The notes under the pieces are model-generated. The model saw only the letters and a program-made list of their open reading frames with translations, ran no database searches and had not been told where the DNA came from. From an uncultured Gammaproteobacteria bacterium (GTDB lineage Bacteria > Patescibacteriota > Patescibacteriia > UBA11705 > JABHMO01): DNA of 64,000 bases. The translations under genes and the position numbers were made by a program. The DNA is taken from NCBI GenBank assembly GCA_964486065.1, contig CAZAKN010000001.1, positions 80,657 to 144,656 on the forward strand, written 5' to 3'. Positions within the stretch are counted from its first letter, which is position 1. Each line of letters starts with the position of its first letter. Below are positions 1-64,000 of this stretch, piece after piece.

Positions 1-307
1 TAAGTTTACCGGTTTTTAAAAAATCATAATACAAACTCGCCTCCACGAACTCCTCCATGGCCGCTTTCCAAGATCCTTCACGACGCAATCCTCCGTCTTT
101 GCCGAAACGCTTTTCCAAAGACTTGATGCCTTGTTTCGCTTCATCAATTTTATTCAACGCATCGGCAAGATTACCGCGATGCATGGCAAAAATGGCTTGT
201 TTTGATTTGCTCAATATGCCGTTACTTTCACTAATAATCTTTCTTCTGGCAATACCGAAATCCATTTGCTCCTTGAATATTTTTCTAAAAAACTTTTTGT
301 CCAACAT
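1..307 (-). CDS. Partial CDS (N-terminal 102 codons; 3' end runs off window); possible Translin-family-like protein
   Basis: Hand translation of minus strand from ATG at 307-305 gives uninterrupted ORF MLDKKFFRKIFKEQMDFGIARRKIISESNGILSKSKQAIFAMHRGNLADALNKIDEAKQGIK... with no stop to position 1; not in ORF track because no stop inside window. Product guess is weak. Confidence 0.4.
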   Translation of the reverse strand, partial: MLDKKFFRKIFKEQMDFGIARRKIISESNGILSKSKQAIFAMHRGNLADALNKIDEAKQGIKSLEKRFGKDGGLRREGSWKAAMEEFVEASLYYDFLKTGKL

Positions 308-351
308 AATTATTTGGTTATTTATTTTATCATTCTATCTTATGGAACGGA

Positions 352-1362
352 TTAATTCAAATATAATTGTTTTTTCCGCACATGTTCTTCATGCGTGGGA
401 CTAAAGAAAATTTGTCCGTCGCGCGTAGTTAGAAAATACAAATCACCGGTAATATTCGGATAAACCACCGCTTCAATCGCTTCAATACTCGGATTGCAAA
501 TCGGACCGGGTGGCAAACCTTGATTTTGATAAGTATTGTATGGATTATCAATTTTGGTATCGGCAATACTTGGTCGGTCTGTTCCCTTTTGCGTAATATA
601 ATTAACCGTGGCGTCGGACTGCAGAGGCATACCTATTTCCAAACGATTTAAAAACACGCCGGCCACTTTGCGTCTATTTTCATAACCATACATTTCTTGT
701 TCCACAACACTGGCCAGAGTCAAGACTTCATACAAAGTTTTCCCTTGCCTTTTTATTTCCTCCCGAATCTCTTCAGTCAGCTTATTGTCAAAATTGTTCA
801 GCATTTTTGCCACCAAAGCGGAAATCGGCGAATCCACGAACACTCTATAAGTATCGGGGTACAAATATCCTTCCAAAGTCGCTCCCTTCGGGCGGTCAAT
901 CAAGAAAAACCGATTTTTCTCATCAAATTCACGCGAATATTTCAAAAGTTCGCCGGGTTCAATGAATCCCAACTCCGCCAAATAGGCGTCTATTTCCGCT
1001 TCTGTCCAACCTTCTATTATTTTCACTTCCAACTCTTGACGAAGCGGTGTCGGCTCGCGTTCGGTTAAATTTTTTACCAATTGTTTAATATTCATGTCTG
1101 TTTGCAGATTGAAAGCACCATCATAAAATTCGGTTTTATAATCATTAAGCGATACATAAACCTTGAACATAAACGGGCTGGCCAAAAATCCTTCATCTTC
1201 CAATTTTTCAGCTATAGCTGAAACGCCCATTCCTTTTTCCACGATAAAAGTTTTATTCTCACCGTCACCGGGATTGGGATTATCAATGGAGATGATGTAC
1301 AAAAACCAAAACCCCACGAACGCTATTATAATAATGTAAAAAATTTTTTTTATATTTTTCAT
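352..1362 (-). CDS. mltG: Endolytic murein transglycosylase MltG (YceG family)
   Basis: 336 aa, N-terminal TM helix then YceG-like domain; family-typical architecture and conserved C-terminal region (ATVNYITQKG...). Confidence 0.75.
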   Translation of the reverse strand: MKNIKKIFYIIIIAFVGFWFLYIISIDNPNPGDGENKTFIVEKGMGVSAIAEKLEDEGFLASPFMFKVYVSLNDYKTEFYDGAFNLQTDMNIKQLVKNLTEREPTPLRQELEVKIIEGWTEAEIDAYLAELGFIEPGELLKYSREFDEKNRFFLIDRPKGATLEGYLYPDTYRVFVDSPISALVAKMLNNFDNKLTEEIREEIKRQGKTLYEVLTLASVVEQEMYGYENRRKVAGVFLNRLEIGMPLQSDATVNYITQKGTDRPSIADTKIDNPYNTYQNQGLPPGPICNPSIEAIEAVVYPNITGDLYFLTTRDGQIFFSPTHEEHVRKKQLYLN

Positions 1363-1368
1363 AATAAA

Positions 1369-2451
1369 TTATAAATATTTATTATTTTCTTCTTGTTTGA
1401 GTTGGGCAACGATTTTCTTGACCTCTTGCGCGCGATGTTTCGGACAGACTAAAAAGACTTTACCGTCACGAACAATCACCAAATCATCTACTCCCACCGT
1501 GGCGATCAAATCATCATCATTGCCGTAAATCAAACAATTACCGGTATCTTCACCACGCCAATTTCCGAAAACAATATTATTGTCCGCGTCACTTTGTTCG
1601 CGTTGATTTTCATAAAGAACATCAAACGCGCCCACATCGCTCCACCCGAAATATCCTTTAACTATCATCACTTGCGATGAATCCATTTTTTCGGTTACCG
1701 CGTAATCAAATGATATTTTTTCCATATTGGCGAATGATTCCGTGGCTCCTTGTTCATCCCCCGCTTCCAAATGATCAGCGACCTGTCGTAAATACATATA
1801 ATGCTCGGGGCTATATTTTTCAAAAGCTTCAAGAATTTTACGGGGAGTCCACATGTAATAACCGGCATGCCAGAGGTAATCTCCGGCTTCCAAATATTTC
1901 TTGGCCACGCTAAACTCGGGTTTTTCCGTGTGTCCGGCGAATTCATGAATTTCAATCCCATCATTATCTTCAATCAATTCGCCAATTCTGGTATAACCTA
2001 AAACAGTACTGGGAAAAGACGGTTCAATGGCGATGTCCATCATTTTCCCCGTTTGTTTAATCAATTCATCACATCGTTTAAATATTTTAAGAAAATTTTT
2101 GGTATTACCGATAAAATGATCAGCAGGGACGAAAGCGATCGGTTCATCCGGAAATTCTTTGGATAATTTCGCAGCCACAAAGCCCATGGCCGGTCCGGTA
2201 TCTCGTTTACTCGGCTCAATGATAAAGTTTTCTTCCGGAAATCCGGGTAAAAAGCTCCGCGCCAGCGGTTTCAAGTCCTCATTTAAACAAATATAAACAT
2301 CTCTATCGGCAAAAGCGAGTTTAAACCTATCAACCGTCTGCTCAATCATGGTTTTGTTGCCGATAACACGACAGAATTGTTTGGGTTTACTTTGACGACT
2401 AAGTGGCCACAAACGAGTACCGCCACCGCCGGCTAGAATAATGATTTTCAT
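1369..2451 (-). CDS. Mannose-1-phosphate guanylyltransferase (GDP-mannose pyrophosphorylase)
   Basis: N-terminal nucleotidyltransferase motif MKIIILAGGGGTRLWPLSRQSKPKQF typical of ManC/CpsB; 360 aa. Confidence 0.75.
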   Translation of the reverse strand: MKIIILAGGGGTRLWPLSRQSKPKQFCRVIGNKTMIEQTVDRFKLAFADRDVYICLNEDLKPLARSFLPGFPEENFIIEPSKRDTGPAMGFVAAKLSKEFPDEPIAFVPADHFIGNTKNFLKIFKRCDELIKQTGKMMDIAIEPSFPSTVLGYTRIGELIEDNDGIEIHEFAGHTEKPEFSVAKKYLEAGDYLWHAGYYMWTPRKILEAFEKYSPEHYMYLRQVADHLEAGDEQGATESFANMEKISFDYAVTEKMDSSQVMIVKGYFGWSDVGAFDVLYENQREQSDADNNIVFGNWRGEDTGNCLIYGNDDDLIATVGVDDLVIVRDGKVFLVCPKHRAQEVKKIVAQLKQEENNKYL

Positions 2452-2452
2452 A

Positions 2453-3271
2453 TTATCTTAAAAAAATTTGATAAGCGATCAAAAGCACCGCCAAACCAAT
2501 ACGATAATAAGCGAACACATACAATTTGTGTTCAGCCAGATATTTCAATAAATATTTTATCACAAAATAACCCACCAACGCGGAAACCATGAAGCCGATA
2601 AAAAAATTCAGTAAGGTCGATACATCAATATTGTGCCAATTAAAGGAAAGCATCTTGTACGCGCCGGCGCCGAGAATAATCGGCACTCCCAGAAGAAATG
2701 AAAATGAAGCGGCTTGTTCTCTTTTTAAACCAATACTCATACCGGCGGTAATAGTAATGCCGGAACGAGAAACTCCGGGAATAAGCGCCAAAGCCTGACC
2801 AAAGCCGATCAAAACAGCTTGACCAAGCTTCAGTTTTTCTTTACGCATATTTTGCTTGGAATATTTTTCTATTACGAAAAATAAAATTGCAACAATTACC
2901 AAAGTCGCGGATACCACCCAAATACTGCGTAAATTTTCTTCAATAAATCCCTCCAGCAATAAACCGATAACGATGGCTGGTACGGAAGCATAAATAATAT
3001 TCAAAGTTACGGACAAATCGTCTTTGTTCATATTTTTCGGTGCGAAACAAGCCTGCCAAATAACCGTGATATAACGCTTTATCTCAGCGCGAAAATATAT
3101 TATAATGGCAATGGCGGTACCGAGATGAAGCGCCACATCAAAAGCCACATTGTCTTCCATGTTAAAATGCAAAACCTCATGCAAAACCACCAAGTGGCCG
3201 GAACTGGAAACCGGAATAAACTCGGTCAGCCCCTGAACCGCGCCGAGTATAATTGAAATTAAATACATCAT
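2453..3271 (-). CDS. uppP: Undecaprenyl-diphosphatase UppP (BacA)
   Basis: 272 aa polytopic membrane protein; conserved GVSRSGITI and N-terminal SSSGH motifs of UppP. Confidence 0.85.
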   Translation of the reverse strand: MMYLISIILGAVQGLTEFIPVSSSGHLVVLHEVLHFNMEDNVAFDVALHLGTAIAIIIYFRAEIKRYITVIWQACFAPKNMNKDDLSVTLNIIYASVPAIVIGLLLEGFIEENLRSIWVVSATLVIVAILFFVIEKYSKQNMRKEKLKLGQAVLIGFGQALALIPGVSRSGITITAGMSIGLKREQAASFSFLLGVPIILGAGAYKMLSFNWHNIDVSTLLNFFIGFMVSALVGYFVIKYLLKYLAEHKLYVFAYYRIGLAVLLIAYQIFLR

Positions 3272-3293
3272 AAATAATTATTAAAAAAATTTT

Positions 3294-3722
3294 ATGGCTT
3301 ATCATTATATCTTCATCCCCATAGTCGCGGGCGTTATCGCACAAGGAATCAAATTGGTGATTGACGCCGCCAAAGGTGAATTCTCATGGAAAGATTTAAA
3401 CAGTTACGGTGGCATGCCCAGTGCTCACAGCGCTTTCGTTGTTTCATTGGCGGCTTTAGTCGGATACTTTGAAGGATTTGATTCAGCTTTTTTCGGTATC
3501 GCGTTCATCTTGGCGATCATCATAATTCGCGATGCCGGCGGTTATCGCCGAGTTATCGGCACTCATGCCAAAGAATTGAATCAGATCGTGCATTCTCTCT
3601 CGCCGGAATACACTTTTCAATATTCGCATTTACCCGAAAGAATCGGCCACACTCCCCTGCAAATATTTTTCGGGTCCCTGATCGGTCTACTCACGGTCGT
3701 TCTTTATTTGTTGATAATTTAA
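3294..3722 (+). CDS. Divergent PAP2-family membrane protein (DUF212/YuiD-like)
   Basis: 142 aa, motif GGMPSAHSA and membrane helices characteristic of DUF212 acid phosphatase-related proteins. Confidence 0.65.
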   Translation: MAYHYIFIPIVAGVIAQGIKLVIDAAKGEFSWKDLNSYGGMPSAHSAFVVSLAALVGYFEGFDSAFFGIAFILAIIIIRDAGGYRRVIGTHAKELNQIVHSLSPEYTFQYSHLPERIGHTPLQIFFGSLIGLLTVVLYLLII

Positions 3723-3762
3723 TCGCTTTTCAATCGGTCGCCTCGCAATAAACGGGGCGACA

Positions 3763-4632
3763 TTATTTTTGGCAAATCGGGCAATATGTGGTTCCGCGTC
3801 CACCCAATTTAATCTTTTTAATTCGCGCTTGTCTGCATTTTTTGCATATTTCACCGCCTCTACCGTAAACCATTAAATATTTTTGATATCCTCCTTTCCG
3901 CCCTTCGCTGTTAACATAATTACTGAATGAAGTTCCCTTGGCTTTAATCGCTTTAAATAATACTTCTCGTACCCGCACGAACAAAGCTTTCTTCTGCTCA
4001 AGAGTTAATTTTGAAGCGACTTTATCCGGTCTGACTCCCGCCTTGAAACAAGCTTCGTCAACATAAATATTACCCAGACCGGCGATCTTTCCTTGATCCA
4101 AAAGCAATTGCTTAATCTTAATTTTGGGACGATTCTTGAAAAGTTGTTTGAAATATTCAAAATTCCAATCATCATCTGTTGGCTCATGACCGAACTTGCT
4201 CAATTCTTTTTCCAACCGCTTGCCGTCAACCAGTTTAAAATATCCGAATTTACGCACATCATTGAAATACAAAGCCGTTCCGTCACTGAATTCCAATTCC
4301 ACTCTGGTAAACTTATTCGGCACTTTTTCCACGCCTTCAATCGGATGACCGCCCACAACATATTTGCCTCGTTTCGGTTCGTAAACCAATTGTCCCGTCA
4401 TTTTTAAATGAATCAATAAGTATGAATCCTCACCTAATTTAAAATATAAAAGTTTTCCTCTACGGGAAACTTTTTTGATTATTTTACCTATTATTTTTTT
4501 AATAAACACTCCAACCTTCGGAGAAATTTTCTTGGCAAAAGAATCTTCAATCAAAACATTGGCGATTTTCTTATTGACAATCTTTTCTTCCAATTCTTTT
4601 TTAATTGTTTCCACTTCGGGTAATTCAGGCAT
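3763..4632 (-). CDS. mutM: Formamidopyrimidine-DNA glycosylase (Fpg/MutM)
   Basis: Start set at canonical MPELPEVE (catalytic Pro2) rather than upstream in-frame Met at 4707; C-terminal zinc finger (CxxC...CPICQ). Confidence 0.85.
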   Translation of the reverse strand: MPELPEVETIKKELEEKIVNKKIANVLIEDSFAKKISPKVGVFIKKIIGKIIKKVSRRGKLLYFKLGEDSYLLIHLKMTGQLVYEPKRGKYVVGGHPIEGVEKVPNKFTRVELEFSDGTALYFNDVRKFGYFKLVDGKRLEKELSKFGHEPTDDDWNFEYFKQLFKNRPKIKIKQLLLDQGKIAGLGNIYVDEACFKAGVRPDKVASKLTLEQKKALFVRVREVLFKAIKAKGTSFSNYVNSEGRKGGYQKYLMVYGRGGEICKKCRQARIKKIKLGGRGTTYCPICQK

Positions 4633-4733
4633 AGTATTATCATGTTTACGGATTTTGAAAATAAATAACGGATCACGACTTATCAATCGCCAATCACATT
4701 TCTCCAAGCAAGCTCCGCGACTCGTGACAGTAA

Positions 4734-6317
4734 TTAAACAAGCGGTCTGCCACTCATTTCGTCCGGTGGCTCAATTCCCATTAATTTCAGAATAGTGGGA
4801 GCAATATCACTTAAAACTCCCACCGGTTGCAACAAACTTAAATCCACTCCGCTCTCCGTATTATTTAAAATATTTTTTCCTTCCAATTCACGATCAATCA
4901 CAATGCAAGGAACCGGATTGGTGCTATGTTCTTTGTCTCTTTCTCCGGTTTGCAGATTCAACAATTCTTCAGCGTTGCCATGATCAGCGGTAATAACCGC
5001 CTTCCCTCCTTTAGACAAAAGAAGTTCCACCACTTCGCCAACACATTGATCAATATATTCAATGGCTGTCACCGTTTCTTTTATTTCTCCAGTATGACCG
5101 ACCATATCAGGATTGGCGAAATTCACTACCACGAAATCATGTTTTTCACGATTTAATTCTTGAATCAATTTATCGGTTACCGATCGCGCGGACATAAGCG
5201 GTTGCTCTGAATAGGAAGCCACCTTGGGCGAAGGTACCACTATTCTATCCTCTCCTTCAAAAGCGTCTTCCGTGCCTCCACTGAAAAAAAATGTAACATG
5301 TGCGTATTTTTCAGTTTCCGCGATATGTAATTGCCTGAAACCCTTTTCACTAAGCACTCTGGGCAAAGATGTTTTAATAGTCTCTTTCTGATAAGCGACC
5401 TTGACGGGTAAACCTTCTTCGTATTGCGTCATGGTTACAAATAATAAATTATCAATTTTCTTTCCACGATCAAATTTATCAAACTCCTCATCTAAAAAAG
5501 TATGCGTTAATTGCCGAGCACGATCCGCACGATAATTAAAAAAGATGACCGCGTCATTATCACCCACAACCGCTCTCGGCGAACCTTCTTTGCCGATTAC
5601 AACAGGGATAAATTCTTCATCATAAACTTTTTCTTCATACGATTTTTCAATAGCTTTTACGGGATCCTTATAATATTCTTCACTTTCGCCGTCAGTCAAA
5701 ACCTTCCATGTTTTCTCAACTCTGTCCCAACGATTATCACGATCCATGGCGTAATAACGACCATGCAAAGAAGCGATTTTGCCGACTCCGATTTTTTTAA
5801 TCTCTTTTTGTAAATCTTCAATAAAGCCTTTGCCACTATTGTAAGGTGAATCACGACCGTCCAAAAAAGCATGCACAAAAACATCTTTCACCTTATTGCG
5901 TTTAGCCAAATCCAAAAGCGCGTAACAATGCGAATTCATGGCATGAACCTTTCCTTCACTCACCAATCCCACCAAATGCAATTTGGAGTTATGCTTTTTA
6001 ACATGATCAAACGCTTCCAAAAACGCCGCGTTTTCAAAAAAACCGCCACCATCAATATCCTTATCAATGCGTGGCAAATTTTGATAAAAAATCTTACCCA
6101 CGCCGAGATTCAAATGTCCAACTTCCGAATTCCCCATTTCCCCCCAAGACAAACCAACGGCTTCTCCCGAAGCCAACAAAGTCATGGCCGGATAGCTTTC
6201 AATGTATTTATTGATGTTCGAAGTTTTGGCCAGTGAGACACCATTCCCTTCAGAATGTGGCGCCACTCCCCAACCATCAAGAATTATTAGCATTACTGGT
6301 TTTCTGTTGTCAGACAT
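4734..6317 (-). CDS. gpmI: 2,3-bisphosphoglycerate-independent phosphoglycerate mutase (copy 1)
   Basis: 527 aa; N-terminal LIILDGWG, metal-binding alkaline-phosphatase-superfamily core, C-terminal ADHGN. Confidence 0.85.
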   Translation of the reverse strand: MSDNRKPVMLIILDGWGVAPHSEGNGVSLAKTSNINKYIESYPAMTLLASGEAVGLSWGEMGNSEVGHLNLGVGKIFYQNLPRIDKDIDGGGFFENAAFLEAFDHVKKHNSKLHLVGLVSEGKVHAMNSHCYALLDLAKRNKVKDVFVHAFLDGRDSPYNSGKGFIEDLQKEIKKIGVGKIASLHGRYYAMDRDNRWDRVEKTWKVLTDGESEEYYKDPVKAIEKSYEEKVYDEEFIPVVIGKEGSPRAVVGDNDAVIFFNYRADRARQLTHTFLDEEFDKFDRGKKIDNLLFVTMTQYEEGLPVKVAYQKETIKTSLPRVLSEKGFRQLHIAETEKYAHVTFFFSGGTEDAFEGEDRIVVPSPKVASYSEQPLMSARSVTDKLIQELNREKHDFVVVNFANPDMVGHTGEIKETVTAIEYIDQCVGEVVELLLSKGGKAVITADHGNAEELLNLQTGERDKEHSTNPVPCIVIDRELEGKNILNNTESGVDLSLLQPVGVLSDIAPTILKLMGIEPPDEMSGRPLV

Positions 6318-6366
6318 ATTTATTATTTATTTATTATTACGAATCATTATTTACGGATCAAGGAAA

Positions 6367-7923
6367 TTATTTTATAAGCGAACCTGAAATACCTTTGGGA
6401 ATTTTTTTGATATTAAACATTTGATAAATTGTCGGAGCAATATTGGTTAAATCCCCTTTTTTAAATAATTTGACTCCCTTTTTGTCATCACTTACCAAGA
6501 TCAAAGGAACGGGATTGGTCGTATGCCAAGTCCAAACTTCATCGGTTTTCAAGTCAAGCATTTTTTCCGCGTTACCATGATCAGCCGTGACGATCAGTTC
6601 ACCTTTATTTTTCAAAACAGCTTTACTTACCTCGCCCAAACATTTATCAGTATGCTCAATCGCTTTAATCGTGGCGGGCAAATTCCCCGTATGCCCCACC
6701 ATGTCGGGATTGGCGAAATTAATGGTAATGAAATCATATTTTTTTTGTTCAATATATTTCACGACCTGTTTAGCTATTTTATAAACACTCATTTCAGGTT
6801 TCAAATCATAACTTTTAACTTTCGGCGATGGAATCATTTGCCACTTTTCATGATCGCGTGTCTCCTTGTAACCACCATTGAAAAAATATGTGACATGCGC
6901 GTATTTTTCCGTTTCCGCTATATATAATGAATTAACATTTTCCAAAATTTTTGGCACTGATTGTTCCACCTGCGCTCCGGGGAAAGCTGCTTGCATGCCG
7001 TCAAGATCCGGTCCAAAGTCGGTTAAGGCGGTAAAAGTTAGATTTTTTATAACTTTGTTTCTTTTAAAAGAATTCTTATTTCTGCGATTGAAATCTTTTT
7101 GCGCAAAGGTTTTGGCTATTTGTCTCGCCCTATCTGATCTTAAGTTGAAAAATATGACCGAATCATTGTCATTAATTCTGCTTTTGGCGACATGCTTCCC
7201 ATCGGAGCAAATCGTGGCAGGTTCAATAAACTCATCGGTTATGCCTTTGTTGTATGAATGCAAAACCGCTTGTTTGAGATTTTTAAAATTACGACACTTG
7301 CCGGCGGTCAGGCAATCATAGGCTTTTTGCGTGCGTTGCCAATTTTTAACACGATCCATGGCGTAAAACCTTCCCATCACAGTTACGATTTTGGCTTTTC
7401 CTTTAACCTTTTTTTCCACTTCATCAAGCACTTCAATTGAAGCATATTGCGGAGAGTCACGACCATCGGTGATAAAATGCAGAAAAATATTTTTAACTTT
7501 ATATTTGGCCGCCATGTTCACCAAGGCATACATATGCTGTTTATCCGAATGAGGACTGCCGTTCTTGCTAAGCAATCCGAAAATATGTAAATTAGCAGCG
7601 TTTTGCTCGGCATGCTTGATAGAATCAATTAAAATATTATTTTTTTCAAAACGACCGTTTCTGATAGATTCGGAAATAATCACCGAATCTTGTTTAACCG
7701 GAAAACCGGCGCCGATATTCATATGTCCGGCTTCGGAATTTCCAACTTGATTTTTCGGCAATCCCACTTGCGAACCATGCGCCACCAACTTGGTATGCGA
7801 ATACTTCTCCCACAATTTTTCATAATTAGGCTTAACCGCTTGTTCAATAGCATTTCCTTTCGTTTTGGGAGCCAATCCCCAACCATCAAGAATCAGCAAT
7901 ACGATTGTTTTATTTGTTTTCAT
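6367..7923 (-). CDS. gpmI: 2,3-bisphosphoglycerate-independent phosphoglycerate mutase paralog (copy 2)
   Basis: 518 aa; same signature blocks (LLILDGWG, ANPDMVGHTG, TADHGNAE) as neighbouring copy but clearly diverged sequence. Confidence 0.8.
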   Translation of the reverse strand: MKTNKTIVLLILDGWGLAPKTKGNAIEQAVKPNYEKLWEKYSHTKLVAHGSQVGLPKNQVGNSEAGHMNIGAGFPVKQDSVIISESIRNGRFEKNNILIDSIKHAEQNAANLHIFGLLSKNGSPHSDKQHMYALVNMAAKYKVKNIFLHFITDGRDSPQYASIEVLDEVEKKVKGKAKIVTVMGRFYAMDRVKNWQRTQKAYDCLTAGKCRNFKNLKQAVLHSYNKGITDEFIEPATICSDGKHVAKSRINDNDSVIFFNLRSDRARQIAKTFAQKDFNRRNKNSFKRNKVIKNLTFTALTDFGPDLDGMQAAFPGAQVEQSVPKILENVNSLYIAETEKYAHVTYFFNGGYKETRDHEKWQMIPSPKVKSYDLKPEMSVYKIAKQVVKYIEQKKYDFITINFANPDMVGHTGNLPATIKAIEHTDKCLGEVSKAVLKNKGELIVTADHGNAEKMLDLKTDEVWTWHTTNPVPLILVSDDKKGVKLFKKGDLTNIAPTIYQMFNIKKIPKGISGSLIK

Positions 7924-9176
7924 ATTTCATTTTCAATTTCCATCAATCTGTTATACTTGGCGACTCTTTCCGAACGGGACAATGATCCCGTTTTTATAAA
8001 ATCCGCGTTTACGGCCACTGCCAAATCCGCGATAAAAGTATCGCAAGTTTCTCCCGAACGATGCGAAACACTTATTTTATATTTATTCTCTTTCGCCAAA
8101 TAAATCGTGTTGATTGTTTCCGTCAAAGTTCCGATTTGGTTAAGCTTAATCAAAATCGCATTGGCTGCTCCCATTTCAATTCCTTGTTCCAATCTTTCGT
8201 AATTCGTAACAAACAAATCATCTCCGACCAAAGTTACTTGCTTTCCGAGAAAACCGTTACATTTCATCCAATTGATCCAATCGTCTTCCGCCAAAGGATC
8301 TTCAATGGAGATAATCGGATATTTTTTCAGCCATTTTTCCAATGTTTTTATGACTTGATTGGCGGATACTTTTTTCTTGCCACTTTTATCATTCAGAGCG
8401 TATTGCCCTGTTTTTGAATCAAAGTATTCACTAAGTGCCAAATCGGAAGCGATAAACGCGTCCTTGCCGGGTTTATAACCCGCCTTTTTTATGGCGGATA
8501 AAATAAAATCCAAAGCTTGCTCATTACTTTTTAAATTCGGAGCAAATCCACCTTCATCACCTACTAAGGTTTGATAACCGCTTTTTTTAAGTAATTGCTT
8601 CAGAGCCATAAAAACCTCCGCACCTATACGCACTCTTTTTTCCATTTTCGTGGCTTGCGGAACAACCATAAATTCTTGTACGGTCAATGAGTTGTCGGCA
8701 TGTTTACCACCGTTTAAAATATTCATGGTCGGCACGGGCATTCGCCATTTCTTCTCCGGCAAACGATACGCTTGGCGAATGTATTGATATAAAGGTTTAT
8801 TTTTACTCAATGACGCGCATCTGGCGCAAGCTAATGAAACCGCCAGAATCGCGTTAGCGCCCAGCTTGCTTTTATTTTTCGTGCCATCCAGCTCAATCAT
8901 CACCTGATCTATTTGTCTTTGCTTATCAATTTCCATGCCTTGCAATTTTTTTCCGATAATATTATTCACATTTCGCACGGCTTTCAAAACGCCTTTGCCT
9001 TGATATCTTTTTTTGTCGCCATCGCGCAATTCATGAGCTTCATGTTTTCCGGTAGAAGCTCCGGACGGTACCATGGCCTTGGCGATAATTCCATTTTGCA
9101 ATTCCACGCGAGCTTCAACCGTAGGATTACCTCTGGAATCCAGCACTTCGCGTGCGCTTATTTTTTTTATTTTCAT
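7920..9176 (-). CDS. eno: Enolase
   Basis: 418 aa; N-terminal EVLDSRGNPTVEA and C-terminal SHRSGET enolase signatures. Confidence 0.9.
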   Translation of the reverse strand: MKIKKISAREVLDSRGNPTVEARVELQNGIIAKAMVPSGASTGKHEAHELRDGDKKRYQGKGVLKAVRNVNNIIGKKLQGMEIDKQRQIDQVMIELDGTKNKSKLGANAILAVSLACARCASLSKNKPLYQYIRQAYRLPEKKWRMPVPTMNILNGGKHADNSLTVQEFMVVPQATKMEKRVRIGAEVFMALKQLLKKSGYQTLVGDEGGFAPNLKSNEQALDFILSAIKKAGYKPGKDAFIASDLALSEYFDSKTGQYALNDKSGKKKVSANQVIKTLEKWLKKYPIISIEDPLAEDDWINWMKCNGFLGKQVTLVGDDLFVTNYERLEQGIEMGAANAILIKLNQIGTLTETINTIYLAKENKYKISVSHRSGETCDTFIADLAVAVNADFIKTGSLSRSERVAKYNRLMEIENEI

Positions 9177-9195
9177 AATTTAAAATTTTCTTTAA

Positions 9196-9978
9196 TTATA
9201 AGATTTCATAAGTCAATGAAACATTAACCGTGATTTCATTTTCACCGGTTTGAATTCGTGGCGCTTCTTCTCCACCGCCCAGTCCATACGCTTCATCAGC
9301 CATGGCTTTGTATTGAGGCATATCAATATACCCGTTTTGCGATTCGGAAAATGAAATTATTTTGCCGAGTTTCACATCCAATTGTTTGGCCAATTCATCA
9401 GCTTTTTCTTTCGCGTTGGCGATAGCTTCGGCGCGTGCTTCTTGTTTCAATTCTTCTTCATCATCAATTTCAAATCGCAAACTTCCGATATCATTGGCTC
9501 CGTTATCCGCGGCTAACTTTAAAATGGTATTGATTTTTTCATGATCGCGAATAGTAACTTCCACGGCTTGATTCACATAATAACCAACAACTTTTCTATC
9601 CCCATCATTCCAATCATATTTCGGATTTACATTGTAATTGGTTGTCCGCATATCTTTTTCCTCAATCTCCTGTTCTTCCAACATGACGATGATTTGATTC
9701 ATTTTTTCAGTATTTTCTTCTTGAGCTTTTTCAACTGTTGCTTTTTCCGTACGCACGCCAAGGCTAACTTTGGCCACATCGGGCTTCATGGTCGCAATAC
9801 CTTCACCTTTAATGGAAATTGAATAAGGTACTTCAGCGGATTTGCCGATATAATCGTGTTCCGTCCACGCGTTTCTCGCTTCCAAAGCCAAAAACAAAGC
9901 CAAAAACAACAGCGATAAAGATAAAAATACCGCCACCGCTTTGTGATGAAATACATTGTATTCACATTTGTTTTCCAT
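9196..9978 (-). CDS. SIMPL-domain (DUF541) secreted protein
   Basis: 260 aa with N-terminal signal/TM helix and DUF541-like periplasmic domain; assignment by family resemblance only. Confidence 0.55.
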   Translation of the reverse strand: MENKCEYNVFHHKAVAVFLSLSLLFLALFLALEARNAWTEHDYIGKSAEVPYSISIKGEGIATMKPDVAKVSLGVRTEKATVEKAQEENTEKMNQIIVMLEEQEIEEKDMRTTNYNVNPKYDWNDGDRKVVGYYVNQAVEVTIRDHEKINTILKLAADNGANDIGSLRFEIDDEEELKQEARAEAIANAKEKADELAKQLDVKLGKIISFSESQNGYIDMPQYKAMADEAYGLGGGEEAPRIQTGENEITVNVSLTYEIL

Positions 9979-9993
9979 AAATTTTTAAGTTAT

Positions 9994-11172
9994 TTATTTT
10001 TTTAAAATTTCAATTCCGGGCATGGCGCGTCCCTCTAGAAAATACAACATCGCTCCACCGCCGGTTGAAACGAAATTAAATTTTCGCAAAGCTCCGGCTT
10101 TTCGTAAAGTAAAAACAGTTTCTCCGCCACCAGCGATTTTTTTTAAAGTTTTTTGAGTTGCCATGGCCTTGGCGATTTGTAAACTTCCTTTCCTGAATCG
10201 TGGCAAGTCTACCAACCCAAGCGGTCCCGACCATATGGCGAATTTTGTTTTTTTTAGAACTTCAATATATTGTCGCGTCGCGCGCGGACCGATATCAAGA
10301 ATTTGTTCTCCTTCGTGGCAAATTAGCTTATCAGACAAATCGGGCAAAAAAACTCGTCTAGTTTTCCTTTTTGTTTTAACATCCGCCACGATAACTTCAT
10401 TCGGTAAAATAATTTTTTTTGTTTTTAATAATTTCGTGGCTTCAATTATCATTTTCTCATCCCCGCAAATTGAATCTCCTATATCATATCCTCGCGCTTT
10501 CAAAAATGTATTGGCTGCGCCACCTCCGGTTAAAATATAGTCGTAACGACCGAGCAGTTTTTTAATAACAGAAAATTTGGATTCTATCTTAGCGCCACCG
10601 ATAATAGCCACTCCGGGACGCGGTGGCTTCAATGCCATACCCAGATTATCTATCTCATTTTGAAAATTCAAGCCCAAGTATGACGGCAGAATACGCGCCA
10701 CACCAACATTGGAAGCGTGCTCTCTGTGCGAGCCGGCGAAAGCTTCATTCACATAAACATCCGCCAAGGAAGCCAAAAACTCCACGAACTTTTTACTATT
10801 CTCCTTCTCCCCTTTATTAAAACGAATATTCTCCAAAAAAGTAATCGGCTTTTTGTTTTCGCAAATTTCACGCGACAATCGGTTGTTTATTTTATGGTCA
10901 ATGAATTTTACTTTATCACCGGATAAAAGCCGATTTAAATAACGCACCAAAGGTTTAACCGATAAATCCTTCTTATATCGTCCAGACGGTCGCCCCAAAT
11001 GCGTAATCATGATCAAAGTATTATTTTGTCGCAAAAGTAATCTAATCGTTGGCAAGCTTTGTCTTATTTTAAAATCATCAAGGATTTTTCTTCCCGACAT
11101 TGGAACATTGTAATCAACTCTCAGCAATACTCGTTTGTTTTTAATGCTTGCCAATTCACTTTTAATACTCAA
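9994..11172 (-). CDS. pgk: Phosphoglycerate kinase
   Basis: 392 aa; N-terminal RVDYNVP and C-terminal STGGGA PGK motifs; sits in gpmI-eno-pgk glycolytic cluster. Confidence 0.85.
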   Translation of the reverse strand: MSIKSELASIKNKRVLLRVDYNVPMSGRKILDDFKIRQSLPTIRLLLRQNNTLIMITHLGRPSGRYKKDLSVKPLVRYLNRLLSGDKVKFIDHKINNRLSREICENKKPITFLENIRFNKGEKENSKKFVEFLASLADVYVNEAFAGSHREHASNVGVARILPSYLGLNFQNEIDNLGMALKPPRPGVAIIGGAKIESKFSVIKKLLGRYDYILTGGGAANTFLKARGYDIGDSICGDEKMIIEATKLLKTKKIILPNEVIVADVKTKRKTRRVFLPDLSDKLICHEGEQILDIGPRATRQYIEVLKKTKFAIWSGPLGLVDLPRFRKGSLQIAKAMATQKTLKKIAGGGETVFTLRKAGALRKFNFVSTGGGAMLYFLEGRAMPGIEILKK

Positions 11173-11262
11173 AACCTTTAATATTTATGTAAGAATTATA
11201 GCAAATTTTTTGTTAAATTTAAAAAAATTTGTGCATAAACAATGCAAATTATCAACTTTCCG

Positions 11263-12480
11263 TCAATATTTAAATCCGCCCACTTTTTTGCGTAATCTTG
11301 AGTATTTTGCCAATGCACCGGGGCGCACGGTCAATTCACCGTAACGATCATTGATTTTATCCAAATGCTTGATTAACTCATCATATTTTTGCTCGGACTT
11401 AAATAAACAAGCTTGAGAAGTCGCTTGTTGCAAATTACCCGCGTAAACTCCGATCTGTCTAACTGAATTCCGAAATTTTAAACCGGACAAAATTGATTTA
11501 GCGCTTTTAAATATTTTCAATTCATTATTCATCGGGAATTTAAAAGTGATTCTTTCGGAAAATCCGCTAAAATCAGCGTAACGAAAATGAAACACAAAAG
11601 TTCGCGCCGCTAATTTATCACCACGCAAAGTCCTGCAAACATTTATGCATAAATGTTGCAAAACCGGCAGAACATCTTGTTTGTTCCAAGTATTTTTATC
11701 CAAAGTATAAGCGCGACTGACGGATTTACGGATTTCACGATTGGAATCCGGTTTGACCGGAGCATGATCAATCCCGCGACTCATATTGTAAAGATTTTGT
11801 CCTTGTACTTTTCCAAACTCGGCAATCAAAGCGAGCAAAGGATAATTTCGCAATTTTCGCACCGAAAATATGCCCATGTTTTCCAATCGCTTGGCAATCC
11901 GTGTCCCTATACCGCAAAAATCAGTTAAACGGGCATGAAAAAGATAATCATCGCGATTTTTGCGATTGATAATGGTTATACCGTCAGGTTTATCAATTTC
12001 CGAAGCTAATTTCGCCAAAAATTTATTATATGATATTCCAATTGAGCAAGTAATGGTTTCACCAAGCCGAATTTTTAAATCCTTTTTAATTTGCGAACAA
12101 ATATTCTTGGCTTCCGAATAATCGGAAGCGTAACCGGTTAAATCAAGAAATACTTCATCAATACTGAAAATTTCCACAACTTCGGAATATGATTTAAAAA
12201 CTTGAATAAATTCATTGGTTATAAATTGATATTTGTCACCATCACATTCCACGAAAATTAAATCCGAACAAAATTTCTTCGCTTCAAATTGACTCATGGC
12301 GGTTTTAACTCCTTTTGCTTTGGCCTCTTTTGAAGCGGCGGCCACGACCGCGCGACTCCCCTCCTTGCCTCCGACCGCAACGGGCTTACCAATTAAAAAA
12401 GGATTAGCTTGTTGCTCCACAGACGCGAAATATGAATCCATGTCTATATGCAAGATAATCCTTTTGCTGTTATTCACCAT
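11263..12480 (-). CDS. dinB: DNA polymerase IV (Y-family, DinB)
   Basis: 405 aa; N-terminal ILHIDMDSYFASVEQ catalytic motif of Y-family polymerases; downstream of lexA. Confidence 0.85.
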   Translation of the reverse strand: MVNNSKRIILHIDMDSYFASVEQQANPFLIGKPVAVGGKEGSRAVVAAASKEAKAKGVKTAMSQFEAKKFCSDLIFVECDGDKYQFITNEFIQVFKSYSEVVEIFSIDEVFLDLTGYASDYSEAKNICSQIKKDLKIRLGETITCSIGISYNKFLAKLASEIDKPDGITIINRKNRDDYLFHARLTDFCGIGTRIAKRLENMGIFSVRKLRNYPLLALIAEFGKVQGQNLYNMSRGIDHAPVKPDSNREIRKSVSRAYTLDKNTWNKQDVLPVLQHLCINVCRTLRGDKLAARTFVFHFRYADFSGFSERITFKFPMNNELKIFKSAKSILSGLKFRNSVRQIGVYAGNLQQATSQACLFKSEQKYDELIKHLDKINDRYGELTVRPGALAKYSRLRKKVGGFKY

Positions 12481-12718
12481 AATAAACTTCTTCTAAAATC
12501 CATTGATTATTCCCCGTATTATAGCGTAATTTGAAGTAATTTTCCGCGCTTTGCACGCTGAAAAAATATTGTTTATCTCTTCCCATGTAAAGTGAATGGA
12601 TCATGTTAATCCTTTGTATTGAATACTTATGATTATGCCATACGAAAAATAGAGGTTTAACTCTATTTTTCATAAATAACACCATAACATCCACTTTTTC
12701 ATTAACTTGCTCAAACAT
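12470..12718 (-). CDS. Small hypothetical protein translationally coupled to dinB
   Basis: 82-aa ORF overlapping the dinB start by 11 nt; no recognisable motif; could be a polymerase accessory factor (inference). Confidence 0.35.
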   Translation of the reverse strand: MFEQVNEKVDVMVLFMKNRVKPLFFVWHNHKYSIQRINMIHSLYMGRDKQYFFSVQSAENYFKLRYNTGNNQWILEEVYYGE

Positions 12719-12938
12719 ATTAATTAAGTTTAATCATGCCGAGAAAAAACCTTTACTTGGCTAGCTCCATTAAATATTTAAGGATTTTGAGCTTGATTTG
12801 TTCGTTTGTCATATGTGATTTGCTTTTTAACTTTTTGTTTAAACATTATTGGTTAAATCTTCCCAAAAATATTTTACGCTTCTATAAGCGGCTTTCATTT
12901 TTCTTTTGTTTAAATTAGGCATATTTTTTAAGTGTGGC

Positions 12939-12983
12939 GGGGAGAAATACATGGATTACAACCCCCATCATGTATTTCTCCCC
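12939..12983. repeat. Perfect 15-bp inverted repeat (GGGGAGAAATACATG / CATGTATTTCTCCCC) with 15-nt loop; possible terminator/regulatory hairpin downstream of lexA
   Basis: Read directly from sequence; T-rich run follows on + strand. Confidence 0.5.
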
Positions 12984-13008
12984 AATTTGTTTGTTAATTA
13001 TCTTTTAT

Positions 13009-13614
13009 TTATGAAAATTTTCTTATTACTCCTTTTACCACGCCTTGGATTTGAACATCCTGCGCGTAAATCGGTTCCATGGATGAATTAGCGGGCTGTA
13101 ATCTAATTCTGTTTTTTTCGCGATAAAATCGTTTTAAAGTCGCGTTTTCTCCGTCAATCAAAGCCACAACTATCTCACCATCTCTTGCCGTATTCTTTTT
13201 TTCAACGATTACATAATCACCGCTTAAAATTCCTTCTTCAATCATGGAATCTCCTTTAACTTTCAGCACAAACGAATTTTCATCTTGAACAAATGTTTCC
13301 GGAACGGACATGGTTTCTTTTTCTTCCACCGCTTCAATCGGTGCTCCCGCGGTGATCAATCCGGCCAAAGGCAATTCAAATCCGCGAACTCGTGCCATAA
13401 ATTGATCTTCCAATCTGTTTCGCGTAATAATCTCTCCCTCTTCATCCATGTAGCCCTTTTGCCTCAGTGCTTGGAGATGCTGATGGACCGTTGCGGGCGA
13501 GGACAATCCCACTCCTTCAGCAATCTCCCGGCAACTGGGCGAATAATCATTTTCTCTTATAAAATTAGTTATGAATTTCAATACTTCACTTTGTCTTCTG
13601 GTTAATGTTTGCAT
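13009..13614 (-). CDS. lexA: LexA repressor
   Basis: 201 aa; N-terminal wHTH, C-terminal S24 peptidase domain with Ala-Gly cleavage site (LAGLITAGAPIEA) and Ser/Lys dyad region (VKGDSMIE...K). Confidence 0.85.
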   Translation of the reverse strand: MQTLTRRQSEVLKFITNFIRENDYSPSCREIAEGVGLSSPATVHQHLQALRQKGYMDEEGEIITRNRLEDQFMARVRGFELPLAGLITAGAPIEAVEEKETMSVPETFVQDENSFVLKVKGDSMIEEGILSGDYVIVEKKNTARDGEIVVALIDGENATLKRFYREKNRIRLQPANSSMEPIYAQDVQIQGVVKGVIRKFS

Positions 13615-13664
13615 ATTTTTTTATTAAACAAATTATGATCAGAATTTCACCGTTTTTCACCACT

Positions 13665-13710
13665 GTTCGGTTTCTGTTCGTAATTTAACTATACCGAACA
13701 AAAAACGAAC
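13665..13710. promoter_or_regulatory. Two candidate LexA operators of GTTC-N7-GTTC type in inverted orientation (GTTCggtttctGTTC at 13665-13679; GAACaaaaaacGAAC at 13696-13710)
   Basis: Seen in sequence 50-95 nt upstream of lexA start, in the lexA/13841 divergent intergenic region; GTTC-N7-GTTC direct repeat is the established alphaproteobacterial-type LexA box. Confidence 0.45.
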
Positions 13711-13840
13711 AGTCAAGCCCCACGCATGTGGATAAATTCTCTGATTAACCGATTTGTCTAAATTTATTTTAAAATTGTGTATAATTTATCGCCTCAATCC
13801 TCTTGATATGGTATAATTTAACAGATATTATTTATTTTAT

Positions 13841-14890
13841 ATGATTGAGGATAATCAATTTAAACCCAAAAAATCCGAACAGGAAGAACAGCCAAAACAA
13901 ATGCCCGAACTCAAAGTGGCGAGGCCGGCAATCGTTCAACCGGAAACGGAACAATTACCTTATGATTCTCCCTCTCCCGACGATAAAGCGGAAGTGTTGG
14001 AAGATTTTGAGAAAATGTATGAAAATACATTAAAACTTTATCTCGGTTTGACGAAAAACGCCAAAGAGAACATGACTTACGCGCATCGTAAATTCAATGA
14101 ATCAGCGGACAAGAAAAACCGAGCCGAGAAAAAAAAGTATTCTCAAGCTCATCTGCATGCTCATCGTGCCAATCATGCGACCGAAAAAGTTATCAGTAAT
14201 TATGAAAAAGTTCTGTATAGCAAACTTCGCGCTGATGATAAAATTTTCTATTTGGTACAAATTGAAGAATTAAAAAACGAATATCGTTTCAACATGAATG
14301 AATATTTTAATATTTTGAAAACTACGGAAGATTACGAAAAAGACAAGGCGCAAGCTGAACTTCGAGAATTTGATCACCAAATCACTTATGAAGATTTGGA
14401 ACAATTATCCGTAGAACTTCATGATACGGTTTGGGACGCGGCCACTTTCACCAAATATAAATTTGAAAATAAAGAAAAAATGCACAAACTGATGGGCATT
14501 TTAAGCGCTTTAATCAATGAAACCGAAGAATCACATGACCAACTTCAAGATTCATTGGTGGATGCTCATGATATTTATCACGGCAAGGAACAAGTTCGTC
14601 GCAGTTTTAATAATCACATGAGAGCCCATATAAACTTAACGACCACCTCTTATCAAGAAGTAAAAAAAGCGGCCAAAGAGCTATCGGAATATTTCACTTT
14701 ACTCAACATGCCCTTAAATAATTTAACTTCTTGGCTCAATAGATTTCAATATGAGCTTTGGGAACAACCGGAAAAACAAAAGCAAATACAAAAAATTTAT
14801 CACGATAACATCGCCATGTTTAAACAACATCTTAAAAAAACGGAAAAAGCGATTCAAGAAATAAAAGCCATTATTTACACTCACGAATAA
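13841..14890 (+). CDS. Hypothetical Lys/Glu-rich coiled-coil protein, divergent from lexA
   Basis: 349-aa ORF, low complexity charged/helical; no motif recognised. Confidence 0.5.
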   Translation: MIEDNQFKPKKSEQEEQPKQMPELKVARPAIVQPETEQLPYDSPSPDDKAEVLEDFEKMYENTLKLYLGLTKNAKENMTYAHRKFNESADKKNRAEKKKYSQAHLHAHRANHATEKVISNYEKVLYSKLRADDKIFYLVQIEELKNEYRFNMNEYFNILKTTEDYEKDKAQAELREFDHQITYEDLEQLSVELHDTVWDAATFTKYKFENKEKMHKLMGILSALINETEESHDQLQDSLVDAHDIYHGKEQVRRSFNNHMRAHINLTTTSYQEVKKAAKELSEYFTLLNMPLNNLTSWLNRFQYELWEQPEKQKQIQKIYHDNIAMFKQHLKKTEKAIQEIKAIIYTHE

Positions 14891-15001
14891 AAGGGAAAAC
14901 GGCTCAGGCCACCGGGGCCGAGTTTACAAAAAGTTTAATTTCATCCAGTCTTTATAAAGAAATAATATTTCACATACAAACACTGAATACGCGAGGAAAT
15001 C

Positions 15002-15271
15002 ATGAAATCCAAGTCTGAACACTTTGTTGCCGGAGCGATTGTGGGAATCTTGTTGGGAGCGGTTGTCTTAGGTGATGTCGGAGCTGTAATCGGCGGAATT
15101 GTTTTTGGTTTAATTTCAATGTGGATAGAAACCGAAAAGCAAGAAGAATCCAAGCAAACCACATTGGAAAAACGCTATCACTACACTAATTCGCCTCCCC
15201 CAAAAGCAAAGAATAAAGACGAACATATTTGCGAAAAATGCGGAAACCGGCACTGTAAATGCAAAAAATAA
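15002..15271 (+). CDS. Small membrane protein with glycine-zipper TM segment and C-terminal Cys cluster
   Basis: 89 aa; AGAIVGILLGAVVLGDVGAVIGGIVFGLI (GxxxG repeats) then CEKCGNRHCKCKK; followed by strong terminator. Confidence 0.5.
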   Translation: MKSKSEHFVAGAIVGILLGAVVLGDVGAVIGGIVFGLISMWIETEKQEESKQTTLEKRYHYTNSPPPKAKNKDEHICEKCGNRHCKCKK

Positions 15272-15290
15272 GTACTTTTACTTATAATAT

Positions 15291-15316
15291 AAACGCCCGT
15301 TTTTACGGGCGTTTTT
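15291..15316 (+). terminator. Rho-independent terminator (aaaCGCCCGttttttaCGGGCGttttt)
   Basis: GC stem + U-tract read from sequence. Confidence 0.65.
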
Positions 15317-15329
15317 AAATTTTTCGGTT

Positions 15330-15653
15330 GTGGATTATAATATTGACTATGGCTTTTTTATCATATATACTGTTCGCCACAGGGAAAAACTTCAGCAAGG
15401 GAGCGGTAAAATGAGAATAATGGGAATTCTTGTTCAGGATGAGGAGCAAAAGGCTTTTTACGAAGAAATGTTTAAAGAAAAAGGACTTCTTGCGGCAAGC
15501 GTCAGGATCACCGACAAAGGAGATTCAAACAACTTGCCAACCCTACTGACCAGCACGGAATCCGTAATCGGGAAAGAAAGGATCAACCACATTCTCAACA
15601 CTTGGAACAGAAACACACGCACGGGTGAATTCAAAATTTACCCAGGAGCCTAA
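15330..15653 (+). CDS. Hypothetical protein
   Basis: 107-aa ORF ending immediately before a GGAGCCtaacGGCTCC-T8 terminator. Confidence 0.45.
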   Translation: MDYNIDYGFFIIYTVRHREKLQQGSGKMRIMGILVQDEEQKAFYEEMFKEKGLLAASVRITDKGDSNNLPTLLTSTESVIGKERINHILNTWNRNTRTGEFKIYPGA

Positions 15654-15668
15654 CGGCTCCTTTTTTAT
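15645..15668 (+). terminator. Rho-independent terminator (GGAGCC-taac-GGCTCC + T-tract)
   Basis: Seen in sequence. Confidence 0.65.
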
Positions 15669-15774
15669 TACAGCGATTAATTGTTCGCTGAACTCAGAAT
15701 ATACAACACAAATTATAAAATTGATAGATCTAAACGCTAGACTCTAATCTCCAAGCAAACCAAATTTTGGAATA

Positions 15775-15856
15775 CCGAAACAAACAATTTTCAACCTAAA
15801 CCCATTTTCCATCCTGACGAACCAACAAATCTTTGGCTTTATTTTTATCTTTCAAC
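15775..15856. repeat. 82-bp perfect direct repeat, copy A (duplicate of murF 3' end + 22 nt 3' flank)
   Basis: Identical to 18101-18182 by letter-for-letter comparison; contains last 19 codons of murF (LKDKNKAKDLLVRQDGKWV*) as an orphan fragment. Confidence 0.9.
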
Positions 15857-15943
15857 TTCTACTTGAACATTTTCCAAAATGGAACATGTTGTAAATAATT
15901 ATCCAGCTTATTCTCGTCTATAAATTCCATTTCGCAAAACTCT

Positions 15944-16333
15944 TTACTCTTTCTCAGACATGTTTTTAAACTGCTCATAACTACCAATTCCGGCAAAGTT
16001 TATTTCAAAATTAGCATTATCTATTTTATCAATTCTTACTGAGTCAATCCCCAAAATATGCAATCTTTCGTATGTCAAAAGCTCTCCCTCTTTTAACCTC
16101 AAAACATCTCTTAAAATCCATTGTCCAAGCTCTTGATTTGAATATGACATAAGTGCTTTCCCTCCATCTTGGCAGCTTTTAGCTTTCATTTTTTTGCCAT
16201 TTGGAAGTTTTAAATCAAATGACGTTTCCCTGTCAGGAAAAAAACTTGGGAAATTTCTGTGAATTTCCGCTGGAATTGGAATATATACCTCATTAGGGTG
16301 GCGCTCTCTACCACCAGCATTCCATTGATTCAA
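15944..16333 (-). CDS. Hypothetical protein, putative restriction endonuclease component (second cistron)
   Basis: 129-aa ORF whose ATG overlaps the stop of the upstream ORF (ATGA), immediately downstream of m5C-MTase; no motif recognised. Confidence 0.4.
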   Translation of the reverse strand: MNQWNAGGRERHPNEVYIPIPAEIHRNFPSFFPDRETSFDLKLPNGKKMKAKSCQDGGKALMSYSNQELGQWILRDVLRLKEGELLTYERLHILGIDSVRIDKIDNANFEINFAGIGSYEQFKNMSEKE

Positions 16334-17067
16334 ACCGCTTTTTTCAAAAACTGTTTGATTTCGGCCGTAAAGAGGAAGGTAAACTGTTTGCTTAATTTTT
16401 GCTTCTTTCTCAAATTGTAAGTCTGTTTTTTAAGTAATTTTCTTAATTCTAAAAGCGGGTCTTCCAAAATATCAACATTAAACTCATAAACAATCGGCTC
16501 CGTGATAAATCTTTTTGTGAGTGTGCTTTTGGAAACTAAAAAAGAGTAATCATGTTTACAGTCCTCAAAAGCAATAGAGCCTTTTCGTTCTTTAATGTTT
16601 TTGATATTGGCTATATCCACTTTATCCATTGGCTCCTCGAAAATCATAAATTTTCCTTTTTCTCTGATTACGCAATGGTAAATAGATTTTTTCAAAGCGT
16701 GTGCATTTTCCGTAAATTCAATCCTAGCGTTTCTCAACTCAGAAACTTTGATGATCAATTTTTCAGGAGATAGATTTTCATAAATTTTTCTATCATTGTT
16801 AAATTCAGCAACTTTCTGAAAAGTTCTATTATTGTTAGCCAAAAAGGTTTTTAGACCAATTCCCAAAACATCTTTTTTTGCATCTGCCGATACATCACTT
16901 CTTGATAAATCTTCCGCTTCAAAAGCACGACAAAAAATCTTTTCCGCAACTCGATAGTATAAATAAGGAATTTTTGATTCTGAAAAAAGATTAGAAAGAC
17001 AACCTGCAATTCTCAAAAAATGCTCGTATTCTTTTTGAAGATCAGATTTTTGAGTTTGGAAAAACAT
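16330..17067 (-). CDS. Putative type II restriction endonuclease (uncharacterised family)
   Basis: 245-aa ORF 5 nt downstream of the m5C-MTase gene, same strand; function by position only. Confidence 0.4.
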   Translation of the reverse strand: MFFQTQKSDLQKEYEHFLRIAGCLSNLFSESKIPYLYYRVAEKIFCRAFEAEDLSRSDVSADAKKDVLGIGLKTFLANNNRTFQKVAEFNNDRKIYENLSPEKLIIKVSELRNARIEFTENAHALKKSIYHCVIREKGKFMIFEEPMDKVDIANIKNIKERKGSIAFEDCKHDYSFLVSKSTLTKRFITEPIVYEFNVDILEDPLLELRKLLKKQTYNLRKKQKLSKQFTFLFTAEIKQFLKKAV

Positions 17068-17071
17068 ATTT

Positions 17072-18031
17072 TTAGTTAGTTAAAGCTTTTTTCATATTTG
17101 CAGCGATTCTTTGAATAACCGGAATTGAAACAGAATTACCAAATTGTTTGTACAGATGAGAATCTGCAATGTTAGGGAGTTTATAATTCTTTGGAAAACC
17201 TTGGAAATTACCACATTCTCTTGGCGTTAACTTTCTAATTCCTTTTCCGTTTAAAACCAAAGGAACATTATGACCACCCATTCCCATATTTGCCGTTAAA
17301 GTAGGACAAACCTTATTTTTATTCTCTCTAACATATTTTCTTCGCCATTGATAAACAGTGTCTCGTTTTTTGACTTCCTTTTGCAATTCTTGATAAAGCG
17401 GTTTGTCATTGTAATAATATTTATCATCAACTTCATTTTCTTCTAAGCAATCATGAATTGTTTTTGTTAATTTAATCTTTTCTGGAAAAGAAAATTTGTC
17501 ATGAGCTTTTTTGTCTGAAAATCCAACAATATATATTCTCTCTCTATTTTGTGGAAGATTCCCATATTCCATTGTATTTAAAACTTTTACTTTAACAAAA
17601 AAACCAAGTTCTTTTTCTAATTTTTCAATAATAATTTTCATTGTGTTTCCTTTGTCATGTGTTTTGAGGTTTTTTACATTTTCAAGAAGAAAAGCCTTTG
17701 GCTTTTTAGCTTTTAAAATTCGTACAATATCAAAAAACAAATTCCCTCTGTTTTTCTCATCATTAAACCCTTGTTTATATCCCGCAATAGAAAAAGGTTG
17801 ACATGGAAAACCACCACACAAAACATCAAAATCAGGAATTTTTGAAGTCGGTATTTTTTGAATATCGCCAAGTACCATTTGTTTTTCGGTTTCAAATATT
17901 TCAACAAAATTAAAATCAAATGTTGTTTTTGCATTTTCATCAAAATCATTGGAAAACACACATTGAAACCCGGCGTTTTCAAAACCAATTTTTATTCCAC
18001 CTATACCGGCAAATAGATCTATGAATTTCAT
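17072..18031 (-). CDS. DNA (cytosine-5)-methyltransferase
   Basis: 319 aa with canonical m5C-MTase motifs: I (DLFAGIGG), IV (GGFPCQPFS), VI (ENV), VIII (QNRER), X (QFGNSV). Confidence 0.9.
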   Translation of the reverse strand: MKFIDLFAGIGGIKIGFENAGFQCVFSNDFDENAKTTFDFNFVEIFETEKQMVLGDIQKIPTSKIPDFDVLCGGFPCQPFSIAGYKQGFNDEKNRGNLFFDIVRILKAKKPKAFLLENVKNLKTHDKGNTMKIIIEKLEKELGFFVKVKVLNTMEYGNLPQNRERIYIVGFSDKKAHDKFSFPEKIKLTKTIHDCLEENEVDDKYYYNDKPLYQELQKEVKKRDTVYQWRRKYVRENKNKVCPTLTANMGMGGHNVPLVLNGKGIRKLTPRECGNFQGFPKNYKLPNIADSHLYKQFGNSVSIPVIQRIAANMKKALTN

Positions 18032-18100
18032 ATTGTCACTATATTTTTGTTTTAAATAAAAAAGTTTATCTCTACATTATTTCACAAAGATACCACCTCG

Positions 18101-18182
18101 CCGAAACAAACAATTTTCAACCTAAACCCATTTTCCATCCTGACGAACCAACAAATCTTTGGCTTTATTTTTATCTTTCAAC
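18101..18182. repeat. 82-bp perfect direct repeat, copy B (authentic murF 3' end)
   Basis: Identical to 15775-15856; contiguous with murF ORF. Confidence 0.9.
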
Positions 18183-19399
18183 AAAGCTTTGGTAATTTTT
18201 TCAATACGCGCACCTTGCGAACCTTTTAGCAAAATCAAATCATTTTCCCGGACAATTTCTTCAATATTTTCCAGCGCTTTATTACTGTTTTCGTAAACAA
18301 ATAAACCCTTTAAGCCGTTTTCACGCGCTCCGCGCGCCAATTCGTCTCGGTATTGTCCCACGGCGATCAATAGTTGAAAACCGGCTTCCGCCACCGCTTT
18401 GCCCAGCTCGTAATGTTCTTGCTCGGCGGTTTCACCGAGTTCTAGCATATCACCTAGAACCGCCACTTTACGCGTAACCACCGAAGTTTCCAGTTTACCG
18501 ATGGCTCGCGTCGCGGCTTGAACGGCTTGCGGGGATGAATTATAAGTATCATCAATCAAAACCGAATCTTTAATACCGGGAATAATATTCATGCGCCCTT
18601 TCGGCGGTTGATAGTTTTTCAAGCCTTCGCCGACTTCCACCAAATTTATGCCGAAAGCAATGCCCGTCGCGGCCGCCGCCAAAGCAGAATATAATTGATG
18701 TTCACCGAAAACCCGCGGTAAAAACATGGGCACACTTTTGCCTTGATAAGCTATTTTAAAATTTACACCTTCAAGATTCAAACCTTTGCCCGAATAAGAG
18801 ATCTCTACTCCCCTGACATCTGCGCCATCCCCCAGACCGTAAGTAATAATTTGCGCTTTGGTTTTTTCCGCCATACTTCTGACCAATTCATCATCATAAT
18901 TCAAAACCGCGAAACCGTCCGCTGACAAATGTTCCACGATTTTTCTTTTTTCTTTCAAAACTCCGTTCAAATCACCGAAATATTCCAAATGTGCCGATCC
19001 GACTCTGGTGGCCACCCCCACATTGCATGGCGCCAACTCGGTCAAGTACGCGATATCACCGGGATGATCAGCACCCATTTCAAGCACCAAAACTTCAGGA
19101 TAATCAACCGTTTTGCGTAGCATTGAAGCGGCCTTGAGAAAAACTTTCAGCCAACCGAAAACTGAACGACCCGCGCTTTCCGCTCCGATAATGGTCAGAG
19201 GCACGCCCAATTCATTATTATAATTTCCTTGACTGCGACGCACGGAAAAACGGCTTTGCATGACCGCGTAAATCGCTTCACGCGTGGAAGTTTTACCGAT
19301 ACTGCCCGTGATACCAATAATCTTAGGCTGATATTTCTTCAATATGGCTCCGGCGTAGCCGGCTAAAATTTTCTGAATTATTTTTTGCATTTTGATCAA
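18122..19399 (-). CDS. murF: UDP-N-acetylmuramoyl-tripeptide--D-alanyl-D-alanine ligase MurF
   Basis: 425 aa; Mur ligase P-loop IIGITGSIGKTST and C-terminal domain. Confidence 0.85.
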   Translation of the reverse strand: MIKMQKIIQKILAGYAGAILKKYQPKIIGITGSIGKTSTREAIYAVMQSRFSVRRSQGNYNNELGVPLTIIGAESAGRSVFGWLKVFLKAASMLRKTVDYPEVLVLEMGADHPGDIAYLTELAPCNVGVATRVGSAHLEYFGDLNGVLKEKRKIVEHLSADGFAVLNYDDELVRSMAEKTKAQIITYGLGDGADVRGVEISYSGKGLNLEGVNFKIAYQGKSVPMFLPRVFGEHQLYSALAAAATGIAFGINLVEVGEGLKNYQPPKGRMNIIPGIKDSVLIDDTYNSSPQAVQAATRAIGKLETSVVTRKVAVLGDMLELGETAEQEHYELGKAVAEAGFQLLIAVGQYRDELARGARENGLKGLFVYENSNKALENIEEIVRENDLILLKGSQGARIEKITKALLKDKNKAKDLLVRQDGKWV

Positions 19400-19419
19400 A
19401 TTAACTTGATTTAATAAAA

Positions 19420-21405
19420 CTATTCTATCACTTCCGGCGGAACATTGTAATAGTCCAGCGCGAATTTGGCTATTTTACTAAAAAGTGGTGCGGCGGAATC
19501 GGATGAATAACGTACATTCTCCACGTGATCCAGCTTGGTGATTATAACGAAACGCGGTTTATCGGAAGGCACGAATCCGGCAAAAGTATGAATCGTTTTA
19601 TCACTATAACCGCCACTTTCCAGATCCGCCACTTGAGCGGTTCCCGTCTTCCCCGCCGGTAAATATCCTTCAACTCGCGCTTTGGTGGCATGTCCGTTTT
19701 TCACCACGGAAACCAACATCCCACTCAGCTGGCGAGCGGTTTCTTGACTGATGACTTGGCGATCCATGGTCGGTTTGGTTTCTCGTAATAAATTACCTTG
19801 CTTGTCAAAAACCTTTTCCACGATATAAGGATTGGGCAACATACCTTGGTTGGCAATCGCCGAATAAGCGGCCGCCAGCTGTAAAGGCGTTACCATAATC
19901 CCTTGTCCGAAAGAAGCCGTGGCCAAATAGATGTCATGACCTTTGAATAATGAAGCCACCGTGCCCTCGCCTTCCAAACACAAATCCACGCCCGTCGGCT
20001 TGCCGAAGCCAAAAGCCAAAACATAATTTAAAAATTCTTCAATGCCTATTTTACGCGCAGCGAACACCGTGCCCGTATTAAGTGATTCTTCCAAAACTTC
20101 GGTCATATTTTTCCAGCCATGCGCTTTTAAATCGGAATTTTTAATGGTATAAACATCAATCTTCACTTCTCCCGTGTCTTCATAGCCGGTGAACGGATCC
20201 ACCGCGCCTTGATCCATGGCCGCCGCGATGGTAAACGGTTTGAACACACTACCGGGTTCGTATGAATCCATAATCACGGCATTACGATAAACACTGATAT
20301 CTTCAACTTTGCTATAATTATTCGGATCAAATTCAGGCGCGTTACAAAGCGCCAAAATCTTACCCGTAGTCGGTTCCATGACAATCACGCTACCCCGCTC
20401 GGCTCCGTATTCTTCCAAAGATTTTTTCAACTCACCACAGGCGAAAAACTGCAAAGAACGATCTATGGTAAGCTCAAAGTCATGTCCGTTCTCCGCCTCG
20501 CGAAAATCCTTGCCCGCCACCGCTATCCAGCGACCACGCGTATCCTTTTCCGAACGCAAAAACCCCATCTCACCGGCCAAATCCTTGTTGTAACACCCTT
20601 CAAATCCGTAATAACCTTTCAACAAACTGTTTTCATCACTTTGTCCCACGAAACCGATTACCTGACTGCCCGTGTCTTTTTCCGGATAATATCGCGTAAT
20701 TTCCGTGGTAAACATGATTCCCGCGAATTCATAATTTTCAATCTGTTCCCGCTCTTCATCCGTAACCCGATGCTTCAAAGGCTCATAAGGATCATCTTCT
20801 TTGCGCAACTTTTTGTCCCACAAATCCAGCGTATCATTGGTTTTTATCATATCTTGGTGCTGCTGGCGCAGGGCTTCCAACTTGGGAATGTTTTCATCAA
20901 GAAACTTCTTGTTTTTTTCTTCATTTTCCGGATCAATACCGATAAATTGTTCAATATAATTAATATCTTTTTCCAAGCGTTCAATTTCCTCCACCACCGC
21001 GGTTAATTCATCAGCCGTGTATTTGCGCATATTAAAAACTTGTTTCAAAGCGTCCATGACTTTATCCGGTTCTTCCACATCTTCTGGCACGGCGAAAAGC
21101 ATATTCATATCTTTGTTTATGGCCACCGGCGATCTATCTTGATCTTTATCACTTAAATATATATTCCCGCGCACGGGATAAAGTTTGCGAAAAATCTCAT
21201 GCTGGCCTTCCGCCAAAGCCGTATAATAATCACCATCCACTATTTGCAGTTTAAACAGTCTCGCTGTGATAAAAAGCGCGAATATGGCAAAAAACAAAAA
21301 AAGCAAAAAAGAACGATATTTCATGCTTTCTCCCTGATTTTGTGAGTAATTCCCAGCGTAATATTTTACTTTTTGCTTTTTTTTAACAAATATGGACATA
21401 ACCAA
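19420..21405 (-). CDS. ftsI: Peptidoglycan D,D-transpeptidase (PBP2/FtsI class B PBP)
   Basis: 661 aa; N-terminal TM anchor, transpeptidase motifs SVFK (SxxK), SLN (SxN), KTGTA (KTG); unusual ~150-aa charged coiled-coil insertion in N-terminal module. Confidence 0.8.
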   Translation of the reverse strand: MVMSIFVKKKQKVKYYAGNYSQNQGESMKYRSFLLFLFFAIFALFITARLFKLQIVDGDYYTALAEGQHEIFRKLYPVRGNIYLSDKDQDRSPVAINKDMNMLFAVPEDVEEPDKVMDALKQVFNMRKYTADELTAVVEEIERLEKDINYIEQFIGIDPENEEKNKKFLDENIPKLEALRQQHQDMIKTNDTLDLWDKKLRKEDDPYEPLKHRVTDEEREQIENYEFAGIMFTTEITRYYPEKDTGSQVIGFVGQSDENSLLKGYYGFEGCYNKDLAGEMGFLRSEKDTRGRWIAVAGKDFREAENGHDFELTIDRSLQFFACGELKKSLEEYGAERGSVIVMEPTTGKILALCNAPEFDPNNYSKVEDISVYRNAVIMDSYEPGSVFKPFTIAAAMDQGAVDPFTGYEDTGEVKIDVYTIKNSDLKAHGWKNMTEVLEESLNTGTVFAARKIGIEEFLNYVLAFGFGKPTGVDLCLEGEGTVASLFKGHDIYLATASFGQGIMVTPLQLAAAYSAIANQGMLPNPYIVEKVFDKQGNLLRETKPTMDRQVISQETARQLSGMLVSVVKNGHATKARVEGYLPAGKTGTAQVADLESGGYSDKTIHTFAGFVPSDKPRFVIITKLDHVENVRYSSDSAAPLFSKIAKFALDYYNVPPEVIE

Positions 21406-21558
21406 AATTCGGATAATGAATAATCCATTATTATTCTTATTATAGCATAAATATCATTATTCATGTAACATCACGCGATTTTTTCGTTCTTTTTTGCATC
21501 CTGAATACTTTATGCTAAATTATAAGAAACGCACCTTTTCTCAACACAGGAGGTTTCC

Positions 21559-21996
21559 GTGGATATGCATAAAAAAGAAAGAAAAAAATGGAACAAAATT
21601 TTCGGCGTGGAACATAAGCATTACAAAACCATTGAGCAGGCTTCCAAAGCCACACAAAAACTGGGGATCCGCTCGGCCACTCAATATTCCCGTAAGCGTC
21701 ACCAAGATCCTCTCTTACCCAAATCACCGAATTACACTTACAAAGATGATTGGAAAGGCTGGCATGAATTTCTGGGAACCGCGCCACGCCTTCGGAAAAA
21801 CTACTACACCACTTGGCAAGAAGCTTCCGAAGTGGCGCGCGAAATGGGTATCACCAAGATCGGTGAGTATGTGAAAAATCGCGATAAAGACGAAAAACTT
21901 CCTTTCAATCCGGAAAGTTTTTATCAAGATTGGCCGGGTTGGTCAGCCTTTTTCCGACACGCTCAAGAGAAAACTCCTCCCCACGCGGAAACCTAA
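21559..21996 (+). CDS. Small basic protein with two tandem integrase-repeat-unit-like motifs
   Basis: 145 aa (GTG start after AGGAGG); internal duplication ...LLPKSPNYTYKDDWKGWHEFLG / ...LPFNPESFYQDWPGWSAFF resembling the repeat found N-terminal to some tyrosine integrases; GC content above local background. Confidence 0.5.
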   Translation: MDMHKKERKKWNKIFGVEHKHYKTIEQASKATQKLGIRSATQYSRKRHQDPLLPKSPNYTYKDDWKGWHEFLGTAPRLRKNYYTTWQEASEVAREMGITKIGEYVKNRDKDEKLPFNPESFYQDWPGWSAFFRHAQEKTPPHAET

Positions 21997-22003
21997 ACCG
22001 AAA

Positions 22004-22030
22004 ACGCCCCCAAACTGAGGGCGTTTTTTT
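22004..22030 (+). terminator. Rho-independent terminator (ACGCCC-ccaaactga-GGGCGT + T7)
   Basis: Seen in sequence directly after stop of 21559-21996. Confidence 0.65.
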
Positions 22031-22138
22031 ATTTTATTGATTTTTCTTTCTTAATCAAATTCATTACTTCTCAAAATCTTCATTTCTTTTTTTCCAATTT
22101 TAAATTTGCTATTACTTACAATTATCTTTCTATAATAC

Positions 22139-22897
22139 TTATTTCTCGCTTTCTTTCTTCCCCCAATTGCCTATACTTTCCATCGCGCGCAGAATTTCAA
22201 TCGGCAAAACAAAGACCACGGTATTTGATTGATCTGAACTTAAATCATTGATTGATTGCAAAGTTCTGAGATGCAAAGCACCTTGCGATTTACTAAGCAT
22301 TTCCGCCGCTTTACTCATATTTTCCGCAGCTTTAACTTCACCCTCCGCTTTAATGATCACGGCGCGCTTTTCTCTTTCCGCTTCAGCTTGTTTGGCGATG
22401 GTGCGTTCCATTTCTTCCAGCAAAGAGACATCTTTCAATTCCACATTATCAACTTTTATCCCCCATGGATCAGTGGCTTTATCAACTATGCCACGGATTC
22501 TGTCCGACAGTTTTTCTCTTTCACTCAGAAGTTCATCCAATTCCACTTCCCCCACAACATTACGCATGGTGGTTTGTGCCAACTGCGATACGGCATAATA
22601 ATAATTTTCCACTTCCAAAACCGCTTTGCTGGCATCGGAAACTTTGTAATAAATCACCGCGTTTACTCCCACGGAAATATTATCTTTGGTAATGGCCTTT
22701 TGATCCGGAACATCAACAGCTTTTACGCGCAGATCAACCTTGGTCATACCTTGAAAAACCGGGACAATAATACGCCAACCGGGATCAACCATACCGGTAA
22801 ATCGGCCCATGGTAAACTTCACGCCTCGTTGATATTGATTAACTTGTCGCAAACTGATCAAAAGAATAAACAAAACGATTCCCACTAAATAATACAT
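22139..22897 (-). CDS. SPFH/band-7 (stomatin/prohibitin-like) membrane protein
   Basis: 252 aa; N-terminal TM helix, SPFH domain, C-terminal Ala/Glu-rich coiled coil. Confidence 0.8.
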   Translation of the reverse strand: MYYLVGIVLFILLISLRQVNQYQRGVKFTMGRFTGMVDPGWRIIVPVFQGMTKVDLRVKAVDVPDQKAITKDNISVGVNAVIYYKVSDASKAVLEVENYYYAVSQLAQTTMRNVVGEVELDELLSEREKLSDRIRGIVDKATDPWGIKVDNVELKDVSLLEEMERTIAKQAEAEREKRAVIIKAEGEVKAAENMSKAAEMLSKSQGALHLRTLQSINDLSSDQSNTVVFVLPIEILRAMESIGNWGKKESEK

Positions 22898-22932
22898 AGA
22901 TTTGCTTGTTTAATTGTAAATATATGAATAAT

Positions 22933-24051
22933 TTATGATAATTCTTCACGAATCCGACGCATCATGGTTAGATAAAATTCCAAGTTGTTCAAAGTGGCCA
23001 AACGCTGAGCCAGACTGTCTTCGGTTACGAACAAATGTCGCAAATACGCTTTTGAATAATTTCTTAATTCGGAAAACTCACTCTCCGCGTTTATCGGCGA
23101 TGTGTCAAATTTGAATTTTTCCGCCTTGGCGTTGGCGGTTTGGTAAAATCCCTTGCCCGCATCCAAAATTCCGTTTTTGATTTTGCTGAAATTATATAAT
23201 CTTCCATGTCTGGCTTCGCGAGCCGGAATCACGCAATCAAACATATCCACGCCTCGCTTTACCGCTTCCACGATTTGATGAGGATACCCCACTCCCATTA
23301 AATATCTCGGTTTATTTTCCGGCAAAGCCGGTACCGTATAGTCCAGAACTTGATACATTTCCCGCTCACTTTCTCCCACGGACAAACCGCCGATAGCGTA
23401 ACCGTCAAATCCAATCTTTTGCAATTGTTCAGCGCTTTGCAACCGCAAATCTTGTTCCAAGCCTCCTTGAACAATGGCGAAAAGCAATGGTTTTTTCTTC
23501 TCATTTTTACAATACTTTTGGCATGCCTTTTTACTTTGCTCCGCCCATTCCGTTGTTAAAGCGATTGATTTTCGCAAATAGTTCCGTTTCGCGGGGATTT
23601 CCACGCATTCATCCAACACCATCATAATATCCGAGCCAATCGCCGTTTGAATACGGATGGAATCAGCCGGAGTCATATTAAATTTTCGTCCGTCAATATG
23701 CGAATTGAATTCTATGCCCGTGGCGGATATTTTCCTGATACGAGCCAAGGAAAAAACTTGAAATCCGCCACTATCGGTCAAGATCGGTTTTCGCCAACCC
23801 ATGAATTCATGCATACCTCCCAATTTTTTAATTTCCTTTTCGCCGGGACGCAACATTAGATGATAAGTATTGCCGAGGATAACTTCGGGCGCCAATTTCT
23901 CCAATTCAGTCACGGCAATCGTTTTCAAGCTGGCCTTGGTGGCTACGGGCATAAAAGTAGGAGTTTGAACAATCCCGCGACGGGTTTTTAATTCGCCTCT
24001 ACGAGCCTTATTTTTACGATTTAAGAGTTTATACATAAGGAAATGAAGCAT
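22933..24051 (-). CDS. tgt: Queuine tRNA-ribosyltransferase
   Basis: 372 aa; TGT family motifs (VQTPTFMPV, DSGGFQ, zinc-binding C-terminal region). Confidence 0.85.
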   Translation of the reverse strand: MLHFLMYKLLNRKNKARRGELKTRRGIVQTPTFMPVATKASLKTIAVTELEKLAPEVILGNTYHLMLRPGEKEIKKLGGMHEFMGWRKPILTDSGGFQVFSLARIRKISATGIEFNSHIDGRKFNMTPADSIRIQTAIGSDIMMVLDECVEIPAKRNYLRKSIALTTEWAEQSKKACQKYCKNEKKKPLLFAIVQGGLEQDLRLQSAEQLQKIGFDGYAIGGLSVGESEREMYQVLDYTVPALPENKPRYLMGVGYPHQIVEAVKRGVDMFDCVIPAREARHGRLYNFSKIKNGILDAGKGFYQTANAKAEKFKFDTSPINAESEFSELRNYSKAYLRHLFVTEDSLAQRLATLNNLEFYLTMMRRIREELS

Positions 24052-24359
24052 TATATTGTTAAATGAATTTTAGCTTAAATCAAAGCAAAAAGCAAAGGCC
24101 GCTTCTTGTGAGAAGCGGCTTTGATTTAAACGGCCATGGCCATTTCGGATTGATGCCATATCTGCTTTTTTTCGCAGGATACGGCGGGATTGTTCGCGCA
24201 GGGAAATTCGCCCGTAAAAGCGAATTTCAATCTGCAATTACGACATTCCGAGGGACGCGAAGATAGTTCGCTTTTTTCGCGTTCCCTTATTTGCAATAAC
24301 AACTCTAATCTTGACATGGGAACCCCCTTTTGCGAAATGGTTATTCAATTTATGATTGA

Positions 24360-24713
24360 TTATTTTTGTGCCACCACATCCGAAGCCGGATTCAGATAAG
24401 ATAAACCTTCCACCGGATGCATATCCAATTCTTCAATTTTTTCCATCAGCGCCACGGATGAACGCAATTCAACAGCCTTAATTGACAATTTTTCATTTTC
24501 CACGCGCAATTCATTGATTTGTCTTTCCAAATCGCGCACTTCAAATCCCTTGGCCGCGATAGTATTGATCTGCACCAAATACACGCCGATTGATACCAAA
24601 GTAACCAGACCTAAAAATACCCAAAAAAGATTTTTGAGCTTTTTCAGATTGGCTAAACTGAAATTTTTAACTTTATTAAAAATTCGGCAAGTGTTGTTGC
24701 AATATTTAGTCAT
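24360..24713 (-). CDS. FtsL/FtsB-like cell division protein
   Basis: 117 aa, single TM followed by coiled coil (INELRVENEKL); position downstream of mraZ-rsmH consistent with ftsL. Confidence 0.5.
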   Translation of the reverse strand: MTKYCNNTCRIFNKVKNFSLANLKKLKNLFWVFLGLVTLVSIGVYLVQINTIAAKGFEVRDLERQINELRVENEKLSIKAVELRSSVALMEKIEELDMHPVEGLSYLNPASDVVAQK

Positions 24714-24745
24714 AAGAAAATGATTATTCGCCTACCGGCGGGGCT

Positions 24746-24973
24746 TTATTTGGAGGCGTTAAACGCTACTCTATCTTTATACTCGGCTTTTTTACCGTTG
24801 TTCCAACGGTTCACCGGAGAAAGATATCCCACCACGCGAGAATAGATTTCGCACTTTTGGCGTTTTAATTCTTGAGCTGACATAAGATTAATATTAATTT
24901 GAATATTTAATCTGTAGTTTTTAATTTGACAATGTGGCGCTTTGGGCGCAAAGGAATATAGGGAAGAAAACAA
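24746..24973 (-). pseudogene. Remnant/standalone ORF resembling the C-terminal glycyl-radical motif region of anaerobic ribonucleotide reductase NrdD
   Basis: ORF ends ...YSRVVGYLSPVNRWNNGKKAEYKDRV..., matching the NrdD C-terminus (RVCGYLGSP...NAGKQEEVKRRV) from memory; preceding Zn-ribbon Cys pairs absent; no upstream NrdD body. Confidence 0.4.
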
Positions 24974-25691
24974 GCCCTAAAGTCACAGGCTAAGTGCCGG
25001 GGAACATTCAGCCGGCGACAGCATATTACCTTTGCGCCCTTTTTCGCAATAAAAAAATATTAAGTGCACCACAACCTAATATTCACATATAAAATGCAGA
25101 CTCCGAGGAGAATACTGAAAACTTACCGTCTTGCTTTGAGTTTGGCGAATTGTCAGCTGAATGTCGGGGAACAATCAGACGGCAATTCCGCGTTTATTAC
25201 TTCGTCTAAGACTGAAACTTGCAATATTCTCATCCGCAAATCAAATCATCTGCATTTTACATTTAAATATTAAAAATATCCTTGCCAGGGCGTAAAGAAT
25301 AAGCGGTAATTTCGTGCTGTTTGAATTTACCAAGATTGACAGCCTCAGCCGTCAATAAAGTATAAAATCCAACAGACTTATAAAATGAAAAAACCTTTTC
25401 TCCACACCCTGACCGCAAATCACACACAGCGAGATTAACTTGTAAGAGAGACAAGCATGATTCCCTTACAGCTTCTCCGCCTTACGATTAATCTCAATGT
25501 TTGGCCAAGGCGCATAAACAATATACTCCGATTTCTATGCTTTTGCTTTGCCATGATCGGCAGTAAAAAACCGCTAATCTAGTACGAAGTAAAAACACAT
25601 GAGAGAAAACCGGTACCGCTCACACGCCCTGAACGCAAATCACATTTTTTAAAGTACTCTTGCCGTAAACAGATATTCAATTGATTATTGA

Positions 25692-26627
25692 CTAAATTAT
25701 TTCCGCCACTCGCAGTTTGGCCGACCGTGCTCGTGGATTTTCGGAAATTTCTTCTTCACTGGCCGTTATCGCTTTTTTAGTGACTCTTTTCAGACTTGCC
25801 CGATGATCACAGCGACATTCAGGGATTTCTTTGGGACAGATACAATCTTTACTTTGTTGTTTGAAATATTGCTTAACGATCCTATCTTCCAAGGAGTGAA
25901 ACGAAATAATCGCTATTCTACCTCCCTGAATTATTACTTGCTCAGCTTGTCGTAAAACGCTTTTCACATTTGCCAATTCGTCATTTACTTCTATTCTCAA
26001 AGCTTGAAATGTTTTAGTGGCAGGATGAATCTTACTTTTTCCCTTTAAAACAACACTTTCAATTAACTCGGTTAAATCCTTAGTGGTAACGAAAGGTTTT
26101 TCTTTTCTCCGACCGACAATCGCTTGAGCTATTTTTCGCGCTCGTGGCTCTTCACCATATTCTCGCAATATTTTTATTAAATCCTTTTCCGAATAATTAT
26201 TTAAAATATGTTCCGCCGTCAGCCCGTTCAGATCCGGCGAAAATCTCATGTCTAACGGTTCAACCATCTGAAAACTAAATCCCCTGCCCCTTCTCGCGAG
26301 CTGATCTGAAGAAAGCCCCAAATCAAGTACAATGCCGTTAATTTGTAAATTTTCTTCAACATATTTATTTAATATTTGTTTTAAATTGGTGTATGAATCA
26401 TGAACCGGAATAAATCTGGTTCCATAATTTGTTAAGAATTCACGGGCTTCGCCCAAAGCTTCTTTGTCCCAATCAATACCGATTAATTTGCCCTTCGGAC
26501 CGGTCTTTTCCAAGATCGCCTTGGCGTGACCGCCCGCACCCAGCGTGCCATCTATATAATTTTGATTGGCGCCGGGATTTAAATATTGGATTACTTCACT
26601 TGTCATTACCGATTTATGAATTGACAC
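25692..26627 (-). CDS. rsmH: 16S rRNA (cytosine1402-N4)-methyltransferase RsmH (MraW)
   Basis: 311 aa; SAM-binding DGTLGAGGH motif; follows mraZ. Confidence 0.9.
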   Translation of the reverse strand: MSIHKSVMTSEVIQYLNPGANQNYIDGTLGAGGHAKAILEKTGPKGKLIGIDWDKEALGEAREFLTNYGTRFIPVHDSYTNLKQILNKYVEENLQINGIVLDLGLSSDQLARRGRGFSFQMVEPLDMRFSPDLNGLTAEHILNNYSEKDLIKILREYGEEPRARKIAQAIVGRRKEKPFVTTKDLTELIESVVLKGKSKIHPATKTFQALRIEVNDELANVKSVLRQAEQVIIQGGRIAIISFHSLEDRIVKQYFKQQSKDCICPKEIPECRCDHRASLKRVTKKAITASEEEISENPRARSAKLRVAEII

Positions 26628-26709
26628 ATTATTACCAGATGAACATTAATTCTAAAATTTGAACAAGTTTTTTCATAAGAGAGGCTATTTAAGTATTTTG
26701 TAATTTAAG

Positions 26710-27141
26710 TTAAATTCCCAGTTCTCCCAAATGTTCGGCGATTTCATTGCTTTGCTTTTCAGTATCTTTCTTGTATTTTTCCCATTTTACTTCATCCCAG
26801 ATTTCCAATCTATCATACAAACCGGCAATAACCGCTTTTTTTCCTATTTCCGCGAATTTGCGTAAATATTCGGGAATCATTATTCTACCTTGTTTATCAA
26901 GTTGAACATCCATAGCTCCGGCTAACATCAATCTGGCAAAAGCTCTGGTATTGGCTTGACTGAAAGGAAGTTCAGAAAGTTTTTCAGCCAATTTTTCCCA
27001 TTCCTTTTTCGTGTAAATAAATAAAGAATTGTCCAAACCGCGCGTAACCACCGCTCCCCTTGCCAAAGCCAAGCGAAATTTGACCGGCACGGCCAGTCTT
27101 CCTTTCGCGTCCAAGGAATGATTGTATTCTCCTATAAACAT
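26710..27141 (-). CDS. mraZ: Transcriptional regulator MraZ
   Basis: 143 aa; duplicated MraZ half-domains with DxxxR motifs (LDAKGRL / LDKQGRI). Confidence 0.85.
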   Translation of the reverse strand: MFIGEYNHSLDAKGRLAVPVKFRLALARGAVVTRGLDNSLFIYTKKEWEKLAEKLSELPFSQANTRAFARLMLAGAMDVQLDKQGRIMIPEYLRKFAEIGKKAVIAGLYDRLEIWDEVKWEKYKKDTEKQSNEIAEHLGELGI

Positions 27142-27207
27142 ATTTTTTCATGCGCCGGGTTATAAAATAAAAATAAATGTCCACAAAAGTGTAAAGACAT
27201 TTATTTC

Positions 27208-27255
27208 ACCACAATTCCCCACTTCTATTTACCACATCTCCATCATAACCCACCA
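27208..27255 (-). promoter_or_regulatory. Direct repeats of GTGG(G/T) at ~10-bp phasing upstream of mraZ; candidate MraZ operator
   Basis: Minus-strand reading GTGGTaaatagaaGTGGGGaattGTGGT 65-110 nt upstream of mraZ start; E. coli MraZ binds TGGGN direct repeats (established). Confidence 0.3.
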
Positions 27256-27432
27256 ATCTCCAATTGTCAATAATATTTATCCACAAAAACCAATTATAAA
27301 AAGCAAGGATATTTCCTCGCTTTTAAGTTAGATAAAGCATTGGCGTAATGTACATTGATCTTGACCAACGCGTCTATCTTTTGCTTTTCAAACAACGCCA
27401 CTTCTTTTTCCAGCTCTGTTTGCTATCCATAA

Positions 27433-27765
27433 TCATTTTTCCTTCTTGTTAATACTGGACAAGATACTATCAGCTTCCGCCTGAGCAAGTCGCTTCTTTA
27501 AACGATCAATTTCTTTTTCCAGTTTCACCATCTCCTTTGTGGTTGTACTATCTTCCACCAGATTTTCCGAGTCTTCTTGTAACCTTTTCAATATCCGTCT
27601 TTTGTTGTTCAAGCGCTTTTCCAAAGACTCAGCCGTATTTTCCTCTTCATCTTCAAAATCCTTTTCAAACCCCTTTCTGAGCACGGGATAGAGATACTTA
27701 TAAAAAACCACACCGATGATCACAATCACCAAAAGATAAAAAAGTAACTGAGCGAACATGAGCAC
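27433..27765 (-). CDS. Hypothetical small membrane protein with charged coiled-coil tail
   Basis: 110-aa ORF; N-terminal TM helix. Confidence 0.4.
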   Translation of the reverse strand: MLMFAQLLFYLLVIVIIGVVFYKYLYPVLRKGFEKDFEDEEENTAESLEKRLNNKRRILKRLQEDSENLVEDSTTTKEMVKLEKEIDRLKKRLAQAEADSILSSINKKEK

Positions 27766-27939
27766 CCTCCTTGCTTGCCGAGATCAAATAAAAAGGAACA
27801 AGAATAGTATTTTTTATCATAATTTAGCCCAAAAAGCAATTCTATCTTAAAATCTATAAATATTTCAAATATATTATCTAATTTTAGATAAATAAAAAAA
27901 CGGAGAAATTTCCCCGATTTATTCAACTGCAACCTATCT

Positions 27940-28137
27940 TCACCATATTAACGATAAAAACGCTTTTTCCCAAAGAAACATATTCCATACATTTTTCAAA
28001 AACCTATTTTTCCAGCTGAAAAGATCAATACTGAAAAGAATAATTCCCAAAACATGTGTCGCCGAAAAAAGTATCGTTAGCACCAACAACCAAATTGGCA
28101 ATGAAGCATAAGAAAGAACAAATGACACCACAATCAA
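27940..28137 (-). CDS. Hypothetical small polytopic membrane protein (paralog of 28208-28459)
   Basis: 65 aa, hydrophobic, ends ...NMFLWEKAFL; shares F(F/L)WEK C-terminal motif with neighbour. Confidence 0.3.
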   Translation of the reverse strand: MIVVSFVLSYASLPIWLLVLTILFSATHVLGIILFSIDLFSWKNRFLKNVWNMFLWEKAFLSLIW

Positions 28138-28207
28138 AGCCTACACTATACCGAGAAGCAAGCTTAATGCTACTGCAAATTCTCAAACCTCATAATCTTT
28201 TTTTTGC

Positions 28208-28459
28208 TCAGCCATTCTTTTTCACCTCCAGCAAGTATTTTTCCCAAAAAAAGATATGGAAAATATTCATAACAAGACCTTGATTTACTTGGAAAGATTT
28301 TGGGAGCATGTAAACCTGTCCCAGCATATGAAACATCATCAACAGCACGAAAACAGCGAGTGGCGTTTCAAATGAACTGGGCGATTTGATTAATAGCACA
28401 CAACCTCCCAACATAAGCAAACCGCTCAGCAAAAGACTGATTAAAGAGCTTATCTCCAA
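28208..28459 (-). CDS. Hypothetical small polytopic membrane protein
   Basis: 83 aa hydrophobic ORF ending ...NIFHIFFWEKYLL. Confidence 0.3.
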   Translation of the reverse strand: MEISSLISLLLSGLLMLGGCVLLIKSPSSFETPLAVFVLLMMFHMLGQVYMLPKSFQVNQGLVMNIFHIFFWEKYLLEVKKNG

Positions 28460-28525
28460 TTTCTTTTACGCTTTTTCCAAAGTGGTTTTTAAAGGTTCGT
28501 TCATTTTTCCCTCCAATTCCATCTC

Positions 28526-28951
28526 CTATGTTATATTGGGTTTACTCCCATATTTGGGAATAACAATATTACTCTTTTTGGTTTTCGGCATTTGTTCAAT
28601 CGCTTTTTGCCAAACCTTGGCCAGTTTTTCATCTTCCGGTAAATCCAACCACTTTTTTTGCAATTTAACACCCACCACTTTTATTTTCAAAGCATATGCC
28701 AAAGTATTGGCGGTAGCCACGCCTATTCTCAAAGCGGAAAATTGACCGGGGCCCGACACGACAAAGACAGCTTTTAAATCGGTCAATTTATTTTTTTTCT
28801 TATTTAATATTTCATCTATAGTTTTTAAAAGCAATTCAGCCTGTGAATACGGCTTATTTACTTCTTTAACGCAAAAACTTTCCTTATCTCCCAAGGCCAA
28901 GGAAAATTTATCATTTTGTTCGATGGATACAAGAATATACATAATTTTCAT
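28526..28951 (-). CDS. tsaB: tRNA t6A biosynthesis protein TsaB (YeaZ-like, short form)
   Basis: 141 aa; N-terminal Kae1/YeaZ fold motifs (FVVSGPGQFSALRIGVATANTLAYAL). Confidence 0.65.
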   Translation of the reverse strand: MKIMYILVSIEQNDKFSLALGDKESFCVKEVNKPYSQAELLLKTIDEILNKKKNKLTDLKAVFVVSGPGQFSALRIGVATANTLAYALKIKVVGVKLQKKWLDLPEDEKLAKVWQKAIEQMPKTKKSNIVIPKYGSKPNIT

Positions 28952-29034
28952 ACATTATTCATAGTACGCAGATCAATAATCAAATATTTTGAGGCATTTA
29001 TTGTTCAGCAATATATAAATAATGTTTCCTGAAA

Positions 29035-29109
29035 TGGTACCCCCAAGGGGAATTGAACCCCTGTTTTCAGCGTGAGAAGCTGATGTCCTAACCACTAGAC
29101 GATGGGGGC
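29035..29109 (-). tRNA. tRNA-Glu (anticodon CUC)
   Basis: Hand-folded cloverleaf on minus strand: GCCCCCA acceptor, D arm GTCT/AGTGGTTA/GGAC, anticodon stem TCAGC-TTCTCAC-GCTGA (CTC), T arm AGGGG-TTCAATT-CCCCT, discriminator A, encoded CCA; closely resembles E. coli tRNA-Glu. Confidence 0.9.
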
Positions 29110-29110
29110 T

Positions 29111-29770
29111 CTATTCATCTTCTCGCAATTCCTTCATTTTATCAACCACAATTATATTTTTCTCATTTTCCAAAATATCCATTAAAAATCTATCTTCAAT
29201 ATCTTTGCGCAATTGATATTCCACATTATCCAAAATCGTATAACGAATCGCTTTATTGCTTTCCTGTTCCAATTCCGCCAAAACCTCTCCGATTCTATCT
29301 TTTTTCAATTTTTTCCCTATAATCAAAAGATCCGTATTGGCTCTTTCGTCTTCCACGAAAACTCCGCTGAGCGCCAAATACTTCACATCACCGTATCGCT
29401 TGATTTTTTCCACATACTTTCGTTCCACTAGAACTTTCCCCTTGGCGAATAAATTCAGCAAATCTTGATGAAAAATATTTTTCGGATTTAAATAATAATA
29501 CTTTTTCGCATTAAAAGATTTCTTGGGGCCTGCGGCCGGCTTTTCGCTTTCAGATTCTCCTTCCTCTTTTTCAAGCTTGTTTTTTTTCTGTTCAGCCTCG
29601 GTCAAAATCAATTGCAATTCCACCAAATTATTCAATTCCCTGCGCACCGAATTGATCAAAGCTCCCGTAATTCTGGTCAATTCACGCACATAATATCTTT
29701 TTTCCGGATTTTCCAAAAACAATTGCATTAATTTTACTCTGGTTTTTGAACCAAATAATTGTTCAAACAT
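29111..29770 (-). CDS. Hypothetical protein with N-terminal winged-helix-like region and coiled coil
   Basis: 219-aa ORF abutting tRNA-Glu; product not recognised. Confidence 0.45.
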   Translation of the reverse strand: MFEQLFGSKTRVKLMQLFLENPEKRYYVRELTRITGALINSVRRELNNLVELQLILTEAEQKKNKLEKEEGESESEKPAAGPKKSFNAKKYYYLNPKNIFHQDLLNLFAKGKVLVERKYVEKIKRYGDVKYLALSGVFVEDERANTDLLIIGKKLKKDRIGEVLAELEQESNKAIRYTILDNVEYQLRKDIEDRFLMDILENEKNIIVVDKMKELREDE

Positions 29771-29887
29771 ATATATTTTGTTGTTCAGAAGCGTTATTTA
29801 CTTCAATTTCTACATATAGTATAATAAATGCAAATCAAAATGTAGTCAAATTACTCAATTTGAGAACAATAATTTTGTCAAGATTAT

Positions 29888-32116
29888 ATGGAAAACAAAT
29901 TTGAATTATCTCTGAATGAAATTTACCGCCACGGCAAACACGGCCACGATTCCTACCTTTGCGAAGACTTTATCATCTACCCCGAAGGAAAGGAAAAGCA
30001 CGGCGGTTTTGTTTTTGGCTTAATTGAACTGCGTGCCACTCCGATTAAACACGCTGAATTGATCACTCGCACCATCATCAACTCCTTGAAAGACGAATAC
30101 TACAATCAAATCAATGCTTCGCCCGATCCGAACAAATTAAATTTGGAAGCCGTTTTTGAACACGCTTTGCAAAAGACCAATACTTCAATCACCGAACTTT
30201 TGGAAATCGGACAAGCTAGCTTAACATTAAAAAATCTTAATTATGTTATCGCCGTGGCAAAACAGGAAAATGATGATTCCGCATCCATATATTTAACTCA
30301 ACACGGCTCCACTTTCGCTTACTTACTTCATCCGAATAAAGAAAGAAAATACAAACCTTTCAATATAATTGAAAAAGATGTCAAAACCGAAAGCGATTTA
30401 CATGATGAAATTAAGATTTTTTCATCAACTTTGGCCGGTAGCATTGGCAAAAAAGATGTTTTCTATTTGGCTACGGAGAATTTCAACACTTTTATTTCTG
30501 CCAACAAAGTCGCGGACAGCTTAAACAACTTCACCTTACAAGAAGCTCAAGAACATTTGAAACATTTGGTTAAAAAAACCGACCATGACTCATACATGAC
30601 GCACGCGTCCATATTTTTAAATTTAAAAGAAAAATCACTTGCTTCCGCGGAAGCGGTTTCCAAAGAATCCATAGACAGACTAATCACCACCAAACAAGCG
30701 ACTGAAAAATTTTTATCAAACGGTTTCAGTTTCAATATTAAATCTTACACCAAGTCAATCACGGAATTTTTCAACAAAACCGCCCGAAAAATCGGCTTTA
30801 ATTTAAAAAACCGAAAATCCTCGCCAAATGATGGTAATGCTCTGATCAAACAAGGTAAAAGCGTTATTCGCTTCGTGCAAGTAATCGTTACCAAAGCTCC
30901 CGCCATGCTGAAAAGCGGTTTTTCACAAGCCGGTCGTCATGTCAATAAAAAAAATTTAAATAAAACTTTACGCGCGTCCGGTACGGCCATTAAAAAATCT
31001 CGCGATAAAGTTAAATCATTACACAGAGTCAATATCGGGATTTTAATCGGAATCTTGGTGGTTGTGGTTTTATTTATCCTCGGTATCTTCTGGGTTCAAA
31101 AACATAATGAAGAAAAACAGGTAGCCGAAGCTTATCAAAATGAAATCACTTCAATTGATCAAATGATCGGCAACGCGGAAGTCAAACTGATTCAAAAAGA
31201 CGAGCCAGGAAGTTTAAAACTGCTAAAACAAGCTGAAGAAAAAATCAAATACTTACCACAAGCCACGGAAGAACAACAAGCTAATTTTGAAAGATTAAAC
31301 CAATTGGCCGGCAATTTGCAAAACAAGCTTTTGCGCATAAAGAAGGTAACGCCACGATTGATCACGGAAATAAAAGCTAATGAACAAAAAGTAACTCCGA
31401 TTTCCGTGGGTAAAACGGAAAATGAAATTTTAATGTCTTACGGAGAAGACGCTGTTATCAGTTATGATCTTGAAGGGAAAACCTTGTCCGCTCCATTACC
31501 GGGAAACCATGGAGAAATAGTTCATACGGCTTCCGATGAAGATTCAGCAGTTTATATTACCGCAGCTCGCGACGCTTTGCTTTACAATAAAGCCAATAAT
31601 TCCTTAGATAAAAAATCCATCAATTGGGGAAATTTAGGGATAACCAATATAGCCCTTTTCAACGACAATCTTTACGCTTTGGACAGTGAGCAAGAAATGA
31701 TTTTCAAATACGCCAACACCGGCTCAGGCTGGAGCGGTCAACAATTCTGGCTTAAAAACAAAGGCACCGCCAATTTATCACAAACGGTTGATCTAGCTAT
31801 AGACGGAAATATTTATGTTTTAACGACCGACGGCAAAGCTTATAAGTTTTTCAGTGGTAAACAAGAAGAATTCGCCTTAAATCAAATAGAACCACCACTT
31901 AAAAACGCTAACGCAATTTACACGCAAAATGAAGAGGACAATCTTTATGTTTTGGAAGGTTCAAGCAAACGCTTGGTTGAATTTGATAAATTCGGTCGTT
32001 TCATCGGTCAATATCAATTTGATTCATTAACCACCCCGATTCAAGACGGCATACTTGGTGGCAACACTTTTTACTTCACTTCCGGCGAAAAACTTTACTC
32101 CGCCAAATTGGAATAG
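29888..32116 (+). CDS. Large hypothetical single-pass membrane protein (742 aa)
   Basis: Long ORF; central TM helix (IGILIGILVVVVLFILGIFWV) separating N-terminal cytoplasmic domain from C-terminal repeat-like (possible beta-propeller) ectodomain. Confidence 0.6.
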   Translation: MENKFELSLNEIYRHGKHGHDSYLCEDFIIYPEGKEKHGGFVFGLIELRATPIKHAELITRTIINSLKDEYYNQINASPDPNKLNLEAVFEHALQKTNTSITELLEIGQASLTLKNLNYVIAVAKQENDDSASIYLTQHGSTFAYLLHPNKERKYKPFNIIEKDVKTESDLHDEIKIFSSTLAGSIGKKDVFYLATENFNTFISANKVADSLNNFTLQEAQEHLKHLVKKTDHDSYMTHASIFLNLKEKSLASAEAVSKESIDRLITTKQATEKFLSNGFSFNIKSYTKSITEFFNKTARKIGFNLKNRKSSPNDGNALIKQGKSVIRFVQVIVTKAPAMLKSGFSQAGRHVNKKNLNKTLRASGTAIKKSRDKVKSLHRVNIGILIGILVVVVLFILGIFWVQKHNEEKQVAEAYQNEITSIDQMIGNAEVKLIQKDEPGSLKLLKQAEEKIKYLPQATEEQQANFERLNQLAGNLQNKLLRIKKVTPRLITEIKANEQKVTPISVGKTENEILMSYGEDAVISYDLEGKTLSAPLPGNHGEIVHTASDEDSAVYITAARDALLYNKANNSLDKKSINWGNLGITNIALFNDNLYALDSEQEMIFKYANTGSGWSGQQFWLKNKGTANLSQTVDLAIDGNIYVLTTDGKAYKFFSGKQEEFALNQIEPPLKNANAIYTQNEEDNLYVLEGSSKRLVEFDKFGRFIGQYQFDSLTTPIQDGILGGNTFYFTSGEKLYSAKLE

Positions 32117-32144
32117 CGAGATAAACCGCAAACTCAATTAGAAT

Positions 32145-32178
32145 AAAAAAATTCCCGTTTAAACGGGAATTTTTTATT
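32145..32178. terminator. Bidirectional rho-independent terminator (ATTCCCGTTT/AAACGGGAAT palindrome flanked by A6 and T5)
   Basis: Perfect 10-bp palindromic stem between convergent genes 29888-32116 (+) and rplL (-). Confidence 0.7.
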
Positions 32179-32188
32179 AAGAAGTGAA

Positions 32189-32635
32189 TTATTTAAGATC
32201 AACTGAAGCTCCGGCTTCTTGCAATTTCTTTCTGATTTCTTCCGCTTCTTCCTTTTTAACTTTTTCTTTAATAACCTTGGGAGCAGCTTCCACCAAATCT
32301 TTGGCTTCTTTCAATCCCAAACCGGATACTTCTTTAACCACCTTGATAACGGCGATCTTATTGTCTCCGGCACCTGACAATTCAATGTCAAATTCGGATT
32401 TTTCTTCAACAGCTTCCACATCACCACCTGCGGCCGGTCCTGCGGCTACTGCTACCGGAGCAGCGGCGCTTACGCCGAATTTATCTTCCAAAATTTCCAC
32501 CAATTCAGCCAAATCCATTACAGACATTTTTTCAATCTCTCCAACCAGAGATTTGAATTTTTCAGGAACGGCTACTTCCTTTTTTTCTTCTTTTGCTTCT
32601 GCTTGAGGAGCATCTGTCTTTTTTTCTTCAGTCAT
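32189..32635 (-). CDS. rplL: 50S ribosomal protein L7/L12
   Basis: 148 aa; Ala/Glu-rich hinge and conserved C-terminal domain (KEAKDLVE...). Confidence 0.9.
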
Positions 32636-32667
32636 ATTATTTTTTTAATTATTAATATTTTCAATTA

Positions 32668-33192
32668 TTATTGTTTGGTGTCTTTAATGGCGTTCAAGAC
32701 TTGCACCAATGAACGCAAATTTCCTCCCATGACATTGACAAACCCGGAAATCGGAGCTTTGAGTGATCCGACCATCTTCGCCAAAAGTTCTTCTTTGCCC
32801 GGCAAATCCGCCAATTTTTTCAATTGTTCAACACTCACCGACTCCCCTTCCATAACTCCGGTTTGGAAATTTATTTGTTCATGTTCTTTGGAAAACTTTT
32901 TAATAATCTTAGCGGGCAGAACTTCATCATCTTGACTGATTGCTATCCCCAGACTACCTTGTAATGATTTGATATCAATATCTTCAATACCATTATTTTT
33001 CAAAGCCAAGCCCAATAATGTTTTTTTGATAATAAAGAAATCAATGTTTTCTTCTCTCAATTGTTTACGCAAATCCTCGGATTCAACCACTGTTAAACCG
33101 TCATAATTGGCCACCACTGCGGATTTGGCTGATTTTAATTTTTCAATCAAGTCATTTACGACTTGCTCTTTAAATTGCTTACTTTTAGCCAT
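32668..33192 (-). CDS. rplJ: 50S ribosomal protein L10
   Basis: 174 aa; immediately upstream of rplL; L10 family. Confidence 0.85.
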   Translation of the reverse strand: MAKSKQFKEQVVNDLIEKLKSAKSAVVANYDGLTVVESEDLRKQLREENIDFFIIKKTLLGLALKNNGIEDIDIKSLQGSLGIAISQDDEVLPAKIIKKFSKEHEQINFQTGVMEGESVSVEQLKKLADLPGKEELLAKMVGSLKAPISGFVNVMGGNLRSLVQVLNAIKDTKQ

Positions 33193-33453
33193 ATTTTGTT
33201 ATTTTATTGCTAAATTTAAATAAAAAATATCTGCTTCCGCAGACATCAAAATATTTAGAAATTATTATTTTGCCTAGGCGGGAAATTAAGCTATTCAGCA
33301 CCCACTGTCTACGGTAAATATTGTTGAAAACAGTATAATATTTTTTTTAATAACTGTCAAATACCCTCACGAAACACGGAATCTAAAACTGTAACGAAGC
33401 AAACGAGAGATGATTAAAAACCATAATCTGTGAATTTTTCCTCTTCCTATGCT

Positions 33454-34596
33454 TTACTTGTCAATCAATCTAACCAACTTTTCGGCTTGTTTTTCCCAAG
33501 TGAATTTTTCCATTGCGCGAGATTTACCATATTCCCCCATTTCTTCAGCTTTTTCTTTATCGCTCAGTAATATAATCAGAGCGTCAGCGATTTCCGTGGG
33601 ATTATGAGGATCCACCAAAATCCCGCTTTTCCTATCAGCCACAGCCTCGGTCGCGCCACCTTCATTTCCCGCTACCACCGGCTTACCATACAAATTAGCT
33701 TCCAGATAAACTATGCCGAAACCTTCAATATCACCGTTTTTCAATATTCTTGAAGGCATCACGAAAACTTCACATGATTCATACAATACCGGTAATTCAA
33801 AATCCAAAATATCATCAAAAATTATGACATGATCTTCCAGACCGTAACTACCGACCAATCTTTGCAAACTATCCTGTTCCGGTCCTTGTCCCACCAGAAT
33901 ACAATACGCATTAGGAACTTTTTCAACCACTTTTTCCATGGCGGCAATTAATTTATCCTGTCCCTTTCTTTTTATAAATCTACCAACACACAGAATCAAG
34001 CTTTTACCGTGAAGATTAAATAAATTACGAAAATTTTGCAATCTTCCTTCCGTTACCTTTTCATATTGAATATTGGCGCAAGGATAAATGATTTCAGTTT
34101 TTTCTGCGACTTGCGGATCTATTTTTTTTAAAATATTTAAAGTGCTTTGACTGTTGGAAACAATTGATTCCGCGTTTTTGATTATTTTTTTTGTCAACCA
34201 AAATTTTCTTTTTGTAACCCCGGCCAAAGCCGCGTCCAAACCGTGAAATGAAACAATATACGGAATATTGAAAAGCTTTTTAAGAATCAACGCCACCGTT
34301 CCCACCGGCAGAACATGCGTTACTATCAATTTTTGTATTTTTTCCATTTTAATCAATCTGTATGTCTCCCGTAATATCGGCAACCATTCGGGACAAAACG
34401 CGCACCATTTATTCATCAGATTTTTACGATAAATAATATAATTTTGATGCTGATCAAAATCCAAAGAATCATCAGCCTCAGGCGCCAAAACCACTAAATC
34501 TTGACCAGGCAAATTTTTATTCAAATTAGCCCAATAATTCGCCACTCCTCCAAACATCGGCGGATAATCAATTGTTACCAACATGGTTCTTTTCAT
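33454..34596 (-). CDS. Glycosyltransferase family 4 (GT-B, group 1)
   Basis: 380 aa; C-terminal GT4 donor-binding region (EGFGIVYLEANLYGKPVVAG...). Confidence 0.8.
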   Translation of the reverse strand: MKRTMLVTIDYPPMFGGVANYWANLNKNLPGQDLVVLAPEADDSLDFDQHQNYIIYRKNLMNKWCAFCPEWLPILRETYRLIKMEKIQKLIVTHVLPVGTVALILKKLFNIPYIVSFHGLDAALAGVTKRKFWLTKKIIKNAESIVSNSQSTLNILKKIDPQVAEKTEIIYPCANIQYEKVTEGRLQNFRNLFNLHGKSLILCVGRFIKRKGQDKLIAAMEKVVEKVPNAYCILVGQGPEQDSLQRLVGSYGLEDHVIIFDDILDFELPVLYESCEVFVMPSRILKNGDIEGFGIVYLEANLYGKPVVAGNEGGATEAVADRKSGILVDPHNPTEIADALIILLSDKEKAEEMGEYGKSRAMEKFTWEKQAEKLVRLIDK

Positions 34597-36050
34597 ACTT
34601 GAGTTTTATCTTTATGCCTGAGTAAAGTAATAAAATATTGCAAATCTTCTTTGGTGTACCCTTTTATTATATACAAACTTAACGCATAAACCAATGCTCC
34701 AAGAAGTATCAAAACCATAAAATTCCAATCATACCAAATCAGCAACCCGTAAATAACGACCACCATTAAGCCGGCTGAAAATATGCTTTTGAAAAAAATT
34801 TTCAATAAATATCTTTTACTGTAAGGAATAATTTTCCTAGCCACCCATAAACTCATGATAAATAAAGTGAAATGACTGATCAAAAAAGCTGAAGCCGCTC
34901 CAACATAACTCCAAGCGGGAATGAAAAACGCGTTTAAGATAATATTGATTATCATGGTTCCTCCCACCAATTTCGCGTTTGTTACCTGTTTATCGCAACC
35001 GTTCAATAATGAGCCTAAAGGAAAATTTAAAAAAACAAAGATTATTCCCGCCATGAGTATTTGTAAAGGTAAAACAGATTCCAAATATTTATCAGTGTAC
35101 AATGATAATAATACCGGCTTAGCCAAGACCGCTACACCGGCGCCTATCGGCACCGAAATAATTGTTAAAAACATCATACCACGATCAAAAGTTCTTTTAA
35201 GTTGAATTTTATCACTGATAAACAAATGGCTGAAAGCCGGAAAAATCGCCGCCGCCAAAGCCGCCGGCACGAATTGTAAAGCAAATGGAATTTTCATGGC
35301 CACATTGTAAATGGCCACAGCCGTGTCTCCCATCAATTTTGATAAAATAACACTGTCAATATAACCATAAATTTTACTAAAAATAGCAATCAAAGCAAAT
35401 GGCCACCCCACGATAAATAAAATCTTTAACAAATCTCCGCGCCAAGCCAAGCGCAACTTAAAATCCAAAACCTTTCTAACGGCTACATAAGCGAACACAA
35501 CCGTAAACGCGCTGGCTGCCAAAAACGGTAACATTAAATAAATTAATGGCATTTGTAAGTAAAGGATTATCAAACCGGATATTACGATAATCAACTGATT
35601 GATAACTATACCGATTGCTTCATATTTTAAATTTCGGCGACCACGAAAAGCTCCCCAGAATGTAACCGCCAATTGATCAAAAATCATAATTAAACCAGAA
35701 ATATAAACCAAATTTTTGGTAATTTGCGGATATCCGAGCAAATTAATGGTTAAAACAATCAGCAAATAAACCACGAAACTGAAAACTATTTTCGCGGAAA
35801 TTACTCCGGATAAATATTTATCAGCTTTTTCTTTGAATTTAGCGGACTCTCGGATTAAAGCTTGAGTTAAGCCTAAATCCGTAAATACCGAAAACATTGT
35901 GGTGAATCCCAAAGCATAAGTGTATTTCCCCAAATCACCGACTTCCAAAAAACGCGCCACCATCACAAAATAAAAAAAAGACAAAATTTTTTGCCCGATA
36001 TACGACGCGGTCAGATAAAATGCGTTTTTTGTTACGGATTTCTCAGTCAT
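34593..36050 (-). CDS. Polysaccharide flippase (Wzx/MOP superfamily)
   Basis: 485 aa, ~12-14 TM helices, PST-family pattern; 4-nt overlap with downstream GT4 gene. Confidence 0.75.
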   Translation of the reverse strand: MTEKSVTKNAFYLTASYIGQKILSFFYFVMVARFLEVGDLGKYTYALGFTTMFSVFTDLGLTQALIRESAKFKEKADKYLSGVISAKIVFSFVVYLLIVLTINLLGYPQITKNLVYISGLIMIFDQLAVTFWGAFRGRRNLKYEAIGIVINQLIIVISGLIILYLQMPLIYLMLPFLAASAFTVVFAYVAVRKVLDFKLRLAWRGDLLKILFIVGWPFALIAIFSKIYGYIDSVILSKLMGDTAVAIYNVAMKIPFALQFVPAALAAAIFPAFSHLFISDKIQLKRTFDRGMMFLTIISVPIGAGVAVLAKPVLLSLYTDKYLESVLPLQILMAGIIFVFLNFPLGSLLNGCDKQVTNAKLVGGTMIINIILNAFFIPAWSYVGAASAFLISHFTLFIMSLWVARKIIPYSKRYLLKIFFKSIFSAGLMVVVIYGLLIWYDWNFMVLILLGALVYALSLYIIKGYTKEDLQYFITLLRHKDKTQV

Positions 36051-36127
36051 ATTGTTTGTAAATTATACCAACTTTAGCTAAATTCAGCAATGGAATATGT
36101 GTATATTAGGCACAAAAATATTACACT

Positions 36128-36156
36128 TGACAATAATGTTTAATTAATGTAATGTT
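36128..36156 (+). promoter_or_regulatory. Candidate sigma-70-type promoter (TTGACA-17nt-TAATGT)
   Basis: Seen ~35 nt upstream of ORF 36180/36192. Confidence 0.35.
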
Positions 36157-36191
36157 AGATGTTGTTATTTTAACCTAAAATGGAGGTTCTA

Positions 36192-36680
36192 ATGGAAGCT
36201 CAAAAAAACGGTTTTTTTGATAATTCCACAGTGCACGGCATTGCCGCCTCGCTGTTCATGATTATTTTGATAATTTTAACCGCGGGGAGCATTTTCAGCT
36301 ACTCCGAGAAAAAACACGAAAAGTGCCCACTAGATCTGAAAGTTTGCATCCAGAACGGCAAAGTTAGTTTCTTGGAACCGCTGGACAAAGCCTATGAAGG
36401 CAATGAGCCACAAGTGATCCAGGAAAACTTTCGGTTAACTCGGATTAACGAAAAAGTCGGCTACAAGTTCCGCTGGCATGATCGCGTGGTGGAGCTGAAC
36501 AAAGATGGCATTTTCCAATGTTCATTGGATCATGCCACCATGGCCAACTCCATGCCTTGCACTCGCCGAGCGAAAAAACTCTGCGATGTTACCATGACTG
36601 GCTTCATGGGAGGGTGCGTGCATTTCAATGCACACGACCATTCAGGCAATCTTGCGTCAGATGAAAACACCCCGCCCTAA
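36192..36680 (+). CDS. Hypothetical membrane-anchored Cys-containing protein
   Basis: ORF track start 36180; internal GGAGG before second ATG (36192) favours MEAQKNG start; N-terminal TM helix; GC content higher than surroundings. Confidence 0.5.
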   Translation: MEAQKNGFFDNSTVHGIAASLFMIILIILTAGSIFSYSEKKHEKCPLDLKVCIQNGKVSFLEPLDKAYEGNEPQVIQENFRLTRINEKVGYKFRWHDRVVELNKDGIFQCSLDHATMANSMPCTRRAKKLCDVTMTGFMGGCVHFNAHDHSGNLASDENTPP

Positions 36681-36697
36681 ACTCTTTTCAAAACAAC

Positions 36698-36726
36698 GCC
36701 CCCAGTAAATAACGAGGGGCTTTTTT
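36698..36726 (+). terminator. Rho-independent terminator (GCCCC-13nt loop-GGGGC + T6)
   Basis: Seen in sequence after stop of 36192-36680. Confidence 0.5.
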
Positions 36727-36776
36727 AATTCACAAAAAATTCTCCGCTATTGGCGGAGAATTTTGTATATAAGAAA

Positions 36777-37265
36777 TTATCTTTTTTTCCATTGCGGTGC
36801 TTTTCTGGCTCGCTTAAGTCCGGGTTTCTTTCTTTCTTTTTTGCGAGGATCTCTGGTCAAGAATCCGGCTTTTTTCAAAGGTTTGCGAAAATTAGGATTC
36901 AATTGGATCAAAGCTTTGGCGATGCCGTGTCTGGCCGCTTCCGCTTGTCCGTTAACTCCGCCACCCATAACTTTTACGCTGATATCAAGTTTACCGTCTT
37001 GTCCCACGATTCGCACGGCGTTCAACAAAACATCTTGCAAATCCGGCGTGGGAAAATATTTTTTATAATCTTTTTGATTAACATTCACGTCTCCATTGCC
37101 CTTTTTAAACACTCTAACCTGCGCAACCGAAGTTTTGCGTTTGCCTACCGCGTATAAATATTCGTTTTTCTTTTTTTCATCCTTTTCTTCCGATTTGCTT
37201 TCTTGTTGTTCCGCTACCGCGGGGGCTTTTTCCTTGGTTTCAATTGTTGTCTTTTCTTCAGCCAT
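36777..37265 (-). CDS. rpsI: 30S ribosomal protein S9 (with N-terminal charged extension)
   Basis: 162 aa; S9 core YAVGKRKTSVAQVRV... and basic C-terminus; follows rplM. Confidence 0.9.
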   Translation of the reverse strand: MAEEKTTIETKEKAPAVAEQQESKSEEKDEKKKNEYLYAVGKRKTSVAQVRVFKKGNGDVNVNQKDYKKYFPTPDLQDVLLNAVRIVGQDGKLDISVKVMGGGVNGQAEAARHGIAKALIQLNPNFRKPLKKAGFLTRDPRKKERKKPGLKRARKAPQWKKR

Positions 37266-37267
37266 AA

Positions 37268-37624
37268 TTATTTATTATCAACGAATTTTAATCTTTTAAT
37301 CATTTGATTTCGTAATTTGTTTTTAGGTAACATATGATAAACCGCGTTCCAAAGTAAAAATTCCGGCTTTTCTTGCAACTTTGTCTTCATTACGGTTTCT
37401 TTTAATCCGCCGGGATAACCTGAATGACGATAGTATTTTTTTTGTTCCATTTTTTTCCCTGTAACTTTAACTTTATCGTAATTAACCACTTCCACCACAT
37501 CACCCAAATCCAAATTCGGCTGAAATTCAACTTTATGTTTACCTCTCAGCAAAGTGGCAATCTCGGTGGAAAGTCTTCCCAAGACTTTTCCTTCAGCATC
37601 AATTTTATGTGTTTGTCTTTGCAT
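37268..37624 (-). CDS. rplM: 50S ribosomal protein L13
   Basis: 118 aa; L13 family N-terminus (IDAEGKVLGRLST). Confidence 0.9.
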   Translation of the reverse strand: MQRQTHKIDAEGKVLGRLSTEIATLLRGKHKVEFQPNLDLGDVVEVVNYDKVKVTGKKMEQKKYYRHSGYPGGLKETVMKTKLQEKPEFLLWNAVYHMLPKNKLRNQMIKRLKFVDNK

Positions 37625-37625
37625 A

Positions 37626-37976
37626 TTAAACTAATTCAAGTAAAGCCATCGGAGCATTATCTCCTGAACGGCGTCCCAATTTAATGATTCTGGTATATCC
37701 ACCCGGTCTTTCTTGATATTTAGGACCGATTTCTTTCAATAATTTCTTAACCGCCTTTTCATCGTAAAAATATTTATTCAAAGTTTGCTTATTGGAATAG
37801 TTATCTTGTTTGCTTAAAGTAATATATTTTTCCACCACCGGTCGCAATGCTTTTACTCTGGCTTCCGTAGCTTCCACTTTTCCGTGAATAACAAAATCAG
37901 TGGCCAACCCTCGCAATAAAGCTTTTCGCGGAGCAACTTTTAAACTCAATTTTGGAGTTTTCATTCTATGTCTCAT
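37626..37976 (-). CDS. rplQ: 50S ribosomal protein L17
   Basis: 116 aa; MRHRMKTPKLS... L17 signature; follows rpoA. Confidence 0.9.
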   Translation of the reverse strand: MRHRMKTPKLSLKVAPRKALLRGLATDFVIHGKVEATEARVKALRPVVEKYITLSKQDNYSNKQTLNKYFYDEKAVKKLLKEIGPKYQERPGGYTRIIKLGRRSGDNAPMALLELV

Positions 37977-38009
37977 ATCCGGTGATTAATATTCGCTTAT
38001 TAAAATTAT

Positions 38010-38708
38010 TTATTCTTTTTTCTCTCCGGCCAATAAGTTAAAATGGTCCATTAAAATACCTGTTGCTTGTTGAACCGCCTCTTCCGGAGTAATTGTACCG
38101 TCTGTTTCAATTTCCATTTCCAATTTATCATAATTGGTGATATCACCCACACGAGTCGGAACCACTTTCATACCCACATTATTTACCGGGGAGAACAAAG
38201 CGTCCACCAAAATCGTGCCTATTTCAATATCTTCTTTACTTCTTTCTTCAGTCGGCAAATAACCTCTTCCCTGTTGGACCGTAATTTCCATGGAAAGTTT
38301 GGCTTTAGCGTCGGTTAAATCGGCTATTACCAAATCGGGATTAACAATTTCCACATCACTGTTTTTTTCAAAGTCAGCCGCTGTTACTTGTTTTTTCCCT
38401 TCAGCGTTTAATGATATTTTAACCGGTTCAGAACTGTGTACTTTCACGCGTAATCCTTTCAGATTCAAGCAAATCGCCAAAACATCTTCTTTAACATTAT
38501 CAATGGTTGAGAATTCTTGTTGCGCTCCATCTATTTTAACAGCGGTAACCGCCGCGCCGGGTAAAGATGACAAAAGTACTCTTCGCAAAGCGTTACCAAT
38601 AGTCGTGCCGTAACCGAAATAACATGGCTCAACGACCAAAGTGGCTTTATTGGGTTGTTTTTTATCAGCTTCGTAAGAAATTTTTGATGGCAAAAGTAAC
38701 TTTTCCAT
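38010..38708 (-). CDS. rpoA: DNA-directed RNA polymerase subunit alpha (N-terminal domain only, 232 aa)
   Basis: RpoA NTD motifs (GYGTTIGNALRRVLLSSLPGAAVTAVKIDG); no C-terminal domain encoded before rplQ. Confidence 0.85.
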   Translation of the reverse strand: MEKLLLPSKISYEADKKQPNKATLVVEPCYFGYGTTIGNALRRVLLSSLPGAAVTAVKIDGAQQEFSTIDNVKEDVLAICLNLKGLRVKVHSSEPVKISLNAEGKKQVTAADFEKNSDVEIVNPDLVIADLTDAKAKLSMEITVQQGRGYLPTEERSKEDIEIGTILVDALFSPVNNVGMKVVPTRVGDITNYDKLEMEIETDGTITPEEAVQQATGILMDHFNLLAGEKKE

Positions 38709-38725
38709 AATTTTATTTTTATTTT

Positions 38726-39361
38726 TTATCTTGAATAAAACTCAGTTATCAATTTTAAATCATAACCGGCAGGTCGTTTAACAATGTCGGGTTCACCGAT
38801 TACCGTTACTGATAAATCTTTAACATCCATAGCCAACCATTCAGCCAATTCATGATTTTTCAATCTTTCTTTCAAATCAATGAATACCGGCATTTCCAAA
38901 CTCTTTTCACTAATAGTTATTTTATCCTGCTTTCTGACTTGGTATGAAGGAATATCCAACTTTTTTCCGTTTATTAAAAAGTGTCCATGACTGACCAATT
39001 GTCTGGCCAAATCACGACTTTTGGCGAATCCAGATAAGTACACAACATTATCCAATCTTCTTTCCAGTAATTTGTATAAATTCTCACCGGTATCACCTTC
39101 TTGATTAATTGCTTTATCAAAATAATTTCTGAATTGCTTTTCCAGCAAACGATAAGTCTTCTTGGCTTTTTGTTTTTCTCTAAGCTGAGTTCCGTAACCA
39201 GTCAAACGACGATGGCTACCTTGTTTGGGGCCATGCACGCCAGGAATATAGTTACGCTTAACCATGGCGCATTTAGAGCTGTTACAACGATCACCCTTAA
39301 GAAACAGCTTAACGCCTTCTCTTCTACATTGTTTACATTTATTCTCTAAATTTCTAGCCAT
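38726..39361 (-). CDS. rpsD: 30S ribosomal protein S4
   Basis: 211 aa; N-terminal Cys-containing region and S4 domain. Confidence 0.9.
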   Translation of the reverse strand: MARNLENKCKQCRREGVKLFLKGDRCNSSKCAMVKRNYIPGVHGPKQGSHRRLTGYGTQLREKQKAKKTYRLLEKQFRNYFDKAINQEGDTGENLYKLLERRLDNVVYLSGFAKSRDLARQLVSHGHFLINGKKLDIPSYQVRKQDKITISEKSLEMPVFIDLKERLKNHELAEWLAMDVKDLSVTVIGEPDIVKRPAGYDLKLITEFYSR

Positions 39362-39363
39362 AT

Positions 39364-39846
39364 TTATACTCTTCTTGGTTTCCGTTTCCTACATCCATTA
39401 TGAGGAATCGGAGTTACATCTTTAATTGAAATCACATTTAAACCATTAGCGTTCAAGGCTCTTACCGCTGATTCTCTACCCATTCCTACGCCTTTTACGA
39501 AAACCGAAACATCACGCAAACCATATTCTTTGGCTTTTTCCACCGCTGTTTTAACGATTATACTGGCCGCGAAAGGAGTCGCTTTTTTAGGACCTTTAAA
39601 TCCGTTGACTCCAGCACTTGACCACGCCAATACATTTCCATTTTGATCAGTCAAAGTGATAATCGTGTTATTATAAGTGGCTTGAATATACGCATTACCG
39701 ATTGAAACACTTCTCAAATTTTTTCTTTTCTTTGATTTAATGGCTTTCTTGCCTTTAACCTTGGTCGGTTTTTCAGCCTTAACCGAAGCCCCAGATTCTC
39801 CTGTGGCTTGTTTATTCTCAGTTGAAACGGTTTTTTCTTCTGGCAT
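39364..39846 (-). CDS. rpsK: 30S ribosomal protein S11 (N-terminally extended)
   Basis: 160 aa; S11 core ([24 protein letters not shown]). Confidence 0.9.
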
Positions 39847-39875
39847 AATAATATTTATCTAAAGTTTTCTGCTAT

Positions 39876-40265
39876 TTAAGTTTTTTGAGCTCCCGGTTTT
39901 CTACCACTACCCAAAGTAACTTTTCTATTTCCGCGAGTAGTACGACTATTTGTTTTGGTTTTTTGGCCATGGCAAGGCAATTTCTTTGCATGACGACTAC
40001 CTCTGTAAGATTTTATTTCTTTCAATCTTTTAACATTCGCCGCAATATCTCTGCGTAATGAACCTTCCACAACCAATTGTTTTTCAATAACTTCTCTTAA
40101 TTTATTGATTTGCTCATCATTTAAATCCTTTACGCGGATATTCTCATCAATTTTCAAATCATTTAAAATTTTCTCCGCTGTAGTCAAGCCGACACCATAA
40201 ACATAAGTCAGCCCCACGACCACTCTTTTTTCATTTGGTAAATGCACACCTGCTATTCTTGCCAT
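39876..40265 (-). CDS. rpsM: 30S ribosomal protein S13
   Basis: 129 aa; MARIAGV... S13 signature. Confidence 0.9.
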   Translation of the reverse strand: MARIAGVHLPNEKRVVVGLTYVYGVGLTTAEKILNDLKIDENIRVKDLNDEQINKLREVIEKQLVVEGSLRRDIAANVKRLKEIKSYRGSRHAKKLPCHGQKTKTNSRTTRGNRKVTLGSGRKPGAQKT

Positions 40266-40270
40266 AAAAT

Positions 40271-40384
40271 TTATCCTTGTCTTTGTTTATGTTTAGCATT
40301 TTTGCAAATAACATGAACTCGCCCTTTTCGGCGAATCACTTTACAATCTTTGCAAATTTTTTTAGCTGAAGCTCTTACCTTCAT
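40271..40384 (-). CDS. rpmJ: 50S ribosomal protein L36
   Basis: Hand translation of minus strand: [37 protein letters not shown] (37 aa, C-x2-C-x12-C-x... zinc ribbon); below ORF-track length cut-off. Confidence 0.85.
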
Positions 40385-40404
40385 ATTTGAGAATTCCTTT
40401 GAAA

Positions 40405-40620
40405 TTAATATCTGTAAACAATTCGGCCTTTGGTTAAATCATATGGGGTCATTTCCACTTTAACTTTATCCCCCACCAAAATCCTAATACGATTCATTTT
40501 CATTTTTCCGCCCAAATGAGCCGTAATCTCATGTCCGTTTTCCAGCCGGACTTTAAACGCTGTTGAGGGCAGTAGTTCTTCAACCATGCCACTCATTTCA
40601 ATTAGATCTTTTTTAGCCAT
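40405..40620 (-). CDS. infA: Translation initiation factor IF-1
   Basis: 71 aa; S1-like fold sequence highly typical of InfA. Confidence 0.9.
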
Positions 40621-40809
40621 GTCTCAAAAAAAGTAACTTAATTATATATGATTATAGAAATATGTCAATAATAACAAATACATTATGCTTAATAGTGCAT
40701 ATTGTTTAATTTAAATAATAATTTTTTGCTAAATTAACTATAATTGTATTGTATTGTAAAAGTATCTGTTTTGTCAAGTTATCAACAAAACGGGTTGTCT
40801 AAATTTAGA

Positions 40810-42612
40810 CTATCTTGCAAATAATTTTTTTAAGTCATTTTCACGCAATTCTACCACTGCCGGCCGACCATGAATGCAACTGTAAGGGTTTTCTTGTTTA
40901 TCCATATCATTTATCAGAGCCTCCATTCCCCTTTCACTTAATTCGTCACCGAATTTTATCGCGCCTTTGCAGGCCATGGATTTCAAAATCCTATCAATCG
41001 GAGCTTGAATTTTTTCTTCATCCAATATATCCAATGAAATTTCCAATAAATTGCCTAAAATTTCCATCAACAATTCCTTAATATCAGAATCAACGAGAAA
41101 TTGCGGAACCGCCGAAACACTAACCGTCTGTCCACTTAATAACGCAACTTCAAATCCCAACCGGTTTAACAATTCTTCGCTTTCATCCGTCAATCTGTAT
41201 TCTTGTGGCGACAATTCCAAATTCTGAGGCAAAAGCAACTTTTGACTGGCCAAGCGTCCGATTTTCCATTGATCCTTCAACCTTTCATATCTAATCCTTT
41301 CGGAACAAGCATGTTGATCGTAAATTTTCATTCCATGTTCGGTTTCCACTATTATATACGCTTTTTTTACTTGCCCGACGATTTTAAACGGCTGCGCCGG
41401 GCTTTGCATGGAGGGAGTAATTTGCTCGGATTCATAAATTTCATCAATTTGCTTATTCAATTCACTAATTTCTTTATTAAAAATAACAGCCTGTTCGTTT
41501 TGTTTAATTGAAGAACCGAAAAATCCTCCACCATTTGCTTTCCCTTTGATTGAAAAACCGACTTTTTTCTCCTCGTAAAAATCAGTTTCTTGATAATTCT
41601 CTTTTTGTGTGGGAAAACTTTTGGTCAAATCATGAGAATCCAAAACCGCGGTTACCGCTTTGTAAACATTACGATACACAGCTTGCGGATCGGAAAATCT
41701 AACTTCCAACTTACGCGGATGAACATTTACATCCACCGCTTTGTTATCAATCGCAATATTCAAGATATAAACAGGAAACAAATTATTCGCAATCAAAGTG
41801 TTATAAGCTTCTTTGATCTGTTTGGCTATGACATATTCATTCACCGGACGCTCATTAATAAATAAATATTGCAATTTACGATTATTGCGGGCGATTTCCG
41901 GTTTTCCGATAAATCCATTTATACTTATCCCCTCTCTTAAAATACTTATCGGTAAAAGAGCGCGACCGATATTTTCACCCAAAACATCACTGATTCTTTT
42001 CAATGATTCTTCCGCCGGAAAATGATATATTTTCTTATTATTATGCAATAATCTCCAAGTTATTTTCGGATAACCGAGAGCAAATTTCAAAAACAAATCA
42101 ACAATATGATTATATTCGGTAACCGCGGTTTTTAAATATTTTTTTCTGACCGGAATTTTCCCGAATAAATCCGAAACCCGAACCGTGGTTCCTCGTGCCA
42201 CGCCGATTTCTTTGGTCTCAATTTTTCCGTCAATCAAAGATAATTCAATACCCGATAAGGATTTCTCCGTTTTACTGATTAAGGAAAATTCACTGACCGC
42301 TGAAATACTGGCCAAAGCTTCGCCACGAAATCCCATAGTCTTTATGGCAAACAAATCTTCTTGCGTATTCAGCTTACTGGTGGCGTGCTGTTCCACTGAC
42401 AACAAAGCATTCTGTTTATCCATGCCCACTCCATTATCCGACACTTTTATCAAATCAATACCCCCACCCATAATTTCTATCTCAATATTATCAGCACCGG
42501 CATCCACGGAATTTTCCACCAATTCTTTAACTACTGAAGCGGGTCTTTCCACCACCTCACCGGCCGCGATTTGATCTATTAATTCTTTGGGAAGTTTTTT
42601 TATATCGTTCAT
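40810..42612 (-). CDS. mutL: DNA mismatch repair protein MutL
   Basis: 600 aa; GHKL ATPase motifs (ELVENSVDAGA, DNGVGM) and C-terminal dimerisation domain. Confidence 0.9.
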   Translation of the reverse strand: MNDIKKLPKELIDQIAAGEVVERPASVVKELVENSVDAGADNIEIEIMGGGIDLIKVSDNGVGMDKQNALLSVEQHATSKLNTQEDLFAIKTMGFRGEALASISAVSEFSLISKTEKSLSGIELSLIDGKIETKEIGVARGTTVRVSDLFGKIPVRKKYLKTAVTEYNHIVDLFLKFALGYPKITWRLLHNNKKIYHFPAEESLKRISDVLGENIGRALLPISILREGISINGFIGKPEIARNNRKLQYLFINERPVNEYVIAKQIKEAYNTLIANNLFPVYILNIAIDNKAVDVNVHPRKLEVRFSDPQAVYRNVYKAVTAVLDSHDLTKSFPTQKENYQETDFYEEKKVGFSIKGKANGGGFFGSSIKQNEQAVIFNKEISELNKQIDEIYESEQITPSMQSPAQPFKIVGQVKKAYIIVETEHGMKIYDQHACSERIRYERLKDQWKIGRLASQKLLLPQNLELSPQEYRLTDESEELLNRLGFEVALLSGQTVSVSAVPQFLVDSDIKELLMEILGNLLEISLDILDEEKIQAPIDRILKSMACKGAIKFGDELSERGMEALINDMDKQENPYSCIHGRPAVVELRENDLKKLFAR

Positions 42613-42642
42613 ATATAATCAATTTATCATGGTGTTTTTTTT

Positions 42643-42679
42643 AAAGCAAAAAGGCGTTTGGGAAATGTCCCCAAACGCC
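42643..42679 (-). terminator. Rho-independent terminator (GGCGTTTGGG-7nt-CCCAAACGCC followed by U-rich tract on minus strand)
   Basis: Perfect 10-bp stem seen in sequence between mutS and mutL. Confidence 0.6.
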
Positions 42680-42898
42680 CCCGATGGCGTAAAGGCTTCG
42701 TTCAGCCGTTGAAAACTTCGGCTTAAGGATTACTCGCGGAGAAAACCTTGCCAATCTGGGGAGAGATTGGAATCGCAAATACCATGAATGATTTTGCCGG
42801 CAGGTTCAGACCGAACAGGGCGTGAAAAATCGCCGTCTCACACGAAAATCCAATCCTTTACCCATCTATCTATATTTTACAATTATAATATCAAGAGG

Positions 42899-45466
42899 TC
42901 AATCTTCAATTTGATCTTTAATTTCCGATAATTTTTTCAATGCCTCCAAAGGAGTTAAATCATTTATCTCCAATTGTTTTAAATTATCCAAAATTTTATT
43001 GTTTTCCAAATCGGCTGGATTAAACAACATGCTTTTTTGTTCAATCTTTTTTTCACTTTTTTGCAAAGCGGTTTTAGCTTCCAAATTTTTCAATATTTGA
43101 TTGGCTCTGTTAATCAACTTTAATGGCAAGCCGGCCAATTTTGCGACTTCAATTCCATAACTCTCAGAAGTCGCGCCTTTCACGATTTTATGCAAAAAAA
43201 CAACTTGACCTTGATTTTCGCTAACCGCCACACAATAATTCACAGCGTGCGGCAATTGTTCGACTAACTCCGTCAATTCATGATAATGCGTGGCAAACAT
43301 GGTTTTAGCGCGAATATTCTCGTGAATATGCTCAATCAACGCCCAAGCAATACTCAATCCGTCATAAGTGGAAGTGCCTCTGCCCAATTCGTCAAGAATA
43401 ATCAAAGATTGCGAAGTTGCGTTATTCAAAATATTGGCCGCTTCTTGCATTTCCACCATAAAAGTTGACGAACCGTCCGCCAAATTATCGGACGCTCCAA
43501 CGCGAGTGAAAATGCGATCCAAAACCGCCAAATCAGCTTCTTCCGCCGGAACAAAACAACCGATTTGAGACATCAGACAAATTAAAGCTGTTTGACGCAA
43601 ATAACTGGACTTACCACTCATATTGGGTCCGGTAATCAATAAGAACTCTTCTTCTTCATTCAATTGCAAATCATTGGGCACATATTTTTCCTTTTGAATT
43701 TTTTCTATTACCGGATGACGACCGGATTTAATTTTAATTTGTCCCGTTTCATTCAAATGAGGTCGGCAATAATCATTTTCCCAAGCTATTTGAGCGAATC
43801 CCGCCAAGGCGTCCAATGTGGCCAAATTATTTGCGGCGATTTGTATTTGCTTGAAATATTGGCCGATTTTTTCCACCGCTTCAATAAAAATTTGTCTTTC
43901 TAAATTGATAATTTTATCCTCAGCCCCCAAAATCTTATCTTCATATTCCTTCAATTCCGGAGTGATAAATCTTTCCGCGTTAACCAATGTTTGCTTACGA
44001 ATATATTCTTGTGGCGCTTGAGCCAAATTCGCTTTACTGATTTCAATATAATAACCGAAAACCTTATTATATTTGACTTTTAAAGAATTAATTCCCGTGC
44101 GAGTTACTTCTTTGGCTTGATATTCCGCCAGCCAATCTTTTCCGCCTCTGGCTATTTTACGAAGCTCATCAAGTTGTTCATTAAACCCATCGGCGATCAT
44201 GTCTCCTTCATTGATACCTACGGCAGGCTCAGCTTTGAAAACTTTTTCAATATAATCGCATATTTCTTGATGTTCTCCCAAATCTTCCATCATTTTTTCA
44301 ATTATCTCAATTTGGCTTTTCAGCAAAATCGCTTTTATTTCCGGTATTTTGGTTAAACCGTTTTTTAATGAAACAATGTCCCGCGCGTTGGCACGACGAC
44401 AACCGAGCTTTCCCAAAATTCTTTCTAAATCGGGAATTTCCTTCAAGGCTGTTTGCAATTTAGATAATTTATCACGATTATTTTTCAAATATTCCACTGT
44501 TGCGTGACGATCTTCTATTTGTTTCTTATTTTTAAGCGGTTGCAACAACCAACGACGCAACATTCTTCCTCCCATATTGGTCAAGGTGGAATCAATTACC
44601 GACAGAAGACTACCTTCAAATTCTCCACGCATGGCCGTTCTCAACAATTCCAAATTATGAATCGTTGATTCATCCAAAACCATATAATTTTCAAAATCAT
44701 GTCGCGTAATCTTCGTAATATGATCCAGGGCGACTTTTTGCGTTTCTTTTAAATAACCGAGCAACTTCGCGCCGGCCGATATCCCCACGGATAAATTATC
44801 CACTCCGTAACTTTGTAAATTTTTTTGATGAAAATGATTCAATAAAATACTCTTTTGATTTTCATAAACTTTCAAATCAAAAATATGTTGATTCCTAAAA
44901 TTATCAAATAAACTCTTGCACTCCGAGTTTTTCGACAACTCTTTGCCCAGAATTAATTCCGATGGAGCGAACCTGAAGATTTCATTTCGCAAAACATTGA
45001 AATCAAAAGTTTGCGCGATTTTAAATTCACCGGTGGTTAAATCCGCGGCCGCAAGTCCCCATTCATTTTTTTCGTTTACCACGGATACAATGTAATTGTT
45101 TTTCTTGCTTTGCAAGGCCAAATCTTCAAGTGTCGTCCCCGGAGTAACAAGTCTTGAAACTTGTCTTTTAACCAAACCCGGCCCACTCGGATCACCGACT
45201 TGGTCGCAAATCGCTACGCGATGATTAGCGTTTATCAGTTTAACCAAATAATTTTCCAAAGCATGATAAGGAACCCCGCACATGGGAATTTCATTCTCTT
45301 TTCCTTTATTTCTTGCGGTTAATACTATTTCCAAAATTTTTGATGCTTTTCTGGCATCCTCACCGAACAATTCGTAAAAATCACCCAATCTGAACATCAA
45401 CAATTCATCGGGATATTGTTCTTTTACTTCAAAATATTGTTTTAGCATTGGAGTAAGTTCACGCAT
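42899..45466 (-). CDS. mutS: DNA mismatch repair protein MutS
   Basis: 855 aa; N-terminal mismatch-binding domain (GDFYELF), Walker A (GPNMSGKS) ABC ATPase. Confidence 0.9.
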   Translation of the reverse strand: MRELTPMLKQYFEVKEQYPDELLMFRLGDFYELFGEDARKASKILEIVLTARNKGKENEIPMCGVPYHALENYLVKLINANHRVAICDQVGDPSGPGLVKRQVSRLVTPGTTLEDLALQSKKNNYIVSVVNEKNEWGLAAADLTTGEFKIAQTFDFNVLRNEIFRFAPSELILGKELSKNSECKSLFDNFRNQHIFDLKVYENQKSILLNHFHQKNLQSYGVDNLSVGISAGAKLLGYLKETQKVALDHITKITRHDFENYMVLDESTIHNLELLRTAMRGEFEGSLLSVIDSTLTNMGGRMLRRWLLQPLKNKKQIEDRHATVEYLKNNRDKLSKLQTALKEIPDLERILGKLGCRRANARDIVSLKNGLTKIPEIKAILLKSQIEIIEKMMEDLGEHQEICDYIEKVFKAEPAVGINEGDMIADGFNEQLDELRKIARGGKDWLAEYQAKEVTRTGINSLKVKYNKVFGYYIEISKANLAQAPQEYIRKQTLVNAERFITPELKEYEDKILGAEDKIINLERQIFIEAVEKIGQYFKQIQIAANNLATLDALAGFAQIAWENDYCRPHLNETGQIKIKSGRHPVIEKIQKEKYVPNDLQLNEEEEFLLITGPNMSGKSSYLRQTALICLMSQIGCFVPAEEADLAVLDRIFTRVGASDNLADGSSTFMVEMQEAANILNNATSQSLIILDELGRGTSTYDGLSIAWALIEHIHENIRAKTMFATHYHELTELVEQLPHAVNYCVAVSENQGQVVFLHKIVKGATSESYGIEVAKLAGLPLKLINRANQILKNLEAKTALQKSEKKIEQKSMLFNPADLENNKILDNLKQLEINDLTPLEALKKLSEIKDQIED

Positions 45467-45567
45467 ATTACATTATCTTATCAAATACTGTCGGAAAAAC
45501 AATCTTTGACATCGTGGAAAATTGTGGTAAAAAAAACAGCTTATTTTCATACTCTGTTTCACTATAA

Positions 45568-46482
45568 TTACTTTGAATATGAAATCGTAAAATAGCTGGT
45601 AGTAAAATCAGGATCATTACCTGATATTATATATGAATTGGAATGATTAATAATATTAACCTCACGATTATCCAAGATTTCCATAGTTCTCATCAAAATC
45701 TTCAAACAAATTGGCGAATCCAAATAATCACTATTAAATTCATCAAAAAATTTATAATTCCAATCATTAATTGCTCGTTCCGTTTCAGCATCTTTACTTT
45801 CAGCTTCATCAAAAGATAAATAATGGGAAAAATCAATGGAAGCAATCAGCAAAGAATTCTCGTCGGATTCTTTAGCAATACTTTGTGATAAAGTTTCCAA
45901 ATCATTAAAACGAGAAGTGAATATCATAGGAACAATTTCAGCTTCCGGAAAATAATAATTAATATATGGAATCAATACTTTTAGAGAGTGTTCTCTGTAA
46001 TATTGATTATAATCGTAATCAATATAATTATTTTCTCTAATTTTCAATAATGTTTGTTTATCAATATCAATTTTCTCAGCATTGATCTCAAAACCGGCCG
46101 GATAACTTATAATCGGCTCCCCTTGATCTTCATGATTTGGTCCGATTAAAAAAATTTTTTTTACATCTCGACAAGAAACCTTACTCATGGCTTCGGCAAT
46201 CAAATCCCCCGCCAAATTATGATGCGGCACAACTAAACCTTGAGGATAGACCTTGCAATTATCTTTAATTAATGGATAGTCTTTAACCGCATTATAAAAA
46301 TACACATCATTCATTGCAATATGAATGAATTCAGAACTGTCTCTAACAATCCGTTTATTTATTGTTTTGTTTTGGATTTCAAAAATATTATTATTATCAA
46401 TTGGCAATAAAATAAAAATCATACCGGCAATCAATATGATTACCGATATGATTAATAATAATTTCTTCTTACTCAAGCGCAT
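45568..46482 (-). CDS. Membrane-anchored MEMO1-family (AmmeMemoRadiSam system protein B-like) protein
   Basis: 304 aa; N-terminal TM helix; Memo-like motifs (VVPHHNLAGD..., REHSLKVLIPYI); start codon overlaps stop of giant upstream gene (TAATG). Confidence 0.6.
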   Translation of the reverse strand: MRLSKKKLLLIISVIILIAGMIFILLPIDNNNIFEIQNKTINKRIVRDSSEFIHIAMNDVYFYNAVKDYPLIKDNCKVYPQGLVVPHHNLAGDLIAEAMSKVSCRDVKKIFLIGPNHEDQGEPIISYPAGFEINAEKIDIDKQTLLKIRENNYIDYDYNQYYREHSLKVLIPYINYYFPEAEIVPMIFTSRFNDLETLSQSIAKESDENSLLIASIDFSHYLSFDEAESKDAETERAINDWNYKFFDEFNSDYLDSPICLKILMRTMEILDNREVNIINHSNSYIISGNDPDFTTSYFTISYSK

Positions 46483-49400
46483 TAGTAATTGATTTTAACT
46501 TTTCCGGCATCAGAGTAATTCATAATATCAGTAGCACTCAATGATTGAATAACCGCCGGTTCGGACACATATTCACCGGGATTTAACACTTTGGCATAAT
46601 AATTTAATGTTGGATAATCTTGCTTATCTTGTCCTTGATAAAGGATAAATTTAATTTTTTGCCCATCAATTTCAATCGGTCTTTTGGAATAATCAATTCG
46701 ATACTTTGATAAATCATTATATTTATATAACTCTGTCATGGATTTCATTCCACTCGGTAAAAAATCAACAATTTCATATGCTCCGGCAATCGCATTTTTT
46801 TTAATATTTACATTCAATCTAACTTCAATTAAATCATCTTTATCAAATTCAGTAATTTTTTGTCCCTGCAAGTTATAATAACTTTTTTGTACTGAGACAT
46901 AATCACTTGTATCCACTGTTTCAATATCAAATTTCTTATCATATTGACTTACAATACCTATTTCTCCGGAAATATTAGAAAACTGCACAGAAGCCAATTG
47001 CTCGGGATTCAACCTAAATACTTCCATTTTTCCTTTTGCCAATTCCTTATGATAAGTTTCTCCATTTATAGTAATATCAAATGATACTTCCGAAGGAATT
47101 AAATTTGGTAAAGTATTTTGCAAATAATTTAGTTTTTCCAAATTTAATAATATATCCTTGGTTTGATACCTTACCACATAATCCCAAAAAACCGGGGCTT
47201 CGGGTTTATTTAATCCTCCTCCCAACAAGGCAGCTAAAGCGGTTAATTGCATGTAATCATCTTCATCTTCACCAAAAGCAATTCTTTTGTATGGTGATAA
47301 ATCTTCAACATAATCTCTCACCACGGAATCATAAAGTTCTTTAGCCAATTCATAACTACCGATTTCATAAGCGGCTAATCCCAAATACAATTTATCTTTA
47401 ACCGTTAATTGTTCAACCTCGGAAAAATACTGAATCTGCAACAACACAGGCTCCTCCAAGGAAGCTAAACCATACAAAGCCATTACAATTTCATCTTGAT
47501 TTGAATCGCTATTCTGCAGAAATTCATAAAAATATTTCTTCAAAAAAACCTTATCAAAATAATCAGTATTCAACGCTGCAACTCTGGCTGATAACTCAAG
47601 TTCACTGTCCGAATATGGCAATAATGAAATTCCCCCATTTTTCAATTGGTAATTAATCGCTCTTATTTGATTATTACTATTATTTTCAATTTCATAATAT
47701 CTACTTAACAAATCAGAAGCTAAAACATTGGATAATTTTTGATCAACTCTTTGACCACCATACCGGCTCAATTTTCGCAAATCATAGTAATATTGTCCCA
47801 TGGACTTATCAGTAATAATCAATTTCGTTTCCCCATCTCTACTACCTTGAATAATTACATCATCATTCAATTCATAAAAATCTTGTTGTTCTTTGGTTAA
47901 TCTTGATTCTATGACATTAACTTTTTTCAATATAGCATCATTACCTTTTAACGATTCAAGTGAAACTTTCACATCACTTGCTCCCAATATCAATTTATCA
48001 ATTTGAGCATAAGTATCCTTGTAAGCATTTGCTTGTTTTACAATCTTTTCCGGTTTAAAATCAGGCGTTTCAACAGTAAAAGAAACTTTATCCTGAGCAG
48101 ATAATTCCTTACCATAGGCTCGCAATCTAAGTACGGGTTTGTCATCAAGCAAATATTCATCACTAATATCTGTCTTTACAAAAGCAGGTAAAGAAACATC
48201 TATATTATGCCAACTAATTCCCGCTTCAACATTTTCCGTAAAAGCCTTGGCGATAATTCTCCAAGAAGTTAAATTGTCAGGTAATTCCAATTCCACTTCC
48301 GCTTTTCCGTTTGCGTCGGTCGCAACATTTTTTGAAGTAAAAGCAGTGTCTTTAAAAACAGATCTAACAGTACCACCTTTATCATTGTGAACATAAATTC
48401 CATCAGCAATATAAGTATGGTATTTATCTACGGTAATGTTATAAACCGGTACAATCTCCTCAACTTTATCAATTTTTTCAATCACAACTAACTTATTATC
48501 CTTATCACGAAGCAAATCTCCAATCTTAGCGTTGCCAATCATGTCCCAGCTACCATTCAAATACACCATATGTTCCGGAGTAATTTTTAATTTATCATTA
48601 ATAATATAATATCCGGATACAATATGTTTGAAAGTATTTGATACTTCACCTGAAACCAATTCTCCTGAATGCATATCTTTAAAAGTCATAATTTTATCCC
48701 CTTCAACAATATCCTCAATATTCTTCAAACTCCCATCTGCCATTAAAATCTTTGTTCCATGTAAAAAGCAACCACCACCTTCAACATTATCTTCTGTATC
48801 AGGATAATCATGTGTATGCTTATTCAAAATACTACCCGTTCTCAAATTTGCATACAAGGTTTGCAAAATACCCTTTTCAACTCGGCTAATCTTAAAAATT
48901 GCTTCGTCTACCAAATTAACACTCAAAGAGGCTTTTACCGGTTTACCTTGATTATTTTTTACGGTTACAAAAACTTTAGCTTTTTCTCCCGGCTTGTATT
49001 CATTCTTATCCGTTGATATATCAATTCTCAACTCTTTGTCTTCATAATCATAAAGAATATTCGTACCATCTAACCTCTCAAGCCAATTATTTGATTTTGA
49101 CATGTGATATGTCTCCCCGTCAAAATATACTCCCGCCAAATAAACATTGGGGACATGTTCTTCTCCAAAAATAAATCTATATTCAGAATTATCAGTAACA
49201 TCATATCCCATTAAGCCATTTTGCAATCGCATATATAGATAAGCATCTCTTTCATGTATCGGTGTTCTTTCATTTCCTTTAGAAAATTCCGCGACTACCT
49301 CTTCGCCTAAAGAAAAATATTCATCATCATTCATCAATTTTATTTGATATCTATTTTCCAAAAAGAATCTAGAAAAAGATTTAAATGATAGATAACCGCT

Positions 49401-52097
49401 AGTAGCGTCATGTCTTCCATTATCATCTTCAACCGTAACATTAACAACATATCTACCTTCCGGATCCACATCCAAATCATAAATAAATTCTCCATTTTTA
49501 TTGGTAACACCTTCAAAAGTTCCTATTTCTATATCATTATATACATACTTGTATTTATCCCGAGTAACTTTATTAATATAATCATAATATTGTCCGATAA
49601 CTATCTTTTGAGATTCTTTTTTGATAATTCTTCCTTTGACTTTTTTGTTTTCCGCAGGATCATAATTTCTATTTTCAGAATCAGAATAAAGATATGGGAA
49701 TTTTTCTTCACCACTATTCAACTTATCAATATCCAAATCAGCCGCCAAAACTTTTATCTTAGCCTTATTGGGATTTTCTTTTTCTCGATCAAAGAAAACC
49801 CTTGAAGTCAGCTTAGCACCCAAAACTCTAACGGATACATAATCATTAATATCTGAAAATTCTTGCTGTGCCGGATCAATATATATACCATCATATCTTG
49901 GATAATGACAATTACTTGAAGAAATATCACAATCTTTGAATGTAGTATTTTTAATATAAGTCACTTGTCCTTGAGAATCTGTTTTAACAATCTCACCTTC
50001 AACTTCCAAATCCAAATTAGCCAATGGGGTTCCCTCAAAAAATGAAGCTTTAATATCAACTTTTATCGGATCTCCAGCATAAACATAATCTGCTTGCGGA
50101 CTGGATTCAAATGTATAGGCTGGCTTAACATAATCTTCAACTGTTATATACTTTCCCGCATAATAAACATCATCCTTAATCAATTGCAAAGCATAATGAC
50201 CGGGCAAAATCCCCTCAAAGCTTAATTTTCCTTCAAAAACACCATCTTCTCTTACATTCACTTCCTCCACCGCTGCACAAATTTCATTATTATATATATC
50301 GTAATAATTACCTGATTTACATAATTTTATTTGCATTGTATCCATCTTTTCCATTTCATCACTTCTCGGTAAAATAGTTCCCCAAACATTAATTTCATCC
50401 GTTGTTTTATATATTTGTCTATCACTGGCAATATATTTCCAATATTTACTACCAATATCAGCAACAGGATTTAAATTAAATCCTGAATAATAATTTCCTT
50501 CTTTTTCCGCTGAATCACGAAATCTTTCAGTAAAATTAAGAATACTGATATTTTCACCTTTTGTAACCTTGAAATAATAATCACCAAGTTCAGGGTCAAT
50601 CATTTCCCTTGTATTAAATAATGCAACTCCATCCTGATTCGTTTTTTCTTTCATTCCATTACCAATCACTTCTATTGAAGCATCAGCAACAGGTTGATCT
50701 GAATCAATATCATTAACCCAAAATAATGTTTCGTCCTTCATGACTTGCGCGAAAACCGCATAATCGGTAATTTGAATCAAAATTTGATCATTATCTTCTT
50801 TTCCTGAAGAAGCTTTTGCTAAATAATAACCTTTTGGTAACTCTTCCGGTAAAACAACTAGATAACTATAATACCAATCATCATTTTTCACTACCGGTAA
50901 ATCATACTTTCCAACTTCAGACAAATTATAATTACTTAGATCCAAATCCAATTGTCTTTTATATGACCAATAGGGATACTTTAGTTTTTGATTTACAGCG
51001 GAAATAAAATCATCCGGAGAGTTAAAAGCTCTTAATTCAAGTGAAATAGTAGCATTCTTTTCAACACCTCTTACTCCTAAAAATGGATTAACACTTGTTG
51101 AGAAATCAACAAAATCATCATTAAAATTAAAAGAATGATAATCACGCTGAATTACTTCTTCTTTTGGAAGAGTTTCAAAACTGAATTCAAAATTATTTCT
51201 TAATTTTTCTTCACTTCCCTCTAATTCTAATTTATCTTTATCAATCTTTACTGTATAAATCGTACCGTAATCTAAATCCTTTTTAGGGACAAAAACCAAA
51301 TCATTTTTATGAACTTCAAAACTTCCTTCAATCTTGGGATCAATTGAGAAGGCATTGACATGATTTTCAAATCCCAAATGACTAAATTTAATTTCAATAC
51401 CTGTATTTACGGGAACTTGATTACTTTTATCGCGAGGTAATGAACTCAAAATCTTAAACTCGTTTCTTACTTGAAAAGCCCAAGAATAATCACTGGCAAC
51501 CTCTTTCCCATTTTGAGCGATATATGAAGCTGCAATTTGTAAGTTATAAACTTTGTTTTCATTCAATTCTTCTTTTGGAACTACTTTAAACTCATGATCG
51601 TTGATTTTTTCAATTTGAAAATCAATTGCCGGAGATAAAGTGATACTTTTTCTCAAAGTTTCCAAATCAATTTTTTGTTGACTTTTAACCACAAATTGAG
51701 ATTTGGAATAAATCCCCATACTGTCACTTTCTGTCGGTTCTACTTGGAAATTGTCATGCGCATAAGCAGAATTTATAATTAATCGTGAAACTTTCCCCAA
51801 AGGAGAAACCGGCTCGGAATCATGGAATAAAAATTGCATTGAAGCAAAAACAACGGCAATAATCAATACCAATGATACTGCCGGCACGAAATAACGAAAA
51901 TTAAAGATTTTCGCCAAATTTAATTTTTTCATATTACTTTTTTTGCGCCGTTGTTCCAATATCTTCGCTTTAAGTTCTTGGCGAAAATCATCAGAAGCAG
52001 GCTGATTAGTGTAGTTAGCATACATAATATTTCTTTCTGCTTCTGATAACGCTTTTTTATTGAATTTGTTACACTTTTTATTGTTTTTTTCTTTCAT
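46482..52097 (-). CDS. Giant (1871 aa) single-pass membrane protein with alpha-2-macroglobulin-like (MG/A2M/TED) ectodomain and embedded Hint domain; N-terminal cytoplasmic segment is a candidate anti-sigma domain
   Basis: TM helix at ~aa 68-88; A2M-family block after the Hint domain (TVRSVFKDTAF...LPDNLTSWRIIAKA...SLPAFV vs A2M VRKYFPETWIW...PDTITEW...PFFV); TED-like region with degenerate thioester site (SRYGGQR in place of PYGCGEQ); 18 nt downstream of ECF sigma gene. Confidence 0.6.
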   Translation of the reverse strand: MKEKNNKKCNKFNKKALSEAERNIMYANYTNQPASDDFRQELKAKILEQRRKKSNMKKLNLAKIFNFRYFVPAVSLVLIIAVVFASMQFLFHDSEPVSPLGKVSRLIINSAYAHDNFQVEPTESDSMGIYSKSQFVVKSQQKIDLETLRKSITLSPAIDFQIEKINDHEFKVVPKEELNENKVYNLQIAASYIAQNGKEVASDYSWAFQVRNEFKILSSLPRDKSNQVPVNTGIEIKFSHLGFENHVNAFSIDPKIEGSFEVHKNDLVFVPKKDLDYGTIYTVKIDKDKLELEGSEEKLRNNFEFSFETLPKEEVIQRDYHSFNFNDDFVDFSTSVNPFLGVRGVEKNATISLELRAFNSPDDFISAVNQKLKYPYWSYKRQLDLDLSNYNLSEVGKYDLPVVKNDDWYYSYLVVLPEELPKGYYLAKASSGKEDNDQILIQITDYAVFAQVMKDETLFWVNDIDSDQPVADASIEVIGNGMKEKTNQDGVALFNTREMIDPELGDYYFKVTKGENISILNFTERFRDSAEKEGNYYSGFNLNPVADIGSKYWKYIASDRQIYKTTDEINVWGTILPRSDEMEKMDTMQIKLCKSGNYYDIYNNEICAAVEEVNVREDGVFEGKLSFEGILPGHYALQLIKDDVYYAGKYITVEDYVKPAYTFESSPQADYVYAGDPIKVDIKASFFEGTPLANLDLEVEGEIVKTDSQGQVTYIKNTTFKDCDISSSNCHYPRYDGIYIDPAQQEFSDINDYVSVRVLGAKLTSRVFFDREKENPNKAKIKVLAADLDIDKLNSGEEKFPYLYSDSENRNYDPAENKKVKGRIIKKESQKIVIGQYYDYINKVTRDKYKYVYNDIEIGTFEGVTNKNGEFIYDLDVDPEGRYVVNVTVEDDNGRHDATSGYLSFKSFSRFFLENRYQIKLMNDDEYFSLGEEVVAEFSKGNERTPIHERDAYLYMRLQNGLMGYDVTDNSEYRFIFGEEHVPNVYLAGVYFDGETYHMSKSNNWLERLDGTNILYDYEDKELRIDISTDKNEYKPGEKAKVFVTVKNNQGKPVKASLSVNLVDEAIFKISRVEKGILQTLYANLRTGSILNKHTHDYPDTEDNVEGGGCFLHGTKILMADGSLKNIEDIVEGDKIMTFKDMHSGELVSGEVSNTFKHIVSGYYIINDKLKITPEHMVYLNGSWDMIGNAKIGDLLRDKDNKLVVIEKIDKVEEIVPVYNITVDKYHTYIADGIYVHNDKGGTVRSVFKDTAFTSKNVATDANGKAEVELELPDNLTSWRIIAKAFTENVEAGISWHNIDVSLPAFVKTDISDEYLLDDKPVLRLRAYGKELSAQDKVSFTVETPDFKPEKIVKQANAYKDTYAQIDKLILGASDVKVSLESLKGNDAILKKVNVIESRLTKEQQDFYELNDDVIIQGSRDGETKLIITDKSMGQYYYDLRKLSRYGGQRVDQKLSNVLASDLLSRYYEIENNSNNQIRAINYQLKNGGISLLPYSDSELELSARVAALNTDYFDKVFLKKYFYEFLQNSDSNQDEIVMALYGLASLEEPVLLQIQYFSEVEQLTVKDKLYLGLAAYEIGSYELAKELYDSVVRDYVEDLSPYKRIAFGEDEDDYMQLTALAALLGGGLNKPEAPVFWDYVVRYQTKDILLNLEKLNYLQNTLPNLIPSEVSFDITINGETYHKELAKGKMEVFRLNPEQLASVQFSNISGEIGIVSQYDKKFDIETVDTSDYVSVQKSYYNLQGQKITEFDKDDLIEVRLNVNIKKNAIAGAYEIVDFLPSGMKSMTELYKYNDLSKYRIDYSKRPIEIDGQKIKFILYQGQDKQDYPTLNYYAKVLNPGEYVSEPAVIQSLSATDIMNYSDAGKVKINY
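48384..48770 (-). other. Hint (intein-like / BIL-type) domain, residues ~1110-1238 of the giant protein
   Basis: Begins GGG|CFLHGTKILMADGS (intein block A: Cys1, T-x-x-H region) and ends ...VYNITVDKYHTYIADGIYVHN| (block G, terminal His-Asn); +1 residue is Asp, not Cys/Ser/Thr; ~129 aa mini-intein size, no endonuclease. Confidence 0.7.
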
Positions 52098-52114
52098 ACA
52101 CTTAAATAATTATC

Positions 52115-52684
52115 TTATTTTGCGTATTTTTCGTAAATTTTTGCAAATTTATTTATAGCTCTAAGGCTTAAAACTCTGGCATTATTTGTTGAAATCTTCA
52201 TAATTTTAGCTATTTCATCGTAATCTTTCTGCGCAAAATATCTCAAATTTATTACTATTTGATATTTAACGGACAATTTACTTATTAAGTAACTTATGAA
52301 CTCCTTATTATAATTGTTATCCACTATCTCTTTAATATCATATTTTTGATCAGCTACCTGGATTTTTGAATCTTCCTTATCCAAGCTGATATTTTTTGCT
52401 TTTGATTCTTTTCTGTAATAATCCGTTAAATGATTGGTCGCGATACGATAAAGCCAAGCTGAAAACGAGTATCCCTTGAATTTATATTTATGTAAATTGG
52501 TGAATACTTTTAAAAATATTTCTGAAACCAAATCTTCACATACCTCCTTATTTCCTGTTCTTTTATAAATATATCCATAAATTTTGGGGAAATAAAAATC
52601 ATACACTACCCCGAAAGCATGGTCATCTGTTTTAGCTTGTTCAACTAATTCTGCTTCGTTTTCCAAAATACTCTTTTGATACAT
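52115..52684 (-). CDS. ECF-type RNA polymerase sigma-70 factor
   Basis: 189 aa; region 2 (FLKVFTNLHKY...YRIATNHLTDYYR) and region 4 HTH (DYDEIAKIMKISTNNARVLSLRAINKF). Confidence 0.8.
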   Translation of the reverse strand: MYQKSILENEAELVEQAKTDDHAFGVVYDFYFPKIYGYIYKRTGNKEVCEDLVSEIFLKVFTNLHKYKFKGYSFSAWLYRIATNHLTDYYRKESKAKNISLDKEDSKIQVADQKYDIKEIVDNNYNKEFISYLISKLSVKYQIVINLRYFAQKDYDEIAKIMKISTNNARVLSLRAINKFAKIYEKYAK

Positions 52685-52754
52685 ATAAATATGTGAATAT
52701 TATACCACAAAAAAAACAGCCGAGCTAAGCTCGGCTGTTTAAATATTGAAAGAT

Positions 52755-54509
52755 TTATTCCAAAATCGCTTTTATCCGACGAACCCCCGCGGAACTGGCT
52801 TTTTCTTTTTTGATCACAAAATGTCCCAACTCTCCCGTCCTTGAAACATGCGGCCCACCGCACAATTCCATGGATACATCACCGATTGAATAAACCTTAA
52901 CAATATCGCCATATTTATCTTCAAACAAACCCATTGCTCCTTTTTGTTTGGCTTCATCAAATGGAATTTCTTCACACTCAATTTTATAATCCGCTTGAAT
53001 CCATTTATTCACCAAATCTTCAACTTGTTTTTTTTGCTCCTCCGATAATTTCTCATCATGCGTAAAATCAAAACGCAATCTTTCCGCTGTAATATTACTG
53101 CCTTTTTGTTCCACATGCTCCCCCAAAACCAGACGCAAGGCGGCTTGCAACAAGTGCGTGGCTGTATGCAATTTAGCGGTTTCTTCTGAAATATCGGCCA
53201 AACCTCCCTTAAACTTTTGCTCCGCGCCTTGGCGAGACAATTCTTGATGTTTGACCATTTCTTTCTCAAATTCCTTTATATCAATTTCCAAATTATTTTC
53301 TTTAGCCAACTCTTCAGTCATTTCCAAAGGAAATCCATAAGTGGAAAACAAGATAAACGCTTCCTGTCCAGAAATCTTTTTATTAAAAGACATTTTTTCA
53401 AATTCCTTTAAACCCTTTTCCAAAGTTGATCTGAATTTTTCTTCTTCTTTTTGTAATTCATCACGCGCAAATGTCCGTTTCCTTTTCATCTCGGGATAAA
53501 TTTCTTGATAAATATCATAAACCGGATCCATCAATTGCACGGTGAAATTTTCTTCAAGACCGATTTCTTTGGCTGTCCTAACCGCCCGCCGAATCAATCT
53601 TCTAACAATATAGCCTTGATCCAAGTTTGAAGGTGCCACACCATTACGATCACTCATAATCATTATCGCCGCTTTAATATGATCCGCAATAACCCGAAAC
53701 GATTTTTTGTAACCCTCGTATTTTTTACCGGAAATATCCTGCAATTTTTCAATAATCGGCCAAAATAAATCCGTAAGATAATTATCTTTCAATCCGTTTA
53801 AAACAGCGGTGGTTCTTTCAAGTCCCATGCCGGTGTCCACATTTTTACGCTCCAAGGGAACATACTCACCATTTTCCGTTTTATTAAATTGCATGAAAAC
53901 ATTATTCCAAATTTCTACCCAATTACCATTTTCCGGATCAAATTTTTCCGGCACTTCTTCATTGTCCTTAATCCAATAAAAAACTTCAGTATCAGGACCT
54001 TGCGGTCCGGGATTCTTGCCACCGGCCGGCCACCAATTATCTTTCTTTCCCAAAAAAGCGATTCGTTTTTCCGAAACACCTTTTGCCAACCAATATTTCA
54101 AAGCTTCATCATCACGTGGAGCATCAGCATCACCGCCAAATACAGTAAACGCCAATCTGTCAGACGGAATTCCCAATGTTTGAGTTAATAACTCATAAGA
54201 CATATCAATTGATTCCTTTTTGAAATAATCACCCAATGACCAATTGCCCAACATTTCAAAAAATGTATGATGAGTGGCATCTCCGACCTCTTCAATATCA
54301 CCGGTTCTAATACATTTTTGCGCACTTACCAACCTCGTTCCTTGAGGATGTTTTTCTCCTAGCAAATATGGTACTAAAGGTTGCATGCCAGCAGTAGTGA
54401 ACAAAACACTGGGGTCATTTTCCGGAATTAAAGAAGCTGAAGCAATAATCACGTGATCTTTGTTTTTAAAAAATTCAAGATATTTTTGACGCAATCGGTT
54501 ACCTGTCAT
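52755..54509 (-). CDS. alaS: Alanine--tRNA ligase, short form (584 aa)
   Basis: Class II AlaRS catalytic core (FTTAGMQP, tRNA-binding region) plus compact editing-like region (HTATHLL...CGGPHV); lacks C-Ala domain. Confidence 0.8.
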   Translation of the reverse strand: MTGNRLRQKYLEFFKNKDHVIIASASLIPENDPSVLFTTAGMQPLVPYLLGEKHPQGTRLVSAQKCIRTGDIEEVGDATHHTFFEMLGNWSLGDYFKKESIDMSYELLTQTLGIPSDRLAFTVFGGDADAPRDDEALKYWLAKGVSEKRIAFLGKKDNWWPAGGKNPGPQGPDTEVFYWIKDNEEVPEKFDPENGNWVEIWNNVFMQFNKTENGEYVPLERKNVDTGMGLERTTAVLNGLKDNYLTDLFWPIIEKLQDISGKKYEGYKKSFRVIADHIKAAIMIMSDRNGVAPSNLDQGYIVRRLIRRAVRTAKEIGLEENFTVQLMDPVYDIYQEIYPEMKRKRTFARDELQKEEEKFRSTLEKGLKEFEKMSFNKKISGQEAFILFSTYGFPLEMTEELAKENNLEIDIKEFEKEMVKHQELSRQGAEQKFKGGLADISEETAKLHTATHLLQAALRLVLGEHVEQKGSNITAERLRFDFTHDEKLSEEQKKQVEDLVNKWIQADYKIECEEIPFDEAKQKGAMGLFEDKYGDIVKVYSIGDVSMELCGGPHVSRTGELGHFVIKKEKASSAGVRRIKAILE

Positions 54510-54617
54510 ATATGTTTCAGTTATTAATTATAATATTATAAATTATGTTAATACTTTACTAAAAAATGAAGCTTTTTGCAATTAAAAAGCCACTCACTGT
54601 GAGTGAGTGGCTTGCCT

Positions 54618-55922
54618 TTATTCTTCCAAACATTGTTCAAAGATATAGTCCACAAACTTCAGCTTGGCTTGCAAATCAAAGCAAGTTTCCAAATCCTCAC
54701 GACTGACTCGTGAAGCGATTTCCGTGCAATTCAGAAGCATACCCAAGAAATCCGCGTCTTGATCCTGACATTCCTGCGCCACTCGTCTCACCAGCTCGTG
54801 GGCTTCCTCTCGCGGTAATCCGCTTTTTTCCGCCACCAGTTTCTGGACTGTTTGCGAATGAATAAGACCATTGGTTAAAGCGAGATTTTTCTTCATTCGC
54901 TCCGGATAAACCAACAGCTTCTTCATGATTCTATTCATCCGCGCTACGGAATACGCACAAAGATTGGAAACCATGGGAACGGTGTTCCTTTCAAAAGAGG
55001 AATTGTCTAAACTTCTTTCATGCCATGTCTGTTGATTGGAAATAGCTACTCCGGTAAACGACAAACTGCGATCTTGTCCTCCCAAGTTTTCCGAACTAAT
55101 CGGATTACGCTTGTGAGGCATGGCCGATGAACCGGTTTGATCCTTACTGAAATACTCTTGCACCTCTCTGATTTCGGTCTGCGCCAGCAGTCTGATATTC
55201 AAAGCAAGGTTGGCGATATACGATTGGAGCGACTCCAACACGAAAATATATTCCGCCAAAATATCTCGCGAAATAATCTGCGTGGAAACAACCGGTCGCA
55301 AAGCGAGCAATCGTAGCGCTTCCGTTTCAATCTCCGGTGGCAAAGTATACATGCCGACTGCACCACTGATTTTCCCCACGGCGACTTCTTCACTCATTCG
55401 CGTTATTCGCTTGTAATGTCTCATGCCGTCGGCATACCATTTAATCAACTTAACTCCGAAAGTTATTGGTTCGGCATGAACACCGTGAGTGCGTCCGATT
55501 TGCGGAGTATATTTGTACTCCTCGGCCTTATCTTTCAAGTTCAGCAAAAATTTGCCCAATTCTTTGGCGATAAACAAACAACTTTCTCTCAGCAAATAAT
55601 GAAACGCCGTATCCTGAGCATCGTAGGAAGTCATCCCACCATGCCAATGCGGTCGCATTTTTTCCGGCAATTGCGGTGAAGTATGTTCCAGAAAAGCTTT
55701 GACATCATGCTTGGTTTTTTCGCGCTCAATCTGATTGATCTCTTCAGTGTCAATCACGATTTGCCCGCAAGCCTCGTCCACTTCATCTTCGCCAATGCCA
55801 TCAATATACCCCTTTCGGATCTTGGCCAGCAAAACCGCTTTCTCAACTTGCACCCAAATCCGAAACTTGGTTTCGGGAGTCCAAAGTTTATTCATTTCCT
55901 GATGGGAATAGCGCTTATCCAT
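54618..55922 (-). CDS. purB: Adenylosuccinate lyase
   Basis: Fumarate-lyase signature GSSAMPHKRNP; start chosen at MDKRYSHQEM (typical PurB N-terminus) rather than ORF-track start 56054, which would overlap mnmA. Confidence 0.8.
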   Translation of the reverse strand: MDKRYSHQEMNKLWTPETKFRIWVQVEKAVLLAKIRKGYIDGIGEDEVDEACGQIVIDTEEINQIEREKTKHDVKAFLEHTSPQLPEKMRPHWHGGMTSYDAQDTAFHYLLRESCLFIAKELGKFLLNLKDKAEEYKYTPQIGRTHGVHAEPITFGVKLIKWYADGMRHYKRITRMSEEVAVGKISGAVGMYTLPPEIETEALRLLALRPVVSTQIISRDILAEYIFVLESLQSYIANLALNIRLLAQTEIREVQEYFSKDQTGSSAMPHKRNPISSENLGGQDRSLSFTGVAISNQQTWHERSLDNSSFERNTVPMVSNLCAYSVARMNRIMKKLLVYPERMKKNLALTNGLIHSQTVQKLVAEKSGLPREEAHELVRRVAQECQDQDADFLGMLLNCTEIASRVSREDLETCFDLQAKLKFVDYIFEQCLEE

Positions 55923-56034
55923 AGCCTTCTCCTTGTGTTTGTTTAATGAACAATATAAAGGCACTCGGATTTTACCTGAAATCAAAACATTTTTCAATAA
56001 TAAAAAAACGCCCCATTTTACAATGTAACGCTTT

Positions 56035-57072
56035 TTAGCGGATTTCTCCTCCACCGAAACATTTGCTTCCTCGCCAAAAAACGGCGAACTGTCCCGGCGT
56101 GGCTGCTCTTACGGATTTCTTGAATTTCAACACATAACCTCCTGAACATTTTTCAAGTTTGGTCCGCTCCGCGGGGGAACAATATCTGATTTTGCAATCA
56201 AGCCATCCTCGCAAATCAGGTTCTACGCCTTCAATCCAATTAACATTTTTAATCTGAATCTCTTTTGTCAATAAATCATCAGGACGATTGGTCGCCAATA
56301 AAATATTTTTTTTATAATTAAAACCCGCCACATACCAAGGTCCACCCGGCAACCCCATCCCCTTGCGTTGACCAATAGTGTAAAGAGGCAACCCCTGATG
56401 TTCGCCCAAGATTTTTTCAGTATTCAAATCAATTATGTCGCCTTTTTTCAATTTAATATTTTTTTTAATAAAAACGGAGGTATCATCATTCGGAACAAAA
56501 CATATTTCCTGCGATTCTTTTTTATCATGCACGGTCAACCCCGCTCGTTTAGCTGATTTTCTAACCTCTGTTTTAGTGAGATTACCCAAAGGGAATTTCA
56601 CGCGAGCCAATTGTCTTTGTGATAACGCGTGTAAAAAATATGTTTGATCTTTGAGTTTATCTTGAGCTTTGTGAAGAGAATAAATTCCTCGTCCACTTTG
56701 CTTGATTCGCGCGTAGTGTCCCGTAGCCAGAAAATCAACTTTTAACGGTTTAATTTTTTCCCAAAGCAAATCAAACTTAATTTTTTTATTACAAACCACG
56801 CAAGGATTCGGTGTTAATCCGCGTTCATAACTATCAATAAAATAATTTATGATTCGCTTTTTAAACTCTTGACGAGCGCGGATAATTTTAAATTCAATTC
56901 CCAGTTTACGACAAACTTCCATCGCGTCGGTCGGATCGGAATTCTCATGTAAATCCAAAAAAATCCCCACGACTTCATGTCCTTGCTTGTTCAATAAATG
57001 CGCGGTCATGGAAGAATCAACGCCACCACTCATACCAACAGCGATTTTTTTTATTTTTGCAGATTTAATCAT
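56035..57072 (-). CDS. mnmA: tRNA-specific 2-thiouridylase MnmA
   Basis: 345 aa; PP-loop SGGVDSS, catalytic Cys residues. Confidence 0.85.
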   Translation of the reverse strand: MIKSAKIKKIAVGMSGGVDSSMTAHLLNKQGHEVVGIFLDLHENSDPTDAMEVCRKLGIEFKIIRARQEFKKRIINYFIDSYERGLTPNPCVVCNKKIKFDLLWEKIKPLKVDFLATGHYARIKQSGRGIYSLHKAQDKLKDQTYFLHALSQRQLARVKFPLGNLTKTEVRKSAKRAGLTVHDKKESQEICFVPNDDTSVFIKKNIKLKKGDIIDLNTEKILGEHQGLPLYTIGQRKGMGLPGGPWYVAGFNYKKNILLATNRPDDLLTKEIQIKNVNWIEGVEPDLRGWLDCKIRYCSPAERTKLEKCSGGYVLKFKKSVRAATPGQFAVFWRGSKCFGGGEIR

Positions 57073-57149
57073 ATAGACAATTATAGCTTAGCCAAACAAA
57101 TAAAAAAACCCCGTCACAATGAAGTGACGAGGCTTGGCGATGTGGGCGA

Positions 57150-57590
57150 TCAGTATGGCGCGGAAAAGGCTACGCTTTGATTAAAAGCCTTTTCGCGCTT
57201 CACCATGCACTCATACTTGCCATCGGCGTATGAGCGTTCCACCGCGATGCAGTCGGTTCTCTGCATCTTCGGTAGATCCACGCAAACCGTGGGGATCGGA
57301 CCGAAAAGCCCGTTCCTCATTTCTTCGGCGCTGTACCCCAAGGCGGTGAATTTGGATTTCACCTGCTCCTTGAGACAACAGGGGCAGTTGAAAAAGACAT
57401 TCAACTGCTCGCCGGTGCGCGGGTTTTCCACGCGACAGGTCAAGTTGTCGCCGTCATGCTCCAACTTGAGCACCATGCCTTCTTTGGCGAAGGCGGCCTT
57501 GGCTTCCACCAAGGCTCCCTTGGCGTCGGTTTTGCAGCCGGCGACCAAAACGGAAAAAACAAGTAACAGCGGGGAAAAAACCTTGTGCAT
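57150..57590 (-). CDS. Cys-rich lipoprotein (GC-rich islet)
   Basis: Start set at MHKVFSPLLLVFSVLVAGC (signal peptide + lipobox); 8 further Cys incl. CPCC; local GC far above window background. Confidence 0.5.
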   Translation of the reverse strand: MHKVFSPLLLVFSVLVAGCKTDAKGALVEAKAAFAKEGMVLKLEHDGDNLTCRVENPRTGEQLNVFFNCPCCLKEQVKSKFTALGYSAEEMRNGLFGPIPTVCVDLPKMQRTDCIAVERSYADGKYECMVKREKAFNQSVAFSAPY

Positions 57591-57751
57591 GTAGCACCTC
57601 CTTGAAATGAGTTGAAGGAACTGAACTTTTATAAAAAAAATCATCAAAAGATGATTACGCCAACTTACCCAAAAAATATGATTTTGTCAAGTCTTATAAA
57701 GCAAAAATTCCGAAGCTTATTCGGAATTTTTGCTTATTTTAAACAAATTTA

Positions 57752-58216
57752 CTATTTTTTCTGTAAGCTAACCATAACTTGTGGCACATAAACATTATCA
57801 TGTTCGTCGGTAATTTCCACGGAATTGTTTTTCATAATTTCATTCCACATTAAATCGGATAAAACCATCTTCATATCTTTAATATCCGTTTTTACATCAT
57901 CCAAATCATTGAATTCCGAAGAATATTCCGCTCTGACTCCTTCTTCAATTTGTTTTTTTTGAGCTTTTAGTTTATTCATTTCATCTTTGATTTTTTCCAA
58001 TTCTTTATAATTTTCATAAGCTTCCTTTATCACTTGGTTTAATTCTTTTTTCTTTTTTTCCGCTTGCTTAAGTTCATTATACATTTCTTGAATTTTGCTT
58101 TGAGACATAATAATTAATTTATGATTGACTTGCCAATTATAGCAAATTGCCGGAACACGCTCAATGTGTATAAAAAAATGGGCTTCCGCCCGCAAATTAA
58201 ATTTCGTGATTATCAA
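57752..58216 (-). CDS. Hypothetical coiled-coil protein
   Basis: 154-aa ORF (true start may be internal MSQSKIQ at ~58108); Lys/Glu-rich heptad-like sequence. Confidence 0.4.
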   Translation of the reverse strand: MIITKFNLRAEAHFFIHIERVPAICYNWQVNHKLIIMSQSKIQEMYNELKQAEKKKKELNQVIKEAYENYKELEKIKDEMNKLKAQKKQIEEGVRAEYSSEFNDLDDVKTDIKDMKMVLSDLMWNEIMKNNSVEITDEHDNVYVPQVMVSLQKK

Positions 58217-58219
58217 TAT

Positions 58220-59419
58220 TTATTCAGAGGCAAGCAATCTGGCCACTTCTTCATAATTCATTCCTTTGGCCGCTCCCATGACCAGCGCAATAGAATCCTT
58301 TGAATCATTTATTCGGGTTACCAAATTATAGCCGGCTTCATCGGTGTAGCCTGTTTTAGTCCCCACAATTGGCAAATTTTTCGCGAATAATCTTTGACTG
58401 GTGCTGTATAATTTAAAATAATTTCCGGTTCGCAAATTTGTAACTTTGTAATCACTTCTGGCCGACGCGTCGCGGATCGGTAATTCATCAAAAGCGGTTT
58501 GTGCCAATTTAATTATCTCGCGAGCAATTCCCGTATTATCTTTACCAAGACCAGTCGGATCAATAAAATGAGTTTGAAGCAACCCCAGCTCATAAGCTTT
58601 GCGGTTCATAAGTTCCACGAACTCTTTATCCGTTAAACCGGTGGAACGAACCAAGGCTTCCGTGGCATTGTTTTTTGAAGCGATAATAGTGGTATAAAAC
58701 AAATCACGCACCGTAAAAATATCTCCCGGTTCACAAGGCATGGAAGCTCCCCCCACAAAATCACTGTTTTGCATGACAACTTTTTTGTCCCAGCCGGGAT
58801 TATGTTCCAGAAAAACCAAAGCAGTCATCAATTTGGTCAAGCTGGCCAAAGAACGAACTTCATCAATATTTTTTTCAAATAAAATTTCTCCGGTTTCCGG
58901 TCTGGCCAAAATAGCGGAAGCCGCAGTAAAAGAAGCTTCTTCATCTCCGAACACCGCCACCAAAGCATAGGGAAAAATGGTTTTGGCACGCGCGTACTCC
59001 CCCGATTCTTCCGTGGGAAGAGGTCGCCACTCTTTCTGATAATTATCAAAAAAATAAATATTCTTTTTAAAATATGTCGCGTTATCATTGTGTTTAACGG
59101 ATAATAAAACCGGCATGGGGAAAAATCCCGGCCGGCCATTGTCAACCTGATAAGTGTAAAAATCGGAAGTTAAAACTTTACCTTCCGGCAAAGAACCTTG
59201 ATAATCGGTTTTATTTATCCGAATATTCAAATAACCGTTGAAGTGTCGTGGCATGACCGGAATAAAAAAATCATCTCGTAACCCCACGGTATAACCACGA
59301 TCCAAGGTAACCTTATCCAAAGTAATATCAACCATCGGTTCGGCGGCATCCGAAGCTTGAAAAATACCGAACAAAAATACGATGATTGATAATAAAATTA
59401 TCCAATTCTTAATATCCAT
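58220..59419 (-). CDS. D-alanyl-D-alanine carboxypeptidase (PBP5/6-type S11 serine peptidase) with N-terminal extra domain
   Basis: 399 aa; signal/TM, SLTK (SxxK) and KTGYT (KTG) motifs in C-terminal half. Confidence 0.7.
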   Translation of the reverse strand: MDIKNWIILLSIIVFLFGIFQASDAAEPMVDITLDKVTLDRGYTVGLRDDFFIPVMPRHFNGYLNIRINKTDYQGSLPEGKVLTSDFYTYQVDNGRPGFFPMPVLLSVKHNDNATYFKKNIYFFDNYQKEWRPLPTEESGEYARAKTIFPYALVAVFGDEEASFTAASAILARPETGEILFEKNIDEVRSLASLTKLMTALVFLEHNPGWDKKVVMQNSDFVGGASMPCEPGDIFTVRDLFYTTIIASKNNATEALVRSTGLTDKEFVELMNRKAYELGLLQTHFIDPTGLGKDNTGIAREIIKLAQTAFDELPIRDASARSDYKVTNLRTGNYFKLYSTSQRLFAKNLPIVGTKTGYTDEAGYNLVTRINDSKDSIALVMGAAKGMNYEEVARLLASE

Positions 59420-59428
59420 TTTTTTAAC

Positions 59429-59905
59429 TTATTTTTTCTGAATTCCGAAAGGAGTTACTTTATAACAGCCCGGTTCGGTATAACCGTCCGCTCCATGCTC
59501 CAAGTGAAACAAAACTTCAAAATCATCTTCATTAATATTTAAAAATGTATAATTGCACGCTTGATTTTCACAAACCTCTCGGCTGGTGGCGCAAGAAACT
59601 CTGGTTTCTTCCGGATCGTTCATCTTAGCCAAATTCGGTAAAATTTGCAATAATTCGGAATTTGCTTGGCCGGCACATAAACTTACATAAGTTGGCGAAC
59701 AATATGAGTTTTCATAACTGCCGGTTTGGTTTTTTACCACCATCATGGCGTCACGCAAAGCGTTCATGGAACTGATCCGCTCCAAATCACGGATCTCAGC
59801 TCTTTTCGCGCTAAGTGAAATTGAAACAATGGTCAAAATCAAACCGACCACCGCCAATACGATCAATATTTCAATCAAAGTAAAACCTTTTACTTTTTTC
59901 AACAT
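59429..59905 (-). CDS. Type IV pilin / pseudopilin (prepilin N-terminal methylation motif)
   Basis: 158 aa; KGFTLIEILIVLAVVGLIL class III signal; Cys-rich C-terminal domain. Confidence 0.7.
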   Translation of the reverse strand: MLKKVKGFTLIEILIVLAVVGLILTIVSISLSAKRAEIRDLERISSMNALRDAMMVVKNQTGSYENSYCSPTYVSLCAGQANSELLQILPNLAKMNDPEETRVSCATSREVCENQACNYTFLNINEDDFEVLFHLEHGADGYTEPGCYKVTPFGIQKK

Positions 59906-59917
59906 AGATATTTGTTT

Positions 59918-60409
59918 TTATTTTTCTTCATTTTGTTCATCAAGCTTGGCGATTCCGTCTCTAGTCAATTCGTAACAGCCCGACTCTGGGATTTTCATGT
60001 CACGATTTTCAATCCCCGATTCCAGATAAAACAAAACCTGAAAGCCAGTCGTTGCCAATTCTCCGAAAGCGTAATCACAAGGTTTTTGACAATTTTCCGC
60101 GCATGAAATTTGTCCGAGAGGATCATGGAAATTTCGTAATACCGGAAATATTTCCGCCAATTCACCATCCGCCTCGCAAGCATTGACCAAAGCGCCTTCT
60201 TCACACCCTGCGCCGGTAAAATCAAGCCCTTTATCTCCCGCGTATTTAAGCATAGCCGTCCCCAAACTTTCCATGTCGCTGATTCTTTTAGCGTCCCGTC
60301 CTTTCTCGCGAATATTGCTGAGCGAAATCACCGCCACAAATAGCAAAATGGCGATAATCCCCATCACCACCAACATTTCAATTAAAGTAAAACCTTTATA
60401 ACTTTTCAT
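59918..60409 (-). CDS. Type IV pilin / pseudopilin
   Basis: 163 aa; KGFTLIEMLVVMGIIAILL prepilin motif; Cys-rich C-terminal domain. Confidence 0.7.
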   Translation of the reverse strand: MKSYKGFTLIEMLVVMGIIAILLFVAVISLSNIREKGRDAKRISDMESLGTAMLKYAGDKGLDFTGAGCEEGALVNACEADGELAEIFPVLRNFHDPLGQISCAENCQKPCDYAFGELATTGFQVLFYLESGIENRDMKIPESGCYELTRDGIAKLDEQNEEK

Positions 60410-60415
60410 AAATTT

Positions 60416-60568
60416 TTATTTAAGTATCATATTATTGATTTCAATTTCTTGTTCTTCCAAAGGTAAATAAACTTTTTGATGAATAAAATATGTTCCCGCT
60501 GCCACGGAGGCTGACAAAAGTAGCCAAATCATAAGCCAAATTACATTTTTTAAAACTTTATTTTTCAT
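60416..60568 (-). CDS. Small (50 aa) membrane protein ORF in pilus operon
   Basis: Hand translation MKNKVLKNVIWLMIWLLLSASVAAGTYFIHQKVYLPLEEQEIEINNMILK*; 6 nt upstream of pilin gene; below ORF-track cut-off. Confidence 0.3.
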   Translation of the reverse strand: MKNKVLKNVIWLMIWLLLSASVAAGTYFIHQKVYLPLEEQEIEINNMILK

Positions 60569-60569
60569 A

Positions 60570-61166
60570 TCAATCTTTATAATATACTTTTATTTGGAAA
60601 GAATATTCCCCAATCTCCGACAAATTATTCAAAGCCATGATTTCCATGAATCTTTCATAATCTTCCAGCTCTCGAATAAAACCGATTAAATCGTTTTCTT
60701 CTTCCGTTTGTAAATTGAAAAACGCGAAATAATGCTTTTTCTCACCGGCTATCTCTTCTTCCGGTAATTCAACATTAAATTTATAAACATGGAAACCGTA
60801 AGCTCCGGCGATTTGTTTTAAATCCAAAAACAAATCACGGGAATCCAAACCTCGTGGCAAAGCTTCACGATAAGCTTCACCCGCTCCGAACAAATAGTAG
60901 TTTTCCGAACTCATTTGAACATTTTCTTGAAGCTCCCCCCGAAAAGCGATTATTTTATGCTCTTGATCTTTTAAAGTTTGATAATCATGATACACGGCCG
61001 ACAAAGGTTTATACCATGCCACGGCGATAGCTAAAATCATAATTATCGTCATAATAGACAAAATTTTACCATGATTATCCGCTACTTTTCCCATTGCCTT
61101 AATTAGCCAAGACAATTTCTTTTTTGTTTGCGTTTTTTTATTACTTTTTTTTATTTTATCAAACAT
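60570..61166 (-). CDS. PilO-like bitopic membrane protein (pilus assembly)
   Basis: 198 aa; N-terminal basic tail, single TM, periplasmic domain; assignment by topology and operon context. Confidence 0.45.
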   Translation of the reverse strand: MFDKIKKSNKKTQTKKKLSWLIKAMGKVADNHGKILSIMTIIMILAIAVAWYKPLSAVYHDYQTLKDQEHKIIAFRGELQENVQMSSENYYLFGAGEAYREALPRGLDSRDLFLDLKQIAGAYGFHVYKFNVELPEEEIAGEKKHYFAFFNLQTEEENDLIGFIRELEDYERFMEIMALNNLSEIGEYSFQIKVYYKD

Positions 61167-61167
61167 A

Positions 61168-61956
61168 TTAATTATTCAAAGTTACGATTAGCCTCCATCC
61201 ATCGCCGGCAGGTTCTTCCGGCTCTTCCAGAGATTTCACGGTGGACATTGCTTCAATGGCCTCTTTTTCACTTTGTATATTTTCTTCCGCGACACGCATA
61301 ACCAACTCCACTTTCATGTCTTCCACGCGTTTAAGACTTATGAATTCTGAATTTTCATTTAAACGCCCGTGCAATTCACTGTAAAAATCATTAATTTTTG
61401 ATTCTTCACCCAAACTCCACAATTTACCATTAGATTCTTTTAACGATGTGAATATTTGCTCTCTCTCTCCATAAGCCAAAACTTCATGGTGAAGACCGGC
61501 AACAAGATTTAAACGATCACGCAATTCTTCATGTAAATGTCCGCGCCAATAAGCAACACCGAAATAACCGATATTAAAAACGGAAATCGCCACAAATAAA
61601 GCTAAAGCTAATTCTTTTTTTAATTCCCAAAACCGTTCGGCAATATCATCTTCAACCAAGGTTTTTACTTCTTGGCTTTCACTTTTAATTGGCTTATCAT
61701 TGACCGCAATGTTGCTACGCTTACGAATAATAAAGTCACCTTTCGGAACATTAGAGACCACATCCAGAGCTTCAACTTTAAGCCAAGCTTCTCCATTTTT
61801 TTTAATTTCATCATCTTGTTTTTTTCCCAATTTTTGGTCTTGTGGAATATGCATTTCAAAAGAAGGCGGCCGTTTGTTTTGTGTCGCTTTTTTCTTTTCT
61901 TCCTCTTCTTTTCTTTTGTATTCTTCCGGTAATAAATTGGCTCCTATGTGCCCCAT
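61168..61956 (-). CDS. PilN-like bitopic membrane protein (pilus assembly)
   Basis: 262 aa; cytoplasmic N-terminal region, TM (LALALFVAISVFNIGYFGV), periplasmic coiled coil; directly downstream of pilM. Confidence 0.45.
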   Translation of the reverse strand: MGHIGANLLPEEYKRKEEEEKKKATQNKRPPSFEMHIPQDQKLGKKQDDEIKKNGEAWLKVEALDVVSNVPKGDFIIRKRSNIAVNDKPIKSESQEVKTLVEDDIAERFWELKKELALALFVAISVFNIGYFGVAYWRGHLHEELRDRLNLVAGLHHEVLAYGEREQIFTSLKESNGKLWSLGEESKINDFYSELHGRLNENSEFISLKRVEDMKVELVMRVAEENIQSEKEAIEAMSTVKSLEEPEEPAGDGWRLIVTLNN

Positions 61957-61970
61957 GGCGCTAATGATTA

Positions 61971-63053
61971 TTATTCAATATCCCGCATGGCCAATCCCAC
62001 GGCCGTGGCCAACCTCGGTCCCAAAGCGGTCAATACCGGTTGCAAATCTTGCGGATAAATAACTCTTGCCCAAGGATTGCCGATAAATGTTCTGATGCTC
62101 AAGCGAGAAGTAAAATATTCAGATAAATTGAACAGATTCGCCGTGCCACCCGATAAAACAATCCGACTGATTTTTTTATGTTTGTTGCCTGGTTGTTCCA
62201 AATGAAAATTAATAATGTATTCAACTTCTTGAAGTATCGCGTCAATAGTCCGCTTGATAATGCGTGGCATTTCATCTTCACCGGCGAACATCTCTTCATT
62301 GCTTTCCAAATCGCGTTTAAATTGTTCAGCTTGTTTCACATCAACTTGTAAAGTATCAGCTATGGCTTGGCTGATCTGTAAACCACCGACTGCCACCGTA
62401 CGACTGACCAGAGGAATACCGTTTTCAATCACCGCGATGTCCGTTCCTTTTGCGCCGATATCCACCAAAACCACGACCGAACGATCTTTGCCAACCATGG
62501 CTCTGGACAAAGCGAAAGATTCGGTTTCCAAACTAAGCAGATTCAAATCGGCTTTTTTGAAAATATCAATATACTTTTTAACCACATCTTTAGCCGCGGC
62601 GGTTAATAAAACTTGCGACACTTTGCTGTCTTCTTCATCCCTTTCCAACATTTTCCAATCCAAAATCATTTCTTCCAACGGCATCGGCAGAATTTTAACG
62701 GCCGCTTTTTCCACTTCTTCCGTAACCCGCTTGGCGGAGGATAGATCCTTTTTCTCCAATTTCGGCAAAGCCAAAATTGAACTGAACACGGCTTGCGCCG
62801 GCAAAGCCGTAACCGCTCTTTTGGTGATTATTTTGGATTGTTTAACCACTTTTTTTATTCTTTCAGCGGTTTTTTCCGGTTCATCAATCAATTTGCTTTT
62901 GCCTCCCGCCAAGGACCTTTCCAAATATCCGTAAGTAACCAATTGCGCTCGCCCGTTATTATTGGTCAATTCAACCATTTTGATACTGCTTCCACCAATA
63001 TCCACACCCAAAAAATTGGCGTCATTGCTTCCTTTTGAAGAAAAAATTCCCAT
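61971..63053 (-). CDS. pilM: Type IV pilus assembly ATPase-fold protein PilM (actin/FtsA-like)
   Basis: 360 aa; phosphate-1 motif GVDIGGSSIKMVEL and actin-fold blocks. Confidence 0.8.
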   Translation of the reverse strand: MGIFSSKGSNDANFLGVDIGGSSIKMVELTNNNGRAQLVTYGYLERSLAGGKSKLIDEPEKTAERIKKVVKQSKIITKRAVTALPAQAVFSSILALPKLEKKDLSSAKRVTEEVEKAAVKILPMPLEEMILDWKMLERDEEDSKVSQVLLTAAAKDVVKKYIDIFKKADLNLLSLETESFALSRAMVGKDRSVVVLVDIGAKGTDIAVIENGIPLVSRTVAVGGLQISQAIADTLQVDVKQAEQFKRDLESNEEMFAGEDEMPRIIKRTIDAILQEVEYIINFHLEQPGNKHKKISRIVLSGGTANLFNLSEYFTSRLSIRTFIGNPWARVIYPQDLQPVLTALGPRLATAVGLAMRDIE

Positions 63054-63223
63054 ATATTTTACAAAATTATATTTTACTCAAAAAATTATGACTATCCGCC
63101 TTTTATTCAGACTCACTTAGCCATATTTTTATAAATTATAGCATTTTTTCCGCCAAAAACGAAGTATTTATCCACTAAATAAAAAAGCGTTTCGTTATAG
63201 TAACGAAACGCTTCATTTAACAA

Positions 63224-63571
63224 TCAGTGGACATGCTCCAAAATTACTTGGAACTCATAATCGTCAACCTCTCGGTAATAACAGAAAGATTGGCGCCAAA
63301 GCCCCACCAAATAATCTCCCACCAACGCGTTCAAACGCATTTGGGGGATCCATTTGTTGTCAATCAACAAATGCACCGCCGTGGGACATGCCTCATCGCC
63401 CACGGGATCGTGGCTGATGCTGATGATCTCCACGCCTTGAACAAGCAGGAATTTCTTCATGTTGAAGAAAAGAATCAAGGCGACATTGTAAGCCGTTTCC
63501 GACTTAAAGTTCCGCCTCAGCATCTCCTGCTCCGCAGGATCCAACTCCCTAATGAACGCTTCTTCCATCAT
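63224..63571 (-). CDS. Hypothetical cytoplasmic protein (GC-rich islet), translationally coupled to upstream lipoprotein gene
   Basis: Start set at MMEEAF preceded by AGGAGG-7nt; ORF-track N-terminal extension overlaps upstream gene. Confidence 0.45.
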   Translation of the reverse strand: MMEEAFIRELDPAEQEMLRRNFKSETAYNVALILFFNMKKFLLVQGVEIISISHDPVGDEACPTAVHLLIDNKWIPQMRLNALVGDYLVGLWRQSFCYYREVDDYEFQVILEHVH

Positions 63572-63771
63572 CACTTCACCTCCTTGATTATACAATAGCC
63601 TTCTTCGCAGGCAAAAACCTTGCCGGTCTCGCGAGGCACGCCACAGTCGGAAGCTTCCTCGCATTCCTGATCTTCCGGCAGGTCCTCATCACCTTCCAAC
63701 CAAACTTTATCCGGCAAGTGACAACTGGAGCAAAAAAACAACACAAAAAACAAAACAGCCATTTTCTTCAT
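63571..63771 (-). CDS. Small Cys-rich lipoprotein (GC-rich islet)
   Basis: Start set at MKKMAVLFFVLFFCSSC (lipobox) then CEEASDCGVPRETGKVFACEEGYC; ORF-track start 63879. Confidence 0.45.
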   Translation of the reverse strand: MKKMAVLFFVLFFCSSCHLPDKVWLEGDEDLPEDQECEEASDCGVPRETGKVFACEEGYCIIKEVK

Positions 63772-63912
63772 TTCTTCCTCCTTGCGGTGAGTCACCGCTT
63801 TGGGGTAAAAATATACAATATTAATGTTTTTAAGTATATCATGTTTTTGTATTTTTGTCAATATTGCAAGGTAAGACAAACAGCAACATTTAACTAATTT
63901 TAAATAAAAAAA

Positions 63913-63945
63913 CCCCTTTCAGCAGAAAAAGAAAGGGGTTTTTTT
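63913..63945. terminator. Bidirectional rho-independent terminator (CCCCTTTC-10nt-GAAAGGGG flanked by A7 / T7)
   Basis: Seen in sequence; a minus-strand gene C-terminus (…QADSLVNQALDKQNQ*) ends just beyond at ~63956. Confidence 0.6.
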
Positions 63946-64000
63946 ATGTTTTTTATTGATTTTGCTTATCCAAGGCCTGATTAACCAAGGAGTCCGCTTG

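Follow-up and report, generated by a model that had tools for sequence, protein, structure and literature searches.

A conserved sigma factor, A2M-family giant and Memo unit in a CPR genome as a candidate envelope signalling module

In the membrane-bound anti-sigma factors RsiV and RsiP, signal peptidase serves as the site-1 protease and an intramembrane protease acts next. RsbN spans the membrane once and carries a short helical cytoplasmic domain unlike that of any other anti-sigma factor, reported as limited to Streptomyces, while RsgI and the SEAL anti-sigma factors use a self-cleaving extracytoplasmic domain in signalling. Regarding bacterial proteins of the A2M family, type I members such as ECAM (YfhM) are paired with PBP1c, and in ECAM the bait is the disordered segment Arg923-Leu942. 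Type I proteins are lipoproteins. MagD lacks the thioester and still traps a protease; its gene belongs to mag, a six-gene operon of Gram-negatives, and MagB provides the anchor. Finally, A-type bacterial intein-like (BIL) domains end in His-Asn without a nucleophile at position +1 and are located in variable regions of secreted proteins.

The stretch of DNA analysed here, referred to as the window, comprises 64,000 nucleotides from an uncultured bacterium and contains three genes whose features are collected in Table 1. It can be observed from the sequence and its reading frames that all three lie on the reverse strand, in the order sigma factor, 1871-residue giant and Memo. The gene upstream of the sigma gene encodes alanyl-tRNA synthetase (alaS), and an alaS terminator stands ahead of the sigma gene, where a separate transcription unit begins. 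A sequence-only reading of this DNA had placed the giant gene after the sigma gene at a spacing of 18 bp; the order stands, and the distance read from the sigma stop to the ATG of the giant is 17 nt. The translational coupling that it had claimed for the Memo gene was borne out by a stop/start overlap read as TAATG. The sigma factor is, as had been proposed, of the ECF type (group 4): sigma2 and sigma4 domains only are present (Pfam Sigma70_r2, 61 bits; r4_2, 34 bits; no r1 and no r3), and the ECF superfamily model TIGR02937 is matched at 99.6 bits against a cut-off of 42.9. Its nearest solved relatives are BldN (6dxo, 2e-16) and SigW (5wuq). The three-gene unit is real and conserved, an apparently undescribed variant of known parts, for which we infer a signalling mechanism. 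[quoted passage not shown]

Table 1. Positions of the sigma, giant and Memo genes and of their features in the window
Feature	Position	Strand	Basis or remark
ECF (group 4) sigma-70 factor, 189 aa	52115..52684	-	Sigma70_r2 + r4_2 only
Giant single-pass membrane protein, 1871 aa	46482..52097	-	
Memo/LigB-family protein, membrane-anchored, extracytoplasmic, 304 aa	45568..46482	-	PF01875, TIGR04336
Intrinsic terminator of upstream alaS	52714..52740	-	12-bp stem, 7 GC pairs, then T-run
Housekeeping-type extended -10 element (TGGTATAAT)	52699..52707	-	14 nt upstream of sigma ATG, read from sequence
N-terminal module, giant residues 1-66, candidate anti-sigma domain	51900..52097	-	AlphaFold and family alignment
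Internal ECF-type promoter motif P2 (TGTAAC-N16-CGTTA)	52047..52073	-	In frame, codons 9-17 (C-N-K-F-N-K-K-A-L)
In-frame Met56 (SN-M-KKL), between helix 2 and TM helix	51930..51932	-	Conserved
Single TM helix, residues 71-88	51834..51887	-	Hydropathy scan and AlphaFold helix
Small-x-small motif A110-Y-A112, just ahead of first ectodomain strand	51762..51770	-	Family alignment, conserved
Ectodomain N-terminal half: Big_5, MG-type domains, A2M_BRD	48816..51761	-	Pfam, AlphaFold
Hint (intein-like) domain, 129 residues, 1110-1238	48384..48770	-	In Gly-rich linker; junctions GGG|C, HN|D
Ectodomain C-terminal half: A2M/MG7, CUB-like, TED-like, MG10	46485..48383	-	Pfam A2M + bMG10, AlphaFold
Helical TED-like domain, residues 1433-1665	47103..47801	-	
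G-Q-R-V-D-Q (1448-1453), taken as CxEQ thioester site	47739..47756	-	No thioester cysteine

The arrangement of the unit was surveyed in 80 related genome loci, 71 of which were evaluable for a downstream Memo gene. Memo lies directly downstream of the giant gene in 48 of these 71 and a sigma gene stands beside the giant in 25 of the 80. The order sigma/A2M/Memo is kept in relatives; Memo (+1) and sigma (-1) are the only recurrent neighbours, and the A2M-Memo pair is conserved across Patescibacteria, Bacillota and Chloroflexota. The Memo protein of the window (PF01875, 80 bits; TIGR04336, 111 bits) is assigned by sequence to the Memo/LigB fold, with a conserved His/Asp site (His87, His88, His117, His165, Asp217, His220 and Asp255, each shared by 90% or more of 49 Memo partners). 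It has an N-terminal hydrophobic anchor, which is found in 46 of the 49 Memo partners. The AmmeMemoRadiSam system, in which a Memo-type protein B goes with AMMECR1 and radical-SAM genes, was considered and rejected: TIGR04336 is matched, but no AMMECR1 or radical-SAM neighbour recurs, none is present among the window ORFs scanned, and the Memo protein is predicted to be extracytoplasmic.

The A2M-like ectodomain that had been proposed, with MG and TED-like domains, is supported at three levels. Pfam matches along the giant comprise Big_5, bMG3, A2M_BRD, PT-HINT/intein_Cterm, A2M and bMG10; a profile of the giant family retrieves E. coli ECAM from the PDB at 2.6e-26; and two AlphaFold models, covering residues 1-899 (pLDDT 82) and 900-1871 (pLDDT 86), find ECAM, Salmonella A2M, CD109, A2M and C3-C5 as best PDB matches in Foldseek (2e-20 and 4e-35, respectively), the N-terminal half being closest to ECAM, Salmonella A2M and the C3 beta chain. 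Profiles and models together place the whole ectodomain in the A2M/complement family. Of 126 family members, 125 lack the CxEQ thioester, the giant of the window among them, and the distant type I matches have it; Arg1450, in the motif taken to correspond to the thioester site, is invariant. The bait position of the giant, between BRD/MG6 and MG7, aligns to the bait domain of ECAM; some 1000 residues separate it from the membrane. Across the family it varies, being occupied by a Gly linker, by loops of 20-100 residues or by a Hint domain. Weighed against protease trapping were the missing thioester and a bait that consists of a Gly linker of about 10 residues or a Hint domain, with no long disordered bait.

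A Hint domain, which the sequence-only reading had named only among the profiles to search with, was found in the giant at this bait position, scoring 40.3 bits with PT-HINT (cut-off 27.7) and 29.3 bits with intein_Cterm, and low-pLDDT linkers flank it on both sides in the AlphaFold model. Gly-1, Cys1 and the terminal His-Asn do not vary among 53 homologues of this Hint domain. The window copy retains Cys1, T1173/H1176 and H1237-N1238, and is predicted to be catalytically intact. Its +1 residue is Asp, and in the 53 homologues this position holds D (26), E (12), A (8), Q (6) or S (3), never C or T. A canonical (class 1) intein was rejected, as Cys, Ser or Thr is not conserved at +1; with C or T in none and S in three of the 53, canonical splicing is unavailable. 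The domain appears to fit the A-type BIL/pretoxin HINT class, the A-type call being based on those features alone. No report of a BIL or HINT domain within a protein of the A2M family, or at a bait position, is known to us.

Regarding the N-terminus, the AlphaFold model presents two helices, a basic linker and one TM helix. The helices (residues 14-26 and 38-53) share a core of L17, F38 and L42 that is conserved in the family alignment, and are modelled at pLDDT 56-77, a moderate confidence only. The flank of the TM helix on its N-terminal side is rich in Lys and Arg, so the N-terminus is predicted to lie inside the cell; hydropathy and AlphaFold agree on the cytoplasmic N-terminus and single TM helix that had been read from the sequence, both remaining predictions. 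Next to the membrane on the outer side, A110-Y-A112 is a candidate signal-peptidase or site-1 cleavage site, and Firmicute members with short N-termini have a canonical signal-peptide cleavage site at this position.

The sequence-only reading had likened this architecture to that of ECF anti-sigma factors. As regards curated families, the likeness was not recovered: among 25 N-termini, none matched a known anti-sigma family in Pfam or the PDB (class I zf-HC2/RsiW-like or other), and a single one matched an NCBIfam 'anti-sigma factor' model weakly (E=6.5e-4). As regards genomic behaviour, an anti-sigma-like anchor beside its sigma factor is well supported. A sigma gene occurs only beside giants whose cytoplasmic N-terminus is long (26/26 versus 4/43, p=3.9e-15), and both features are patchy on the tree, sister taxa differing in the two together. 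When 11 sigma homologues were retrieved independently, nine preceded an A2M-like gene, one a gene for a VWA protein and one a gene for a DUF3160 protein. The latter two proteins carry the N-terminal module and TM helix of the giant (HMM E=1e-10 and 5e-8), their genes overlap the sigma stop by 11 nt, and the sigma genes beside them are closely related ones. The sigma-giant spacing ranges from -62 to +46 nt in 23 of 25 related loci, the exceptions being a 164-nt gap (L028) and a large overlap caused by over-extended ORF calling (L075). Since the module is confined to sigma neighbourhoods and portable between ectodomains, it behaves as an anti-sigma domain, and the inner tail of the giant most likely holds the sigma factor in check.

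ECF sigma factors recognize group-specific, self-regulated promoters with an AAC-type -35 and a CGT-type -10 element. Such a promoter, P1 (TGTAAT-N16-CGTTA), precedes the sigma gene in 17 of 25 loci (background 0.006 per 130 nt), and none of 38 sigma-less loci has it; it recurs in seven of ten independent loci, the remaining three being near matches by eye. Comparison of the window sequence with its relatives gave no P1 upstream of the window's own sigma gene, while relative L027 has the same TTGTGGTATAAT as the window upstream of sigma, followed by P1. The sole sigma-type motif noted at the window module is the copy P2 inside the giant gene (52073..52047). Taken by itself, the match in the window falls short of significance (7 found, 6.3 expected). 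Across the family, P2 stands in frame 0 in 14 of 35 sigma-linked genes and its consensus agrees with that of P1. Its first codon position is Cys (TGT) or Arg (always CGT) and its eighth is Ala, Ser or Pro (always NCG), codon choices with a probability of about 1e-16 given the amino acids. P2 is thus conserved as DNA within the anti-sigma coding region, in the window too. All 14 P2-carrying genes have an in-frame Met 8-25 residues ahead of the TM helix, and in the window Met56 is a candidate start of a short, signal-anchored isoform without the anti-sigma helices. Among the points weighed against the module reading were the N-terminal module, which has no known anti-sigma match and helices of moderate model confidence, the window, which has no P1, and the roughly two thirds of the family in which the giant stands without a sigma gene beside it.

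The following course of events is proposed for the module. The two helices of residues 1-66 would bind the sigma factor and sequester it at the membrane. Damage to the A2M-like ectodomain or its reshaping, with protease attack as the likely cause, would destabilize the anchor, possibly by a cut at the juxtamembrane A-x-A motif and subsequent intramembrane proteolysis, as in RsiV and RsiP. Sigma factor thus released would transcribe its own operon, and the internal promoter would yield a transcript for the short signal-anchored A2M isoform, starting from near Met56, together with Memo, so that the surface protein would be replenished with no extra anti-sigma factor. The Hint domain may split the giant at the bait site, the two resulting chains remaining bound to each other. 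It is conjecture that a foreign protease, in cutting the bait, sets off a relay by regulated proteolysis; given the distance of the bait site from the membrane, a bait cut alone would not create a site-2 protease substrate. No site-2 protease gene is present among the window ORFs scanned. In agreement with the earlier claim of novelty, a literature search found no published account of an A2M/anti-sigma fusion. If the proposal is true, a cell with a small genome could turn on its surface defences upon attack on a giant surface protein.

The comparative data leave chance adjacency of the sigma and giant genes hardly credible. About two thirds of the family members have no adjacent sigma gene, but the pairing recurs in the survey and among the independently retrieved sigma homologues, with overlapping or near-touching frames, and sigma presence correlates perfectly with the N-terminal extension. 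It is also quite improbable that this extension is kept mainly to house the internal promoter and a leader, the sigma factor being controlled otherwise or uncontrolled. Its conservation is clearly in part at the DNA level and the missing match to a known anti-sigma family would suit such a role; against this, clades without P2 (Peregrinibacteria-type members and Peptococcaceae) keep helix 2 (P..dF+..L+..l) as protein sequence, the reading frame of the extension runs on into the TM helix through 54-129 codons of AT-rich DNA, its sequence type shifts along with the sigma subtype, and module and TM helix have moved as a unit onto other ectodomains.

That the module binds the sigma factor while the ectodomain is no protease sensor is unlikely, though several features speak for it. 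The giant would then serve an episymbiont as a structural surface protein or adhesin, and the sigma switch would respond to how the giant is exported, turned over, or attached and mechanically loaded. The missing thioester, the bait shrunk to a Gly linker or Hint domain, the N-terminal Big_5 Ig-like domains and the sharing of the anti-sigma module with VWA and DUF3160 ectodomains, which are no protease traps, all point in this direction, as do the autoproteolytic, force-sensitive anti-sigma factors already known (RsgI/SEAL). Yet the full A2M domain set (BRD, MG7, CUB, TED-like and MG10) is retained across three phyla, MagD traps protease without a thioester, and in some Firmicute members the bait site is taken up by long, variable loops of the kind seen in protease baits. 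As for the Hint domain, it is doubtful that it is a resident mini-intein-like parasite with no role in the module, which removes itself and restores the Gly linker. Its insertion point lies precisely inside the conserved GAE-GGG/GGG-xR linker, its excision would restore a sequence like that of Hint-less relatives, and its presence is independent of sigma and Memo; but besides the +1 residues, which make canonical splicing unavailable, a homing endonuclease is absent, identity is higher in the domain than in its host (47% versus 33%), the two diverging in step (r=0.78), and the domain sits in a variable position as BIL domains do, whereas inteins sit in conserved catalytic sites.

Taken as a signalling module, the locus resembles several described systems in part. 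RsiV-sigmaV (Bacillus, Clostridioides) and RsiP-sigmaP have an anti-sigma factor that crosses the membrane once and directly contacts a hostile enzyme or drug with its outer domain, as is proposed here; the giant has a conserved juxtamembrane A-x-A motif, cleavage at which is a candidate step only. The locus differs in an ectodomain of 1780 residues of the A2M family, against a small lysozyme-binding domain, and in an N-terminal module with no detectable similarity. RsbN-sigmaBldN (class III) is close in that BldN is the nearest solved sigma factor and RsbN and the giant are both single-pass with a short helical N-terminus, but RsbN has three helices in 91 residues against the two modelled in 66 here, and no sequence similarity was detected between them. 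RsgI/SEAL likewise join an anti-sigma factor to a self-cleaving extracytoplasmic domain, as predicted here for Hint; SEAL lies next to the membrane, whereas Hint is an unrelated fold about 1000 residues away. The Hint domain itself resembles BIL and pretoxin-HINT domains in Cys1, TxxH, the C-terminal His-Asn, the missing +1 nucleophile, the variable region and the expected self-cleavage, and differs in being vertically inherited and more conserved than its host.

As an A2M protein, the giant has its best sequence and fold matches in type I (E. coli ECAM/YfhM, Salmonella A2M), in which MG, BRD, CUB, TED and C-terminal MG domains follow one another as they do in the giant. Members of type I carry a CxEQ thioester, whereas the giant has none, is anchored by a TM helix without a lipobox and is partnered by Memo and sigma; membership was rejected on the thioester and the anchor, and PBP1c is not recurrent. 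Type II (Pseudomonas MagD/YfaS) is likewise thioester-less, membrane-associated and provided with operon partners, but mag-like neighbours do not recur among the 80 loci, and membership was again rejected. In contrast to type II, the giant uses its own TM helix, a Memo partner, N-terminal Big_5 domains and a Hint insertion.

The three genes lie on the minus strand (see table), and the unit begins at the sigma gene because a strong terminator (52740..52714), which closes the upstream alaS gene, stands before it. Of the sigma-70 regions, the sigma protein contains just 2 and 4, and it scores above the cut-off of the ECF superfamily model, which bears out the ECF assignment made in the sequence-only reading; its nearest solved structures are BldN and SigW. 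The giant gene, encoding a single-pass membrane protein resembling alpha-2-macroglobulin (A2M), follows directly as that reading had stated, although the gap is 17 nt rather than 18 bp. Its stop codon overlaps the next start as TAATG, and the downstream product belongs to the Memo family and carries an N-terminal hydrophobic anchor, as expected of the translationally coupled, anchored Memo gene that had been proposed. The nearest relatives of the giant protein are found in Patescibacteria (CPR) assemblies. GC content is 31-32% across its gene (46001-52000), in comparison with 35-44% over most of the window.

Features of the unit in the window
Feature	Coordinates	Strand	Basis
ECF sigma factor, 189 aa	52115..52684	-	ORF
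Giant A2M-like protein, 1871 aa	46482..52097	-	ORF
P2, TGTAAC-N16-CGTTA, codons 9-17 of giant gene	52047..52073	-	motif match
Met56 of giant protein	51930-51932	-	
AYA, residues 110-112 of giant protein	51762-51770	-	
Memo-family protein, 304 aa	45568..46482	-	ORF

Around the unit lie housekeeping genes of the ordinary sort for a small genome, namely mutS, mutL, ribosomal protein genes, rpoA, and genes of glycolysis and the type IV pilus. Among these surroundings, a tandem pair of paralogous genes for cofactor-independent phosphoglycerate mutase (4734..6317 and 6367..7923, together 4734-7923) adjoins the enolase gene, with the PGK gene two genes further. A low-GC stretch (16001-18031, 31%) carries a C-5 cytosine DNA methylase (17072..18031) adjoined by a 245-aa ORF (16330..17067) lacking a Pfam match, and may be a restriction-modification island. 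ORFs of 742, 349, 198, and 262 aa (29888-32116, +; 13841-14890, +; 60570-61956, -) returned no Pfam match at E<=1e-5, the 198- and 262-aa ORFs lying within the type IV pilus cluster with PilM (61971..63053) and a pilin-like ORF (59918..60409).

Sequence comparison and modelling place the giant ectodomain in the A2M family. Pfam matches to the 1871-aa protein comprise Big_5, bMG3, A2M_BRD, A2M, and bMG10, and a profile of 44 homologues matches E. coli ECAM (2.6e-26), Salmonella A2M, CD109, C5, and human A2M. AlphaFold models of residues 900-1871 (pLDDT 86, pTM 0.68) and 1-899 (pLDDT 82) both have A2M-family proteins as top PDB matches (4e-35 and 2e-20, respectively), and contain a helical domain resembling a thioester domain (TED; 1433-1665) and a C-terminal MG domain. 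The MG and TED-like ectodomain first recognized from the sequence alone is thus recovered by HMM search and structure prediction alike. The thioester motif was not found in the window protein, which reads GQRVDQ there. CxEQ is absent in 125 of 126 family members, whereas distant type-I matches of the same search retain it; the sole match, CTEQ at residue 1432 of the homologue in related locus L033, is a motif match only.

A scan of species-representative genomes returned at least 586 relatives of the giant protein, and 80 loci with flanks were examined from Patescibacteria, Bacillota, Chloroflexota, and one Actinomycetota assembly. Gene calls in these loci are six-frame ORFs with approximate start codons, and several source records are labelled “uncultured Gammaproteobacteria” although they cluster among CPR sequences. 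In public annotation the homologues appear as “Ig-like domain-containing” or “polymorphic toxin-type HINT domain-containing”. A Memo gene lies directly downstream on the same strand in 48 of the 71 evaluable loci, usually with a 1- or 4-nt overlap, while 25 of the 80 have an ECF sigma gene immediately upstream; clustering of the four genes on either side revealed no other recurrent neighbour. From these counts, the A2M-like/Memo pair is the widespread core and the sigma gene the add-on of a subset. At least 90% of the Memo partner sequences retain a His/Asp site, and almost every partner carries a membrane anchor. Several lineages have Memo fused to a PGA_cap domain of CapA-like capsule synthesis (PF09587, 250 bits), and others have PGA_cap as a separate gene flanking the module, an association that hints at a link of the module to a surface polymer. 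Such arrangements occur at L012 5653-7428, L014, L018, L080, and L084 13173-, and at L083 14014-14564 (-) and L086 5307-6995.

The N-terminal module of the giant protein (residues 1-66, preceding the transmembrane helix) is probably an anti-sigma domain, a reading to which we assign a probability of roughly three in four and for which, as for all functional statements here, the basis is sequence comparison and structure prediction. AlphaFold predicts two helices, a basic linker, and then the transmembrane helix, and the conserved core consists of helix 1 and a “P..dF+..L+..l” helix 2. The first transmembrane helix starts at residue 54-129 in all sigma-linked loci, and at residue 4-52 in 39 of 43 sigma-less loci, where the positions are upper bounds since each ORF was taken from its earliest possible start codon. 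A long N-terminus therefore accompanies 26/26 sigma-linked loci versus 4/43 sigma-less loci (Fisher p=3.9e-15). In the ectodomain tree the sigma-linked state is patchy, and the two features change together between sister taxa (L001 versus L015, L027 versus L005), which points to repeated joint gain or loss of the sigma gene and the long N-terminus. Moreover, divergent N-termini accompany divergent sigma subtypes. Evidence of portability came from the sigma side. When 11 sigma homologues (34-54% identical) were looked up in their contigs, an A2M-like gene, usually with Memo, followed nine. In L082 (7560-10028), an 822-aa DUF3160 protein follows a sigma gene that is 51% identical, at the alaS-sigma site of a region syntenic with the window (mnmA, alaS, sigma ... 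rpsM, rpsK, rpsD, rpoA); in L087 (2968-4986), a 672-aa VWA protein likewise follows a 51% identical sigma gene. Both genes overlap the sigma stop codon by 11 nt and both products begin with the module and a transmembrane helix, the module being matched at E=5e-8 (DUF3160) and E=1e-10 (VWA) by an HMM built without the two. A constant sigma-side module with a changing outer domain is the normal design of anti-sigma factors, and the module behaves in this way, since it persists while the ectodomain changes among A2M-like, VWA, and DUF3160. In L003, L011, and L038 the partner of a second sigma gene is an unrelated small membrane protein or a zf-HC2 protein, so the module is specific to the sigma lineage of the window.

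Against this reading, searches of Pfam, NCBIfam, and PDB sequences gave no credible match of the N-termini to known anti-sigma families or solved structures, and an N-terminal alignment searched against 5.8 billion proteins returned nothing at E<=0.01, the module being too short for a database of such size. A local HMM search of the related loci found it in family members only, before the sigma-guided loci were added. The anti-sigma character suggested in the sequence-only reading is hence favoured by co-occurrence and portability and left without a counterpart among curated families. This lack of similarity is weak counter-evidence, because RsbN, the single-pass regulator of BldN, also has a short helical domain for which nothing similar was known before its structure was solved. 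Coincidental adjacency of the sigma and giant genes was rejected, given the A2M-like gene after nine of 11 sigma homologues and the distribution of long N-termini. A third type of N-terminus (“..L..G.S..DI...L...GW...DI..”) was observed in giant homologues of L012, L020, and L033. It has no Pfam match, and no sigma gene stands upstream in L033, while the L012 and L020 contigs end there; it may be a different cytoplasmic adaptor.

An ECF-type promoter, P1 ([T/C]G[T/C]AA[T/C/G]-N15-17-CGTTA, or with a GATTAT-type -10), is found upstream of the sigma gene in 17 of 25 related loci (background 0.006 per 130 nt); of the sigma-less loci, 0/38 have it ahead of the giant gene. The pattern was derived from these very sequences; in ten later loci, retrieved by sigma homology, it was matched in seven at -33/-32, the other three being near matches by eye. 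Such a promoter is what a self-regulated ECF operon usually shows. In the window no ECF-type promoter precedes the sigma gene, and only an extended -10 (TGGTATAAT) is present; L027 carries this element as well, ahead of an ECF-type promoter. A copy with the consensus and spacing of P1, termed P2, lies in frame inside the anti-sigma coding region of 14 of 35 sigma-linked genes, including the VWA-linked gene and that of the window. Codon 1 of the motif is Cys (TGT) or Arg (always CGT), codon 8 Ala, Ser, or Pro (always NCG), and codon 9 Leu (TTA or TTG). With the amino acids taken as fixed, the naive probability of these codon choices is ~1e-16, a figure that exaggerates the significance since the sequences are related, although synonymous sites should be saturated at such divergence. 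Because P2 is kept by codon choice and not by amino-acid identity, and has the consensus of P1, selection acts here at the DNA level. An in-frame Met lies between helix 2 and the transmembrane helix in 14/14 P2 genes (Met56 in the window) and may start a short isoform. The internal sigma-dependent promoter would then yield a transcript for Memo and for a signal-anchored protein without the sigma-binding helices, of the same architecture as the sigma-less homologues.

Giant residues 1110-1238 match a pretoxin-HINT model and an intein C-terminal model. This Hint domain, present in most CPR members, occupies a site between A2M_BRD and A2M/MG7 that aligns with the ECAM bait domain, and is tethered by low-confidence linkers in the AlphaFold model. 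Where the Hint domain is missing, the family alignment shows a short linker in its place (GAE-GGG-GGDG-xR..F.DTA.F) or, in some Firmicute members, loops of 20-100 residues that are not conserved. The 53 homologous Hint domains all share Gly-1, Cys1, and the terminal His-Asn, and their TxxH block is conserved. A canonical intein was ruled out, since the +1 residue is D/E/A/Q/S and Cys or Thr in 0/53. The features are those described for A-type bacterial intein-like (BIL) domains, which self-cleave. An A-type BIL domain with a native +1 Ala is reported, in work attributed to Dassa et al. (2004), to have both cleaved and spliced. The higher mean identity of the Hint domain (47% versus 33% for its host) and its co-divergence with the host (r=0.78) make it look like a long-resident domain under selection.

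With regard to signal transfer, a bait or Hint cut would leave ~1000 residues outside the membrane and so, by itself, cannot turn the protein into an intramembrane-protease substrate. Just before the first ectodomain strand, 22 residues past the transmembrane helix, stands a conserved small-x-small motif (AYA 110-112), and its equivalent in short-N-terminus Firmicute members is a standard signal-peptide cleavage site; it may be cleaved by signal peptidase, which makes the regulated site-1 cut in the anti-sigma factors RsiV and RsiP. By both the position and this analogy, exposure of AYA through conformational change of the A2M body appears the most plausible route across the membrane. Alternatively, AYA could be cleaved constitutively, coupling sigma release to protein export. 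In a further reading, which we regard as rather unlikely, the unit as a whole would be a two-isoform damage sensor. The full-length protein, with anti-sigma tail and A2M body, would be the sensor; freed sigma would fire P2, giving a tail-less surface protein from about Met56, plus Memo; and the Hint domain at the bait site would stand in for the reactive (thio)ester lost from the TED of the family, and would either pre-cut the protein into two chains or link the Gly1109 end covalently to an attacking nucleophile.

Taken singly, each part is of a familiar kind (ECF sigma factor, single-pass anti-sigma, A2M-family protein, Hint domain, and Memo). The novelty suggested for the A2M/anti-sigma combination held up, as no description of an A2M-family ectodomain on an anti-sigma module was found in the literature. 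Searches on anti-sigma or ECF with macroglobulin, and on A2M with Patescibacteria, gave nothing relevant, and A2M goes unmentioned in the main text of the paper that re-classified the ECFs. Likewise, no literature description was found of the A2M-Memo pairing as a widespread monoderm/CPR cassette, of a promoter embedded in an anti-sigma reading frame, or of a Hint domain at an A2M bait site. If the reading is true, it would be the first link between A2M-type protease traps and ECF sigma/anti-sigma signalling, by which monoderm and candidate-phyla bacteria would sense surface attack directly via the defence protein itself, and a sigma-dependent promoter held in the anti-sigma frame by codon choice would compactly uncouple output from feedback. 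In lacking the thioester, the family resembles the type II bacterial A2Ms. MagD is thioester-less, as is the giant family, and still traps a protease; unlike MagD, the family is without any mag-operon partners and would represent a third bacterial A2M type, anchored by a transmembrane helix or signal sequence, thioester-less, and paired with Memo, with at least 586 relatives in species-representative genomes.

What the first reader, a model, noticed from the sequence alone, without database searches (positions are those of the whole stretch)
48384..48770. Hint/mini-intein-like domain inserted exactly at the A2M bait-region position, with a degenerate canonical thioester motif
Residues ~1110-1238 start GGG|CFLHGTKILMADGS and end ...YVHN|DKGG, i.e. 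an intein/Hint block A with Cys1 and block G with terminal His-Asn. It is ~129 aa with no homing endonuclease. The +1 residue is Asp, so canonical splicing is unlikely; it looks like a BIL-type autoprocessing domain. Immediately C-terminal is the A2M hallmark block (VRSVF-DTAF...LPDNLTSWRII...PAFV). In A2M proteins this block directly follows the protease bait region. The downstream TED-like region reads SRYGGQR where A2Ms have PYGCGEQ, so the thioester Cys/Gln is absent. A Hint domain generates its own Cys1 thioester and can self-cleave at both junctions. Here it could act as an autocatalytic 'bait' or replace the lost thioester chemistry, which would be a new functional combination.
Basis: partly seen in the sequence, partly recalled or inferred. 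Interest (0 to 1): 0.85.

Follow-up and report, generated by a model that had tools for sequence, protein, structure and literature searches.

The report
Self-cutting domain inside a macroglobulin's bait loop
A giant membrane-anchored α2-macroglobulin-like surface protein of a Patescibacteria (CPR)-type bacterium carries a fully intact intein-like self-processing (Hint/BIL) domain in the loop that proteases normally cut to trigger such proteins; at least 80-100 related species keep this arrangement, which suggests a built-in, protease-independent trigger that I found described in no paper.

Summary
The gene lies on the minus strand (46482-52097, 1871 aa). Residues 1110-1238 (window 48384-48770) form a 129-aa Hint domain of the bacterial intein-like (BIL-A / PT-HINT) type. 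It sits in the bait loop of a thioester-less bacterial α2-macroglobulin (A2M) homologue, in which the thioester Cys is replaced by Arg1450.

The insertion is not a one-off. 20 of 48 close homologues carry the same domain at the same loop, as do 80 GTDB species genomes from many named Patescibacteria lineages. Across 81 sequences these residues never vary: Cys1, Phe2, block-B Thr and His, the terminal His-Asn, and Lys at +2. Gly at -1 is present in 80/81. The +1 residue is a nucleophile in only 4/81. The domain is inherited vertically and is more conserved than its host protein (47% vs 33% identity).

Best reading: a domesticated autoprocessing module that excises itself, and so cuts or re-links the bait without any protease.

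12 related Hint-bearing A2Ms keep a canonical YPYGCxEQ thioester, and 28 thioester-less relatives have no Hint.

The closest solved relative is the Tetrahymena BUBL BIL2 domain, which forms Lys isopeptide bonds. Transfer of the Gly-Gly thioester to a lysine therefore stays open.

The gene sits in an ECF-σ / A2M / Memo operon and is probably also an anti-σ factor.

The parts
46482..52097 (-). A2M-like gene, 1871 aa. Domain order: N-terminal cytoplasmic segment, TM helix, Big_5/MG domains, bait-region domain, Hint, MG7-like A2M block, TED-like helical domain, bMG10.
   Evidence: ORF. Pfam. Family profile vs PDB: ECAM/YfhM E 1e-27. AF2 model of aa 700-1871, pLDDT 84. Foldseek top hits ECAM 5A42 (E 6e-40) and SaA2M 4U48.
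48384..48770 (-). Hint / BIL-A (PT-HINT) autoprocessing domain, aa 1110-1238.
   Evidence: pLDDT 85-94 within the large model.
48768..48770 (-). Cys1110 (Hint Cys1), the nucleophile for the N-S acyl shift. Preceded by Gly1108-Gly1109.
   Evidence: Cys 81/81, Phe2 81/81, Gly-1 80/81, Gly-2 77/81.
48570..48581 (-). Block B T-P-E-H (Thr1173...His1176).
   Evidence: Thr 81/81 and His 81/81.
48384..48389 (-). Penultimate His1237 and terminal Asn1238 (block G), the Asn-cyclisation site.
   Evidence: His 81/81 and Asn 81/81. TIGR01443 intein_Cterm E 1.2e-8.
48369..48383 (-). C-side junction and linker D-K-G-G-T (aa 1239-1243). The +1 residue is Asp; Lys1240 at +2 is invariant.
   Evidence: +1 is D31/E25/Q15/A5/S3/G1/C1. 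+2 is Lys 81/81. pLDDT <50. Hint-less relatives have no Lys here.
48771..48827 (-). N-side bait linker aa 1091-1109 (…DTEDNVEGGG), predicted disordered. It carries the family motif GAExGG.
   Evidence: pLDDT <50. The motif is also conserved in Hint-less relatives. It aligns to the ECAM bait 'RFGGD'.
48891..49328 (-). A2M bait-region domain (A2M_BRD), aa 924-1069.
   Evidence: Pfam E 9.5e-7, above cutoff.
48171..48329 (-). A2M hallmark block (PF00207), aa 1257-1309 (…LPDNLTSWRII…).
   Evidence: Pfam E 1.7e-7, above cutoff.
47103..47801 (-). TED-like all-helical domain, aa ~1433-1665.
   Evidence: Helices 734-966 of the AF2 model. Aligns to the TED of a thioester-bearing relative.
47739..47762 (-). 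Degenerate thioester site Y-G-G-Q-R-V-D-Q (aa 1446-1453). Arg1450 replaces the thioester Cys and Gln1453 is kept.
   Evidence: BLASTP alignment to 'FPYGCVEQ' of L060. Arg1450 is invariant in the 47-member subfamily. No CxEQ in P0001-P0048.
46542..46895 (-). C-terminal bMG10-like domain, aa 1735-1852.
   Evidence: Pfam weak hit. Strongest profile stretch to the ECAM C-terminus.
51897..52097 (-). N-terminal cytoplasmic segment, aa 1-67: candidate anti-σ domain.
   Evidence: Conserved in σ-linked homologues. A pre-TM segment >45 aa occurs in 32/34 loci with σ upstream and 3/35 without. No Pfam anti-σ hit.
51825..51893 (-). Single transmembrane helix, aa 69-91.
   Evidence: Sequence. Alignment.
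52115..52684 (-). ECF-type σ70 factor, immediately upstream in the same operon.
   Evidence: Pfam Sigma70_r2 and r4_2. The same arrangement is seen in L001, L002, L003, L007, L008 and in 37 GTDB loci by tblastn (34 of the complete ORFs by the adjacency rule).
45568..46482 (-). Memo-like protein with an N-terminal membrane anchor. Its start overlaps the A2M stop.
   Evidence: Pfam Memo E 1.9e-22. Sequence. Found downstream in 9 of 10 inspected loci (the window plus nine homologue loci) and in 45 of 80 GTDB loci.

Best explanation
The segment is a domesticated A-type bacterial intein-like (BIL / PT-HINT) autoprocessing domain. It is embedded, between two disordered Gly-rich linkers, in the bait loop of a membrane-anchored, thioester-less bacterial α2-macroglobulin-like protein.

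Proposed mechanism after Sec export and folding:
1. Cys1110, helped by block-B Thr1173/His1176, converts the Gly1109-Cys1110 peptide bond into a thioester.
2. Asn1238, helped by His1237, cyclises and breaks the Asn1238-Asp1239 bond.
3. There is no Cys/Ser/Thr at +1, so canonical trans-esterification cannot occur.
4. The domain therefore excises itself and the bait loop is severed without any external protease. The result is a two-chain molecule: a TM-anchored MG-domain N-fragment ending in …Gly-Gly, and a C-fragment starting (D)K-G-G… that carries the MG7, TED-like and MG10 domains.
5. Alternatively, the Gly thioester is resolved by an amine rather than by water.

In A2M proteins, bait scission is the event that releases the conformational change. 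The Hint would therefore act as a built-in trigger or maturation step, possibly conditional on thiol, redox or metal.

Shown here: the fold, the position, the invariance of every residue needed for steps 1 and 2, the absence of a +1 nucleophile, vertical inheritance, and stronger constraint than on the host protein.
Inferred: that the reactions occur, their timing, and their consequence for the A2M body.

Separately, the protein is probably the anti-σ partner of the ECF σ encoded just upstream. The A2M ectodomain would then be the sensor.
For: Hint identity:
- Pfam PT-HINT above cutoff, and intein_Cterm above cutoff.
- PDB sequence and profile hits to BIL domains.
- AF2 plus Foldseek: TM 0.78-0.85 to BIL structures, ranking above classical mini-inteins and Hedgehog.

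Position:
- The Hint lies between A2M_BRD and A2M.
- The profile alignment to ECAM puts the insertion between 'RFGGD' and 'GDELKRGGKPPVN'. This is about ECAM residue 950. It lies between the segment R923-L942 that is disordered after elastase cleavage and the cleaved-bait residues R956/G958/N963 (PMC4498604).
- Both linkers are predicted disordered.
- Hint-less homologues show a clean indel at this point: GGAEGGG-GGDG.

Selection for activity:
- In 81 sequences from 80 species-level genomes plus the window, Cys1, Phe2, block-B Thr and His, penultimate His and terminal Asn are 81/81. Gly-1 is 80/81 and Lys+2 is 81/81. The +1 residue is D/E/Q/A/G in 77/81.
- No decayed copy was seen, although a dead insert in a disordered loop should be tolerated.
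- Hint columns are more conserved than the rest of the protein (47% vs 33% mean identity). The Hint tree mirrors the host tree (Spearman 0.60 over 190 pairs).
- GC content is the same as the host gene.

Literature: BIL domains lack the +1 nucleophile and give predominantly N- and C-cleavage products (PMC7664689; PMC7765530).

Same architecture elsewhere: thioester-bearing Patescibacteria A2Ms have the order A2M_BRD, PT-HINT, A2M, TED_complement, bMG10.

Anti-σ context: the σ gene is immediately upstream in 6/6 inspected loci with a long N-terminal segment and in 0/4 with a short one. Among the complete GTDB ORFs the counts are 32/34 vs 3/35.
Against: - No biochemical evidence exists for any member.
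- Invariance of both junctions fits self-excision with re-ligation (splicing by aminolysis or an isopeptide) equally well. That outcome would leave the bait intact.
- Classical inteins also keep their catalytic residues merely because the host protein needs them removed.
- If cleavage were constitutive, the thioester-bearing relatives would discharge their thioester at once. This argues for some conditionality that I cannot identify.
- The N-terminal segment matches no known anti-σ family.
- The AF2 model lies nearer to activated than to native ECAM (TM 0.43/0.41 vs 0.25). This is weak evidence and could be a modelling artefact.
Confidence: 0.55

Rival explanations
1. Self-excision with re-ligation. 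After Asn cyclisation, either the new α-amine of residue +1 or the ε-amine of the invariant Lys+2 attacks the Gly thioester. The two A2M halves are rejoined by a peptide or isopeptide bond and the bait ends up intact (…GAEGGG-DKGG…), like the loop of Hint-less relatives. The Hint would then be a benign, vertically trapped intein-like element or a conditional maturation switch. The mature protein would be an ordinary protease-triggered, thioester-less A2M.
For: - Both junction chemistries are invariant.
- Gly at -1 gives the least hindered thioester.
- Lys+2 is invariant only in Hint-bearing proteins.
- The ligated product would mimic the Hint-less loop GGAEGGGGGDG.
- BIL domains can ligate without nucleophilic side chains (Aranko et al. 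2013, cited in PMC7664689).
- The closest solved relative, BUBL BIL2, makes a Lys-ε isopeptide (PMC8616854).
Against: - BIL domains are reported to give predominantly cleaved products.
- A purely selfish element in a disordered, insertion-tolerant loop should show decayed copies, and none was seen in 81 sequences.
- There is no homing endonuclease and no sign of horizontal spread.
Confidence: 0.25
2. Trans-conjugation. The Gly-Gly thioester at the end of the membrane-anchored N-fragment is captured by a lysine (or another amine) of a foreign protein or of the cell wall. This would tether the target covalently, giving an intein-derived analogue of the A2M/C3 thioester or of ubiquitin-type conjugation. 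It is the reader's 'replacement chemistry' idea in its viable form.
For: - The best sequence-profile and fold match is Tetrahymena BUBL BIL2. That domain conjugates a Gly-Gly C-terminus to lysines of several substrates without ATP.
- The N-flank (K/R/G)GG|CF aligns with the RGG|C flank of BUBL.
- The window protein has lost its own thioester.
Against: - 12 Hint-bearing relatives keep a canonical thioester, so the Hint is not a substitute.
- 28 thioester-less relatives manage without a Hint.
- No substrate-binding element is evident.
- The invariant Lys+2 points more simply to an intramolecular acceptor.
Confidence: 0.1
3. A classical splicing mini-intein, or a polymorphic-toxin pretoxin Hint as NCBI names a homologue.
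For: Intein N- and C-terminal models and PT-HINT match. NCBI calls P0026 a 'polymorphic toxin-type HINT domain-containing protein'.
Against: - A +1 nucleophile is present in only 4/81 sequences.
- The insertion is in a disordered loop of a non-essential surface protein, not in a conserved active site.
- No toxin domain follows. The 630 aa after the Hint are the A2M, TED-like and bMG10 domains.
- The downstream gene is Memo-like, not an immunity gene.
Confidence: 0.03
4. A catalytically silent structural insert, for example a folded plug or a decoy within the bait.
For: None specific. The flanking linkers could still serve as the bait.
Against: All catalytic residues are completely invariant over very divergent lineages.
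Confidence: 0.03

Closest known systems
A-type bacterial intein-like (BIL) domains / Pfam PT-HINT (e.g. Clostridium thermocellum BIL, PDB 2LWY)
   Same: Hint fold (TM 0.78/0.85, rmsd 1.8 Å, 30% identity). Cys1, block-B TxxH and C-terminal His-Asn are present. There is no +1 nucleophile and no endonuclease. It lies in a variable region of a secreted or surface bacterial protein.
   Different: The host protein and position are new: the bait loop of an α2-macroglobulin, not the junction before a toxin or adhesin module. It is strictly conserved and vertically inherited across a superphylum, rather than sporadic.
BIL2 of the Tetrahymena thermophila BUBL1 polyubiquitin-like locus (PDB 6Y75/6TMM)
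   Same: Best profile hit (E 3.5e-19) and best fold hit (TM 0.81). It shares the (R/K)GG|C N-junction. A lysine acceptor is implied there and an invariant Lys is present here.
   Different: It is eukaryotic and flanked by ubiquitin-like domains. Here the flanks are A2M MG domains. Isopeptide formation is demonstrated there and only conjectured here.
Bacterial α2-macroglobulins: ECAM/YfhM and Salmonella SaA2M (type I), P. aeruginosa MagD (type II, thioester-less)
   Same: Multi-MG architecture, bait-region domain, TED-like and C-terminal MG domains. Supported by a profile hit (E 1e-27) and a fold hit (E 6e-40). Like MagD-type proteins it lacks the thioester (PMC5764988 abstract).
   Different: It is anchored by an N-terminal TM helix with a cytoplasmic extension instead of a lipobox. 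It has extra Big_5 domains and a Hint domain in the bait. Its partners are an ECF σ and a Memo-like protein, rather than PbpC or the mag operon (the pbpC and mag linkage is from my own knowledge of Budd et al. 2004 and Robert-Genthon et al. 2013).
Complement C3/C4/C5 (my own knowledge of the family)
   Same: The loop equivalent to the A2M bait carries an inserted domain (anaphylatoxin) and an obligatory processing site that makes a two-chain mature protein.
   Different: Processing there is done by furin and convertases, not by a self-cleaving domain. The inserted domain is unrelated.
Autoproteolytic anti-σ factors (RsgI SEAL domains; FecR)
   Same: A single-pass anti-σ candidate whose extracytoplasmic part contains an autoproteolytic module (PMC10328401, PMC10556640, PMC12036975).
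   Different: The cleavage module is a Hint domain ~1000 residues from the membrane, not a juxtamembrane SEA-like or FecR domain. The anti-σ role here is only inferred from gene order and the N-terminal extension.

Membership tests
Hint superfamily, A-type BIL / PT-HINT | Hint fold with blocks A, B, F and G | tested here: met
   PT-HINT E 1.1e-11, above cutoff. AF2 pLDDT 88. Foldseek TM 0.78-0.85 to BIL structures.
Hint superfamily, A-type BIL / PT-HINT | N-terminal Cys/Ser nucleophile and block-B TxxH | tested here: met
   Cys1110 and T1173-P-E-H1176. All are 81/81 across homologues.
Hint superfamily, A-type BIL / PT-HINT | C-terminal His-Asn, with no nucleophile at +1 | tested here: met
   HN 81/81. 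+1 is D/E/Q/A/G in 77/81 and Asp in the window.
Hint superfamily, A-type BIL / PT-HINT | Autocatalytic N- and/or C-terminal cleavage | not testable with these tools
   Needs expression and mass spectrometry.
Classical (class 1) splicing intein | Cys/Ser/Thr at +1 for trans-esterification | tested here: not met
   Asp1239. Only 4/81 homologues have Ser or Cys.
Classical (class 1) splicing intein | Insertion in a highly conserved functional site of an essential host protein; often a homing endonuclease | tested here: not met
   It lies in a disordered Gly-rich loop of a surface protein. It is 129 aa with no endonuclease.
Polymorphic toxin (pretoxin Hint) | Hint immediately precedes a C-terminal toxin domain, with an immunity gene downstream | tested here: not met
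   The downstream 630 aa are A2M, TED-like and bMG10 domains. The next gene is Memo-like.
Hedgehog/Hog Hint | N-terminal cleavage only, a sterol-recognition region, and no terminal Asn | tested here: not met
   The terminal HN is invariant. Pfam Hint (PF01079) is below cutoff. The fold match to 1AT0 is weaker (TM 0.66).
α2-macroglobulin / TEP superfamily | MG-domain array with a bait-region domain, the A2M block, a TED and a C-terminal MG domain | tested here: met
   Pfam A2M_BRD and A2M above cutoff. Profile vs ECAM E 1e-27. Foldseek ECAM/SaA2M E ~1e-40. Helical TED-like domain.
α2-macroglobulin / TEP superfamily | Exposed, disordered bait region between the BRD and MG7 | tested here: met
   aa 1091-1109 and 1239-1243 have pLDDT <50. 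They align to the ECAM bait.
α2-macroglobulin / TEP superfamily (type I, thioester-containing) | CxEQ thioester in the TED | tested here: not met
   No CxEQ. The Cys position is Arg1450. Related Hint-bearing proteins L030, L044, L060 and others do have it.
α2-macroglobulin / TEP superfamily | Protease trapping after bait cleavage | not testable with these tools
   Needs biochemistry.
Type II bacterial A2M (MagD-like) | Thioester-less A2M encoded in the mag-type six-gene operon | tested here: not met
   It is thioester-less, but its neighbours are an ECF σ and Memo, then MutS/MutL and AlaRS.
ECF σ / single-pass anti-σ pair | Anti-σ gene directly downstream of σ, with an N-terminal cytoplasmic σ-binding segment followed by one TM helix | tested here: inconclusive
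   Gene order and the correlation of the extension with σ are strong (32/34 vs 3/35). No known anti-σ domain is detected and binding is untested.

The most novel reading that the evidence does not exclude
Patescibacteria A2M-family proteins may use an intein-derived module as a second, ubiquitin-like covalent chemistry. The Hint would convert the invariant Gly-Gly end of the membrane-anchored N-fragment into a thioester. That thioester would be handed to a lysine ε-amine: either the invariant Lys+2, giving an isopeptide-stapled bait, or a lysine on a foreign protease or host-cell surface protein. In the σ-linked versions, this event in the A2M ectodomain would be relayed through the membrane to release an ECF σ factor. 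That would make it a self-arming, covalent sensor/adhesin of episymbiotic bacteria.
Probability: 0.12. Interest if true: 0.9.

Novelty: new variant of a known kind. Interest (0 to 1): 0.72.

Why it matters
A2M/complement-type proteins are defined by a bait that an outside protease must cut. A conserved self-cleaving domain at exactly that spot would mean the molecule can arm or mature itself. This changes what such proteins can sense: thiols, redox state, metals, or time after export, rather than proteases.

It also gives the BIL/PT-HINT class a clear, conserved, non-toxin role. It offers a tractable system in which the outcome (cleavage, splicing or lysine conjugation) can be read by mass spectrometry.

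The protein is one of the largest genes in the very small genomes of Patescibacteria (CPR) and is kept in many of their lineages, often together with a dedicated σ factor. It is therefore likely to matter for their surface biology. Current annotation mislabels it ('polymorphic toxin-type HINT domain-containing protein', 'Ig-like domain-containing protein').

Tried and rejected
1. Plus-strand reading of the given coordinates gives stop-ridden nonsense. The gene is on the minus strand.
2. Classical intein: rejected on the +1 residue and the insertion site.
3. Polymorphic toxin: rejected because no toxin or immunity genes are present.
4. Recent horizontal insertion: rejected. GC is 0.310 in the Hint vs 0.317 in the gene. 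The Hint tree is congruent with the host tree.
5. 'Hint compensates for thioester loss': rejected as a general rule.
6. Known anti-σ domains in the N-terminal 120 aa of 8 homologues: nothing credible found.
7. The search for related loci with the full-length alignment A1 failed because no stretch was conserved enough. It was repeated with the Hint-plus-flanks alignment A3.
8. The word-indexed homologue search with the Hint profile returned only short proteins (≤275 aa), many on short contigs, and was of little use.
9. Literature searches for A2M plus Hint or intein, and for macroglobulin plus Patescibacteria, found no description of this architecture. The library lacks most subscription journals, so absence is not proof.
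10. Dassa et al. 2004 (PMID 15150275) could not be read.
Full report
**Observation**

The coordinates 48384-48770 read as nonsense on the plus strand. On the minus strand they translate to CFLHGTKILMADGS…KITPEHMVYL…HTYIADGIYVHN. This is residues 1110-1238 of an uninterrupted 1871-aa ORF at 46482-52097. It is preceded by …VEGGG and followed by DKGGTVRSVFKDTAF…LPDNLTSWRII.

- Pfam places PT-HINT on the segment (E 1.1e-11, 45.6 bits against a cutoff of 27.7). Weaker hits go to other Hint and intein models.
- NCBIfam intein_Cterm is above its cutoff.
- phmmer against PDB sequences aligns the whole segment to the C. thermocellum bacterial intein-like domain 2LWY.
- The block-B TxxH motif is present (T1173-P-E-H1176).
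- At 129 aa there is no room for an endonuclease.

The strand was not stated.

**The host protein**

Pfam finds this order: Big_5 (213-309), bMG3, A2M_BRD (924-1069), the Hint, A2M/PF00207 (1257-1309), bMG10 (1735-1852).

- A profile of 47 homologues hits E. coli ECAM/YfhM (5A42, 4ZIQ, 4RTD) at E ~1e-27 and Salmonella SaA2M at 4e-22.
- An AF2 model of aa 700-1871 (pLDDT 84) has ECAM and SaA2M as its best Foldseek matches (E 6e-40 and 1e-39). Human A2ML1, CD109, C4/C5 and TEP1 follow.
- The model contains an all-helical TED-like domain (aa ~1433-1665).
- The protein has no CxEQ motif, and neither do P0002-P0048.
- BLASTP against a thioester-bearing relative aligns 'LSRYGGQRVDQKLS' with 'LTGFPYGCVEQTMS'. 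The thioester Cys is therefore Arg1450 (invariant in this subfamily) and the Gln is retained.

**Is it the bait region?**

The profile-to-ECAM alignment puts the insertion between ECAM '…LAALRFGGD' and 'GDELKRGGKPPVN'. The chain index plus 39 reproduces the published residue numbers R956, G958 and N963. The site is therefore about ECAM residue 950. It lies between the stretch R923-L942, which becomes disordered after elastase cleavage, and the 'cleaved bait' residues that dock on the C-terminal MG domain (PMC4498604).

In the AF2 model the Hint is confidently folded (block means 80-94). It is tethered by two segments with pLDDT <50: aa 1091-1109 and aa 1239-1243. The positional claim holds.

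**How general is it?**

- Among the 48 closest homologues, 20 carry the Hint at the same loop. The other 28 show a clean indel that leaves a Gly-rich loop, GGAE(G/K)GG-GGDG.
- In a neighbour-joining tree of the non-Hint columns, the Hint-bearing proteins form one large clade. Three Hint-less subclades are nested in it. This fits one gain followed by precise losses.
- Hint columns are more conserved than the rest of the protein (47% vs 33% mean pairwise identity).
- The Hint tree reproduces the host clades, and the two distance sets correlate (Spearman 0.60, 190 pairs).
- The Hint DNA has the same GC content as the gene.
- A scan of one genome per GTDB species found 100 loci encoding a relative, of which the best 80 were kept. 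All 80 encode the Hint. A2M sequence was detected upstream in 74 and downstream in 77.
- The record titles name Magasanik-, Peregrini-, Peri-, Collier-, Moran-, Nomura-, Gracili-, Doudna-, Uhr-, Levy-, Shapiro-, Specht- and Portnoy-bacteria, among others.
- The exhaustive search of 1.84 billion representatives gave 1006 proteins at E ≤1e-30. In the top 150 there are many 1.7-1.9-kaa proteins with a single full-length match at residue ~1000-1270.

**Junction statistics (81 sequences)**

| Position | Result |
|---|---|
| Cys1 | 81/81 |
| Phe2 | 81/81 |
| Block-B Thr | 81/81 |
| Block-B His | 81/81 |
| Penultimate His | 81/81 |
| Terminal Asn | 81/81 |
| Gly at -1 | 80/81 |
| Gly at -2 | 77/81 |
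| +1 residue | D31, E25, Q15, A5, S3, G1, C1 |
| Lys at +2 | 81/81 |

Hint-less relatives have no Lys at the +2 position.

Every residue needed for the N-S acyl shift and for Asn cyclisation is therefore under absolute constraint. The residue needed for canonical trans-esterification is absent in 95% of sequences. No decayed copy was seen, although a dead domain in a disordered loop should be harmless. I take this as evidence that the activity itself is selected.

**The thioester-replacement idea**

Twelve of the 80 Hint-bearing ORFs carry a canonical YPYGC(T/V/M)EQ motif 220-360 residues after the Hint: L030, L044, L045, L050, L060, L064, L067, L074, L080, L087, L088 and L089. Four of these ORFs (L044, L060, L080, L087) were scanned with Pfam and show the order A2M_BRD, PT-HINT, A2M, TED_complement, bMG10, with the same spacings as in the window protein.

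Together with the 28 relatives that lack both features, this shows that Hint gain and thioester loss are independent. The Hint is a feature of Patescibacteria A2M bait regions in general, not a substitute for the thioester.

**What kind of Hint is it?**

A separate AF2 model of aa 1100-1250 (pLDDT 88, pTM 0.82) ranks against the PDB as follows:

1. Tetrahymena BUBL1 BIL2 (6Y75/6TMM, TM 0.81).
2. C. thermocellum BIL (2LWY, TM 0.78/0.85, rmsd 1.8 Å).
3. Mini-inteins (TM 0.66-0.72).
4. Hedgehog (TM 0.66).

The family profile gives the same order by sequence: 6Y75 at E 3.5e-19 and 2LWY at 6.7e-18. It aligns the family's (K/G/R)GG|CF junction with the RGG|(C1A)F junction of BUBL.

From the literature:
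- BIL domains lack the +1 nucleophile and yield mainly N- and C-cleavage products. A single mutation turns them into efficient splicers (PMC7664689; PMC7765530).
- BUBL BIL2 performs an unusual splicing that forms an isopeptide bond between a Lys ε-amine and the Gly-Gly C-terminus. It can conjugate its N-flank to several substrates without ATP (PMC8616854 section 2.4).

**Mechanism**

The best-supported reading is self-excision. Cys1110 makes the Gly1109 thioester and Asn1238 cyclises. With no +1 nucleophile, the bait loop ends up cut (a two-chain A2M), or the thioester is resolved by an amine.

In A2Ms, bait scission is what releases the conformational change (PMC4498604; PMC9352918 abstract). 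The Hint would thus be an internal trigger or maturation step that needs no protease.

Two rivals cannot be excluded from sequence alone:
- Re-ligation through the +1 α-amine or the invariant Lys+2, which restores a continuous bait.
- Transfer to a foreign lysine.

The thioester-bearing relatives argue that firing should be conditional. I could not identify the condition.

The AF2 model resembles activated ECAM (TM 0.43 and 0.41) more than native ECAM (0.25). I treat this as a curiosity only.

**Context**

- The gene follows an ECF-type σ70 gene (52115-52684) by 17 bases.
- A Memo-like gene (45568-46482) follows, and its start overlaps the A2M stop.
- The Memo-like protein has an N-terminal membrane anchor.
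- A hairpin followed by a T-run lies upstream of σ.
- The σ gene is immediately upstream in all 6 inspected loci whose A2M has a long N-terminal segment (the window, P0010, P0011, P0016, P0029, P0042). It is absent from all 4 with a short N-terminus.
- Memo is downstream in 9 of the 10 inspected loci.
- Among 69 complete GTDB ORFs, a pre-TM segment longer than 45 aa occurs in 32/34 with σ upstream and 3/35 without.
- The segment matches no known anti-σ family.

I infer that the protein doubles as the anti-σ factor and that the A2M ectodomain is the sensor. Autoproteolytic anti-σ factors are known (RsgI, FecR). The Hint lies ~1000 residues from the membrane, however, so it cannot itself be the site-1 cut.

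**Novelty**

Both modules are known kinds. I found their combination, a BIL domain in an A2M bait, in no paper. Public annotation misnames the proteins. I rate it a new variant of a known kind, with a testable and potentially new trigger mechanism.

**Limits**

- Nothing here is biochemical.
- The trees are neighbour-joining on p-distances.
- Model coordinates could not be inspected.
- The literature library is incomplete.

Noticed in passing
window 45568-52684 (-); also L001, L002, L003, L007, L008: There is a conserved three-gene cassette: ECF σ, then a TM-anchored A2M-like protein, then a membrane-anchored Memo-like protein. The presence of σ tracks a ~65-aa cytoplasmic N-terminal extension of the A2M (32/34 vs 3/35). 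This suggests an A2M-type ectodomain used as the sensor of an anti-σ factor. I could not explain the role of the extracytoplasmic Memo-like partner.
   Followed up: partly
L030, L044, L045, L050, L060, L064, L067, L074, L080, L087, L088, L089: Other Patescibacteria A2M subfamilies with an intact YPYGCxEQ thioester (a TED_complement domain confirmed by Pfam in L044, L060, L080, L087) also carry the Hint at the same bait position. A self-cleaving bait next to a live thioester implies self-activated covalent attachment, or conditional firing.
   Followed up: partly
P0134, P0137, P0140, P0143; many multi-stretch hits: The nearest non-A2M relatives of this Hint occur as tandem arrays of 2-12 Hint domains. 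Very short linkers separate them, for example HN|KGGG|C, HN|KP|C and HN|KG|C. Two of the four (P0134, P0143) have a hydrophobic N-terminal motif (FTVFE / FTIIE) that looks to me like a type-IV-pilin signal; this was not tested. Gly before Cys1 and Lys right after Asn seem to be hallmarks of the whole Hint clade. I do not know what such arrays produce.
   Followed up: no
P0035, L048, L055, L056, L063: In one subclade the Hint is flanked by an exact 5-residue direct repeat: AEKGG|Hint|AEKGG. In the window the flanks are related but not identical (VEGGG| … |DKGG). This could be a footprint of the original insertion or a requirement of the reaction.
   Followed up: no
window aa 700-1871 model: The AF2 model superposes better on protease-activated ECAM (4ZIQ TM 0.43, 4RTD 0.41) than on native ECAM or SaA2M (0.25).
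   Followed up: no
L013, L014, L017, L020, L024 and others: Many of the GTDB records that hold this Patescibacteria-type gene are titled 'uncultured Gammaproteobacteria', 'Pseudomonadales', 'Bdellovibrionales' or 'Flavobacteriales'. Their sequences are closest to those from records named as Patescibacteria lineages, so the titles may be automatic mislabels. I did not check this.
   Followed up: no
window 52690-52745 (-): A GC-rich hairpin followed by a T-run (AAACAGCCGAGCTTAGCTCGGCTGTTTTTTTT) lies between the alanyl-tRNA synthetase gene and the σ gene. It looks like an intrinsic terminator that sets off the σ-A2M-Memo operon.
   Followed up: no
window 46001-54000: The σ-A2M-Memo region is more AT-rich (GC 0.31-0.34) than the window average of 0.376.
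   Followed up: no
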